A stretch of 64,000 nt of DNA from Vicugna vicugna (Eukaryota), in NCBI GenBank assembly GCA_013265495.1, contig MU057448.1:88181-152180 (forward strand), read 5' to 3'. The translations under genes and the position numbers were made by a program. This document shows, one piece after another, positions 1-64,000 of this stretch (position 1 is the stretch's first letter; each line of letters begins with the position of its first letter). Below the pieces are notes generated by a model. It made no database searches. It was given only the letters and a program-made list of their open reading frames with translations, and had not been told where the DNA came from.

Positions 1-411
1 TCTGTTAAATAGGGTGGGCTGGGAAGACAGGGATGAAGAGCTTCCAAAGGTGGAGTAAACATGACAAACAGAAGATCTGGGAGCAAAGGAAATGCCTTAC
101 CGAGTCTGACAGTGAGAAACTGACCTCCGGGTTCTGCCTATTCTGGCTTCCTGGGAAAACACTGAATACTCTGCAAAGCACATCCTACACCTAGAACAGA
201 GGAAAACTGTGAAGGAGGGACAGCAGCTGAGGCAGTGCCTGAGAATGGCATGCGCATGCCCAGTCACAGTCCGAGCAGTCTCTGGGGACATCGCTGCATG
301 TCAGTACCACGGACCCTGATCTCACCCACCTGCCTACGTGGTATCTGTCTTAACAGAACGAGACATGCTGTAGGATGTGCTGAGATGTGGTGTCTCTTGC
401 CCTCCCCACAG

Positions 412-1186
412 TCTGCGCTCCAGTGTTCTCCTGAGGCCAGGCCAGGTATGGCTTACCCCATGGGGCCACAGAACAAGATTCCCATGTTCCTCACGGGGAA
501 ACTTAATCCTGGGAGAGGGGTGGGGTCCTGACTTCCTCAGCCCACTAGGAGCCCAACCTCCAAGCAGAGAGAGGGCCCACCACCGCCAGGTCCTAAAAGT
601 GGGCCAGGCTGGCTCATCAGAGAAGTCACTGTGCAGCTGTCCTGGGAGGCCAGATCGCACAGGCCACGGAAGCTGTCCTAATCAGACTGGTGAGCTCAAC
701 TCCTTGGAGACTCTCCAAGGAAGGCAGAGCCTTCAAGAACACACACAGTCCACCCCAGCATGGAAACCATCAGTGTCTAACCTGGAGATGTGTTCCCTGA
801 TTCACCCAGCTGAAGCCCCTCATGGGAAGTGTGGGAACAGCCAGAAATGGGCACCCCCCGGACAAGGGACTGAGAGTGAGGGACCACTTGAGAGGCTGCC
901 TGACTGGGGCTCTTATCACAGGTGAGGCCAGTGCACAAACCACGCAAAAAAAGGAAGAGCTGGCTTTGCACGTGGACTTCCCCCGCCTTTCCCAGGAGAG
1001 AAACACTGACTCAAACTTACTGTTTGTTGATGCTGTTAAGCCCTGGAAGGGGCTCATGCAGTAAACATAACTGCCCTTCTAACAGCAGGTGCAGGAGTTA
1101 CAGGAGTCTGCATCCCTGCACCTTCACCATCCATCCTGAGGCCTACAGCTTAGCTCCCAGAAACCAGAGCATTTGTGGTGAATAAA
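412..1186 (+). CDS. Candidate last two exons (412-445; 922-1064 stop) and poly(A) signal of an unidentified gene entering from the left
   Basis: ctccccacag|34 nt|gtatgg joins in phase to cttatcacag|GT GAG..., open to TAA at 1062-1064; AATAAA at 1181-1186. Confidence 0.35.
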
Positions 1187-2967
1187 CATGAAATCACCCA
1201 GATCAGGCTTTGTGACCAAAGACAACAGTACTTATTTGAAAAGTTGGTGAGCAGCTGGGAAGATGGTTATTGAATAAAAACAACTTATACGTAAACTTGT
1301 GGTTGATCAGAATGATTCTTAACCACAGAGAATGCTTTGCCTGCTAACTTTTTGTTTGGTGGCCCACAATTCTTTTATAACCAATATGTGCCAATGCTTG
1401 AAATATGACTTTCATCTGGACAAAATGATAAATCATATTTTTATTGTGTCCAGTGAATGAACATGGCATATCCATTCCAAGGGTCAATAAAAATTTGATT
1501 AATTTCCCTTTAAAATCTATGATCAATGTGTTGTATATCATTCAACTCCTTGAATAACTGAGAAACCATTAAGTTTTTCCTCAAATATAAAAGGATTACA
1601 GCATTTCTTCAATTTCATCATGCAGGCACATGATGGGAGACACTCTGTGAAAACCATAGATAACAAATCCTCTAACAATCTTTAAAATATTAGAATTTAG
1701 TTTCAGATTTGGTTGGATTCTGGGTATTTAGAATCCAATGTGACTCAAATTTGGCAAAGTGCTTTTTTCTTTTTAATATTTAATGTGAAATTTCCACTAA
1801 TTTCAAAAATGAAATAGACAAAAATAAGAGAAGCAATAGATTGCCACAGGAAGACATTTACATCACTGGGGAGAAGTCAGGCAAAGTAATCTGAACTGCA
1901 CAGAAATAAACACTTTGTTATTAATTCATTTACAACTCAGGAAACCTAAAGCTCACAAAAACATTGCTAAATAAACCCATGTTTATTTCTGTCTCCAGCA
2001 GCACCACTTAGGATAGCTACACTGTAAGTGCAAAGCTCTCTGGAAGGAAAGGGAGAAAATGATTATCACAGCATTGAAAGCTAACTTCAACATCATATTT
2101 CAGAAATCATCTCTGTGGTGAGAAACCTCCAATTACATCATCACTTTGTATGCTCTGATAAAGAATTCACCGTGTTCTTGAAGCTAACCCTGATCCCTGG
2201 GTAATTCATTCAACACTTATGGACTTCTTAACCAAGAGCAGAGGAAATCAGTGAGCGGAAGCCACAAGGGGGCAAGGGGGCTCACAGACACAAAGCAGCC
2301 TCCCTTGACAGGTGCTCAGGGAGAATAAAGGCCCCACTTGTGGAACTCCTGACCTGGGATGGACACTCAAGGTGGTGGGGGATAGGGGCAGTATGCTCCA
2401 GGGTGGAAGTGTTTTGTACTGTTCCTGTTCAGTGGGTCCACAGCCCTCCCAGCCCAGATATACCTGGGCAGGGTACTCCTCATGGTCTGCTGGTCATGTT
2501 TCCAGATGTGGGGTGAAAAATATTCTAAGTCCGTCCCTTCCAAGCCATGAGAAAGTCCCACAGTCTACAATTACTATCAGAGCTACATCTGTGAGTCTCC
2601 TAGTTGCCTACACCAGACAATTTGGCTACTGGAAAATTCTGATTAATGACATTTTTTTAAACACCAGAGTTAACAACTTGACCTGCCAAAAATGGCCATT
2701 TATTCATCATTTCACAATTTTTTGCTTTGGTTACCTATTACCTTCTGCAGAGGATATAAAAAGTAAAATCAAAATAGTGTTTTTAATGTACATTAACCTC
2801 AAATCCAAACGCTGTTCCTTCCAAGGTGTGGGAAAAGGGAAAGGGTTCTGCGGTGTTAGCTTTCAGGGAGTGAAAGACTCCTTTTGGATGAGGCTCTCGG
2901 GCTTCTTTGGGTCATGCTGCAACGCCAGAGGATTTTCTAACAACTAATACAATTAATTCACATTTGC

Positions 2968-3154
2968 TGGAATAGATAAACAAGATTACACTGTATAGCA
3001 CAGGGAAATATACACAAAATGTTATGATAAATCACAGAGAAAAAAATGTGACAATGAGTGTGTATATGTCCATGAATGACTGAAAAATTATACTGAACGC
3101 TGGAATTTGACACAGCATTGTAAAATGATTATAAATCAATAAAAAATTAAAAAA
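2968..3154 (+). mobile_element. Short L1 3' end with TSD
   Basis: L1 3'UTR motif (tgtatagcacagggaaata), AATAAA and A tail; TSD aattcacatttgc at 2955-2967 and 3155-3167. Confidence 0.88.
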
Positions 3155-4176
3155 AATTCACATTTGCAAATAAGAGTCCTCTTGCAGTCAGATTACCAGG
3201 CCTACAAGTTCCAATCAGACACACTGTCCACCAGGGCACATGGTTACTGTGAGCAAAGCCCCAAGACCCCTGGGCTGGGGCCCCTCAGGAAAGCCCTTGT
3301 CTGAAGTCTTCCTCAGACGACAGAAAACGCAGCTGCGCTTTACATTTCAGGCTCCAAAACCACCCACAGCCTGCACTGGCAACATTAATCACAGAAAGGA
3401 ATCCCTGCCAATCACTTTATTTTTCCTCCATAGGAGCCAGTCTTGCAATAAGTTCCGAATTTGGAGACCTGCGAAGTCGCCATTTATGGGGGAAGAGACA
3501 CGCAAGCCAGAACACTTTTGGGAAAAGAGCGAGCATCGACGGAGCCTCTCCTGACTTTCCGAAGCAGGTCGCCCCCGGGGGCTGGTTCTCACTGCTCTCC
3601 CCATGCAAACCCGCAGGGCCCCGGGGCTCTAAGCACTGCCTCCCCTCTCCACCCCCGACTCTTTCCGCAGCCTACGCTGAGCTGGCACTCCGCTCCACGT
3701 CTCTCCGCACAGAACGCACAACTGGGGTGGGGGACAGGCACCCACCTCACCCAGCAGGGGGCCACCATGTCTGCTGCCCCCACCCTTCGCGGGGAAGACT
3801 GTAATAACTATCTTTATGCTACCCTTAGCCAGCCAGACCAGAACAGCAATAGCCGCTGCTGCCAGAGGATCTCCTTACAGAATCCTGAGCCTCCCTCAGC
3901 AACAGCCCCTAAAAAAGCCTCCGGACTCCCCTTCCACTTGGAGAGCCTGCGGCCACCCTCCCGGCGCGGTCTGTCAGCACCCTGTTCACCGCGGACGTGG
4001 CACCCGGCAAGAGTGACTCCTCCCGCCTCCCAGCAGCGCCCCTCACCATCCAGGCACCTCGCACCCCCTGGGTACAGCCCAGGCTCCCAGGGCCTTCCAT
4101 CCATTCCAAGGGGCGGCCGGCGTCCAAGCCGCGCTGGGGGCGGGGGGAAGGGGGTACATTTTGCTGCCGCCCTCAT

Positions 4177-5449
4177 CCCCTTGCGGTGCTTAGCCTGAGC
4201 GGGCGCACAGCTGGTGTGGCCAAGCGGAGAATGTCACCTCTCCGAGAAGCCCCGCTCGTGATCGCTCCGGCACCCCTGGGAACCTCGGGTGCCTGGCCCT
4301 GCGCAAGGCTGCCCCAGAGTCCCCGCCCCCCACCAAGCCACTCTCCAGGCTCCCAGGCTGTCCATCTCTCTGCGCATCTCTCGCGCCTCCCAACCCCCAA
4401 TGGCTCCCGCCCACGGCACCGGGTCCCCGTGCGGCTTTGGCCAGGTGGCTCGCACCTTCCTCACCGTAGACATCCTCGGGCACTCCAGTTCAGCAGGTGC
4501 CCGGGGACTTGGCCTGATCGCGCGTCAGCCAGCCCGCCCAGGGATCCTCGCTGCTGCCACCTCTCTGACCCGCTGGAGCTCCTTGCACCGTCCAGCTTTA
4601 GGGCTGGCGCCTGCGAACTGGGCGCCCTGGAAGGCACAGCGCATAGCGCCCAGAGGGGGAGGCCAGCATGAGACATCTGGAGAGGGGCGGGGCAAGCGCC
4701 TGCAGGAGCGCCAGACTTCAGATCCGTTACCCCAGCGCGCGCATTCACCCTGGCCGCCCAGCCCGCTTGGCAGCAGAGATCTGGGAGCACACGCACCTCC
4801 CGGCCCACAAACTGTCGGCCGGGAACAGCGGGTAAGGTGCGGGAAGGCTGGGATCTCAAGGTGCCTGAGATTGCCGCTGCGTGCCCGCCGCCCCCCGTGC
4901 GGGGTGCCTCGCGGAGCGCCCAGTGCGCAGGCGCCAGCCATAAAGCCCCACGCTGCAAGGAGCTGGAGCAGGTCGGAGCAGCGGCAGAGGCTAGGACCTC
5001 AAAGTCACCAGGCACCTGCTGCCCCTGTTCCCTCGCTGTGCCTAGCCTGAGCGGGGAGCGCAGCCCCTCGGCGACCAGCGCCCCCTCCCGAGGTCTCCGC
5101 GGGTCCCCCAGATGGCGGGGCCAAGCGGAGAATGTCACCACTCCGCGAAGCCCCGCTCGTGATCGCTAGGGAACCCCTGAGAGCCTCGGGTGCCGGGGTC
5201 CCACGCAAGGCTGCCCCAGGGTCCCGCCGCCCACCCAGCCGCCCTCCAGGCACCCCGGCTGTCCGTCTCGCCGTGCATCCCTCCCCCACCCCCAACCTCC
5301 AATGGCTCCCGCGCACCTCGCCGGGTCCCTGCGTGGCTTTGGTCAGGCGGCTTGCACCTTCCTCAGTGTAGACATCCTTGGGCGCTCCAGTTCATCAGGT
5401 GCCCGGGAACTTGTCCTGACCGCAAGCCAGCCAGTCAGCCCAGGGATCC
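4177..5449 (+). repeat. Diverged direct repeat, ~370-420 bp (about 4177-4547 and 5030-5449)
   Basis: Shared blocks tagcctgagcggg, gccaagcggagaatgtcacc, aagccccgctcgtgatcgct, gcaccttcctca, gtagacatcct, cccagggatcc. Confidence 0.9.
4541..5000. repeat. Inverted repeat, ~90-bp arms (about 4541-4628 and 4914-5000)
   Basis: Reverse complement of the left arm, gcgcccagttcgcaggcgccagccctaaagctggacggtgcaaggagct, aligns with gcgcccagtgcgcaggcgccagccataaagccccacgctgcaaggagct. Confidence 0.85.
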
Positions 5450-5525
5450 AGAGAGGAGAGAGACCTATGCTGTGGTCTCTCTGCGATGAAAAGCCTCAGG
5501 CAAAGGGGCAGACACAGGTCTCCTC

Positions 5526-5612
5526 TGAGGTCACATGGGTTCAATCCCCAGTACTTCCACTAAAATAATTAATTAACCAAATGTAATTACCTCCCGCTCA
5601 ATATACCAAAAA
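5526..5612 (+). mobile_element. 5'-truncated camelid-type SINE
   Basis: gaggtcacatgggttcaatccccagtacttcc...taattacctccc. Confidence 0.65.
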
Positions 5613-5619
5613 AAGTTCA

Positions 5620-6005
5620 GAAATAAAAATACCATATGGTTTCACTTATACATATAATCTAAAAACAAAAGACACAAATGAACTTGTTTACAAAACAGAA
5701 AGAGACTCACAGACACAGAAAACAAATTTATGGCTACCAGGGAGGAGGGAAGGGTATGGGAAGGGATAAATTGACAATTCAAGATTTACAGATAAAGACT
5801 ACAAGACATAAAATAGATTTTAAAACAACAACAAGGTCTTACTGTAAAGCACAGGGAACTATATTCAGTATCTTGTAGTAACATATATTGGAAAAGAAAA
5901 TGGGAAGGAATATATACATGTACATATATGACTGAAACTTTATGCTGTACACCAAACATTGACACAACACTATAACTATACTTCAATAAAAAAGAATGCA
6001 AAAAA
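5620..6005 (+). mobile_element. L1 3' end
   Basis: aaataccatatg...acaaaacagaaagagactcacagac...gcacagggaactatattcag...aataaaaaag. Confidence 0.85.
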
Positions 6006-9000
6006 TGACATATCTTTAGGTTATTATTAAGAAAAAGAAATTCCTGATGTTTTTCTCAGTACACAGTTCTTTGCAACCCTGTTTTCTTAATATTTTAGTT
6101 CTTAAAAAAAGTAGAAATTGCTGATCCTTTTACATGGTTTCAAATTAACTAAACTAAAATAATTTAGCATTCAACTTTGACTTTTTAAAATTTCATCTAA
6201 TTGATTTCTAGAAATCTGATCTAACTAAAGTTCACATTTTTTTATGTCTGAAAGTGGTAAGTCACTTATTATTTTCATGGTGTCAGTTAAAGTTTTTAAA
6301 CTGAGGACAAAAAGTAAATATAACAGTTATTAGGCTAATACCACCCACCATTATATTATGTATTTAATATAGAATATTAGAATAGAACTTCTAAAGCTAT
6401 TACACACATTTCATGGGTAGAGTTTAAAGTAATTGGATCTTTTATAAATCATTCTAAAATTACATGCATAGATAAGTATACACATGCATATTAGATACAC
6501 ACGTATATATATATATACATAGTTTTTATGTTGCACACACAGTTGAAAGCAAGCCTGAAAACCTGTAACAAATTCAATATTTTTGCATTATTTTAGCAAG
6601 AAAGAAATACCAGCAAGTGGCTAGTTCACTTGATTCTTTGTTAAGTACTGTCAAAATGAATTCACAATAAAATAAGATTGCTTTTAACAATTCTAACTTG
6701 TCTAAGGAGATTGAACTGGGGAGATTGCCTTTCCATCAATTTTCTCTGCCAGCCATCCAGACACACACGCAAAGACAGACTTGTAATGAGCAGCTACTTT
6801 ATCAAGCACTCTCTCCATCCTTCATTAAATGACAGAAAATTGCTCTTTGCCGGGACTGCCAGAGCAGCCTGCCCTCCCAGAAGCCCATTTGTTTCACATG
6901 CAAGCACCGAATAGTGCCAAATCTGCAGATTTTTGGTGCCAAATCACGCCCAAATTTGCTTTGCTCCCGGAGGAGCTGTGTTTTGCTCTGGCGTCTTGGG
7001 GGTTTTGTTTGGCATGATTCTGAGCACAAGCGAACCTTCTGCGACAGAAGATGAGCCTGTGTTTCTCCTCAGGGGCTGCAGATTCCATTGCCCATTGCAC
7101 CCTGGGATCTTTTTCCTCCTGCAAAGTGTGCTTAAAAGGCTATTCACCCCCAAAACAGTCTCCAAGCAAGATGTAATATATGTGGCTAGTTTGGATTAAA
7201 AGCACAAACAGAATGGAAAGTGTGTTCTTTCATTGCATTCTTTCTGTTCTTCATTAAATCTTATTGAATTTGTCTTTTTTAAATTGCACTTACCGATGAT
7301 GGGGGTGAAAGTCTTTTTTTTTTTTTTTTTAGTTAATTGAAAACTTAACAATTTGACCTCCTCTCAGAGAACAAGTCTTTTGGAGGTTTTCAGACAACGA
7401 GGAACTTAGAAATACCAGCAAGAGTGTGGTTTCATCATGGCCACGCTTGGATTGCAGCCTTACAATCACTGTAAATTACTGACCTCGGCTGTAGCCTAAG
7501 GCGAAGGGTTAGAATGCATGGGGCGGAGGCTGGCTGGAGTAGTCATAATTTATTCATACCAAAAGATTAACTACACCACAGAATTGTCGAAATTCTATCA
7601 CAAAGGTGAAAGGAGAGATGCAACTTTAAGTTGACTGGGGGATCTGTAATGGGCAGAAGAGGACAGCTTTCAAGAAAGACCTAACAGAGCTCTCTGAAAC
7701 ATTTGTCTGCTCTGAATTTCCATCCAAAAAAATCGAGACGTGCTTCAAGTTCAGGACTAAGCCTGCAGCAGGCCATGCCCTTTAATTGCCATCTACATAG
7801 CAGAGAATCACTCATTTCTAATTCTCCTATAATTCATTCTCTTTAGTATGCCACATCCATGTCTGTTTGGGGCTGTGAAATAAATGCGGTCCTGCATTGT
7901 GTTAGCTATATACCATCTTGTGATTTTTGTTGATGCTTATTTGACCTAAAAGGACCACTTGCCACATAGAGCAAGCTTGGGGCTCTTGTTTAGATATAAT
8001 TTACGATGTTACATTAACCCTTCATTGACTTAGAAATGCCCTAATATTATAACAGTTTGACACATAGAAAATCAAAAGCCCTTTTATTGAAAGTGCTATT
8101 GTCCACATCATAAGTTTCCTCCACAGCCATGCCATCAATTTCTGACCACTATTGAGCACTGTGTTGAAAAACTAATGGACAGACTCCTTCATCATTTCTG
8201 TTCCAGTGACCAGCAAACAGCTCAGAGAAAGCTTCTGCCTTCATTCCACTGCAGGCACTTCTATAGGACACATCCAGGATAATGTGTGAATGTTTTAAGA
8301 AAAAAAAAAAAAGACTTATTGGAGATTGTGAGGATGAATCACAAAGGCCCCTTTGTTTACTCAAATACTTGGGAAGTTGTGACTTTGTTCTTTATAATTT
8401 CTTGCTGTGGAGTTTACATAAATGAAATAGGTGGAAAATAAATCTTTACAAAGTATTCAGTGGCTTAAGAAATACAGTCTTTTGAACCCAAATAGGAATA
8501 TTCTGAGTGACTGAAGTGTTTTTTTCTTATAATTTTAACATGTTGGCCTAAATCCACATGTGTCAAATACCCTGACACACTTACAGACATCTCAAGTTTG
8601 GTTAGAATGAATTTTTGATGAGTATGTTAGTAACAGAAATATCTCCACAGGGAATGTTACATAAAGGAACCAGCTACTGAAAAGATGTCTCCAGAAGGCA
8701 CAACATTTGAAATGATGCTCTTAGGTCACACAGCGTGCTCACACAGGGCACTCAAGTATGTACACGGAGAAGAAACGCACAAGTGAGCTGACAGACCCGC
8801 ATCACCGCAGGTGTGGTGCCCTGGGTAACATTCACTTCCTGAGATTTCTCGGAGGCTGAGCCTTCATGAGATGACAGTCCAGAGTGAGTCATCCATGCAG
8901 CTCTGGGTCAAAGAACACAGCCACATGGAACTGACCCGGTGTCTGAGTGAGGCTGTCAAGCCTGTGTCCTGACAGATGCATCACTGGCTGTCACTTGGGC

Positions 9001-9678
9001 GGCTGCCAAGTCCCCCCTAAAGTCCTGCAGTGCCTCCTCACTGCCCCCACCCCACCCCTGGCCCACACTGCCTCCTCACCACCCCCACCCCACCCCCAGC
9101 AAGGCCAACTTTATCTTCTGACCCAAGTGATTCTGTAATTGGCCCTCAAGTCCCATGTTTCTTAGTATGTGTGCATTTTTAAAATAATGTCCTTAACCAT
9201 CTTCTGGATTCTAGTGGAAGAGGGTGAAGTCACCCCTTCCAACCTGCCTCTGGTGGGTCCCCCACACATGTCTTCAGTGTCCATCTCGGCTTTCCTTCCA
9301 TCTGTCAACTTTCTGGTCAACAATGCAAAAGTCATTTTAATGCCCTTGCTAGATAAGAACACCCACCAGCTTCAGAGTAATTATTGTCTCTGGGGAGAGG
9401 GTGCGGGGTATCAGAGGGGGAAGGTGATTTAAATATGTCTGTAACATTTTACTTAACAATAATATAAAAACATCACAACCAGAGTGAATATGCAAAGCGT
9501 AGATTTGCTAATGGCTAACATGTCCTGAATACATGAAATTATCTCAATAAGGTTATAATTACCTTACTAATTTCACCTTAATAAAATAAAACTTTTAACA
9601 ATAATAATGCCAATTTCAATACTAGTAGTCTTTAACTGTGTTTCATTTTCTTATTTTAGGTGGGTAAAACTAGGACTT

Positions 9679-10800
9679 CTTAACTTGTAAGTCAACAAAG
9701 CACATTTTTATGAGTCATAGTGGTCCAAATTGTAATAGAAGAGGTCTTCAAATGATGCTTTTTCCATCATAAGAGTTGTTCTTTCAGGACATATAGAAAG
9801 ACTTCTTAATAAGCTTCTTTGTAGTTTTTAACTTCTGGGTGCATGATTTTAAATATTTTTTGCTCCATTTAAAATAAAGTATGACTTCTGTTACCAAATG
9901 AATTACTTCTGTATTTCAACAAGTCTTAAAATCTTTATTTTGACATGACATAAATTTTGATTTTTTGTTCTATCATTATATATGGAATAGAAATAGTTTG
10001 CAAGCATTATTTCATTCTCATTGTTGAATGATTTACTATTTCTTAAAAGAAACAATATAAATTTGTACTGTTCTCTACCAGTCATTGCCTGTAGTATTTA
10101 AGAGGGCAGAAGAAAGGACAACCCTACATACTTGGAAGATTTTTAGCAAGAGTTATTAGCTTATTGCTATCTTGTAAATATTAGCTGGAAATTCACATTT
10201 TAAAGTTATTGAATGTTACATAGCAAACATAATATATATGTTATATATAACATTATACTATATATTATAGTGTGTGTGTATATATATATATACACACACA
10301 TTATTATATACACAATGAAATCAATGCCAAGAACAATTTCAATTATAAAACCTTAGCATTTCTAGGAAAACATAAAGAACTCTCAGCCTTGACATTGTTT
10401 TTGTTGTTGTTATTTATTAATTTTTTTTTTTTGGCATTTCAAAACTGGCTTTAAATACTCATCAGGGTGCCATGCAAAGGGACTAGGGTGAGAGCTTGTT
10501 ACATGTGAGAGGGGGCTGGGATGACTCCAAGAGAGAAGAGACCCATTCATCAGGGTAGCTGGAGTGGCCCACCCCCAAACCAGGATAAGGGAACAGAGGC
10601 CCCCTCTGGAGGGTCCCAGGGCCAACCTGGGAGCCAGCCCTCCCTTTGAGGTAGATCATTGGGGAGGGAGCTGATATTTCCCTTTCTATAAATCCTGATA
10701 GAACAATTCTCATGATGGAAAAGGCATCACTTGAACTCTTCTATTACAATTTGGGCCATTATGACTCATAAAAATGTGCTTTGTTGACTTACAAATTAAG
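9679..10800. repeat. Inverted duplication, ~120-bp arms (9679-9800 and 10682-10800)
   Basis: Reverse complement of the left arm matches the right arm, including ctcttctattacaatttgg and atgactcataaaaatgtgctttgttgacttacaa. Confidence 0.92.
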
Positions 10801-10888
10801 CAAGGTACAATATTTCCAAACAACAAAATGCAAACAAATGAAAAAAAATCAATGTTCATACTTATTTCCTTTAAAGTGAGTATGTGGA

Positions 10889-11165
10889 TAGAATACAAAC
10901 TTGTGGTTGCCAAGGGGAGGGGGGTGGGAAGAGAGAGACTGAGAGTTCAAAATTTGTAGATACTGACAGGCATATGCAGAATAGATAAACAAGATTATAC
11001 TCTATAGCACAGGGAAATATATACAAGATCTCATGGTAGCTCACAGTGGAAAAAATGTGACAAAGAATATATGTATGTTCATGTATAACTGAAATATTGT
11101 GCTCTATACTGGAATTTGACACATTGTAAAATGACTATAACTCAATAAAAAATGTTTTAAAAAAT
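10889..11165 (+). mobile_element. L1 3' end with TSD
   Basis: L1 3'UTR motifs; TSD tgagtatgtgga at 10877-10888 and 11166-11177. Confidence 0.88.
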
Positions 11166-12319
11166 TGAGTATGTGGAAGTATTATTTGATCATCTGGAAT
11201 AAAATAATTTGGAATGAAAATATGAGGTTTTCTTTGATGTAGCAATTATCCTTTTAGAATTGTGCTGGCCTGAAATATTTAAGTCATGTAGCTATATTCC
11301 TAGAATAGTTTGGGTCAAATTAGGTACACAGATACTCCAAAATGTATTGCCAAAAAGAGTAGTTTAAAATAAATAATAATGAACAAGGTTTGTGAGAAAG
11401 GATAATATTGTGATTTATGTTTTCCAAATACTTTCTTCCAGTTTGGAACAATTAGGATTATGATAGGAAATGTAAAGTAAGTGTTTTAGAAATTAAACAA
11501 GGTTACTACAATAATAGTCTAGCCTTTAATCTTACAAAACAAATTACATAAATGAGCAATATGCAGCCTCCTGCATTTTGGTTCTACCTTGTATTTCTTC
11601 ATGTAAAATTTTAGAGTAGTCTAAAGTCAAATAAATAGGTCACTCGCTGAGTTACTTAGTTTCTGATTCCTCAGCCACTTGGTCTTCCAGTAACATCACC
11701 CTGTCAAATGCTGCTTTTTTATTGACAAGTCTGTTGATTACCTGATTAATGCACAACTCTTTTATTGGCAGTTACTACAGGAGACATAATTTTAGTGTTT
11801 GTATGATAAATAGTTTTATCAACACTAAAATTTCCTACTGTTAGTTTGAATGGCTCTAACTATAGGGGATTGTATATTTCTTGATAAATACAGGGAAAAC
11901 ATCATAAATATTAATAAACCAAAGAAATTGGATGTTCTATGTGGCACTTTATTATATTTTACTCCCAAAGTAAAGGAGAAAAACAAACAAACAAAAGAAA
12001 ATATATTTAAAGTAATTCATAGAAAAAGCAACCCAGCAGATGCTAGCTGTTTGGAGTTAAATAGAATATATGGAAAGCAAGTACTTTTACAATCCTCATC
12101 TTCTAGATTTTTTAATGCAGAACGTATAAATACATATTACAAAAAAATTACAAGTTTCTAAATGTTTAAATAGATGTAACCAATTTCATTATAGTAATGA
12201 ATTCATTATAGGAATTCAATGATGGTGATAGTATCTTTTAGATTTAAAACACCTATTTATTAAATGAGGTACATCAGAGTGATTAAAACATGATAAAGTT
12301 GTACTTAAAATTATAATAG

Positions 12320-12760
12320 GTTTTATGAGTGATGTCATATATTTTTCTTTCTCTTTCTAGCTTACTTCTCTTAGAAAGAAAAATACCACATGCTATCACT
12401 CATATATAGAATCTAAAAGGAAAGGAAAAAGAAAAAAAGAAAAGGAAAAAAGAAGAGGACACTAATGAACTCATCTACAAAAGAAACAGACTCAAAGACG
12501 TAGTAAACAATCTTTTGAGTGAGAAGGGATAAATCTGGCAGTTTGAGATTTGCAAATGTTAACCACTATATATAAAAACAGATAAAAATAACTTTTCCTG
12601 TATACACAGGGAACCATATTCAATATATTGTAATAACCTTTAATTGAAAAGACTATGAAAACAAATATAGGTGTACATATATATGCATGACTGGTACATT
12701 ATGCTGTACACCAGAAATTGACACATTGTAACTGACTATACTTCAATTTTTAAAAAATTG
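12320..12760 (+). mobile_element. L1 3' end with short inverted 5' piece (~12320-12373)
   Basis: Forward L1 3'UTR from ~12374; the preceding ~50 bp read as L1 (aagtaagctagaaagagaaagaaaaata) on the minus strand. Confidence 0.75.
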
Positions 12761-13554
12761 ACTTAAAGAGGAGAGCAGCCTTATGGATGCTGTAGTCAAT
12801 GACATTTCAGGAAAAGGTGAGAAAAGGTGCTTTGGGAGGGAAAAAAGTGAGAGAGAGAGAGGGAGTGAGAGATGGAAGGAAGGGAGGGAGGGAGAGAGAA
12901 AAGAGTGAAAAAGAACTACAAGACAGAGAAAGAAGGAGGAAGAGATGCTGAGAGGCATGCAGGGCGCTTGGATACTCTCACTTCAAGCGAGGGAAGCAAA
13001 ACAACTCCTGAATTTCATTCCTCCTCCTGCCATGTTGCTTGGCACTGCAACCCTGCCACAACGATTAAGACCTTTGCTCCAGTTAACTGTTTGGGACCAG
13101 CCAGTTCCAGCTTGACATTCTGGTATCATTCTATGCCTATTTAGTAACTTCCCTGAAAAGACCAGGGATTTTCATTAATTTTCATCCTTTTCATTTTTCA
13201 TTTTCATTAAGATTCATCCCTGAAGCCTTTGTAGATCATTAATAAAGATACTGCATATAAAAGAGCCCACTATCAACTCGTGTCTTCCCAGCTATCAAGC
13301 ATCACCAAAATAAGACACCAGGCGTGTGAAGAGAAGCCACCTGGAGCCAATTTTCAACCTACTTTGTGGAACTGTCATCTAAGCCTATTTTAATTAATTT
13401 AATTTTATGAACAGACAGACATGCATGAGATGGTATTAAATGATTCATTAGAAATAAAGTTATATTCAATCACAAAAAATTGTAATAGGTTTTACAATTA
13501 TTGAAATTTTGCAGAATATTTTTTTTATTTATCATGTTGAAAGTAAATGAATTA

Positions 13555-15156
13555 AGGCCAAGTGGGTTTAGCCAGGCATGCATGATTGGTTTAACATTCC
13601 AAAATAAACCATTGTAATCCAATATATCAACAAGTCAAAGGGGGAGAATCATGTTTCTATCAATTGATGCAGAAAAAGCATTTGGCAAAATCCAATATCC
13701 ATTTATGATAAAAACTCTCAACAAATTAGGGAGGGGTAGGGGTAAAGAACTTGGTAAAAAACATGAGCAAAAAAAACCTTTCATATAACATCATACTTTA
13801 TGATAAAAGACAGGATGCTTTCCATCTAAGATCAGGAAGAAGGCATGGATGTCTGTTATTACTCACCATTACTTTTAGATACACAATCAGAAGCAAGATC
13901 CGTGATAGGAAAAAAGAAGTTGGACTTTATTAAAAATTAATTTTTTGGCTTTGCAAAAGATGCTACTTGGAAAGTGAAGTCAAGTTATACTCTAAGAGGA
14001 AGTATTACAAAACATTTATCTGATGAAGGACAAAACATACAAAGACTCTTTAAAACTCAACAGTGAGAGAGCAAACAACACAACTATGGAATGTGGAAAA
14101 GCTCTGACCAGACATTTTTCCAGTGAAGATACACAGATAGCAAATAAGCATAAGAAAAGATGTTCAATATCATATGCTATTAGATAAATGCAAATTACAA
14201 CACTGTGAGATACTACACATTATCTATTAAGATGGCTACATTCCAAATAGCAACTGCTGCTGAGTGTGTTGAACAGCAGGGACTCTCCTCCACTGCTGAT
14301 AGGAATGCGAACAGTACAGCCACATTGGAAGAAATGTCAGCAGTACCTGACAAAACTGAGTATAATCTTACTTCATGTTCTAACAATAGTGCTGTTGTGT
14401 ATTTACTAACTGATTTTAAAATAGCAAAATCTGCATGTGAATATTTATAGCAACTTAATTCATCACTGCCAAAACAAGAGACAGCCTTCAATAGGTCACT
14501 GGAAAAATAAACCATGTTATACTGATTAAAATGGAGTAATATTCAGCAATTAAAAAGTAATAACCCATGCAAAGACATGAATGAATTTTAAATGAATACT
14601 GATAACCAAAAAAGCAACTCTGAAGAGCCTACATACTTTTAAATTACAGTTATATGACATTTTGGAAAAGAGAAATCTACAGAGATAATAACATGTCAGT
14701 TGTTAATAGGAGTTTGAGGTTAAAGGTTAATAGGTAAAGCACAGGGGATTTTTAATTTTTCTGAGTGAAATTATCTTGAGTGATATTATAAAGGGGAATA
14801 TATGACATTATCCTTTTGTCAAAATACACAGAACTTATTTATCATTAAGAGTCAGCCTTAATATATGCAAATAAAAATCATTTCAGAGTCAAGAAATTCC
14901 ACAATAAAATCTAGATTTTGACATAATCTAATTATTGTATATGTATGAAATAACTGCATTGAAGAAAGGAGGGAAAGTTGACTAAAGTAAACTGGGAATG
15001 AGTGGATTCTGTAAGAAAGATTAAAGGCAAAATAAATTGCCTTACCACTTTAAATAAAATTAGCACCTGATTGTAGTTATCCATGGGTTAATAATGATAA
15101 ACTGCCATCTATATAAGTTATAAACATGTGTGTGTGTGTATCGATCTATCTATCTA

Positions 15157-15198
<42 letters not shown>

Positions 15199-16760
15199 GT
15201 CATTGACTGCTTTTAACTTTTTTAGTGTCTTTACAAGAAAATCTTAAAATATGTATATGGTCCACACTGGATAGCACCAATCTAAGCAGCCATATGTGTA
15301 AAGCAAATTCCAAATTTCTGAGGGTTCCACCAATCAGTAAGTATAACTATATAAGACCTATTGTGTTCAAACTTATTTCTGAAGATCCCAAATTTTAATA
15401 ATTCCTACCTAGGACTCACTGAACAGTTAAGTTAATGGATGTCAGATAATGGAAACAAGTTGGAGTGAGAGATTACAGATAAGCAAAGTGGGGAAGGCTA
15501 GAATGTTCCATGTAGTGATAGATTAAATTGGAGACATTAGTATAACCTAATGCTTATGTAATCTAGATGGCTGCATACAAAAGCATTTATAGATATGTTT
15601 AGATCCACAGGTTACTATGCTCATGTATAGTTCCTTTTGCTATCAGCTCAGAGTGCTTACATGCAAAGTCACTCCAGTAGCAACAAGCACACCTAGACTC
15701 AAAGTTTGGTTTCTAATGTCATTCTCCAATTTAAAAAAAAAATAAAGTTCTTTGACGAGCTGGCTGATTCTAGAACTGAGGCAGCAAATACATATGATTA
15801 GCCCAGAGCATTTCATAGTGCCAAAAAGGAAGTGCTTAAACACACACACAGACACATGCACACACACAAATGAAGGGACATACCCAAGAGCCAAATGAAA
15901 GAGCTCCAAAATGGCCAAAGCTGAAATAATTTGAACACAGAAATATAAAATAGTATTGAATTATATATAACACAAAGCTTAAAAATATCCACAGGTCTAT
16001 CCTGATATAAATAAATTATTGAACACATAAATCAACAGAGGAGAAGAGACAAATACCCCATGCAGAAGAATTCCAGTATCTATATAGATAATCCACCTGC
16101 ATGGAGGTGGTGTGTAACTCCCCACTTCTTAAATGTGGGCTATGCATAGTGCCTTCTTTTCAAGGAGTACATTATGGAAAGGGGAAGAAGTGTAACTTGA
16201 CCAGAAGAAAGCTGAAAAATACTACCTTAGCCAGGTGACCAAAGTTAACAACAACAGTGATAAATCATAAAGTCATGCTAAATTATGTGCCCTTAATATG
16301 ACAGGATGCAATTTTCACTTAACTCTGTGGTTTTTCCTCCCCTAAAATTGTAACCTCAGTTTGATCATGAGGGATACAAAAATCAGACAAATGCCAATAG
16401 AGAGGCGTCCTACAAAACAGCGTCCCAATAGTCCTTAACTCTCAAGGTAGTCTTTAAAAAAGAAAGGTCTGAGAAATCATTGCAGCCAAGAAAAGCCAAA
16501 GGATACATTACAGCTAAATGTAATATGGAATCCTGGACTAGACCCTGAAGCACAAAAAAAAAATTGGCTAAAAAAAAACCAAAACAGAAATCTGAATTTA
16601 GTTAATAATTAGGTATCAATATAGGTTCTTTATTTGTGACAAATGTTCCATATTAATACAAGGCATTGATATGAGAGGAAATGATGTGGGATATCTGGAA
16701 TCTCTCAAAATACATCTCTGATTTTTCTGTAAATCTAAACCTATTCTGAAAAAGTTTATG
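13555..16760 (+). mobile_element. Old fragmented L1 (L1M-type ORF2 pieces and 3'UTR)
   Basis: ORF2 motifs (caattgatgcagaaaaagcatttggcaaaatccaatatccatt; aaatgcaaattacaacactgtgagatac) with long diverged 3'UTR; boundaries approximate. Confidence 0.7.
15127..15198. repeat. Compound microsatellite (TG)n(TCTA)n(TC)n(TA)n
   Basis: Directly visible. Confidence 0.95.
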
Positions 16761-17527
16761 AAGAAAAGGAATCTTCATTTTCTTCATAAAATGAAGTTAT
16801 GAAGGAAAAAAGAAACTTCCACTTCCGCTTAATTAACCACACAATTTCTAAACCTTGTAAACATTACATCAATTAATAAATAATAAATTAATATAATCTT
16901 GTATTTTAATTAAAATTCACTTGGGGAATTAAAATGAAAATGCTGAAGTTTAGCTATGATTTACGTTCTTCATTACAGGTACTAAATCATTATAATAAAA
17001 ATGCAAAACTCTGCACTGTATTCTTAATACATTGAAATAATTTACTCCTTACTTTTCACTTATTTGGTTATAAAATCTCATAAACTTTGTGAAACACGGA
17101 GATTCCCGGTTCAAATATTCGTTTACAAGAGAGGTATTTAGAACTAGTGCGCTAACTACTCGTCCTGTAATTGCCTCTGGGGATGTCAGTATCATACTAA
17201 GAAGCATGTCAGGATCTCTGTAGGTATGTGAGTTACATAACAGTCCTTTTCTGACACTTCACAAACAAAATATTTAACCATATCACTTTTTTAATAAGTA
17301 TCACCTAGTATAAATAAATATCACAATAACATCTTAAAGCTCCTTAAAATTTCCAAATAACTGGCATTCACATGACCTCATTTTGATGTAATTTTAGCAC
17401 ACTGAGGTTCACAGGCTAACTTTTGTGATACTCATTTTGTAAATGAGAAAACCACCTCCTAGAAATTAAAGTCACAGGATTGGAAACACATATTTAATAA
17501 GTGACAGTATTTTGACTTAAACTCGTC

Positions 17528-20107
17528 TTCTTTTTTTTCCTTTCCTTTGGAAAAAGGTGTTTATTGGTATGGTGGTCTCAACACTCCCTGTGAATTGGAT
17601 CACATGGCCACCAGGGCCACCCGCACCCCCTCCCTTGCATTCCTCCTCCTCCCCTCCCTTTCCCCTGGACCCTGGGAATGGAATGTAGGATGGGGCCCAC
17701 GCCCCCGTCTGAGATACAGTCACTGCCCCTTGTCCCCCTGCCCCTGCTCTACCCTCTCTCCCCATCCCAAGCTCTAGGTGGTGTAGTTCAGGGTGGGTGT
17801 TTATAGAGGACCTCCTGGGAGTTGGAGCTCGTAACTCGGCATCTTGGTCTGGGCTCGGGATGTCTGTGTGATGCCTCTCTCCCCCACTTTGTGTGATGCA
17901 GTGTGCCAGGGTGGGGTATTCCTACAATTGGAGCTGACGTTATAGTCTCAGACCCCCTTCCTGACAACAGTTACCCATCCTTGGTGGGAACTACAGCTGG
18001 TCACTGACTACAGGACAGCTGGAGCCAGGGGGCTATTGCTGGTCACAGTTACTGGTTTTGTGTGTGCGTGTGAGAGTGTGTGAGGGCGGTCAGGTCAGCC
18101 TTCAGGAGGCTGGGTTGGCGGAGAGGCCAGGGAGCGGGAGACCAGTAAGCCCACACCTGTGTGTTGGCTGCATGAGCACTGAAGGCAGCTGGTTGCCACT
18201 GCAAGCGGCCGAGGGGAGTGGGGGTGAGGAAGGGCAAAGCACTGAGACACACAGGTAAACAACAGGCACCAGCCTGACAGTTGGATGGAAGTATCAATTG
18301 GCCCAGAAGGGGGCCAGAAAGTCCAGGGTGGACAGAGACGGGGAAAGTGGGACGGTCTCAGGCCGCTGAGCTGGTAATGGGGCCTCTGGCTACAGGCAGC
18401 TGGCGGTTGACAGCAGGGAGGCCCAGAGCCAAGATGGAGATCCTGAAACCCCCACTCAAAAAGGCTGAATAGCAGCTTGACAAAGTGATGCCCCTCCCTC
18501 CTCCCAACCTGTCCAGGAGATAGCCTTTCAACACGGAGGGGAGGGAGCGGTGTACGTGCATATGTTGGGAAAGCAGGGAGCCTGGAAAACCTCTCCTCAC
18601 GGCTTCTACCATGAAGCCCCCATACCTATTTCCAGCCAGAGTGGGAGACAGCAGGGTCGGGGAGAGTGGACGTAGGGGTGTCAGGGAGGGAAGAGTGCTG
18701 AGCCCCCTCACAGGCACAATCCAGTTGACAGCCTGAGCTAAGAGAGGGCTGTGGGGTGGCCAGGGGCGAGTCACAATCGGAAAGGTGAACGGTGGCGAGA
18801 ATGGCTGTAGAAGGATGAAATACTTTGTGTTATCCCTCACAGTGATGGGTTCACTGAAGATCTTTCCTTCTCCCCCTTGTCTTCCTTTTTCTGTCTTCTT
18901 CCTCGGCGGCCGAGACCTCTTCTGTTTCCTCCAGACCCACAGCGCTTACTCCCACTTTTCTTCTCGCCGCTGGGGGTGGGGGTGGTGGTGGGGCGAGCTG
19001 CACCGGTTCTTCCTACATCCTCCACCACAGCCAGCCCAGGGCGGAGAGGAGGATCAGGGGCCCTGGGGACCTTGGGGCTGAGTTCTCCAGGGATTCTGAG
19101 CGCAGGAGCCGCATGGAGGCGCCGGACATTCCACTACACGTGGCTGCGCGACACGTGTAGTTGCCATAATGCCGGACGCTCAGTTGGCAAAGAGAAGCAT
19201 CAAGCGGGTGAGCTCCGTCTGCACCTTCAGGCCCTCGGCCGTGCCACTGCGGAGCAGTCTGCCTTCCTCGTAACACTGGAAATCCGCTGGCGGCACCTCC
19301 ATGACTTCGCAGTGCAGGAGGGCGGCCCGGCCTAGGGCCGTTCGGGCGCTGGTCACGGACGTGATGGTCGGAGGATAGTTGACTGTGACCAGCACGCGGT
19401 GGCTGTTGGGTGCAGAGTTAACCCCATTGTGAGACACCCACTCGTATTCTCCAGCTTGGCCCCGCTGGATGTCGGAAATCTCAAAAATCTCCCCCTTCAG
19501 AAGTGAAGCCGTCTCGGAGCTGCCCCAGGTGACTGTGGGCTCTGGCCGCCCCTCAGCCAGGCAGAGCAGGTTCACGTTGCTCCCCTCATCCGCCATCACA
19601 GGAGAAGAGAGATTCATCACGCGGGCGGGGACGTGGAGGATAGGGTAGACCTGAGTGGTGTGCAGCTGGGGGCGGGCCTGGAAGGAGCGGGTGTAGAGGC
19701 CCTCACCGCCCAGCTCCACCTGGGTGATGAGGATGGAGAACTCCTCCGGCGTGCTGGTGAGCAGCCGCACCCGTGGGTCGCTGGCCTAGCGATCAATGCC
19801 CACGTACAGGATGTCGGGCCAGTTCAGCCAGGCCACTCGGGTCACATGCTCATCGATGAAGCAGCTGAGGGTGGTGGGGTCACCTTCGCACACCGTGTAG
19901 TTTTCTGCTGGGGAACTGAACTCCAGGCTCTAGGAGACCAGCCCTCAGTTGATGACGGCCAGCCTGGCCAGGGATGTGGGGTGAGAAGCCTGAGCCTGGC
20001 CCCGGGCACAGAGAGGGGCATCGTGGCAGAGGCGGCGTGAAGGGGGAGGGGAAAAGGGGGGCCGGGCCGGCCCAGGAGGCCCGGGGGAGAGGGGGGAGGA
20101 CGGCCCC
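17528..20107 (-). pseudogene. IGLON5: Processed pseudogene of IgLON family member 5 (5'UTR + CDS 20021-19013 + long 3'UTR + decayed poly(A))
   Basis: Intronless. Translation gives MPLSVPGARLRLL, TPEEFSILIT, VNLLCLAEGRPEPTVTW, VNYPPTIT, HYGNYTCRAA and LLSALGWLWWRM*. Several stops and frameshifts. AATAAA on the minus strand at 17560-17565, followed by an A-rich tail. Confidence 0.95.
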
Positions 20108-21149
20108 AACTTCTAATTCAAAGTTAAAGTTATGTAATCTTTCCTGTGTTCTAATTTATATAAATATATTTTTGATATCTTATGAAACTTGGGTAATCAC
20201 TATCAACACGGCAGTACAGGTGAACCCTCATGTAACTCAGCAATGTGAGACTTTCATGAAAACAAATGAAACAGGACAGGTTTTACCAGGAACATTATCA
20301 TTTTCAATTGCATTTTAGAAAATTTAGTAAGTTGGCATTTTGATTTTTGCATGTATAATTATGATAATTCCCTGTTTATCTTCATTCTATTTTTTTTCTA
20401 TATGAGCAGTGCTAAATTTTATTCTTGTACCATCTTAATGAGGAATTCCAATTCACTTTATACTATATTAAATATAAGCTTCTTATAACACCTTCATACT
20501 TATAAGTGTAGACTTTATTGACAAAGTGGTGCCAGGATTCAACCTTCATTTTCCCATTCATCTCACAGCTTCATTGATAACATCTTTTTTTCCCAGATTT
20601 CCACATCTTATCTACCCTGCTATAGTCAATAATCACCCAGATATAGCAAGTCCTTTTGTTTTCTGTTCCAAATTGTGTTTCTTGCTAATTCTGAAGAACA
20701 ATCATGGAATTTCCTTCCTGGAAGTTGGAGGGTAGTGGGGGTGGAGGAGAAATCTTTCTCTGCCACTACTGAAAAGAAATGTTGATGCCTAACATTAATC
20801 TAAACAGGGATTTGGGGAATTACATGTCCTATATTCCTAAAAGCCTTTAAGATGATTGCAGGATGGCCACTGAGTCTTCCATGAAAGAACACGACAGTGT
20901 CTTTTTATCTGAAGAAAAATTATTCTACTTGTTAAGGAATTTTGATCTTCAGAAAAATTTCAGCATTATTGTGCCAATGTCTTTGTGATTCTTTTCTGGG
21001 ACTGGCCTAGGTTATAAAAGACAATTTAGGTGTGGAATTTGGCTTAGAGACAGAAGTGATAGCTAGTATATTCCATTACCTAAATGCTGCTCTTCTGTTA
21101 AACTTAGCCCAAATAGGTCAAATGCTCAATAAGGAGGGTTCACCTCTTG

Positions 21150-21865
21150 GTCACAGCCATGGGAATGTGTTTTGGTGCATCTATTATGGAATAAACTATG
21201 GAGATTCCTCAAAAAACTCAAAGGAGACTTACCATATGATCTAGCAATCCACTGGACATATACTCAGAGGGGACTATTAATTCAAAAAAGATAATGTGCA
21301 CCCCAGTGTTCATAGCAGCTCTATTTGCAATAGCCAAAGTATGGAATCAACCTAAATGTCCATGGACAGAGGACTAGATAAAGAAGCTGTGGTATATTTA
21401 TACAATGGAATACTACTCAGTCATAAAGAAGAATAAAGTAATGTCATTTGCAGGAACACAGATGGACCTGGAGATTGTCACTCTAAGTGAAGTAAGCCAG
21501 AAAGAGAAAGAAAAATACCATATGATATCACTCATATGTAGAATCTTTAAAAAAAAAATGAACTTATTTATAAAACAGAAACATAGACACAGACATAGAA
21601 AACTAACTTATGGTTACCAGCAGGGGAAGTGGGTGGGAAGGGATAAATTGGGAGTTCAAGATTTCCAAATACTAACTACTATATGTAAAGTAGGTAAACA
21701 ATAAGTTTCTACCGTATAGCACAGGGAACTATATTCAATATCTTGTAGTAACTTATAATTAAAATGAATATGAAAATGAATATATGTATGTATATGTATG
21801 ACTGAAACATTATGCTGTACATCAGAAGTTGACACATTATAAACTATACTACAATAAAAAAAAAG
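21150..21865 (+). mobile_element. L1 3' fragment (ORF2 end + 3'UTR)
   Basis: MEYYSVIKKNKVMSFAGTQMDLEIVTLSEVSQKEKEKYHMISLIC is the L1 ORF2 C-terminus; A tail. Confidence 0.9.
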
Positions 21866-24815
21866 ACACGCATAAAATCTTTCTTTAGTTCTTTTAAACT
21901 TGTATTTCCTTGGTAATATATTAAACTGGTCTATGAGAGATCTGGACTTCTACAGCATTTGGAATGCATCCTTACACATGTAGATGCTCCATTATTTAAA
22001 TTGTTTTAAGACTTGCAATGAAGGACATAGGTAAACCTAGCAGTCATTCTAAGGCAATTTTTCAGAACTTAAAATACTCATTTTGAAAATAATGATGAGG
22101 TGGGAGAATCCACAAGGATATTAAATACAAGCTAATTTGGGTTTTTAAAATGTATTATTTTTATAATTAAATGGATAATTCTCACATGCATAATTATAAA
22201 TTGGTTGTACTGATATCCTTTCTAGTTAGTTAGAGCAAAGACTAAAATGACCTCTAACTGAGTTTTTATTATTCAAAAACACAAGAATTACTTTCTATTT
22301 GTACATGATTTATATTTAGAGAGATTTGTATTCATAAATGCTTTACATTGAGAACAGTATATTTAGACAGCTCCTCCAACTCTGTGCATTAAAATAGTGT
22401 GTTTCTTATTAATCTATGTGATTAATAAGGTCCTGAAAAAAAGGTAGCCTGAGCTTCTACAAAGGTAAATAAGACCTAGTATGTATGAATCTAGTATTTT
22501 ACTCATATTGACATTAGTCTTTTTTTATACAGAAAAATAAATCCCACAATTCATTGTTTTTAAATCAATCCTTCTGTAAATTAGAATTGTCGTATGTGAC
22601 ACAATCTAACTCCTACAATTCCCCTAACAATGAGAGGCGTTTCTAGATAATTTAATTGAAATCATCATTTTTATTATTTAACAACAGCAATGTGATGTTA
22701 GATTTATTTTATTTTATGTGTTAGATTTATTTTACTACGTTATTTTAATGTAGGTAATACTTTATGGATCCCCTGTAAGATAGAAAATTTAATAACTAAG
22801 CCAGATGACCAAAAACCAGTGTTAAGATGTCTTATATGTCAGGGTTGTATTATTGACTTTATTTCAGTAGGACTACAGAATTAAAAGTAACTGAGCTATG
22901 TGGGATTTATGCTTCTACAGGGAACAATGGACAAACTCATAGCACGTCAGTCTTAAAAGTCATTAAATAATTCATTACTAAAGGGAATACCGATGAGAAG
23001 GCGGAGAAGAAAAAACCATTGCAAATTGAAATATGAGAGTCTGTATATTAAAAAGGAGAAAGGCAAAGGAAATACAAATCAACACTGAGGAATGACCTTA
23101 ACCTGGAGTTTAAATTCAACCTAAAAAATCAAATAGAATATGATATAATCCATGGAAGTTCTGGGAGACAGAGAAAGTGAGGGTGGTTCAAGTTGGGGCA
23201 GGTGGCATGGGGTTGCTACAGGCAAGAAATATTATTTCAGCCTCAGGCATTTTGAACTGACAGCTGGGTAAGGAGAGAAAATCTAAGGTCATTTAGGTAT
23301 ATTATTAAAGTTTTGAGAAGGAACTGGTACAAGTTTCTGATAACTTGGGTATCAAGAAATGCTGACTGGCTAATATTTGTGATGAAAAGGTAATCAGTAT
23401 TGTAAAACACAGATTATAGAGTTTGAGTGATAAACGTAAACAGTAAATATATTGAATAAGCACTTTTAAATTATATAAATTAATTAAATAACTATAGATC
23501 TAGTCAAGAAAATGTTATATAATAATTATTATTATATCTAGTTTCAAAATAATCTGGTAATCTTTTTAAAGGAAGTTGTTGATAAACTACTATGTGGTCA
23601 TTTTTTCAGCCTATTTATTTAATTGTGTAGCATAAATTTGATTTAGCACTCCCTCCCAAACTTCTGTAGAATTTTCACAATAATTTCTACATAGGCAATA
23701 CTAAACAAGTAACTTAGTAACAAATTTTTAAATACTAACGTGAAATCTGAAGTGAAGTCTATGTAAGAACAGTCTTTTTTGAAAGCCATGGCTATCTGTA
23801 AAATGCTAACATTTCTATAATAACATAAATATAAGAAACTGAACAAAACTCTAACACCTTCCCTCATTGTATAGAGTATGTTACATAGTACATCTTACAA
23901 TTTAAAACTTACTACCACGTAACTTATTATTTAGATACTATTTCATTTGTTTATCACCACACTAAACCCACTAGAATATAAACTACATTACTTATACAGG
24001 ATCCTGAGGCTTGGAATAGTACTTTTTACATAGTAAGCACTTAAAAATAAATACATCTAAGACAAGTTGCCATGACTTTTCCTGATTAACATAAAAGACA
24101 TTTGAAGAGAATTTTGATGTCACACTACTCTTTCTATATTTAGCCAATGAATGGGGAAAAAAGCAGGATCTGAATATAGTTGAATCATAAAAAAGATAAA
24201 TCATCAAATTAGACAAGATCAGAATCTTACATTATTTGGAAGTTGTTCCTTAGAGATTTTGATGATAGAATGCCTAAAGGGTAGAAAATGTATAGTCCCA
24301 AAGATCCACTGGCTTCATATAAGAAGTAGCAAGAACAATCATTTAAAAATAAGGAATAAAAAGATAAGAACAGGAAGTTTTTAGTCTTGATGTAAATCAG
24401 GATTTTCACATGAATGCAAAATTAACTGGAGTTAGAGAAAAAATATTGCTTGCAACTACTTACCAGGTGTAAGTAGAACATACTTGCTGTATTATTTATA
24501 TTTTTCTGTATATGATTTATAGCCATTGTTTGAATGAACTAGATGATTGGGGCATTACAGTAAAATCTTTTTTTATTTCATCTTTTTAAAGAGAAATGTG
24601 AAAAAACAAAACTTGCCTTGATGCATTTTTAAAATTCAGACCAACCAAAATTGCTGATTCTTAAAAGCATTCCTACCAACTATCCAAATTGTGGTAACAG
24701 TGTCTACACCACTATAAGTGTAGAACTGCCAATATTAACCCTATGCTAACAGGACCTGGTAATTACTCAAGGCTTACCATTTACTTCTACGTGTTAAGCA
24801 CTTTTCAAAGTGCCA

Positions 24816-24862
24816 TATAGATAGATAGATAGACAGACAGATAGACAGACAGACAGACAGAC
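24816..24862. repeat. (ATAG)n(ACAG)n tetranucleotide repeat
   Basis: Directly visible. Confidence 0.95.
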
Positions 24863-25407
24863 AAATAGAGATATATATAATATACACATATACATATAAT
24901 CCTTGGAGGAATGCCATGAGAAAATATTAATATCCATATTTTAAGATAAGGAATTCAAGGCAGAAAAATAGTGAATTGCCCAAAGGCACACAGTTAGAAT
25001 CAAATGGGAATATAGGAAGCTTTCACTTGAAATTCTGGTCTTAACCATCATGCTTTTTATCACCTCCTATTAACTTACCATGAGCACAAAGCACAATATT
25101 TGTTTCAATCTTCTCTTGGATTTTAAACTATACCAAAAATATTATGAGAAACAAAATTATCAAGATTTAAAATGAAACTATCTCAAATATTATTAAAACA
25201 TTTCCATACTGTCACTTGAGGAAAACACTCCAACATTTTAAACTGCAGATTTCTAGTCAAGATGATATGAGTTTACATGTGAAATTCCAACTCTGTCAAA
25301 ATGATGACAGAATATGTGTACACACACATATATGTGCACACACATAAAAATAATAGAAAATATAGCAAGATTTTTGAAACTGTATATAAAGAATAATGAC
25401 TCCAGCT

Positions 25408-25430
25408 TGTGTGTGTGTGTGTGTGTGTGT
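25408..25430. repeat. (TG)n microsatellite
   Basis: Directly visible. Confidence 0.95.
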
Positions 25431-26158
25431 AGAGATAGAAATTTGTATCTATGTCTATGTATATATACACACATAATTATTTTAAAAATACCCTCAAAAC
25501 TGGGATTTACTTTAGGCAGGCCACAGATATGTAAGTTATAAAAGAGATACACAGATAAAGAAGTTCAGCTAAGGAGGTCCAGCCCCATCCACTGGGAAAC
25601 TAGCAATAGTGAAGAGCAAGAATTATAGAAAAGTAGTATCTGAACAATCTCAGCTGAACTTTTTTTTTCAAAATTGATGAGAAACAGATGGTTTCTTCAT
25701 CTGTCATCTTCATACACTACTGTCATGGCCACTCCATTTGTCTTCTTCAGATGGAGAGCACATCAATTACCAAGCAAAAGGAACACATTTCTTTAATGCA
25801 CAGGTATATCATAGTGAAATGATAAACTATCCAGAATAAAGAGAAAAATCTTAAAAGTTGGGAGAAAAAATATTAAACAGCAACCAAATGAGACTAGAAG
25901 AAGACTTTTAATCAGTAAAAAATAAGATTCAACCAATAAAATCCACCTAAATATAGATATTTAAAATTTAACATAAGATTTTACCACCCACATACTCTGT
26001 CATAGTTGGTTCCAAGAATAAAAATTAAGTCTAGAAAGAGTAAAAATGAAATATTTCAAATTTATATGTAATGATTTATATTTTTAATTAAAATTATAAA
26101 GCAAATGCAACAAAAATAACAGGATTCATTAATTTCAAGAGATAAAAAAACAATTGGA

Positions 26159-27654
26159 TGTTGGCTATCTATATTTCCTATTTGGAAAAATGAGTATTCA
26201 GTTCTTCTGCCCATTTTTTAATCAGGCTGTTTGTTTTTTAGATGTTGAGTTGTATGAGGTGTTTATATATGTTGGACACTAATCTCTTATCAGTCATATC
26301 ATTTGCAAATATTTTTCTCCCATTCAGTAGGCTATCTTTTCATTTTACCAATGGTTTCCTTTGCTGTGAAAAAGCTTTCAAGTTCCTTCCATTGGTTCCC
26401 ATTGACTTATTTTTGCCTTTATTTCCTTTACTTTAGGAGACAAATCCAAAAAAATTCTGCTGCAATTCATGTTAGAGTGTTCTGCCTGTATTTTCCCATA
26501 GGAGTTTCATAGTATCAGTCCTACATAATAGGTCTTTAATCCATTTGAGTTTATTTTTGTACATGGCTTTAGAGAATGATTTCCCAGCACCTCTTATTGA
26601 AGAGAATGCCTTTTCTCCAGTGTATATTCCTACCTCCTTTGTAGCAGATATACTGACGGTAAGTACATGTGTTTATTTTTGGGCTTTCTATCCTGTTTCA
26701 TTGATCTATGTGTCTACCATGTTGTTTGATTACTGTGTAGCTTTGTAGAGTAGTCTAAAATTAGGAAGCCTGATTCCTCCAGCTCTGTTCTTTCTCAAGA
26801 TTATTTTGGCTATTTAGGCACATGAAAAGATGCTCAATATCACTAATAATCAGGGAAATGCAAATGAAAACTACAATGAGACAACACTACACACCTATCA
26901 GAATGGCTATCATTAAACAGAACACAAATAACAAATGTTGGTGAGGCTGCAGAAAAAAGGGAACCCTCATACACTGCTGGCAGGAATGTAAATTGGTGTA
27001 GCCACTATGGAAAACAGTATGGAGGCTCCTCAAAAAGCTAAAAATACAACTACCATATGACCGAACAATTCCACTTCTGGGTATATATCCAAAAAAACCC
27101 ACAAAACACTAATTAGAAAAGATACATGAATCTCAATGTTCACAGCAATGCTATTTACAACTGTTAAGAAATGGATAAAGGAGGTATGGTACATATACAA
27201 ACACAAACACACACACACAGACACACAATGGAATACTACCTAGCCATAAAAAAGAACAAAATTTTGCCATTTGCAGCAACATAGATGGATTTACAGGGCA
27301 TTACATTAAGTGAAATAAGTCAGACAGAGAATGACAAATATTGTATGATATCACTTTTATGTTGAATCTAAAAAATACAACAAAGTAATAAATATAAAAA
27401 AAACAGAATTACAGATATAGAGAACAAAGTAGTAGTTACCAGTGGAGAAGTAGGAGGGGCAATACAGGGTTGGGGAAGTGAGAGGAATTAGGTACCATGT
27501 GCTATACAGCTACAAGGATGTATTGTACTACACAGGAATACGGCCAGTATTTTGTTAAAAACTGTAAATGGAGTGTAACCTTTAAAAATTGTATAAAAAT
27601 TACATGAACAAAAATAAATAAATAATAAATGATTTTAAAAACACACAAAAGTTG
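26159..27654 (+). mobile_element. 5'-inverted (twin-primed) L1: inverted ORF2 piece 26159-26815, forward 3' part 26816-27654
   Basis: The inverted piece ends at ...gatagccaaca and the forward piece resumes aggcacatgaaaagatgctc (adjacent in L1 ORF2); TSD aattggatgtt at 26152-26162 and 27655-27665. Confidence 0.88.
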
Positions 27655-30111
27655 AATTGGATGTTTATTCTCTTATCCATAATCTTGTTTTCTTCCAAAC
27701 AAGACCAAAGATCAGTGAATTTTAGGTTTTACCAAAAAAAAAAAAAACCCATAATAGTAAATGCATTGTATATCATCCCTTCTTCACTCCTATGTTTCAT
27801 TTTCCTTAGGCATAAATTATATACTCTGACATTCTAATGGTACACATAGCAGGAGCATAGTAATAGTGACAGCAGTAATAATATTAATACTACTACTACC
27901 AATTATAAACAATGAGTGATAGGTCTGTAACAAATAGGCTGTATTTGCAACAAAATATATGTATAAAAAAACTGCAAATCATGGTTTCATTCAATTTCAG
28001 GAAAATAAAATACAATGAAATTCCAACATTGAACTCCTTAGTCTGTGAAACATTAATATTTAGAAATCTGAATATTTACATTCAAGGAGTATGCAGGCAA
28101 ATACAATTTTAAAGTAATCAATTTGAGATTTCTGTACTTGCTCTAACCAAAGACTTTTTCTCACTATACAAAATAAAGACATATTCTTCACTCCTCAAGT
28201 CTTACTGTGCTCTATTGCCCTCGAGTATGAAAATTTCTGGGGCACCAAAGAGAACATTTTCTTTAATAACTAATCAATGCCTCTTAAATGCACACAGGTA
28301 GCTGTTTTTATGCCTTATAAATTTCTGTTAAAAATGAAGCACATAGGTGGAAATAGACTATCTTGACCAGTGACAAGGTATTTTGAATTTGGACATATGT
28401 GGCAAATTGCTGCAGCAGGTGTAATACTGATTCTTGCATAATAAATTCATCTCTTCCATTCCATGACTATTTTCCAATAATGCATCTCTCATGTGAGAGA
28501 GTTCCATGACCGCTAAACACCACTGTAAGAAATATTTCATTCAATAAATGGCTATCATCTCCCCCCATTTTTTAAAGTATTTTTTTCCAGCTAGTGTTAA
28601 AGCTAATTCCTAGGCTAGGTCATTAGCTGCAAAGAAAAGCACTATTCACCAGTTAAGGCAGAAAAGCTGACTAAAGCTAAATTCTGTCAAATATAATTGC
28701 ATAATTTTCTAGGACAATTAAAGTTTTTTGAGCTATATCAGTTAAAACCCATGGATACAACTTTTAAGGCGTTGCAGATTGGATGTATATTATTGAATAA
28801 GAAAATTAAAAGTACTTTTATCATTTTTATCTTGAAATCTTTTAATTAAAGGCAATCATCATCTTGTTTTTCTTTCTTATTAACAAAAACTAAAATTATG
28901 TCAAACCTGCCACATCCATTACTTTTTATGAAAGGAACTTTCATTGATATATAAGGATATTTTGATAATAATGTCTAATAAAATCAATGGAGTTTTTCCT
29001 GATTTTACACTAGATTCTTATTTATTTACACCAAAATGTGAAAAATGGAGTCCAATATATTTTCACAAACACACAAAGGTAATTTTACACTAGTGGTGCT
29101 TAATGTCAAGAATGCATTTATATGGATTCCTTGTCATCAATGGATGTCACCATGCATCTCAGGGGAATGGATGATGATGTGTTACTGGAAGTCCTACTTG
29201 CCAAAGAGCAGCCTCAGGGCAAGAAAATTAAAATAACCTTAGTTTCCATTGTTGACAACATGAGGTCTTCTGGAGTCTTCTGGATACCTGCTAAGCAGCT
29301 ACCATCACTTACAGCAAATTTATAATGAGGATACAACTTTTATCATCTCGTCTAATCTTTCTTTCTGATGTTCACTCTATTTATAATAACCTCTGACTTC
29401 CTGGAGAGCAAAATTACAAATTGGCTGTTTACCTAGCAGCCGCTACAGCATACACTGCCCCTTTACAGACAGGAGGTGCGGGGCCTTCCAATACATTCAC
29501 TACTCAGGAGTAGAGGGCAGACTGATGAGTACACCTTATTCCACGGCAGGTAACAATATAACTGCCACCACCAGAGAGTCTGGAATTATTCCCACATTCT
29601 CATTCTAACACTACTGCCAACACCACTCTTTTATGATGACTGAATTGCAAGAGGATTTCTGCAAAACATCTCAAAAGCTGTGATGGATTTAGAGTTACCT
29701 AAAATGGTCACAGTTTTGTCCAGACATCACCAGAGAAGCTCAACAAAGTGGATTTAGTGATGTTGACCATCAGAATGAAAAAAGATATATAATAACAATG
29801 ACTCTAGCTTACCCCTTTGTTTCAGACCCTAATGTTTGATTTTTCCCCAACAGCTAAACATGTTTAACTGTCCATTGTTTTGGTTTTGCTTTTTAACTGA
29901 TTCTGGGTCAAGTTTATGTTAACCAGTCTAAAGCCAAAATTTTCCAACCTGAATTTCAGACTTACTTAAATCAGCAACTAGATGAGGAAAGTGTCATGCA
30001 ATACTCTGCAGACAGCTTTGTAACTAGTCCATTTTTATGCTGAAAAATTTCAGGAGCTTATTCTTTTTCTTACAATATCATCTATCCAACTCATTAAAAT
30101 TTATACATCAC

Positions 30112-30360
30112 CGGGGGGTGGGAAGGGACTGGGATTTCAAAATATAGAATAGATAAACAAGATTGTACTGTGTAGCACAGGGAAATATATACAGGATCTT
30201 GTGGTGGCTCACAGGGAAAGAGAAAGTGACAATGAATGTATGTATGTTGATGTGTAACTGAAAAATTGTGCTCTACACTGGAATTTGACACAACATTGTA
30301 AAATGACTATAACTCAATAAAAAAAGTTTATATAAAAATAATTTAAAAAATAAAATAAAA
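30112..30360 (+). mobile_element. Short L1 3' end with imperfect TSD
   Basis: L1 3'UTR motifs, (taaaa)n tail; flanks taaaatttatacatcac / taaaatttataggtcac. Confidence 0.85.
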
Positions 30361-32504
30361 TAAAATTTATAGGTCACATTCAAATTACTAAAATCAAACC
30401 CTTAAACAAAAACTTATAGGTCACAGAACTGAGCATGCATTCTAGGACACCAGTCAATACCTCAATTTCTGCCACAAGATATGGTCTCATATTTTCACAT
30501 CCAAGTATCCAGAGGCCTCAATATTTTCTCAGCACCAACCTACATCCCACATCAACCACAGGGTTCTACGTGTGAATTCAGGTGATTACACAAAAGGAGC
30601 TGAATTTCATCATAAAGATTTTTGCCAGAAAAACTTCTCACAGGCTAGAATTCAGCCTCTGTTTACTAAAACTTCTGTGAACTACCACATATACTAACAA
30701 ACCTGGAAAAATTTAAACACGAGACAAAACAATCCAATAAATGGGTTTTGTATTCCATATGCCACACTTGATCTTCATGGAAAAACAAACAAAACTGGCC
30801 CACTTAGCAGCAGTTATATAGTAAGGAAATTCCCTGGTTAAAAGAATCCAGAAACACTTCTATAAAATTAGGTGGTACAGAGTCCATGTAAGTATGCAAG
30901 TATCTAGTACATAAATAAGTAAGCAAATTCAGCACCAATGCTAAATACATTTGTGGTTTATTTCTTATTGTTATCACTAGCCTACAGCTTGCTTAAGTGA
31001 TCACCTGCCAAAACCTCTCTTCTCTCAAATATTAAATAATTTCTGAGAGAAGTTATATTATACTAGTTTAAATCCCAAACATCTTTTAGAGTAACCATTT
31101 TATAACAAGTTAAATAAATGTAAAAAGAAAAGATATATCAAAGAAGGAAAGAGAAAGTATTTTGAAGTTGGTTTTGAGGATTCTGTTCCTTATGACAATT
31201 ATTAAAGGTCCACAGTATAATATAAAATTCTAAACTTTTCTTTCACTAATCAACTAGGATAAGCAAATTATGAAAAAGTTGTGGTGGCTGTGAATGCCGG
31301 GCAACGGTATTTGGAATTAACCAGTGGGCAATGGGAAAACATGGACTATTTTTGAGAAGAAAACTCTGATGACCTAAGCCAACCAAACTGTCTGCAACAC
31401 TGGAGATACACATGTATACAGTCTCTGCCTCCTCTTAGAAGCCCACCAGTCCTACTGGGTTAGAATCTCAACTTGATGGCCTCATTTAACCTTAACTTCA
31501 CCCTAAAAGCTCTGTCCCCCAGTACAGCCTCACTGTCAGCGAGGGCTTCAGTGGATGAAAGGTGGTGCTGGCAGGATGGGGGACATGCAGTTTTGTAGGC
31601 AGCTATAACTAGCAGGCCCAAGGGCTGCCACCTTGTACAAGTTCTTATGAGTTGGAGCAAACCACCTTCAAAATCATTCCCGTGACATTTGACTATATTC
31701 ATGGCCATTATGCATATGAATAAATTTTCATATTTTCCAGAAAGAAACAACAGCAAAATGCACAGCATCCTGTAACAATACACTTCTTCCTTCCCTGCCA
31801 GGCCTCACTCTTAGATCAAGTGTTGCGTTGTGTCCTGAATCAATCTGTTCAACTTAATAACCTGAGTTTACTACCAAGCTTTTCCACTTAGCCTTAAAAA
31901 GGTGGGGGAGGGGGGAACGAAGCTTCCATTCCTCCTCAGCTCACCTGCAGCTGAGCTGGAAGCTAAGTCATCTCGGGATTTCTACTTCAGAAACCAGCAC
32001 ACATGGAGTAGCTGACTAACTGCTCCCTTTGTATTAAGAAGTAAATTTCAGTTTGTGTGTAATAATACAGGGGGCTTCAATGTTCCTTTCTTCACAAATG
32101 TTTCTCCAGTTGTGTGAGATGCTAAAATTCAGTGAAAATCCTTTTGTGGTTTTTGTCATCGTTTTCCTAGTACATACGTTAGACACTTCTGTTCTCAAGG
32201 CTTGCAGCCAGATAAAGCCTTCACTATCATTTCTGATATTCACTAGAATGCTCAGTAAGTTATTTTCTACCAAACTATTAGTTTAGTTTTAGAACAGGAT
32301 CTAGATGCTAATATTAAGATAATAATACTAGTAGAGGCTCATGAAGAATTTGCACATGGGGACTGCACACAGCGCACCCCATCCTTAGACATCACTATCC
32401 TCAAGTTTAGTTAGTAAAGAACAGAGACAACAAAAGACACATTTTATTTAAGTCTACAGATGAAGATTACTGAAAACTTAGCAGTGAAAGGGTAGATACT
32501 TATA

Positions 32505-34300
32505 AGAGACAGAGAAGATGGCGGAGTAGAAGGACGCTGGTAAGTCACCCTCTCCCACAAATACACCAAGACCCACATCTACAGACCCACTCAGCCAACC
32601 AGAGCACCTGCGGAACTCCGACAGAACATCGCCCTCTTCAAAAGATAAAGACGCCAAAAATCTGGTAGGAAAAAAGGAAAAAATAAAGAACAAAAGGCAA
32701 AGCAGCGTGGGACGGGTCCCGCGGGGACGGAGCGGCAAAGGAGGACTGGCGCTCGCTCGCTGGGTCTACCCCCTCCAAGGGGGCCAGCGGGACGAAGGGG
32801 GAGCCTCCGAGGCTCGGATCTGTACAGAGCAGCCCTTGTCTGACAGAACTAAGTTAAACGGGCACAGAGCGTGCCCCCGACACCCAGCCTGAGACGCGGG
32901 CCGGCAGCGGCGGGCAGGGCCAGGTTGCACAACCCGGCGGAGGGCGGGGGCGGCTGCACGGAGGCAGCTCTGGGGGACTGCAAGAGGCTGGGCGCCATGA
33001 CTGTGGGTGTAAAGGGCAGAACAACCTGGGCCCTCCATAAAACTGCAAGATGTGCTCTCGAGGGTGCATACCCCATCTCTGAAAACCCGTGGAAACTTTT
33101 CAGGGGAAGAGAGGCGGGGCTCAGGCACAGCCGCCATATCCTCTGGCTCTGAGCACCCAGGCGGGGGCGGGGGTGAAACCTGCATCAGCACGGAAGGGCT
33201 CAGCAGCCTCAAAGGCCAGACTGAGACGGGCCTACAGCCCGGGGCAGATAGGATCCTTCCATCCTGGTCCCTCAGAGAACTTGCTCCACAAAGACAAACA
33301 AGGAGCTGGGTTTTGGCTCCGAGCAGGGACAAGGCTGTCCCTTGGTCTTCCGCGAGCCCACCCACGGAGCGCCGACCAGGGCGGAGCACGCAGTCGCACA
33401 GAGCAGTGGAGCTACCGGCGGTGTAGGGAGAGGAAGAGCGGCCCCCGCCTTTCGAGCAGGAACACAGCCCCTGATCGAGGTGCTGGGAGGGGGCACGACC
33501 CGCTCTCCTACCTGGCCAGTCTGCAACATCTGACTGCGGCATCCGGAGGGGCAGTGACCCGCCCGCCCGCAGCAGAGGATAGCTGCACCTGACCCCGTGT
33601 TAGGAGGAAGCGCGATCTGCTTGCCGACAGCTGCTGGGAGCAGCACAGAAGAGGGCGCCAATGGAGGGCCTCTGAAAACAACAAGCTGAGCTTCCAAAAC
33701 AGGACAAAGACAGAAAGACTTCACATTAAAAGCACACAGACTCCAGGAGAACACCGACACCCCCCCGTTTTTTTTTTAATCTGTTTTTACCTGTTCTATT
33801 TTCTATTACTCTCTTAATTTTTACTTCTTAATTCATTTCTTTTTCTCTTGGGTTTTGATTTCCTGTTACTGATTAGACACAGATTTCAAATACATCTATT
33901 CATCTACCCCCCATTTTTTTTAAAGGTTTTAAAAGGACGTCTCAACCCGATTAATACTCTGCTTCAACTTGCTCTTCTATTATTCATTATACACTGTTTT
34001 CAAACCCTCTTTCTGCCTTCTTTTAAAATTCTTTCTCTCTCTTATATTTTTTCTTTTTTTTCCTAAGTTCTATTCCTAAATAGGCATTAGATAGATAAAA
34101 TCCTTAAGATCCAAAATAGACAACTGATACTCCATAAACCACAGTGCCAGAGAGGTATGAGCAAGATGAAGCAGAGAAACCTTTCCCAATTAAAAGAACA
34201 AGAGAAATCCCCTGAAAGAAAGATCAATGAAATAGACATCGATAGCCTACTAGATCAAGATTTCAAAAAAGGAGTGATCAAATTGCTGAAGGAATTAAAA
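32505..34300 (+). mobile_element. L1 5' UTR (CpG-rich) plus start of ORF1, truncated at its 3' side
   Basis: Begins with an L1-type aagatggcggagtag start; GC-rich then T-rich 5'UTR; ORF1-like N-terminus from 34157 (MSKMKQRNLSQLKEQEKSPE...DFKKGVIKLLKELK); similarity ends ~34300. Confidence 0.85.
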
Positions 34301-34834
34301 GGGCAGATACTTATAGAACACTTCATCACCCCAGATCCCAAGTATCTGACCGAACACCCCTACCTTAGAAAAGGGGAAGCTTCCTAGGATCTTACAAATC
34401 CCACAACTCCCTGGGGCTCACCCTCTGGTATAAAGGTTAAGGGGGAGGAGAAGGGAGGGGTATCTGTCTTGTTAATAGATCATAATAAGGGACACATGAT
34501 AGAAATGGAAACTTGAGTCCTCTTCACCCTTCTCTTCCTGAGCCACTTAACATGAGATTCATCCCTAATTTCTACTGAGAAAATCTCAGAGTAAGCGACT
34601 GGATGTGAAGAAACACAGTCAGACCCTAGGAGAACCCCCTAGACCAGAAAGCATTACTGTGATACATTTTAAATATTTCCATGCTAACATCTGACTTTTT
34701 GTGATACAATGTCATGAGATTTATCATCTCACTCATGAAAGAACAGTGCCATCAGAAAACCTGGTGGCTCTGCAGAAAGAGGAGGAAAGAGGTGGAGGTG
34801 GAGGTGGTGGTGGGTACTTCAGAATAGGCTCATG

Positions 34835-35018
34835 AGTTAGCTGTCTGGGTTTAAACCCCTTTTTTGTTGCTTTTGGCAATTTACTTAGCCCCTCTGTGAG
34901 TTCCCTCACCTATAAAATGGGGCAAATAATGAGTATATGGCATGGTTGTTTGGCAATTAAGTGAAATAACATTTATAAGATATCTAGAACAGTGCTTGGC
35001 ATGTGGTAAGTGCTCAGT
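34835..35018 (+). mobile_element. MIR SINE
   Basis: ttccctcacctataaaatgggg...agaacagtgcttggcatgtggtaagtgctca. Confidence 0.7.
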
Positions 35019-36410
35019 GTTACAGGAGAGTCATTTGTGAAACTGTGCCCTGGGCTTTTGGGTAACTTCTTGGTTTAGTTTCAAGGGAGTGCATAATCTT
35101 GTTACCTTATTGAACTGAGGAGACAATTACTGGAATGAGTTTTTCCAGGTCAGTATATCTGAAAGTTTCCACATGGTACCTTGAAAGTCTGTACACAGAG
35201 ATGCCTATGTTAGAAGGATAATGTGTAAAATCTAGCGGATATGTATCTATCATTTCCACTGCCACATATATTTATCTTGATATTGACTTTACAGTTACAG
35301 TTTAGAAACATAATTTTGTCTCATGTGTTTCATAAAAATCTTCAAATACACATAGAGTAAAACTGGTGAAACAGAATGTAGCAAAAGACCATCTTTTGTA
35401 TCATATTTACACTCATGGTGCCCGAAGCTTTGTATCTAGACCTTTCAGGTGGGCTTCCTGAGAAATTATTTTCATTCCATAAACCCCACTGAAGGGTTGT
35501 AGCTTAACTAGCCCATGAATCGGTGGAGTCATAGGAATCCCTGCACATGAAGGGTCTCTGAGCTATGATTACATCCTAGGCCTACGTGAGTGTTACATGT
35601 GTGAATTAACCAACAGATACAGTCATGTGATGACAGAAGTCAAAAGAGAATAGGCAGAAAAAGTCAGAAAGCAGGTTCCCTGGTGACAATCACCTTCTGA
35701 CTCCTCAGAGGTACATGGGAAACATGACCTTCACCTACATAGAAGACGTCCTGGCCACCGGTCTGGGATTGACTGATTCATTGATTTTTAACGTGGGTTT
35801 AGTCTGTATGCTAACAGCTTTTCAGCTTTAACTAGAATCTAAGAGAAAATGGTATGGACAAAGTCTTAAGGAAGGAAACTCAAAATAACCTATGCTTTAA
35901 AAGCTAGGAAATCTTGAAAGTCAAGGTCAAACATGTATTGCAAATCTCTGTCTCTGTCAAAATGACAGCGTAACTATTGTTACAAATCATGTATCATGTA
36001 GCTTTGTTCAGTCCCTCCAATGCTTTTTGAAGCAAGACATGAATGAGTAATACATTAATTATAGTAATTATAAGAATTACATATCTAATAACAAATATTA
36101 GAATAAATGATTTAACAGTTCTCTGATCCCTACAATATAAACCATGGTCCGTTCTCAATTCTCATCATTCAGAAAATGCCTATTTGCTACCATCGAAGTA
36201 TTTTCAGGGCCTCCCTGCACCTGCCTGTGCTCAACACACACTGGGCACAGGCCTGTCTAACCACTCCCTGTGCTGTGCACAGAGGGTCATAGAGATGAAG
36301 GAGCCATGCTCTGCCTGGAGCAGTGAGAACTAGCATTTCACCATGAACACAGTGGCTCCATTACATTTAAGAAACAAACTAACAGAAGTCTTGTCTGGTT
36401 ATCTTCGCAG

Positions 36411-36557
36411 GTACAAATGGAACTTTAAAATCAAACTTGAAATCCCACTGAACAACATGTGGACTGGCAACTGCACAAACAAAGCAGGGGAAGCCATCAA
36501 TGCACTCAAGTCCTTCGTCTTGGGCTGGCCCACGGTGAACTTTGTGGCCACTTTTAA
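36411..36557 (+). CDS. ARHGAP20-like exon, PH domain (YKWNFKIKLEIPLNNMWTGNCTNKAGEAINALKSFVLGWPTVNFVATF)
   Basis: ttcgcag| acceptor, |gtaaga donor, 147 nt, phase 2-2; strong match to the ARHGAP20 PH segment. Confidence 0.92.
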
Positions 36558-37934
36558 GTAAGACCTATAGCTTGGTCCAATGACATGACTTAAAAAGGAA
36601 AACATTTTAACTAGATTCTATACTAAGTCAGTGACCCACTCTCCGACCTCCCATGATGACATCTGTATGCAGTGTAACGCACCCCTCCAAAAGGTTTTCA
36701 TGTTCAGTGGATGGTAAATAGGGGGATTGACTGGAGGACTTTTCTTTAGTTTTGACCCACGGTTTTTCAAGTGGGCCATAGGAGCTCCCGGGGAGCTGAA
36801 GCTCACATGTCCATGGTGTTCCTGTAAGTGGAAGGAGGATCATGAGGTCAAGTCTCCAAGGCCTTCTCTCTCAGCCTGCCCCCGATGCCCAGAGAGCATC
36901 TCTGTTTCTAAATCCCCAGAATATCTTTCTTGAGAAAGTACTATCAAGTAGTCCAATTACATTTGAAAAATTGCCTTTACACTCCCAAGTTAATTCCTTG
37001 AAAGACGGAATTTAATTATAGAAGTAAAATGAATCATCAAATATTAGTTGGTCCTAATTGCTGTGCACAGACTATCTTCTTTGGTGTCTATAGACATGTG
37101 ACCATCTTAAAACAAAGGTAAGATTCCATGGCATGCCGGTCAGCTTACCAAGACACATTCTTGGTTGGACTGAGGATGGGGAACGTGGCCATCCTGAGTC
37201 AGCACGTTTGCATTCACAGGGACATGCAACTTTCACATTTGCCACCTGGAACAACCACAGCCCCAAATCTCATTCTCCTTATGCACACTGAGTGTACATC
37301 ACATGCACTCAACTCTTCCGTATTGTCCTCCTCAACCCATGCTACCAAAATCTCACCTATTGTAAAGATAAGACAACTAAAATGTTACCATGCTGTTAAC
37401 TTATGAAATTCTAGACTGCAGCTGTGGACTTAAAGACAATTCCCAAAGCTTTTTGGGAAGAATCATACGTTTGTATCATTCTCTACATATTTTCTTTCAA
37501 TGAATTACTTCTCTAAAGATTAATAGTTGCTATTGTTTAATATCTTTCCCATGTTGCAGCTGGAAGGAAGCAGTTTCACTTGGGAATATACAAAGGTTTT
37601 GATAAGGGAGTATCCTAGAAACATTTTTTCTAGTGAGGGGGGAAATGCAGAAGTCAAGTTTACACATTATATTGGTTCAAAGGCGGCAAAAACACATATA
37701 AGGCAGTAACAGTGCCTGGCACCCAGTGCCTGGTTATTTGCTGTTTTACTCTTCTGAACACTGGCCTGAGTAATTACAAGCTGTGTCCACAGATGTACGC
37801 AGGGTTGGGAGATCAGTGGGCATTCTACTTTCCTGATGAATTGGATCCTGACATGGTGATGGGGAAGGCAGGAGCAGTGCTACTGGTAGGAAGAAAGAAC
37901 ATGGCAGCCCCTTTAGAACAGCCATGAGAAAAAA

Positions 37935-38250
37935 AAAAAACATACATCCACACAAAAATTTATACAGAAATATTCAGAGCAGCATTATCCATAGTAGCCA
38001 AGCAAAAACAAAAACAGTATAAACAACCTAAGTGTTTACCAACTGAGGAATGGATGAACAAAAGGTGGGGTGGAGGCTGATGATGGGAGTGGTATTGGTA
38101 GTCACTGCTTAATGGACACAAGTGTTTTTTTGCTTTTGGGTGATGAAAACATTCCAGAATGAGATCATAGCGATGGCTGCACAACATTGTTAATGTACTG
38201 AAGATCACAAAGGGGCAATCTGATGCTATGTGTCATTTACAAAAACAAAA
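37935..38250 (+). mobile_element. Old L1 3' fragments
   Basis: catccacacaaaaatttatacagaaatattcagagcagcattatccatagtagcc; tgggtgatgaaaacattc. Confidence 0.7.
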
Positions 38251-38931
38251 GCCTAGTAGGAGGTAAATCCATGTGGGAATGGATGTTAAAGCATTTCAGC
38301 TTTGGAGATTAAATGCTGCAGAGACTGTAGCAGAAACAACATGAATCTTTAATAATTTAGCAATAGACAGACTGGCCTTGATCAGAGGGTTATACTCACG
38401 AAGCACTAATTTAATCAATTACAATTGGCTAGATGCTCTACGCATAAAGGAATACAATATGGTAGGGTTTTTTTTTTCATAAAAAGATCCTCTTGTTTTG
38501 GGGACAAGAGCGTTCCAATCAAATGCCAATTCCTAAGAATGATTTGACTCAAATAGTACAGTTCTTTACCTGTAAATAGCCCCTCCAGCTGACGGAACAC
38601 TCTGTGGTATGATTGACCCTTTTTCAGTGTCAGAACTTGAAGCTTAAAGTGGGTAAGTGACTTGCCCACGGTGACACAGCTTGCATCATACAGAGCTGCA
38701 CTTAGGTGTTTACATTCCAAACCAACTGCTCTTCCACTTTAAGACCTACTTCCCAATGCTGTAACACTGCTTATAACAGAGCAGAGTCCATCACAAGCCC
38801 AGTTATGAGTGTAACACATGCAGCCCCATCAGTAACAGAACACTGATATATTTACCTGCAACAGTGTTTAACATGTTAGTACAAGTGTTTTATGTAGTTT
38901 AATTTCTTTCTCCTAATTTTTAATCTTGCAG

Positions 38932-38973
38932 TTCTTTAGAAAGAAGGGACAGATGGTGCACTTTCCTTGAGAG
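38932..38973 (+). CDS. ARHGAP20-like exon, PH C-terminal helix (SLERRDRWCTFLER)
   Basis: tcttgcag| acceptor, |gtactt donor, 42 nt, phase 2-2; conserved PH tryptophan. Confidence 0.85.
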
Positions 38974-39585
38974 GTACTTTGTCAGTACACGTATTGCACA
39001 TCTTTAATCCATGAGAAAAGAGCACAGATCCCTTCCAGGCAGGGCCCCCCCACTCTCCTTCCTCTCCTTGGTGGGAACTGTTAGATGGCCCTCAAACCCC
39101 TGGAGTTCTGCCCCTGATGCTCTTGTAACTGACACGCTCTCCCTCACATGCACGTTCTGCTTCTTTTTGCTCATTCTGGTTATCACTCTCCTCTTCCCCT
39201 TCTCTCCATCCTAATGCTTGGCGCTAACACGATTCTCAACATATGTACTCAATTCCCAGAAATGAAGCTTACATATTGCCCTGATTTTCAAAGCAACTGC
39301 GCCTTCCCCCCCTTAACCCAGGAAGGTACTGGGGCCCTCCGATCTAGACAGCAAAAGCTCTAAGGACTGGACCTGCTACCCAAATCTTACATGACAAGGC
39401 TACCTGCTCTTTTCTAGGTCATATCTTATTTTCCTGAAATATTTCTGCATCTTTTCTCCCAGCCCCTGATTGGATTCTGCTTAATCTATCCACATGCTTT
39501 TCAAAGTAACAAAGTATACTTAAAGGATTACCAACATACATTGACTTGAAACAAGCTAAGAGCTAATTCACTGACTCTGCTTTAG

Positions 39586-39667
39586 ATACATCGATCTGGC
39601 CAAGGAGGAGCAGCTGAAAAACATGCCCCTCAGGATCTTTTCCAAGGGCATCAAGAACTGTGCCTGT
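39586..39667 (+). CDS. ARHGAP20-like exon (YIDLAKEEQLKNMPLRIFSKGIKNCAC)
   Basis: ctttag| acceptor, |gtaagt donor, 82 nt, phase 2-0. Confidence 0.88.
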
Positions 39668-40722
39668 GTAAGTGTTTTCAGGACCAGTAACTTAAATTCC
39701 AGGTTCCTGACTTAGTAAAATGAAAGCGATAGAGAGACATAGAAAGAGAGCACGGGGGGATGGAAGGGAGAAGGGAAGAGAGGGGAGGGGGAGAAAGAGT
39801 GTTTAGAAAGCACTATGTGGGAACACGGATTTCCCTGGGAAAGTGTGTCCCTGCACATATAAAAGGTGAGCCCTAGGCAAGATGAAGTAAGGAGAACCCA
39901 CCACAGCGACAGCGCTTGAGCATGGAAAGAACAGTGTCTGTAAAGTGTCCGTACTATGTCTCTGGGTCCTTCTAACAGCAACTACACTGGCTGGCAATAC
40001 AGTGATTTTCACAAGCAGCTATTTCCTATTGGTGTTAAACATTGTCTTCTAACTCTACCACCACTTACATAATTGTAGGTTGGGTTGTGTGCAGTTTTTA
40101 TTTTTGCTGTGATGTAATATTTGGAATAATTGAAAACTTGCAGAAAAGTCACAAAAATGAAAACTGAGATCACCCAAGTGCCCTTTACCTAGACTCAACT
40201 ATTTAGTAAAGTTTTGCCTGATTTCTTGCTGTCCCCGCTATTACTCTCTGTACGTGTATATGTCTAAGTATTTCTGAGGATCATATACACACCATGGCCC
40301 GATATCCTTAAACACTAAGGATATTCTCTCATATACTCACCAGACAGCTATGACTTTCAGCAAATTTAACACTGACCATGTCCTGACTGTGTCATTAACT
40401 GAACCAGGTGTGATGTGCTGCGGACCAGCCCATGTGCCCTCTGGGGATTCTCAGCCTTTCTTTCGAGCTTAACCTGTTATATTTTGTGCACCACAAATCC
40501 TTTCAAAGAAACACTTGTTTTACTGAAATGCTGTTTACTACCTTCATGTTATAGAAACAAATGAAAGTCAGTTGTAATTAGGGGGCTGGGCTCTACATGT
40601 GCTGCACTGTGTCCCTGCCTGAATGCAAGCTTGGACTGTAGAATATGGATCATAATTTTACAGTATTTACTCACCTGTTTTAATTTTTTTTAATTTAGAG
40701 CAATGTTTCTCATTTTTTAAAG

Positions 40723-40800
40723 TCTATAACAATAAGAATACTGAATACACACACAGTGAATGATATCATCAACCTGTCACTGTCAAAACTAGGAATCACT
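40723..40800 (+). CDS. ARHGAP20-like exon, RA domain (SITIRILNTHTVNDIINLSLSKLGIT)
   Basis: ttttaaag| acceptor, |gtaagt donor, 78 nt, phase 0-0. Confidence 0.88.
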
Positions 40801-40854
40801 GTAAGTTACCTACAAGTTCTTTTTAGTTAGAAACCAACTTTTATTTCTGAGAGG

Positions 40855-40900
40855 GGTGTGTGTGTGTGTGTGTGCGCGCGCGCGCACACGCGTGTGTGTA
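40855..40900. repeat. (TG)n(CG)n alternating purine-pyrimidine tract
   Basis: Directly visible. Confidence 0.9.
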
Positions 40901-42460
40901 TGGTGTTTTTCCCATCATGAGACTGCAGACTATTACTAACAGGCAAGTCATATTCTTTCCCCCTGAATTTATAGAGGTTGAAAGCAGCAGAGGTATATTA
41001 CCAGCCTGTACAACAGTGTTAGTCTTGTATCCCTGTTAAAATTCTGTGCCAGTTTAAAGGGATAACATAACGAATGCGGGCGATAACTTTAGAGAACTAG
41101 TAACACCCTCTTTATTGTGTACATTACATACCAGACAGTAAAATATGTATGAGTCCAGATATTCCCTACTCTACTGGACTGCTCTTTCTATATCTCCGTC
41201 CGTATACCCCCACTCCAATCCCCATTTATCCTGTCACCTGAGGACTCAATCTTGCTATGGTAAATCCTACAGGAGGTGTTTTGCTGTAAAGATTGACATA
41301 AAGATTGCTGGCTTGAAGCTACATCCCCTTGAGGCAAGTCCTGAGGAGGAGGCGGCTAAGACCTCTTGTCAGTTCGTGAAGGGGACAAGTTGTGAATAAG
41401 ACCAGGGATCTGGGGACATGTGTGTACACAGCGCTTTCACCTTGTCTTGCCTTCCAGTCTCTGCTCCTGTATGTTTTGCTAGGGCTGCTGTGACTTGTTG
41501 TAAAATTGTTTTGGTGGAAGACATGGCTGTACTACAGGATGAAGTTGTGCAAGGGAAAAAAGGCGGGGGGTACTGACATTCAGATGGACAGAACTGAAGT
41601 AAACATATCTGCTTGTATACACTTCTCTGTAAATGGGAAAATATCCTGCTACTGTGACATGATGAGCACAGGACCTGCGACCAACACTGTTTCACATACG
41701 TTTTGCTGTATCTTCCCCTGGAGAACTCTACAATAATGCAGCAGCCCTTATGATTTAAACTTGTTTCAAATGGGATTTCCAGAATTTCTAGGCAGTGATT
41801 CTGCTGGGAGAGAGTGTTCTCTGTGTCTCACCTGTGCTCTAGGTCAGAGTCCTTGTCCCCCATCCCCCTGGCACGGGGCTGGGTGGCACCAAGGCCCCAG
41901 GGCTGCCTTCTCTCTCCCATCCCCAGGCCTTTTGGGCACTTCCCTCCTTTTGCTCCCAGCTGCTGAGCCGATGATGCCTTTCCAGTGTGTCTTGTTCAAA
42001 GACAGTCTTGGCAGAGAACATGGCTCTGGATGATATGCTTGTCTGGGCAGAGACGTTTAAAGGAAAAGCCAACATTCTCTAAGGAGCCTAGAGACAGTAA
42101 AAAGGAGGACTTTCGAGATTGGACTTTCCATCCACAGAGAAGGGGCACTGCTGTGATTTTTTTTATGCCACGGATCACCCACAAAGGACAGGGTTGTGTG
42201 CACTGTGGTTTCCTAGATCCTCAGCCTTTATCAAAAGGGACAAAAATCTCACTTGGCCTGTTGGAGGCTGCAAGAAGGACCAGGAGTTATTACTGGTATC
42301 AGGACTGTTAACTCAAAACCTGTTCCACTCCCCTGGATGAGATACCATTTCTACGGGCCCAAATTCTTTCTTTTTGGAAATATATAAGCGCTGAAGGAAA
42401 GTGCTCAAGTACCTACTGGGAAAGATCTGCAGTGACGCATAGTTCTTTTCTGTCTCCAAG

Positions 42461-42527
42461 GGCTCTGAGAAAGACTACCAGCTGTGGGTGACTGCTGGCA
42501 AGAAAAAGGCCTCATACCCACTCACTG
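42461..42527 (+). CDS. ARHGAP20-like exon, RA domain (GSEKDYQLWVTAGKKKASYPLT), copy 1
   Basis: tctccaag| acceptor, |gtaagt donor, 67 nt, phase 0-1. Confidence 0.9.
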
Positions 42528-43061
42528 GTAAGTGTCAGGGACACCTAAGGTGGGCTGATTGCAGAAAAAACTGTAACCCTAAACTCTCAAAGTGACAGTT
42601 AATCAGTCTAAAGCTAAAATACCCTCAACAATGAAACTCTCATGCGATACTCATTCTACATTTACTTGACAACCCCAGGCACTTGCTCTACCAGCATGGA
42701 TATTAACATCTCTCCATTCTCCAGCTTATAGTCTAGTTGGAGAGAGAAAGTGAATTTTTCTTCACTATTTTCCTTGACAAACAGAGCTATCTTGGAAAAC
42801 TTTATTAACTTACCTACTCATTTCCTTCCTTCATTACATAGGCAAGGAAACAACACAAATGTTGGAGGCTGCAAGAAGGACCAGGAGTTATTACTGATAT
42901 CAGAACTGTTAACTCAAAACCTGTTCCAACCCCCCTGGATGAAATACCATTTCTATGGGCCCAAATTCTTTCTTTTTGGAAATATAGAAATGCTAAAGAA
43001 ATGTGTTCAAGTACCTACTGTGAAAGATCTGCAGTGACACACAGTTCTTTCTGTCCCCAAG

Positions 43062-43128
43062 GGCTCTGAGAAAGACTACCAGCTGTGGGTCAGTGCTGGC
43101 AAGAAAAAGGCCTCATACCCACTCACTG
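43062..43128 (+). pseudogene. Duplicated RA-domain exon, copy 2 (GSEKDYQLWVSAGKKKASYPLT), with weakened donor
   Basis: Near-identical to 42461-42527; donor is gtgtca instead of gtaagt (4-nt deletion relative to copy 1). Confidence 0.88.
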
Positions 43129-45426
43129 GTGTCAGGGGAACCTAAGGTGGGCAAATCGCATAAAAAACTGTAACCCTAAGGTCTCAAAGTGACAGTCAGT
43201 CTGAAGCTTAAATACCCTCAACAATGAAACTCTCACGCAATCCTCATTCACACATTTGTTCAACAAACCCAGGCACTTACTCTACTGGCATGGATAACAA
43301 CATCTCTTCATTCTCCAGCTTACAGTCTAGTTGGGGAGAGAAAGATAATTTTTCTTCACTACTTTTTTCCTTGACAAACAGAGGTATCTTGGAAAACTTC
43401 ATTAACTTACTAACTCATTTACTTCATTACATAGGCATGAAAATATGACAAATTGGAATATCCTTTCCTCACACACTACTTTCCATATTCCAGTCTTCAA
43501 GTTCTCTGTTCCATTTCCTAATCACTAAGTAGCTTCTATTTCATGAGAATCTTCTAAGATCCAGCCATGCCTCTGAATCTAATATTTAACATCTGCTCCA
43601 TGCCCAAAATTTTTCTCAGCATCAGAAAAAAAAGTGACATAGTCACACTCAGACTCTTCAAGTCTTCGTGGCCTGAAGCACCTGCACTTTGCTGTTTCTT
43701 CAGCTGACTTCACCAGCATTGCTCTTGAGCTTTTCTATAAATACATCACACTTCCCCTACAACAGTTACTAGAGCAAACGAGCTAAAATAATGATACCCA
43801 TCCTTGGATCAGGAAATCTGTACAGTGTGGTCCGTGAAAATAGAGGGGTTAAAACAAGGGGAAGGACAGGATCTGCAGCAGACTGTGCAACACAGTACTG
43901 GGAACAATGACTCCTGCTAGAAATCCTAGAGCACTCCGTCTTACAAGCAGTTTCTTTCTTTTTTTTTTTAATCCATTTAAAAATCCTATGGGGCAATTAC
44001 TCTTTTCCTAGTGATTTCAAGTGCATTTTCAAATGATCTGGAAAATCCAGACAACCAAGTTTTTCCTAAGAAATATATATTCCCAGTCTTAGAATATATG
44101 GGGTCACCAAGTGCATAGCTGAGGACTAAAGTCCCCTCAACTATTCATGATTCTTTTTAATGTTGACATCTTTGTAAATGTTAGTCAGCAATAACCTGAA
44201 AAAAAAAACTGAATACTTAGGTATATTTAAATAAGAGGCATTAATTACATAGAATCACGTAGATGACACCTTGCAGCCTGAGGGTGGCTTCACCCAGCAC
44301 GGCTGCGCTAAGAATCTCTAAGCACCTGTCATTCATGATGACACCTGAGGAGTCGCTCCGCAGGCAGTTTTTACATGTGCTGAATTCTCAGTCCTGGTCA
44401 GTTGGTTGTATTTTATTGATGTCATCAAAGCTTCCTTTGTATTAACAGTTGCAAGTCACTATGATTTCTGTTCTGAACAGAGCACCAAACTTGCATCTGC
44501 ACCACATGAAAAGCAAAGGCAAGAGCTCCCCAAGTTACACTCAATAATAAATCTGAAGTCAAAGACAAGGAACATTCATTCTATTCTTTAAAATGAAATC
44601 CACATCAGTGCACAGGGGCCTTGAGGATTCTATGGAGCCTAAGAAACTAAACCACAAACGAGCAAAACAAATCACTTGGCAGCACCCAGTGATTTCCTGG
44701 GAAGTTCTCCATTCTGTAAACACTGATTTGCACTTTGCTTTTGAGTTTCTAGCACCATGCAGACTCATATCTAATCCTTCCCTGGCAGATCCCCTTGAGG
44801 GGAAGGCAGCAGTGGGAGGGAAACTCGTAGACAAACCTCACTGCTGCTGTTGAGCAGCTCTTCCTACTGGGCTGACAAAAGGAAAAATCTGTTGAGTTGA
44901 CACACATGAGACATTAGAGAACACAGCAAGTCCTACCACACACAGTCCCATTTTGTAAAGAACATTAAGCACCAGTGGTTATTAATGCATCACTTTGGCC
45001 CTTATGAGTCTAAGAGGGGTAAGCAGTTAAAAGGAGGGATATAAGGCCAGTAACTTGCCTAACACGTACAGACCTAGTGCGTCTGTCAAGGCAGAAACTA
45101 GGAGGCCAGCAGCACCCTCAGAGGGACACACAGGGGAAGTCAACGTTGCATGACACACTGACACAGCTACACATTCCAAGCCAAGTGCCGTGTCTGGGAA
45201 GAGTTTTCTCTTTACATCTCAAACTCTTCTGTTTGGGCACCTTGCTTTTGCAGGGGGTCCTCAGGTCAGCCCACTTCGTGCTCGTTCAGGAGGCACAGAC
45301 CTCTTAGCCCAGAACCCCTAGAAGAACAGCAGCCACATCAATGTGGGGCCCTCACTCACAGTAAGGTGGGTCTGACCACACCCATCACCAGCAGCCTGAA
45401 TCTATATTGACTTTATCTCCACATAG

Positions 45427-45615
45427 GCCATGATCATCCACACGACATTAAAATCAGCCCTCTTCCAGCTACTGCGCTCCTACCACAGGGACCGGAGGAC
45501 TCCACCACTCCTTCTGCCCTCCTGGAGGCCATCCTCTTGGAGAAGAGGTCCCCAGAGATCCAAGGCCAGTTCGTCCTGAAGCCCAGGCACCCAGCCAGGA
45601 GCCAGCAGGGCAGAG
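45427..45615 (+). CDS. ARHGAP20-like exon, RA domain C-terminal part (HDHPHDIKISPLP...EIQGQFVLKPRHPARSQQGR)
   Basis: ccacatag| acceptor, |gtgagc donor, 189 nt, phase 1-1, open. Confidence 0.88.
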
Positions 45616-46671
45616 GTGAGCCCCTTCCCTTCCTCGAGTGTCTTCTCTTGGCTCACGTCTCTGCTCCTGAAACCAGACCCATGCACAGAGCAGCTTCTCC
45701 ATGTGGGGGTGCAGGGACAGCACAGGAGGGCACCCAGTACCCACCCAAGCTCAAGCTCAGAGAAACCCTAAAGCTCTGAAATCAAGGCCCAATTCGTGTC
45801 TAGGAAGGTTCAGGTTTTGTGTTTGTTTTCATTCCTCCAGGCCTACTGCCCTTCTCTGTGTCCCAGGAGCTCTTCCTACATGAAACTGTGTGTGTTCACT
45901 ACTGTGTGTCTTAATAAAACATGAGCTTCTTCCAGCCCGGGAACACGTCATCCTTGTCCCAGTGTTTGGTCCAGCATCTCAGACCCTCACAGGAGGTGGT
46001 CAGATGACTGTAGGACTTAAGACACAGCTGCCATGGAAGAACTCCAGTGGCACAGAGTTATGGAGTTGAATTGGATTCTATTCTGGCCTTATGCTGAAGT
46101 GGCCTTGAGGATTCTAGGGTCAGGCAGCTTGTGTCATGAAAAGGCAGATCCTTTGGGTGGGAGGAGGCTGACCGTCATTGGCTACTCAGAAAGCCAAAGA
46201 GAAAATCTCAGAGTGGAAGGAAACTTATTATGAAAGTAAGTTATTACCAAACTCTGCTTGTTAGGGAATACCTAATCTTTTTAGCTTTTACAGTGACATC
46301 TGACACTAGAATCCACTGACAATACTTGTCAGGAACCTTGTATAACTACAGCTTCAGTGCCCCCCATGCCGCAGGGCAGAGGCAGCAGAGAGCGCTGTCT
46401 GGGAAGTGCTGTCAGTGGGAGAGTCACCCCTGAGCCTGATCAAGCCTCTCGGCTTCACTAGCAGTTTGCAGGGCCTGGGGAAGGAGGACACATTGACACC
46501 ACAAGAATCCAAGTAGCCAATGTCAGCCTGCTGGAAATCCTATACAATAAGGGGTTCAGTTTCTCTCTCTTCTGGCCATGACAAGAAACGTGCTGTAAAG
46601 TGCACACTGCGAATAAGGCTAAATGAATTACACTATGACTACTACTAACCCCTCCCCTCCATCACACTCAG

Positions 46672-46841
46672 GCCGCAGGGCAGCCAGCAGAAGCCCGGTC
46701 AGGTCCTGGGCCCTTTGGTGGCACCCCCACCCTTGGCAGGAGAGCCAGCACCCACCTCTGCCATCGGCAAAGCCAGGACAGCTCTTTGAAGCTCCTCTGG
46801 GGGACGTGTGCGGGGACGACAAGCTGCCTGCCCCAGTTCTG
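46672..46841 (+). CDS. ARHGAP20-like exon, start of RhoGAP domain (...SWALWW...KPGQLFEAPLGDVCGDDKLPAPVL)
   Basis: acactcag| acceptor, |gtgggt donor, 170 nt, phase 1-0. Confidence 0.85.
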
Positions 46842-48176
46842 GTGGGTCTCCTTTTGATCTTCTGTAGCCCTCCTGACAAGGGCAGCGCTCACAGGTCACG
46901 TGTTCTCATCCACACCCATCCCCAGGTGGGGAAGTCTTTAGACAGCCCCTGCCTTTGGCTGAGAAGTTTTGTTCATATTACTTCAGAGAATAAATCTGAT
47001 TTCAATACTGCAGGGTCAGAAAGCACATACAGCAGGAAAAACTACTCTTGTCCATTCCACTGGTTTCAGCAAAGACCCACACCCACCTGCTCAGACCCAT
47101 TACAATGGGCTCTGCAGGCATGAAATGCTGAGAGTCCCCCTCACCCTCACCATCCCTCTTCATCTCCTTCCTTGAACTGCACACTAGTCTCAAGTCTCCT
47201 CCATCTGAGTGTACTCAGTCTAACAACTCAGCTCTCACATAGATTTGATCTGTAACCCAAGGGTTTAAGTAAAAAAAGACTCACTCTTTGGCACATATGA
47301 ATTGTCTGATCCTGACAGAATGTGTCAAATGATAGTCAGAGTTTGGTTTGTGTTCTGTACAATTCATATACTGAAATGTCAGGGTTGACGTTTATTCACC
47401 ATCCACTATTTCTCCGAGCACTATATTAGGTGTCAGAAATTTTATGCTAGACATGAAGAAATGTATCATATGAGTTACATGTTACCCCCTACACCAGCCC
47501 TTGCACCTTGCACAGCAATTTTACAGAATAGCTGTGATGATCATCATCCCCAAGAAGGAAGAGTAAAAAGGCCTCAGTAAAGTATGTGCTGTGCCCAAGG
47601 TCAGATAAACAGCATAACAGATTCCAGATTCCTCGGATTTCCTGACTCCAGCACCTGTCGCCTGTCTGTGCTGCAGGCCACATAGCAAAAGGACAGGAAA
47701 GACTGATGAGCAGGGGATGCACCCAGAGGGGAGGAGAGGGGTTTCAGCCCAATTTAAAAGAGGCGAGGAATACAGGAAGCAGAATTGCGGTACATGGTCA
47801 CACACAGAAAATGAATGAGGCAAAGATGTCCATACTTGGGGAAGAGCATCTGCATCAGGGAAGAATGACAGGACCCAGAAGGAGAGGGTGACTGTACAAA
47901 GGCCTCAATGCAGAGAAGTGTGACTTCACAGTGTACATTCATTGAAAAGGAAAATCTGATTCAACAAGTGTTTAAAATGTTACAGCGTATGAATGTTAAA
48001 AGGACTGCTGAGTAGAAAATACATGCAGAGACACAGAAAAAAATTCTAAATTGGCTTTAGTCCTTCCAGCTCCAGCACTGGGACCTCATACACCCCCAGT
48101 CTCTCCAACAGAGGAGAAGCATGTGCTCTGGGCTGGGAGATATGAAATGCCATATATTTTCTTTTCCTCCCTTTAG

Positions 48177-48338
48177 GAGATGCTTTCCATTATCAATCAA
48201 AAAGGGCCACTCACAAACTGCATCTTCCACAAAAATGCCAGTAAAACCTCATGCAGAGCCCTCAAGGAGAGGCTGAACGCTGGGGACACAGTGAACGTGG
48301 AGAATGAGTCCATCCTGGTGCCGGCATCTGTCTTAAAG
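48177..48338 (+). CDS. ARHGAP20-like RhoGAP exon (EMLSIINQKGPLTNCIFHKNASKTSCRALKERLNAG...ESILVPASVLK)
   Basis: Strong pyrimidine tract with ctttag|, |gtagga donor, 162 nt, phase 0-0. Confidence 0.92.
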
Positions 48339-50267
48339 GTAGGAAAACGTCTAGCATTATCCGCGCACAGAGTGACTCTGAGACTCTATGGGGGTCCCTC
48401 ATTGTGACTGCCCGAGAGCAACAGGTGTCATAGATGAAGGATCTGAGAAACTGGAAAACGCTGCACACAAAGTTTAAGGAAGTTACTCTGGGTGTTAGAA
48501 GTCCCATGTTAGGTATACTTTCCTTTTTCATCACAACCCTCTCCCCGTCTTCACTCCTGAACAATCCATGCAAATACAAAAATAAATAACAAATGAAAAA
48601 GCACACACCTGTACAGAATGTACCAAAACAAGCTTTCTGCCTTTGAGGGCTTCCTTACCGCCTTTCTAATGAAGCCAAACTTTCCCCAAAAAATTCCCAT
48701 TAAACTTTAGGAAATACTTACACAAGTTTATCAAGTTAGTAAACATCTACCTTACAATGAATCAAAACACGCTCAGTAAGGCCATCGAAATCTGTGGTGA
48801 CTTCATCATCCTCCCTTCCCCCATCTCCTAATGCATTTACTTTAAAGCTAGTGCAGGGAGGATGGCACCGTGTGTGCCTCCTCTCACCTCCTTTACTGCC
48901 TTTGGCTTCCCTTGTTCATGTCTGTTATGTGTAACCCACCACCCGTGGTTAGAATTCCACGGTAACCGGCTCCTACCACAAGCCTCATTTCAGAAATCTG
49001 TCCGTTAAAGTGAGTGCAGCAGTCAAAATTAGTTTCAAACTCTGAAAATGCAATGGGTTTATAGAAGAAATACATTGATTTTGAAATTATACAGCTAAGT
49101 CAGGTATCCAGCTGCATTTCCACAAAGGGAATCACAGAACAGAAAATGAATTTAATCATTCCATCTTGGTATTTGTTAGCAGCTCTAAACAAAAGTATAT
49201 TAACGTAGTCATGACTACAAACAGGTTATGACAGTTATCTTAGAAACTCCATTACATGTGGTCTTTCCTTGCCCCTATTAATGCTGGACCTTAACTTGAT
49301 TTGTGGGATAAATAGCAACAGTTCAGAACTGACTTAGAGCTGACCCTGACCACACTCGCACCATCATACTACACACTAGGTGTGCAAAGAGCAAGACGAG
49401 TGTTGCCGTAAGTGCACATGGAATTAATCTGCTCATCTAGTAACAGTCAGGCTCTTGTCTATTTCCCATTATAAGCACAGACCAGCAAGAGGCTGGCTAC
49501 TCATGGGTACATGTCTCAGACACTCTTAAAATTCTTGCTTCCTAAAGTTGACTGTTCTTAATGGGAAATCAGACTTTGCAAACTTGGCCTTGATAATACC
49601 ATGTGTCAAATAACCAGAGAGTTGGTCTAAACCAGAAGGGAAGATTTATCACCACCACACTGAGTTTGCCATTAAACTGTCTGTAGACAGAGGTCCCACA
49701 GCAACACCCTTGGCATATCCTGCTTGAGTCATGCTCAGGCTTCACTGCATGCAGCCTCACCCACAGGCTCCACAGCACAGGGCCCAGGAAGGAGACATGT
49801 GCTCCCAGTGCAGGGAGTTGGTACACACAAGACACAGGCCCTGCTGTCCCCTCCCAGACTCCTGGAACCAGACACAGCCAAAGCGCTTCCTCCCTCCAAA
49901 TACACTGGGGTCACTCAAGAGGGAACACAGAGAAGAATCCTAATGACAAGAGAGGGTGCTGCATACCAAGAACACAGTACAGGGATGAGAGGGCAGAGAC
50001 CCTGTCCCCTGCCGTCACTGCTCCGTCGGCAGTGCTCAGGAGAGAGAGGCCGGCACACACAGCAGCTCAGTAAGGACTGGAGCATGTGAACACTGACCAC
50101 ATTATAAGCATCATAGTTTCCTAGAGGCATTTTCTGAACAAGCTCCTATTAAGAGAAGCCTTGGGCTGTGGAGTGAGACCAGTGGAAGCCCGGTGTGCCT
50201 TTGAAACTAACAAGGTGATGCAAAACTTCCCCTAGTCTGGCACAAAACATGACAACTTCAGGGCTGC

Positions 50268-50392
50268 GGAGGGTACAGCTCAGCAGTAGAGTGAATGCTG
50301 AGCAAGCACGAGGTCCTGGGTTCACTCCCCAGAATCTCCAGCAATAAATACATAAATAAATGCAACTACCACCTTGCTCACCAGGGGGAAAA
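50268..50392 (+). mobile_element. tRNA-derived camelid-type SINE (Vic-1-like)
   Basis: ggagggtacagctcagcagtagag (A box) ... gaggtcctgggttcactcccc (B box), then (taaa)n-type tail. Confidence 0.8.
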
Positions 50393-51279
50393 AGTTACTA
50401 CTTCATAAATTTTAATAGGCCCATTTCTGTGATATGAAGGCTTGTACACCAGAAATTAGACAGAAATTGGCCTACTGTCTCTGACTATACTTTAATTAAA
50501 AAAAGAAAATTTATTCATTTTTTCAGGTTCTCACTTAGGAAGCTTACATTTGTGTACCTCTAGTCCTGACACTCAGAGGACTGAAGGTCCAATATATCTA
50601 AATTATAAGTGTCCTACTTGGGAGGGTATGTTCCATTCAAGGAGCTGCAAGGGGTAACATGCACGTACCCACAGGGGATTTTGATATGTTTTTAGCACTT
50701 GCTGCTTAAAAGGCTGCAAACTGAACTTTTATACAGTATCAAAAAGAAGACTGAAGCTATTATGAGTAGTTTTCCCCATGAAACATGCACACCTCACGTC
50801 AGCCCAGGTCTCTTGTAATATGTGTGCAAGAGTGTGAAGGGTGTGTGTTTAGTGTCAGAGCCTCTCTTTCTGAATTAAGAGCAAGCGCTGTCTGAAGCAA
50901 ACAAGTAACATGAGCATGTGTGTTGCTTCTCAAGACACTCACAGGACGTGGGATGGGTGGTCACCAGACCCTATCAGCTGGGACCAGTGCTGACACAGAC
51001 ACAGAGAGCGAGGCCCAGCAGGTGGCGGGGGATTCCTCATCACTCTCACTGCCGTCCAGACTCCACTGTGATGCTTCTAATTTTAGATGGCGAGAGTCCC
51101 AGCCCCACCTCCTGGGTGTGCGAGTCTGTAGAGTCAGAGCCCAGCTCTGCCACGGTCACACATTGGTCGTTGTGAAGGAAGTGAGGCCTGAACGGAATTT
51201 TCCAACTTAATGTTTTCTGTTATTTCTCCAGTATGTATTTATCGTAATAATATAATCTCTTTTTTTTAATCTACGGAAG

Positions 51280-51389
51280 GATTTCCTTCAGAACATTGAA
51301 GGCGGTATTTTCACAGCCAGTCTCCATGACAAATGGCTCAGTGTCCTTGATGACAGGAATGTGGAGGAAAAAATTACTGCAACCTGGAG
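51280..51389 (+). CDS. ARHGAP20-like RhoGAP exon (DFLQNIEGGIFTASLHDKWLSVLDDRNVEEKITATWR)
   Basis: T-tract...ggaag| acceptor, |gtaatg donor, 110 nt, phase 0-2. Confidence 0.9.
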
Positions 51390-51904
51390 GTAATGACAGT
51401 CACATCCCCAAAACACAACCAATATCCTCTTAGGAAAACATCAACTCATAGTTCACAGCTCTGTCTACTGAAGTAATGACCAGTGTCAGAGGGCTGCATC
51501 TGTTACCCACAGGAGCCACTTGAAAATCAGATGCAGGCACTCCTGCTGTTACTCAATTCTTGTTTTTATCCTAATCTTATTAACATGGACTCCAGACCAG
51601 TTGACACTTGCTGAAGACACTGAATTGTTGCAGATGAAATCCACTGGTCAAAACAGAGATGGTAGAGAACCAATCTGCCAGTGTTATGATCTTAACTATT
51701 CAAACACTTAATCAACCACAGAAGTTAGTATCTCACCCAGAAACTGAAATCAATGAACATTTCTGTATGCATTCATGCTTAGAACTCTGAGAGAGAGGAC
51801 TGTGTGCATGGTTTACAAAGACGTACTCTGTTCTCTGTCTCTGTATTTCCACTTCCTAAGCAAAATGACATGCTTTGTTTAAAAGTGCATTTTTCTGTCT
51901 GTAG

Positions 51905-52091
51905 GTATTTAGATCAGCTGCCAAGAGCCAATGTTGACCTACTGAAACACCTTTCTTGAGTGCTCCACAACATTGAGCAACACTCCTCATTCAATCAGAT
52001 GACAGCTTACAATTTATCAGTGTATAGCCCCAAGACTTCTTGGTCCATCTCAAGCCACCAGCTCAGAATTAGAAAAGGACTTCACAAAAAA
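51905..52091 (+). pseudogene. ARHGAP20-like RhoGAP exon with premature stop and internal frameshift
   Basis: Reads YLDQLPRANVDLLKHLS*VLHNIEQHSSFNQMTAYNLSV; the homologous tail (IAPRLLGPSQATSSELEKDFTK) lies in a shifted frame after ~52023. Confidence 0.9.
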
Positions 52092-53268
52092 GTAATGAGA
52101 TCTCTCATTTTTATGCCTTGTGGGGCACGGTTCCCACTTTGAACCTGAAATCTGTGGTACTAACTGTGATGGACCAGTTTTTTAAAGTGCACATTTTAAA
52201 TATGCTCCCCTGGAGGGGCAGAGTCATTGATCTGGGGGTTATGGGAAGGTGGGTTGTTAAGTGGGAAACAGAGCAGTTGAGTCATTTCTCCTTTCCCATC
52301 CAGGAGACTGAACCACAGAGAGATAAGAACAGGATAACGGCACAGAACTGAACCTGAGCTTTGGGGTCTGACAGCCGAGGTTCAATTCTCAGCCTAATCA
52401 CTGAGGGAGTGTGAACTAAGGTGAAGGTCTCATGATTTCATCATCTCATAATGACAACAACACCCAGCTCCTCTGGTCACTGTTGGCACATCTTGGCGGC
52501 TTGGGCAACATGAGCACCCACGGCTCCACACACACTGGCCTTCCTCTGCCAGCTGTAGTCCTCAGAAGGATACTCAGCTTCTACGTCACCCCCACTGCAG
52601 GGGGAAGAGGCTAGTAAAAGATTCCAGAACATCGGAACAGAGCCACAACAGGCCTAGTAAGATCACAGGTCTTCCCCGAGCTCAACCCAACAGCCAGCAT
52701 AAGATGAGGCAACGCAGTTAGACAGACCTGTTTTCTCTCCAGCTGCTTCCTTCCTTCACAAGAAAAATCACAGAAATCTCTGCTTCTGAAGTTTCAGATA
52801 TTTCTTCATTTAAGAGGTGAATTTCTCAAGTTTTTATCTATTGGGTACTTTATTAATTACCATAAGATGTTATATGTCAATTTAATAAAACTGGAAAAAA
52901 TGAAATAGTAACAAATAAATGAAATTTAGTAAGAGAATACACAGATTCACCCCAAGTAACCTTCATGGGTCACTTGAAAATTACCCTAGTTTTAAAGATG
53001 TAACCATTGTTACAAACATGTTAGCTTTTAAACGAGGCCACAAATATAATTTTAGCCTACTGATTAAAAGAATTTTAAAATCTGTACCCAAAGTACTCTT
53101 GAAAGTATCACTTATTAGAGAAAACTGATTTGTATACTCATTTTTCAATCAACTTCGAATTTTTCTCAGAATTCTCTTACATTTTTTAGATTCAAGAGTT
53201 AGATATGAAATGATTTATAACTATGCCATATGGAAAAGAACACCCTGTTTTGCCCTTATGTGTTTCAG

Positions 53269-53412
53269 ATTTCTTTTGTGCAATTTTTTCTGGAAAACGG
53301 CCTCCAGTTCTGGGGAGAAGACATTCCTTCCCTCTGGGGAGAGCGCGCGGCCACTCCTGATGAAGGTGACGTCACTAGTGACAGGGAGGGGGCTGCAGGG
53401 TGTGTGAATCAT
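53269..53412 (+). CDS. ARHGAP20-like exon, end of RhoGAP domain (ISFVQFFLENGLQFWGEDIPSLWGE...)
   Basis: gtttcag| acceptor; matches the IQFLIENC..IFGEEITSLF segment; donor uncertain (gt at 53400 or gtaagt at 53413). Confidence 0.82.
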
Positions 53413-53869
53413 GTAAGTAGCTTTGGTGAGAAAGACAGCAAGGCAGCCGGGGCTCATGGGAGACGCTTAGACAGTGCAGTTCTGGAGCCCAAATCACATC
53501 CCAAGAGCAACGATTTCCACCTGCTCCAGGTCAGGGCCGCTTTCACACCATCGTGAGACCAAAGAAAGGGTAAGGCAGCTCTGACTGCAGGAAGTTGCTA
53601 GTATAGCATTAGGAGACATCAGGGTATAACACAGTGTTTGGAAGTTTTTTCAAACAAAACTTTAAATGGGACTCATATATATCAGATGTGCTCAGGCTGA
53701 AAATAGAGTGAGGGGCCCAGAGCACTGCCTTGTTTATTCCTCACCCCCTTTTTTCCTGCTTAGTGGTACCTGAGGTACCACAGGCTTCCAGGGCCTTTGA
53801 AACAGGTTGAAAAGAACCAGCATCAGTGAGAAAAAAAGGACTTGATTTGATGTCAAACCACCTTTCCAG

Positions 53870-54005
53870 ACTGTCAACTCCTGGGCTACTATTCACAGCT
53901 GTGTTAACTTTGGCCAATTATTTTAGCTCAGTTTCAGTTCCTTCATCTCTAAAATGTGAATAAAAACATCTAAGTTTTGAGATTATTGTCAAGATTAATA
54001 ATGGA
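53870..54005 (+). mobile_element. MIR SINE fragment
   Basis: agctgtgttaactttggcc...cagttccttcatctctaaaatg. Confidence 0.55.
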
Positions 54006-54179
54006 AGTAAAGTAAATATGTACAAAACCAATTACTAAGGCCAGTAGAAGTTCCTCTGAGAACTCTGAGCTAGGATTGTCTGAGCCTAGGTAATCACAGT
54101 TAATTGGCAGCAGTCCATTTGATAAGGCAGAGTTTAGATTCAGAACCTAGGAACATGTATCATGAGATTCTTTGTATTT

Positions 54180-54340
54180 GGTGGGGTAGGCAATTAGGTT
54201 TATTTATTTTTATTTTATGTACCTATTCATTCATTCATCCATTAATTCATTTATTTATTTTAATGGAGGTACTGGGGACTGAACCCAGGACCTCATGTGT
54301 AGTAAGCACACACTGAACCACTGAACTATAACCCTCTCCC
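54180..54340 (-). mobile_element. tRNA-derived camelid-type SINE (Vic-1-like)
   Basis: Reverse complement gives gggagagggtatagttcagtgg...gaggtcctgggttcagtccccagtacctcc...aaacctaattgcc. Confidence 0.82.
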
Positions 54341-57300
54341 AATCCCTTTGCATTCTTGACATTTCTTGGTTTTATGACATTTATCTCACTGTTTTGACGA
54401 AATCCTTAGGAAAATCTATTTAATCAGGAATTTAGTTGAATCTAGTACCTGAGAATGTGCTTTACTACTAAGATAACTTTGTTTTTCAATTCATCAGTGA
54501 CAACAGAACAACCACTGGAATCCATGTGAATGACAGTAACAGTCATTTTCAAAAATGCACAAGGACAGTATTAGGCCAAGGCCCCATCTACCACGGGTAT
54601 ATGCAGATGCCTGTCCACAATTTTTGAAGCTCCTAAAGATTAGAAATGGCCATAATCACATCTGACTCTACTCTATCTTCTATTCCTCATCTATTGTTTT
54701 ACATTTGTTCCTACTGTATTCTGCATTTTCATACTGATTCAATAAAAATGGGTTAGATAACCACTTTATTTGCTTATGGCTCATATTACCACCTTGGAGG
54801 AGGCTCATCTGGGCAGTCTGTGTCTCAGCTAAGGTCACTTCTGCACCTGCAGTCAGCGGGCAGCTCAGCTGGGGCTGACTCACGTGTGTGTTGCTTGGTG
54901 CTGGCAACCAAGCAGATCCCTATCTCTTCAGCAAGCTAGCCTGGCTTTCTTCATATGGCGGAGGAAGAGTTCCCACCAGCAAGATGCTTTTCAAGAGTCC
55001 ATGTAGGGGAGGGCTGCACGAAGGACCACAAAGACAGTGAGTCATCCTCCATCACTTACTGAGGGCTGTGACTGTCATCAACCACACATGATACTCAAAA
55101 CTCAAGACAGCATTCCTATCACACACCTACTTTCATTCATGAGTTGTTAACCCTCCATTCTTTACACCAGCATTTTCCACAGGGCATTAAGAAGTTTGGA
55201 AGGGAGTGTCTTTGAAATAACCATTGATTTTCCCCCCAGGTATTTCTTACCTCTGTCTTGCTCTCTGTCGTAAGCTGTCTTAAGAGACAGATCATTTCCT
55301 CAGAGAACAGAAGTTACAGAAGAATATGAGGAATAACAGCTGTTTGTTGCCTGTGAGTTTTAAAAATTCAGTTTCCTAGGAAACAAAAACAATTCATGGC
55401 ATGAAGATTTAGGTGGCAATCTCATAGGAAAATCCCAAAACAGTGAGGTATATAGGACATGTGCACCATTTCCTGAATAGAAACCAAGAGGAATCAGGAA
55501 GCCCTCACAGAACAGCTAAATCACATCTCTAAGACAGAGCCTTGTAGAGGCATATAGAACTTCTTGCACCGCAACATGGAACAGATTAGTGAAATGATTC
55601 CATCAATCTGAGACTGTTAGGGAAGGGATAAAGTCACTGGATGTGATGACACACGTCTCAGCAACAGCTGTGCAGGCCGGCTCCCCAGGGCCAGACGGCA
55701 ACTAGGACAGCTCGGCAGGTGCCCAGTGTACACAGATGACACAGAGGGCCAGGTAGGTGTCATTCCACATTCCACTACCTCCTAACTCCTTGGCTGTAGA
55801 AGACTCCAAAACACAGACACACTCATGGATAAAATGGAGAGATCTTGCATTGCTACCAATTTGGGAACAAAGAATTAAGCTGTAAGTCAAATGAATTATT
55901 TAAAATTATAGACCAGTATCCATCTTACATCTATCAGTTCGTAGACAGACTGGCACAAGTATATGGAATACGTGATCCCCACATTGTTTTCCTAGACAGT
56001 GTTCCGTGGCCAAATAGGTTTGGGAAATGCTGTCTTTTCCTTTTGGAAATCAAAATGTCCATTAACATATTAATGTCTTAGAGAAGACCCACAGGAAAGA
56101 CACCCAGTATTTCCCTAGGTATTTGACCTGGGAGAGCCTTCTGGAGAAACTCTTGCTGAATGATCCTGGGCAGACACATTAGTAAGCAATGCTCTCAATT
56201 TATCTTCTTAAGTCATAATTTTACTCTTTCACTCACTTACTCAAAAACCTTCAATAAATTTCAATGGATCTTTAGATTTTTTTTCAGAAAAAATTCTTTT
56301 TTAAGAGTCTCCACAATGCAACCTGCTCTAGTAATCAGTTTTCACTATTTTCCTGAGTAGATCCTTTCCTTCATCTAGGTCAAGCTCTTCACTTTCCTTA
56401 ACGAGGTGCACTCATGTTTCTAAGTATAAATCTTAACTCCCCATGGTCTCTACAGACCCACAAACTAGGTGGCCATTTTGGTTCTACTCTCCCAGAAATG
56501 TCACAGAGCTGCCCCTGACCGTTCCAGGTCAAACTAGCTGTTCTCTGATAATGCATGAACATGTCACCCTGTTACAAGTTGGCGTCTATGGTGCTTTGTC
56601 CTGGCAGGAATGATGCCAGTATGTTTACACATCATTCAACAAATCCAAATTCCTGTGGTAAATGACTGTATTTTGCATTACTTTTATATTACTTTCAGTG
56701 GCTGGCTAAATGTCTACCCCTAAAATGCGTAAATACGTGCACTTTTCTGAGTGTAGAAACTTTACACACATTGGAAATGACTGCAAATTTTAAAACTAAT
56801 GAGGTAGAACACAGCACAAATGGAATTTCAGTGGGTGGCAATAAGACATCAGTTTGACTAAATAAGTTTGTTAGAGAGCACGTCACAGTGTTCACTATTC
56901 ACAAGTCCTGGGACGTACTCTTTCCATTCATCATGTAAAAAATGAGGTATTGGTGTGATGTATTTGGGAAGAATTGCATGCATCTGTGACATTTCTTTTA
57001 CAAAGCAACAATTCCATAATTAAAGGGGAAAAAACCATGGCTGGACAATGTACCTGTCAGTTGTTGAGCCAAGAAAGACATGCATAAGTCCCTGAAATCT
57101 GAAAAGGAGACAGAAATCACAGTAGATAAAGAGAAGCTGAAATTCAACTAATTTGTCCCATGCAATTCCTGCAGGATTGCCATGGGAAAATAGTTAATAA
57201 ATGTTCATTTCACCTTCAGCATACTCAAGCACCATACATCCTTGAAAAAGTCAATTTATCAATTTTTTGGAAAGACCCTAGGAACTGATAAACTGTAATA

Positions 57301-57912
57301 GGACCGAATTGTCTAATCTAGAATGAATATAAGGCAATTAGACTTTCTGATATTGGTGTTTATCATTGCTGCTAAGATTTGTGTAATCATCTGCACTTAA
57401 TGGTGTAATTAAACATTTTCAAAATTTTATTCCAGGAAGAAAGCTATTCATAGGCCATCTTTATTTGAGAAAACTAATTTTCTCCATGGTTATTAATTAC
57501 TGTGATATACTGAATGGAATATATATATATATATATACACACACATTTATCTTTTTATTCTATAAAAGTAACATGTAAGAATTTGGGGGATAGAGTATAT
57601 AGTTGCACAAAAAGCCGTCTTTTTCCAGAAAACATTAGGCGATGTCTTTCCTGTTCTCTGTTTTCCACTTTTATGTTTTTCATGCCCACAGCATAACCGG
57701 TGCTAGGAAGAAACTGATTTCTTTCCGGCCTTGGACCTAAATGTCAGTATTCACTTGGTTGGCTTAGCCTGTCCAAAGAATAAAACCATTCCTTTGCCAC
57801 GTGAAAGAAACACCACAAAACAAAATTCTCAAAGGAGAATTATAATTCTCTAAAATGGAAAAAGCAACTCTGTGAGAATGGGAGTTTTTCCAAAAGGAAT
57901 AAAGGAGTAAGG

Positions 57913-58930
57913 CTAGCTAGGGGAGCGGCTGGGAGAGCGGCGGGAGGCACTGGCAGCAGCCCCATCCGGCCTGGCCGCGTGGGGCGCGGGGCGCGGGGCG
58001 GGCGACTCTGAGGGTACGGGTGGGGTCGCGCTCGGCGGCGGCCCGAGCGCCACAGAGGCTTCCACGCCCGTCGCCGGAGCGCCCGAGCGGCGGGGACACA
58101 GTGTTCTGGCCAGCGGGAGGGGTGCGGAGCGACGAGGGCTCCGGGATGCTCCCCGCGCCCACAGCCGTGCCCCGGAGCCCGGACGGCCGACGTCCGCCCC
58201 GCCCCGCCAAGGCCTGCGGCCTCCCTCCCCCGCGGGAACCCGCGCCCGCCGGCCCGCCCGCTCCCCGCTCGCGATCGCTCGCTCCCTCCCGGCCTCCCTC
58301 CAGGCCCGGCGCTTCCAGCCCCCGCGCCGCGGCCGCCGCTCGGCCGCGCCCTCCCGCCGCCATCCCGCCGCCCGCACTCACCTCAGCGGCCCATCCGGGC
58401 GCGCCCGGCCATTGACCTGGTTTCCCCGCAAACCTCTCTGGTGGGTTATTCCTGATGGTGGGGTGGGGTTGTTACCCGGGAGTCGCCGGGGTTCGGGAGC
58501 GGGGCTGGCTTTCAACGGACCTGCAGTCCTCAGCCGCCCTTGCTGGCACTTTCCCCAGGCCAGCAGCACCGCGCAGACGTGGGTCCGGGCCGCCCTCTGC
58601 GGCTGCGGCGCTGACGGCCTCGCTGCCGGGCCGGGCCGGCGGGTAAACGGTTCCCGAGCTGAGGCGCGAGCGGACGGCCGCGCGCAACCGCCTTCCTGCG
58701 GGGACTGCGCGCACGCGCACCAGCGGGGCGGGAAAACGGCCGCTGCCCGTCGGCCGGGTCCCTGCGCGGGGCGCGGGCCCCGCTCAGCCCGTCACGCTCG
58801 CCGGGGACCTCTCGGTGAGGGCGCCGGGCCGGGTCGCGGGCCGCCGGAGGCGGGGCGGCGGAAGGACGGCCACGGCGGCGCCTGCGCGCCCTGCCAGGCA
58901 GGTGCCGCCCACCGTTTTTGGATATTTTTC
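57913..58930. promoter_or_regulatory. CpG island, probable bidirectional promoter
   Basis: Very GC- and CpG-rich with GC boxes; NRF1-like TGCGCGCACGCGCA near 58706-58719; ETS-like GGAA cores; minus-strand donor GAG|GTGAGT (58381-58376) and plus-strand donor TCG|GTGAGG (58815-58820). Confidence 0.85.
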
Positions 58931-60291
58931 TAGATTGTTTCCATTAATATACTTTTAATATTCTTTTATGTTGTTATCACTGTAACAGAATGTTTGATTT
59001 TGTTGCTTCTGAGTTTAATTAAAATAATCCTGAAGTTTTAATTGGTAATTGGCTTTGATTCAGAAGGTGAGAGCATTTCTTCTTTGATGGTGTTTACAGT
59101 CTAGTACATGCAAAAGAAAATTTTTGCATATGATATTAAACTCAGAAATAATAAGAAAGATCAATGATTAGGTCTCTAAAATAGCTGAAAATACATGGGA
59201 AGTAGATCAGAATAAACTAATCTCTGCCCAACTGAGTCTGAGTTTGCAGAGAAAAACCATGGTAGACCGGGAAACTCAGGCTTTTAGTAAATTTCATAAG
59301 TTAGCTGAAGGAATCACTTATTCAAACTATGGTAAAATAGGAAAAAATGTATGAAAATCTAAGAATTAAATGATTTAGTGATGCTTAAAGTGGATAAACG
59401 AGGCATTAAGTCAAAGACTGTATTTGAGTAGATGTGTGATTTGGGCAAATTTTTATGCCTGTTGAGGTAAGTTTTATCATCTGTTAAACGAGGATAATAA
59501 TTTCTGGTTCACAATCCTTAGTGAAGTTTAAAATAAAAAAATATGTGAAGTCTTTCAAGTAGGATGATCATATAAATTGCCTTCTAAACTAGAACCTTTC
59601 TAAAATAATTGAAAGTGAATGGTAGTGGTATCTATTACGCTAGAAAATTGAATGTAAACCAAAAGTGTCATAATTATTTAAAACCACCTGTCAAAATTTC
59701 AACATCTTCCATTTCTGGGTCTAATTCTACATACTGGTTTTTTATCTTAAGATGGATTGTTTCCTTTGTTACTTTTCTGTATGTCTCATATATTTTGATT
59801 TGATGTTGGCTATTGTGTATGAATTAAAATTTATGCTTAGAAATAGACATGGCTCTTGTACTGAAAGGTCTTCAATGTGAAGTTCTGAGTCAGTCTAGTC
59901 AGTAGTTGGCCTGGGTGTAGGTTTTGTTTTTGCTGTAACTGCCTACAGTGCACCACAAACTACAAATCCATTCAGCATCTAACTGCTACTGCCTTGTGCT
60001 TAATTTGAGGCCTAGAGTGATAGATGTTTTTCCTCATTGCTCCTAACCCACCTTCAACTTTCAGCTGCCCCTACATGCTTTTCCCACTGAGATTTCTCTC
60101 CAGTTCTTTCCCCTCATCACACAATACAGTGCTGTTGCTTGTTGCTCAGTTCAAGGGTTGTGGTGGGGACAGGGGTTCTCCTTTCTTCTACTCTAGCCTT
60201 AATCTAGGGAGTCAGTGTGCTTGCGGGCCTCTGCCATGAGCTTTCTCAGCTTTCTTCTTTTTTCCTTTTGTGTCATTAAACTCGAGGTTTA

Positions 60292-60900
60292 ATCTACCCT
60301 AGGATAGAGCAATCCCACTCCTGGGCATATATCTGGAGGAAACTCTAATTAGAAAAGATACATGCACCCTAATATTCATAGTAGCACCTATTTACAATAG
60401 CCAAGACATGGAAGCAACCTAACTGTTCTTTGACAGATGACTGGATAAAGAAATTGTGGTATATAATATATAAAATGGAATGCTACTCATTCATAAAAAA
60501 GAATAAAATAATGCCATTTGCAGCAACATGGATGGACCTGGAAATCATCATACTAAGTGAAGTAAGCCAGAAAGAGGAAAAAAAAGAACACAAGTGAACT
60601 TATTTACAAAACAGAGACAGACTCACAGATATAGAAAACAAATATGGTTATCAGGTGGGAAAGGGGGTTGGGAGGGATAAATTGGGAGTTTGGGATTTGT
60701 AGATACTAACTACTATATATAAAGGACATAAACAACAAGGTCCTACTGTACAGCACAGGGAACTATATTCAATACCATATAATGGCCTATAATGAAAAAA
60801 TATGAGAAAAAAATATTACATATATATATATATGAATCACTATGCTGTACATCAGAAATTAACACAACATTGTAAATCAACTATACTTCAATAAAAAAAA
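60292..60900 (+). mobile_element. L1 3' fragment
   Basis: gcaatcccactcctgggcatatatc...ggatggacctggaaatcatcatactaagtgaagtaagccag...aataaaaaaaa. Confidence 0.9.
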
Positions 60901-61799
60901 TTTTAATTAAAGAAATAAAGCTTTCTTTGTATCAATGAGATGTTTTAGTCAGGAGTAAGTTTCTCGGCAGCCTCTGAGATAGCAGATCTCTGCTTGGTAT
61001 CAATGCAAGGTCACAGAATCAAGCTGGTTTCCTTCTCTTCATTCCCACCCCCCTGTGGAAGACAGCTTTTGCTTTTATCCCTTTTTTAGAGTCACTGAAT
61101 ATTTGCTTTGTGCCAGGAGTCAGGAAAGCTTTTTCCCCTTTCATTAGTGACTTACAGCTTAGTTTCAAATAAAAGAAAGATCTGGGAACCAAGCAAAGTT
61201 TCTTTCCTATGCTTCACTGAGTAGGATTCTCTTAGGTCTTCAACTGTAGCTTCAATTTTTCTTGTTAAGTGCTTGATGGAAGGTGCATGGGAAAAAACTG
61301 TTGTGTGAGCTAGGACTTCCGATGAGTCATAGAGCTGCAGGGCTACTAAACTCTGCTGGCTCACATGTGATCTGTACGTATTCATTCAAGTTTCAGCCAC
61401 CTTCTCCCCACTGGCATTATGATGGTTCGTCTTCCTCCTGTACTGTGACCAACGTGAAAAGTTCACATGCCCCATTTCTCTTCTGGGGTCCTGACCCCAT
61501 TAAGAATTCAGTATAGCTGGCTGCTTACTGATCTCAGTTTTCCAGGAGGTCAAAGAAAATTTACGACTGGAATTTATTCAGCTTCTTCCAAGCAGCAGTA
61601 GAATCTACCAATTTGCTTATGAGCCATCCAGTTTTGCGTTATTTTGGGGATTACTCTAAGAATTAAGTGCAGTTATAGATCTCACAGTCTAATTAAGTTA
61701 ATATATTTAGAACCACAGCATCTTTCTGCTGTTTCTGTCTTAGAGTTCAAGTACATATATTTAAAAAAACCAAAAGACTATGCTATATTTTTATTTTAA

Positions 61800-62950
61800 C
61801 ATTCATGTGTATTTTAAATAAACAGCAATGTAGTCTTTTATATTTTCTCAGATTTTTACCTTTCCAATGGTCTCTATTAACTTATTAAGATTGAATTTAT
61901 TTATGAAGATTTAAGTTTTTATCTGTTAGCATTTTAGCATTTTTATAGATTATGTTTAGTGGTGAAGACTTCGTAATTTTTAAACTTGAAAATGTGTTTA
62001 TTCTCTTCAAATCAAGAAGAATCTTTTTTTCTGACAAAGAATTCTGTGTAGTTGTTTTTTTCCTTCTATACTATAAAGTTGTCATTCCACTACCTTTTCA
62101 TTTTCATAGTTTCTGATAAGCCATCCATGATAATTTGGATTGATGTTCCTTTATGTAATATATTATTTTTTCTCTGCATTTTTCCAAGGTTTTCTCTTTA
62201 TCTTTATGAGTGACATGCTTTTAGCCTTATGTGTAGCTTGCTGAATCTGTAAACCGATGTCTTTTCACAATTTGGGGAAAAATTCACCCATTATTTCTTC
62301 AAATGTCTTTTTCTGCTCCATTCTCTCTGTTATTTCTGTCTGAGTCTACAATAATCCAAGGTTAAGTTTTCATCTTATCCACAGGCTCTGTTCTTTTGTT
62401 TCTTCTTCATGTTGAATTTCTATGAATCTATTTTAAGTTAGTTTTTTCTTTCCTCTATCTCCTTTCTGCTTATAAGCCCATCAAGTAATTTTTAAAAATT
62501 TCAGACAATATATTTTTTAATTCTAGAATTTCCATTTGCTACTTTTTGTGTATTCTATTTCTCTGGTAAAATTTCTTATCTTTTCAATCATTATGGAATA
62601 GGTTTCTTATCTCTAATATAATTAGAATCACTGCTGTTTAGGTCTGTGATTGATAAATTCAATATCCACAAACATCAGCTTAGGCTTGACATTTGCTGAT
62701 TGTCTTTTCCTTGAGAATGAATTACATATTCTTTCTTCTTGTGTCAACTAACTGGATTGCAATCCTGGATGTTATGAATGCTATGCCTTAGAGATTCTGG
62801 ACTGTCTTATGTTGCTACAAAAATGTTGATGACTTTTAGGAGGCAATTAAGCTAGATTCAAACTGAAAACTTCTTGACTTTGGTGCATGGCGGTTCTAAT
62901 TTTCAGTCCAGTCTTCTTGTGATCTGCCTCATGCACCATGACTCAGATAT
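61800..62950 (-). mobile_element. Old L1 fragment
   Basis: T-rich diverged L1-like sequence (tttggggaaaaattcacccattatttcttcaaat; ttctagaatttccatttg); boundaries approximate. Confidence 0.6.
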
Positions 62951-62999
62951 CATCTAGGTTCACATTTACTCCAGTTGTAGCCCGCTGTGCTTTCATTCA

Positions 63000-63480
63000 C
63001 TCATTCATTCACTTGATGAGTTCATCAAAGAGGCATTTATGTTGCAAATAGTAACAAATCTCTCACTGTGTGCCAGAATCCATGATACATGCAAAGAAAA
63101 GTTAAACAGAATCCCATCCCTAGAGAAGAAACAGACAGGGAATTGATCATCAAAACAGTAAAACAGCAAGCATTTTAAGAGTTGTCATAGGACTATACCT
63201 AGGCAAAATTAACCTCAGGGATGGAAGCTGATTAGGAAGTAAGAGATGATGCTTGAGCAGTTTGACAGACAAGTAAGAAATTAGTCTAGTGAAGAAAGTC
63301 AAAGGATCTCCCTTGGGGAAGCAGCTTGCTTTATAAGAGCACGGACACGCAAGAGAACATGGTGCACCTTGGGAATATGGGAAGAGGGTTCTGCCGGGAG
63401 CTAAGATATCTCTTGATAAATCAGGGTCAAACGTGAATGCTAGTCAATGCTAGTCGAAGAATTTTGACTTTATTTCAAGC
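63000..63480 (-). mobile_element. L2-like fragment
   Basis: (ttca)n start, tgtgccag...atccctagagaag, gaatttgactttattt pattern typical of reversed L2 3' ends. Confidence 0.5.
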
Positions 63481-63744
63481 ACTAGGAATTTAAAATAATC
63501 TAGACTGTCATTTAAAACCAACTGATGATCAAAATTATACTGGGGAAAAGCCAATGTTTACTTGCAGGTTCTGATGTAGACAGCTGGGATGGTATGAGAG
63601 GAAAGATGCTGGATTCAAGCTTGTTTATATTAATTTGAGGTAAAAAGTAACCTTGTGTCCTTAGGATTTCCACATAGAGCATAAAGTTTTTTGAATATTA
63701 TTTTTAATGTATTATTTTAATTAATTAATTAATTAAATTTTATT

Positions 63745-63859
63745 CGGGTGGGGTGGTACTAGGTTTACTTATTTATTTTTAAAGGAGGTACTGGGGATTG
63801 AACCCAGGACCTTGTGTGTGCTAAGCATGTGCTCTACCCCTTGAGCTCTACCCTCCCCT
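63745..63859 (-). mobile_element. tRNA-derived camelid-type SINE (Vic-1-like)
   Basis: Reverse complement gives ggggagggtagagctcaaggggtagagcacatgcttagc...ggtcctgggttcaatccccagtacctcc. Confidence 0.85.
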
Positions 63860-64000
63860 ACTTATTTCTTCATTTTTAAAGTATTGGGCTCACTGTTGTC
63901 CTTCTCTCATACTTTGCCTGTGACTAATTGTTTTTTTAAGTTTTGCTATATCATTCTTACATAGTGCAAAAAATTTTTAATGGGTTTGAATCAAAATATG

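Follow-up and report, generated by a model that had tools for sequence, protein, structure and literature searches.

A probable mosaic, 5'-truncated pseudogene of a camelid ARHGAP20-like gene with retained introns in the vicugna genome

In a 64,000-nucleotide stretch of the Vicugna vicugna genome (contig C182; "the window" below), nine consecutive exons related to ARHGAP20 read through without a stop before the frame ends in the GAP domain. This raises the question of whether the locus is a long-lived functional paralogue that died recently or a gene still expressing a truncated PH-RA protein, as a preliminary description proposed, or rather a decaying duplicate. The evidence presented here makes it very probable that the region at 36411-53412 is an unprocessed, 5'-truncated, mosaic pseudogene of a camelid ARHGAP20-like (PH-RA-RhoGAP) gene, with introns kept, and most likely no working protein is made from the locus.

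The nine proposed exons, E1 to E9 (36411-51389, plus strand), were confirmed as open, with AG acceptors, GT donors and fitting phases; spliced together they comprise 1047 nt, or 348 codons with no stop (Table 1). In tblastn searches they fell on ARHGAP20 and ARHGAP20-like proteins, and the homology of the exons to the ARHGAP20 family is far beyond chance. All introns were present and colinear with those of the paralogues across 26 kb, and this retention rules out a processed pseudogene (retrocopy). The ARHGAP20-type PH domain (Pfam PF22286) is incomplete, with profile positions 1-35 of 93 missing in the window. For the RA domain (PF00788), E3, E4 and E5 aligned to residues 142-219 of protein P0045 and 78-155 of P0091, in which Pfam places RA at 157-233 and 93-168, respectively; the RA call in the window is by this alignment, as single exons are too short for Pfam scoring. 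RhoGAP homology (PF00620) passed the cut-off of 24.5 bits in both E8 and E10 (37 bits for the latter), and this domain is interrupted by the TGA at 51957 and a 2-bp deletion.

Table 1. Coordinates of the features of the ARHGAP20-like locus in the window.
Feature	Position	Strand	Description
Duplicated ARHGAP20-like segment	31422..57976	+	blastn against six other copies; ends at ~57.5-57.98 kb; left edge is the 5' truncation point
Dispersed repeat insertion	32505..34298		~1.8 kb, window-specific, in the intron upstream of E1; the other copies all jump from ~32505 to ~34298
In-frame ATG and 23 codons into E1	36343..36410	+	ORF 36334-36561
E1	36411-36557	+	AG/GT; C-terminal part of ARHGAP20-type PH domain; Pfam RHG20_PH positions 36-82/93, E 9.8e-12
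E2	38932-38973	+	AG/GT, phase fits; weak tblastn match to P0045 residues 129-143; aligned with five paralogues
E3	39586-39667	+	Start of RA domain; AG/GT; tblastn
E4	40723-40800	+	RA domain; AG/GT; tblastn
Tandem duplication, 600 bp	42259-42860 and 42860-43453	+	Doubles the 67-nt E5; other copies have a single unit
E5	42461-42527	+	RA domain, 67 nt; AG/GT; tblastn
E5b (E5 duplicate)	43062-43128	+	Inside the 600-bp tandem duplication; donor weakened to GTGTCA
E6	45427-45615	+	Linker; AG/GT; tblastn
E7	46672-46841	+	Linker and start of GAP domain; AG/GT; RNA joint 46840->48176
E8	48177-48338	+	GAP domain; PDB 3MSX_B E 8.4e-12; Pfam RhoGAP 27.3 bits
E9	51280-51389	+	GAP domain; last open exon; AG/GT
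Tract like C9998	51700..56665	+	94-98% identity; right limit set by the end of the compared DNA
E10	51905-52091	+	GAP domain; PDB 3MSX_B E 1.3e-15; TGA and two deletions
E11	53269-53365	+	Donor 53365/53366 set by RNA joint and alpaca P0102; alternative GT donor at 53413
E12, coding part	54498-54643	+	Two premature stops; the family's usual stop at 54641-54643

The locus had been described as a single divergent paralogue, which it is not: the vicugna genome contains at least 13 ARHGAP20-like loci, this one included. The DNA of E10 gave 11 matches in this genome (83-100% identity), and a P0045 query gave 75 exon matches on about 20 contigs. In a tree of 48 rows and 155 GAP-domain columns, built by a quick search without bootstraps and with TAGAP as outgroup, the window grouped with ARHGAP20-like proteins and not with ARHGAP20 proper or TAGAP (SH-aLRT 99 for the ARHGAP20-like clade, 94 for the camelid copies and 97 for the window with C1898 and C2069). 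The tree bore out the identification of an intron-containing relative nearer to ARHGAP20 than to TAGAP, and its groupings place the window, as judged from sequence, within an old placental ARHGAP20-like clade, in a part of it that expanded specifically in camelids. Copy C4211 grouped with artiodactyl ARHGAP20 and is likely ARHGAP20 proper of the vicugna genome. C5599, which from its sequence we take to be the putative TAGAP of this genome, has a related RhoGAP domain with the motif GIFRK; it is much more distant than ARHGAP20, forms the longest branch of the tree, and showed no PH or RA exon matches within the 10 kb examined.

The heavy divergence from ARHGAP20 noted in the preliminary description is real, but it is a property of the old family and not of the window copy. 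The E1-E9 translation shared 52-53% identity with Bos and Pongo ARHGAP20, 59% with the ARHGAP20-like proteins of pig and snow leopard, and 79% with the alpaca ARHGAP20-like protein P0102. ARHGAP20 (RA-RhoGAP; GAP domain PDB 3MSX) has homologous PH, RA and RhoGAP exons, and 3MSX_B is the best solved match. Branches among ARHGAP20 orthologues are very short (0.01-0.03) compared with those in the ARHGAP20-like clade (0.1-0.3), and ARHGAP20 carries a long C-terminal tail (~1190 aa in total), whereas the tail is short in the ARHGAP20-like models P0045 (579 aa) and P0102 (621 aa). The ARHGAP20-like proteins of alpaca (P0102), pig and snow leopard share with the window the exon-intron layout, the PH-RA-RhoGAP order and the clade. 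The window differs from them in lacking two 5' coding exons, in the E10 stop with its two deletions, in the last-exon stops, in the doubled E5 and in having no matching protein model; in contrast, alpaca models are nearly word-for-word identical to copies C1898 and C7620A. A search with E6 found no match above 90% among the proteins of a 5.8-billion-sequence collection.

The statement that the only clear lesions lie in the tenth exon was not confirmed: 5' exons are missing, the arginine finger is lost, E5 is doubled, and E12 has stops as well. Homology to other copies began at 31422-31431 in 7/7 blastn comparisons (C907 has the same left edge), and the DNA at 20-31.4 kb, upstream of this breakpoint, matched dispersed repeats only. 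Coding exon 1 of P0102 was not found on contig C182 but is present on C907, C2069, C1898, C9998, C2248, C6144 and C7620; the PH-N exon had nine matches in the genome, none of them on C182. The locus lacks, with these two 5' coding exons, its start codon and the N-terminal third of the PH domain. The only start codon available at the locus is the internal ATG at 36343. Residues 1-71 of the alpaca model P0103 aligned to 36343-36555 (84.5%), the same start being used on a paralogue.

As first described, the gene is broken in the GAP domain, with the TGA of E10 present at 51957-51959. The same exon has lost 2 bp near 52020 and 1 bp at the donor, a net loss of 3 bp, and the frame is therefore restored at the exon's end. 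In E12, a TGA at 54527 and a TAG at 54572 precede the family stop at 54641, and both are common to C9998. Given the E10 stop and deletions and these two E12 stops, an open frame from the start to the family stop is absent. Splicing in both E5 units causes a frame shift; the window E5 is identical to that of C1898. A genome search with the repeat at 32505-34298 yielded 3315 candidates at first look; those that were scored showed 87-95% identity over most of the query. An intact gene whose TGA and indels are assembly or sequencing errors might be imagined, given that the family occupies duplicated regions assembled poorly into many short contigs, but this explanation has next to no probability: C9998, an independent copy, carries damage at this codon too and has both E12 stops, there are three separate lesions in E10, the arginine finger has gone, the whole of C182 is without two 5' coding exons, the window has no N, and even without the TGA the other lesions would remain.

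The relationship to C9998, a dead paralogue damaged at the same E10 codon as the window, changes along the locus. Identity was 94-98% across the tract at 51700-56665 and 85-87% upstream of it; by region it was 84-89% in 36-51 kb and 94-97% in 52-56.7 kb, with the switch at about 51.6-51.9 kb in 150-bp bins, suggesting gene conversion or a chimeric duplication. The likely order of events begins with an old ARHGAP20 paralogue (the ARHGAP20-like clade) multiplied in camelids by segmental duplication, as the tree and the copy count show. One duplicate then probably arrived on the window contig with neither a promoter nor its first two coding exons (exon 1 and the first PH exon), a presumed mechanism for the breakpoint observed at 31422. 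The subfamily was by then already without the catalytic arginine finger, which is missing in 4/4 of its copies. From intron 9 on, gene conversion or unequal crossing-over with a dead C9998-type copy probably caused the 3' part to be replaced or shared, bringing in the C9998 damage at the E10 codon and the two last-exon stops; the switch in identity is observed, and its direction is the presumed part. Later damage of the window's own comprises the 2-bp and 1-bp deletions, the transposon insertion and the doubled E5, all seen in the window.

The loss of the catalytic arginine finger is located in E8, where CIFH aligned to GIFR of 3MSX_B; ARHGAP20 retains GIFRQS, and the window reads CIFHKN. The finger residue is H in the window, K in C9998 and C1898, and L in C2069, and thus R is absent in four of the four subfamily copies, while C7620A, C7620B and C11790 retain it. 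Finger loss alone does not prove death, as the arginine-less subfamily has a full-length 621-aa alpaca model (P0102).

On its own branch, the window looks neutral. Window-specific substitutions were found at 36/1047 exon positions (3.4%) and 417/14561 intron positions (2.9%), and the split of 13 synonymous and 27 non-synonymous changes fits neutral drift (11 and 27.5 in a neutral simulation; binomial P 0.32-0.39). Pairwise dN/dS values for pairs including the window were 0.46-0.57, below the neutral value of ~0.74 worked out for the same method from simulation. The openness of the nine exons is only mildly unusual, with a simulated probability of 0.23 for no stop after 40 neutral substitutions. 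Nine exons and 18 splice sites without a lesion, where the sister copies bear one to three or more lesions in E1-E9, are on the lucky side: once splice sites and indels were added, a rough estimate for the window-specific branch (3%) was ~0.06, and it would be <0.01 were the branch from the C1898 split about double that length. Given this low chance, some recent selection on E1-E9 or on their lost parent copy is possible. The idea of a long-lived functional paralogue recently dead was upheld only in part: the window's own branch looks neutral, and a fairly recent death is possible for exons 1-9.

A truncated protein read from the ATG at 36343 to the TGA would have ~388 aa, comprising part of the PH domain, the RA domain and the linker, followed by two thirds of a catalytically inactive GAP domain, and could act, for example, as a Ras/Rap-binding decoy in reproductive tissue. 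The open E1-E9 with intact splice sites, the in-frame ATG used by alpaca P0103 on a paralogue, and the dN/dS somewhat under the neutral expectation are compatible with such a product. Weak sense joints in RNA contigs from reproductive-system libraries, 95-99% alike, also agree with it: two GT..AG joints were seen, E7 to E8 in two runs (X1 and X2) of one study and E11 to E12 in one run. Nevertheless, these joints have short sides of 27-28 letters, and the contigs differ from the window by 3-4% and therefore come from another individual, species or copy. The normal start codon is absent; with PH profile positions 1-35 missing as well and the GAP domain cut at profile position ~115/148, neither domain should fold; splicing in both E5 units shifts the frame; and the window-branch exon rate is not below the intron rate, with a neutral substitution split. 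A sense transcript, if any, would have no normal start and would end at the TGA, with 134 nt still to go to the next exon junction. By the general 50-55 nt rule of nonsense-mediated decay, such a transcript should be a target of this pathway. Continued expression of a truncated PH-RA protein is thus quite unlikely.

Antisense joints in the RNA contigs were stronger. Contigs in 4/4 runs compared (three studies) skip 55014-55250, and another joint connects ~55375 to ~58382; both are CT..AC on the plus strand, that is, GT..AG on the minus strand, with depths of 43-197. RNA cover was dense at 52.4-54.2 kb, including introns 10-11 of the sense gene. A CpG island was also observed at 58.2-58.9 kb. 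The minus-strand joints and the dense cover would suit a locus that works as RNA, namely a transcribed pseudogene paired with an antisense transcript from this island and modulating ARHGAP20-like paralogues. Against this, the strand of the contigs is readable only from splice sites and they give no expression level, their 3-4% difference from the window applies here too, and antisense transcription from nearby CpG islands is widespread, for the most part with no known role. We regard an RNA function as highly improbable. Very unlikely as well is a broader proposal, in which the camelid finger-less subfamily (window, C1898, C2069 and C9998; P0102) consists of catalytically dead "pseudoGAPs" that selection has maintained in reproductive tissue, the window copy being recently disabled or still translated from ATG 36343, with its RA domain as a Ras/Rap-binding decoy controlled by an antisense transcript from the 58.4 kb CpG island.

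The pseudogene reading places the locus in a known class, the unprocessed (duplicated) pseudogenes of segmental-duplication families shaped by gene conversion. Kept introns, partial duplication, mosaic identity, shared lesions and neutral-looking drift are common to both, and no essential difference was found at the window locus, which is an ordinary example, one more decaying duplicate that matters little by itself. The family is of wider note. One subfamily has lost the catalytic arginine but retains an ORF of full length in alpaca. The ARHGAP20-like clade seems to match placental mammals in age (the tree holds sloth, elephant, manatee, tree shrew, carnivores and artiodactyls), its GAP domain evolves about ten times faster than that of ARHGAP20, and it was amplified separately in camelids and in ruminants, where models have 4-6 GAP units. 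A literature search on ARHGAP20 and other terms, partly loosely set, found no paper describing this clade. Mouse Arhgap20 itself is reported to be preferentially expressed in newborn ovary in a FIGLA-dependent manner (PMC1906760), so that a role of the family in the germline is a reasonable lead.

A colinear series of plus-strand exons was recovered over 36.4-54.6 kb of the window by tblastn with cattle ARHGAP20 (P0048) and the ARHGAP20-like proteins of pig (P0091), reindeer (P0002), snow leopard (P0045) and bat (P0016), and the exon borders were set by eye and script. The first nine exons have compatible phases, and their sum of 1047 nt gives 348 codons without a stop. The closest solved structure to E8 and E10 was the human ARHGAP20 GAP domain (3MSX_B; E 8.4e-12 and 1.3e-15). 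Thus, the splice sites, the frame and the matches to ARHGAP20 and Pfam profiles indicated that the nine open, phase-matched exons and the stop in the tenth, as given in the preliminary description, are real. The window contains no N, in a 2.03 Gb mammalian assembly of 12405 contigs.

Exons of the ARHGAP20-like copy and the probable antisense transcript at its 3' end
Feature	Position	Strand	Remarks
E1	36411-36557	+	AG acceptor/GT donor; Pfam RHG20_PH match
E2	38932-38973	+	AG acceptor/GT donor
E3	39586-39667	+	AG acceptor/GT donor
E4	40723-40800	+	AG acceptor/GT donor
E5	42461-42527	+	AG acceptor/GT donor; 67 nt
E6	45427-45615	+	AG acceptor/GT donor
E7	46672-46841	+	AG acceptor/GT donor
E8	48177-48338	+	AG acceptor/GT donor; Pfam RhoGAP match
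E9	51280-51389	+	AG acceptor/GT donor
E10	51905-52091	+	TGA at 51957-51959; Pfam RhoGAP match
Antisense spliced transcript	58200-58900 (CpG island), 55251-55375, 55013 downwards	-	overlaps pseudogene 3' end

The locus is, with high probability, an unprocessed, 5'-truncated, mosaic pseudogene of an ARHGAP20-like family amplified in camelids. The view that the only clear lesions lie in the tenth exon did not hold, as a 5' truncation, the loss of the arginine finger, a duplicated exon 5 and stops in the last exon (E12) were also found. With these other lesions present, the gene would not be intact even if the TGA were an assembly error.

In every blastn comparison, homology to six other copies and to contig C907 begins at window positions 31422-31431, which correspond in those copies to about 540-730 bp downstream of the exon coding the first part of the PH domain (PH-N exon). 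Nine genomic matches were found for the PH-N exon, none of them on the window's contig, and coding exon 1 of the alpaca model P0102 was found on seven other contigs and was absent from this one. The breakpoint and the absent exons therefore indicate that the start codon and positions 1-35 of the RHG20_PH profile are missing. Within the window, tblastn with the translated PH-N exons of five copies matched only downstream of 31422, and blastn of PH-N exons with 700-800 nt flanks likewise revealed none upstream. The idea that the 5' exons lie further upstream was dropped after the whole-genome searches. Only dispersed-repeat matches were obtained for 20-31.4 kb. C907 was considered as the missing 5' half, but it continues beyond the breakpoint and is 91% like the copy on C2069, and is therefore another copy. 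Unique to the window copy is the insertion, at 32505-34298, of a dispersed, GC-rich repeat about 1.8 kb long; it had 3315 first-look candidates in the genome, and most scored copies were 89-92% identical.

Further lesions lie within the coding region. Exon 5 (67 nt) is present twice, in the two units of a 600-bp tandem duplication (42259-42860 and 42860-43453) whose blocks are 73-96% identical, and splicing in both units would shift the frame. Tandem Repeats Finder reported nothing in the window at score 80. E10 has lost 2 bp near 52020 and 1 bp at its donor, which combined restore the frame into E11, and the last exon carries a premature TGA at 54527 and a TAG at 54572, ahead of the family's stop at 54641. 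Each of the seven aligned copies has at least one lesion. The arginine finger is replaced in the window (CIFHKN versus GIFRQS or GIFRKS) and is also missing from the three nearest copies (K, K, L); the arginine is kept in C7620A, C7620B and C11790.

The window's subfamily is without this arginine in 4/4 copies (H, K, K, L) and may represent a 'pseudoGAP' lineage devoid of catalytic activity. Alpaca P0102, with loci C907 and C2069 in this genome, is a full-length PH-RA-RhoGAP model with leucine at the finger (KRIFLKNA), so the arginine-less subfamily as such may be alive.

The mosaic structure emerged from comparison with the copy on C9998. Identity to this copy is 84-89% over 36-51 kb and 94-97% over 52-56.7 kb, with a switch point in intron 9 at about 51.6-51.9 kb (150-bp bins). 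Upstream of the switch, C1898 and C2069 are nearest at about 88%, with nothing closer in the genome. In C9998 the codon of the window's TGA is also damaged, and both E12 stops are shared. Common inheritance of the TGA itself was rejected: for the C9998 lesion, a deleted G and the same G>T with an additional 1-bp loss cost equal steps, so the claim is limited to damage at the same codon. C9998 has further lesions, namely a 1-bp deletion in E1, the absence of E2-E3 and a TAA in E5. The simplest reading is gene conversion or unequal crossing-over, through which the window would have received the 3' end of an already dead copy. The two exon-5 units of the window resemble different paralogues, which fits repeated exchange. 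Additionally, a 57-bp unit (19 aa, similar to HSENTPSSEGTNHTVLMHA) has expanded to about 13.5 kb within the PH-N coding exon of C9998 (about 504235-517713), and many of the units are open in frame.

The window copy belongs to a large family. A search of the genome with 360 bases around E10 gave 11 matches (83-100% identity), and one with the snow leopard protein gave 75 exon matches spread over about 20 contigs. The aligned copies represent 7 of at least 13 loci; C3706, C9156, C9305, C7991, C6144, C6007 and C11484 are known from search rows alone. The E1-E9 translation is 79% identical to alpaca P0102 (621 aa), 59% to the ARHGAP20-like proteins of pig and snow leopard and 52-53% to ARHGAP20 of Bos and Pongo. 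A tree with ARHGAP20 and TAGAP, as proposed in the preliminary description, was built from the GAP region by quick maximum likelihood (48 rows, 155 columns, LG+G4; SH-aLRT support only) and rooted on the copy taken as TAGAP. ARHGAP20 orthologues had very short branches, with C4211 among the artiodactyl ones (support 93). Every 'like' protein except those of bats and colugo formed one clade (99), inside which the seven camelid copies were a single group (94), with C1898 and C2069 as the closest partners of the window (97). On this placement, the heavy divergence from ARHGAP20 is a trait of an old and rapidly evolving paralogue clade that later underwent multiplication in camelids. The locus is thus a relative of ARHGAP20, as originally described, but as one copy of a family whose divergence is shared by the clade. 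Overall, the preliminary description holds in part, both in what it observed and in how it interpreted this.

Two alpaca models agree nearly word-for-word with copies in this genome, P0101 with C1898 (188/240 12-mers) and P0104 with C7620A (189/235 12-mers); no protein model was more than 90% identical to window E6. Literature queries, some loosely set and mostly returning papers without ARHGAP20, found nothing on the ARHGAP20-like family. The C2069 copy (G000:C2069:21887-22437) has a tandemly duplicated exon 10 with 356-bp spacing and both units open. Models P0001-P0004 (sheep, reindeer, grey seal and goat; 1091-1698 aa) contain 3-6 repeats of the GAP-domain motif, which reflects either ARHGAP20-like units arranged in tandem or the merging of separate genes into a single model. 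In P0100 and P0105 (Camelus ferus), a kinase-domain fragment (Pfam PF07714/PF00069), which we take to resemble the EGFR/ERBB family, is joined to C1898-type ARHGAP20-like exons; these fusion models suggest a kinase pseudogene fragment upstream of the C1898-type copy.

The open frame through nine exons is hardly a sign of selection. Private substitutions, at which the window differs and all other informative copies agree, numbered 36/1047 in exons (3.4%) and 417/14561 in introns (2.9%), with five private intron indels. By parsimony, the window branch carries 13 synonymous and 27 non-synonymous changes, and when 40 random substitutions were simulated on the coding sequence, 11 were synonymous, 27.5 non-synonymous and 1.4 created stops (P for no stop = 0.23; binomial P for at least 13 synonymous = 0.32-0.39). 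From the private rates, about 1.0 splice-site hits (36 bases) and about 0.36 indels would be expected, for an estimated probability of zero lesions of roughly 0.06, or <0.01 if the branch since the C1898 split is about twice as long. Pairwise dN/dS was 0.46-0.57 versus a neutral value of roughly 0.74 derived for the same method. Due to these low odds and the dN/dS below neutral, some recent constraint is possible, perhaps in a lost parent copy.

Six runs recorded as RNA contained 6-9% of the words sampled from 45400-52100, a stretch of which exons make up 12%. Logan contigs from four of these runs, belonging to three studies, matched window 36000-55999 at 95-99%. The letters at which they depart from the window are in part ancestral and in part private, with C9998 sharing 26/40 of those listed. 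The contigs thus originate from a sister locus or from a different species, individual or allele, and they were rejected as proof that the window copy is expressed. The proposed check for junction reads did yield two sense joints in such contigs: E7 to E8 (46840 to 48176, GT..AG; side 27), seen in two runs from a single study, and E11 to E12 (53363 to 54496; depth 8.2, side 28), seen in a single run and agreeing with the P0102 junction ...TPDE/VTT... Antisense joints were stronger, and both occurred in 4/4 runs: one skips 55014-55250, and the other leads from about 55375, with a loose contig end at 55377, to about 58382 inside the CpG island. Both read CT..AC on the plus strand, that is GT..AG on the minus strand. 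Much of the RNA cover over 52.4-54.2 kb is intronic relative to the sense gene. Altogether, the contigs give weak evidence that a near-identical locus is transcribed in the sense direction, and better evidence of an antisense transcript across the pseudogene's 3' end.

Elsewhere in the window, a GC-rich patch at 18-20 kb contains a single 201-aa open frame (19180-19785, minus strand) matching human IGLON5 residues 51-250 (PDB 29CP/6DLD, E about 2e-95). It covers three Ig domains without introns, with conserved Ig cysteines replaced (YTCSF>YTRSF, YECVT>YEWVS), and is probably an IGLON5 retrocopy pseudogene. The region at about 3200-5600 has a GC content of 60% and carries long open frames on either strand, and the ORFs at 4262-5050 and 5170-5568 contain two similar peptide stretches about 900 bp apart.
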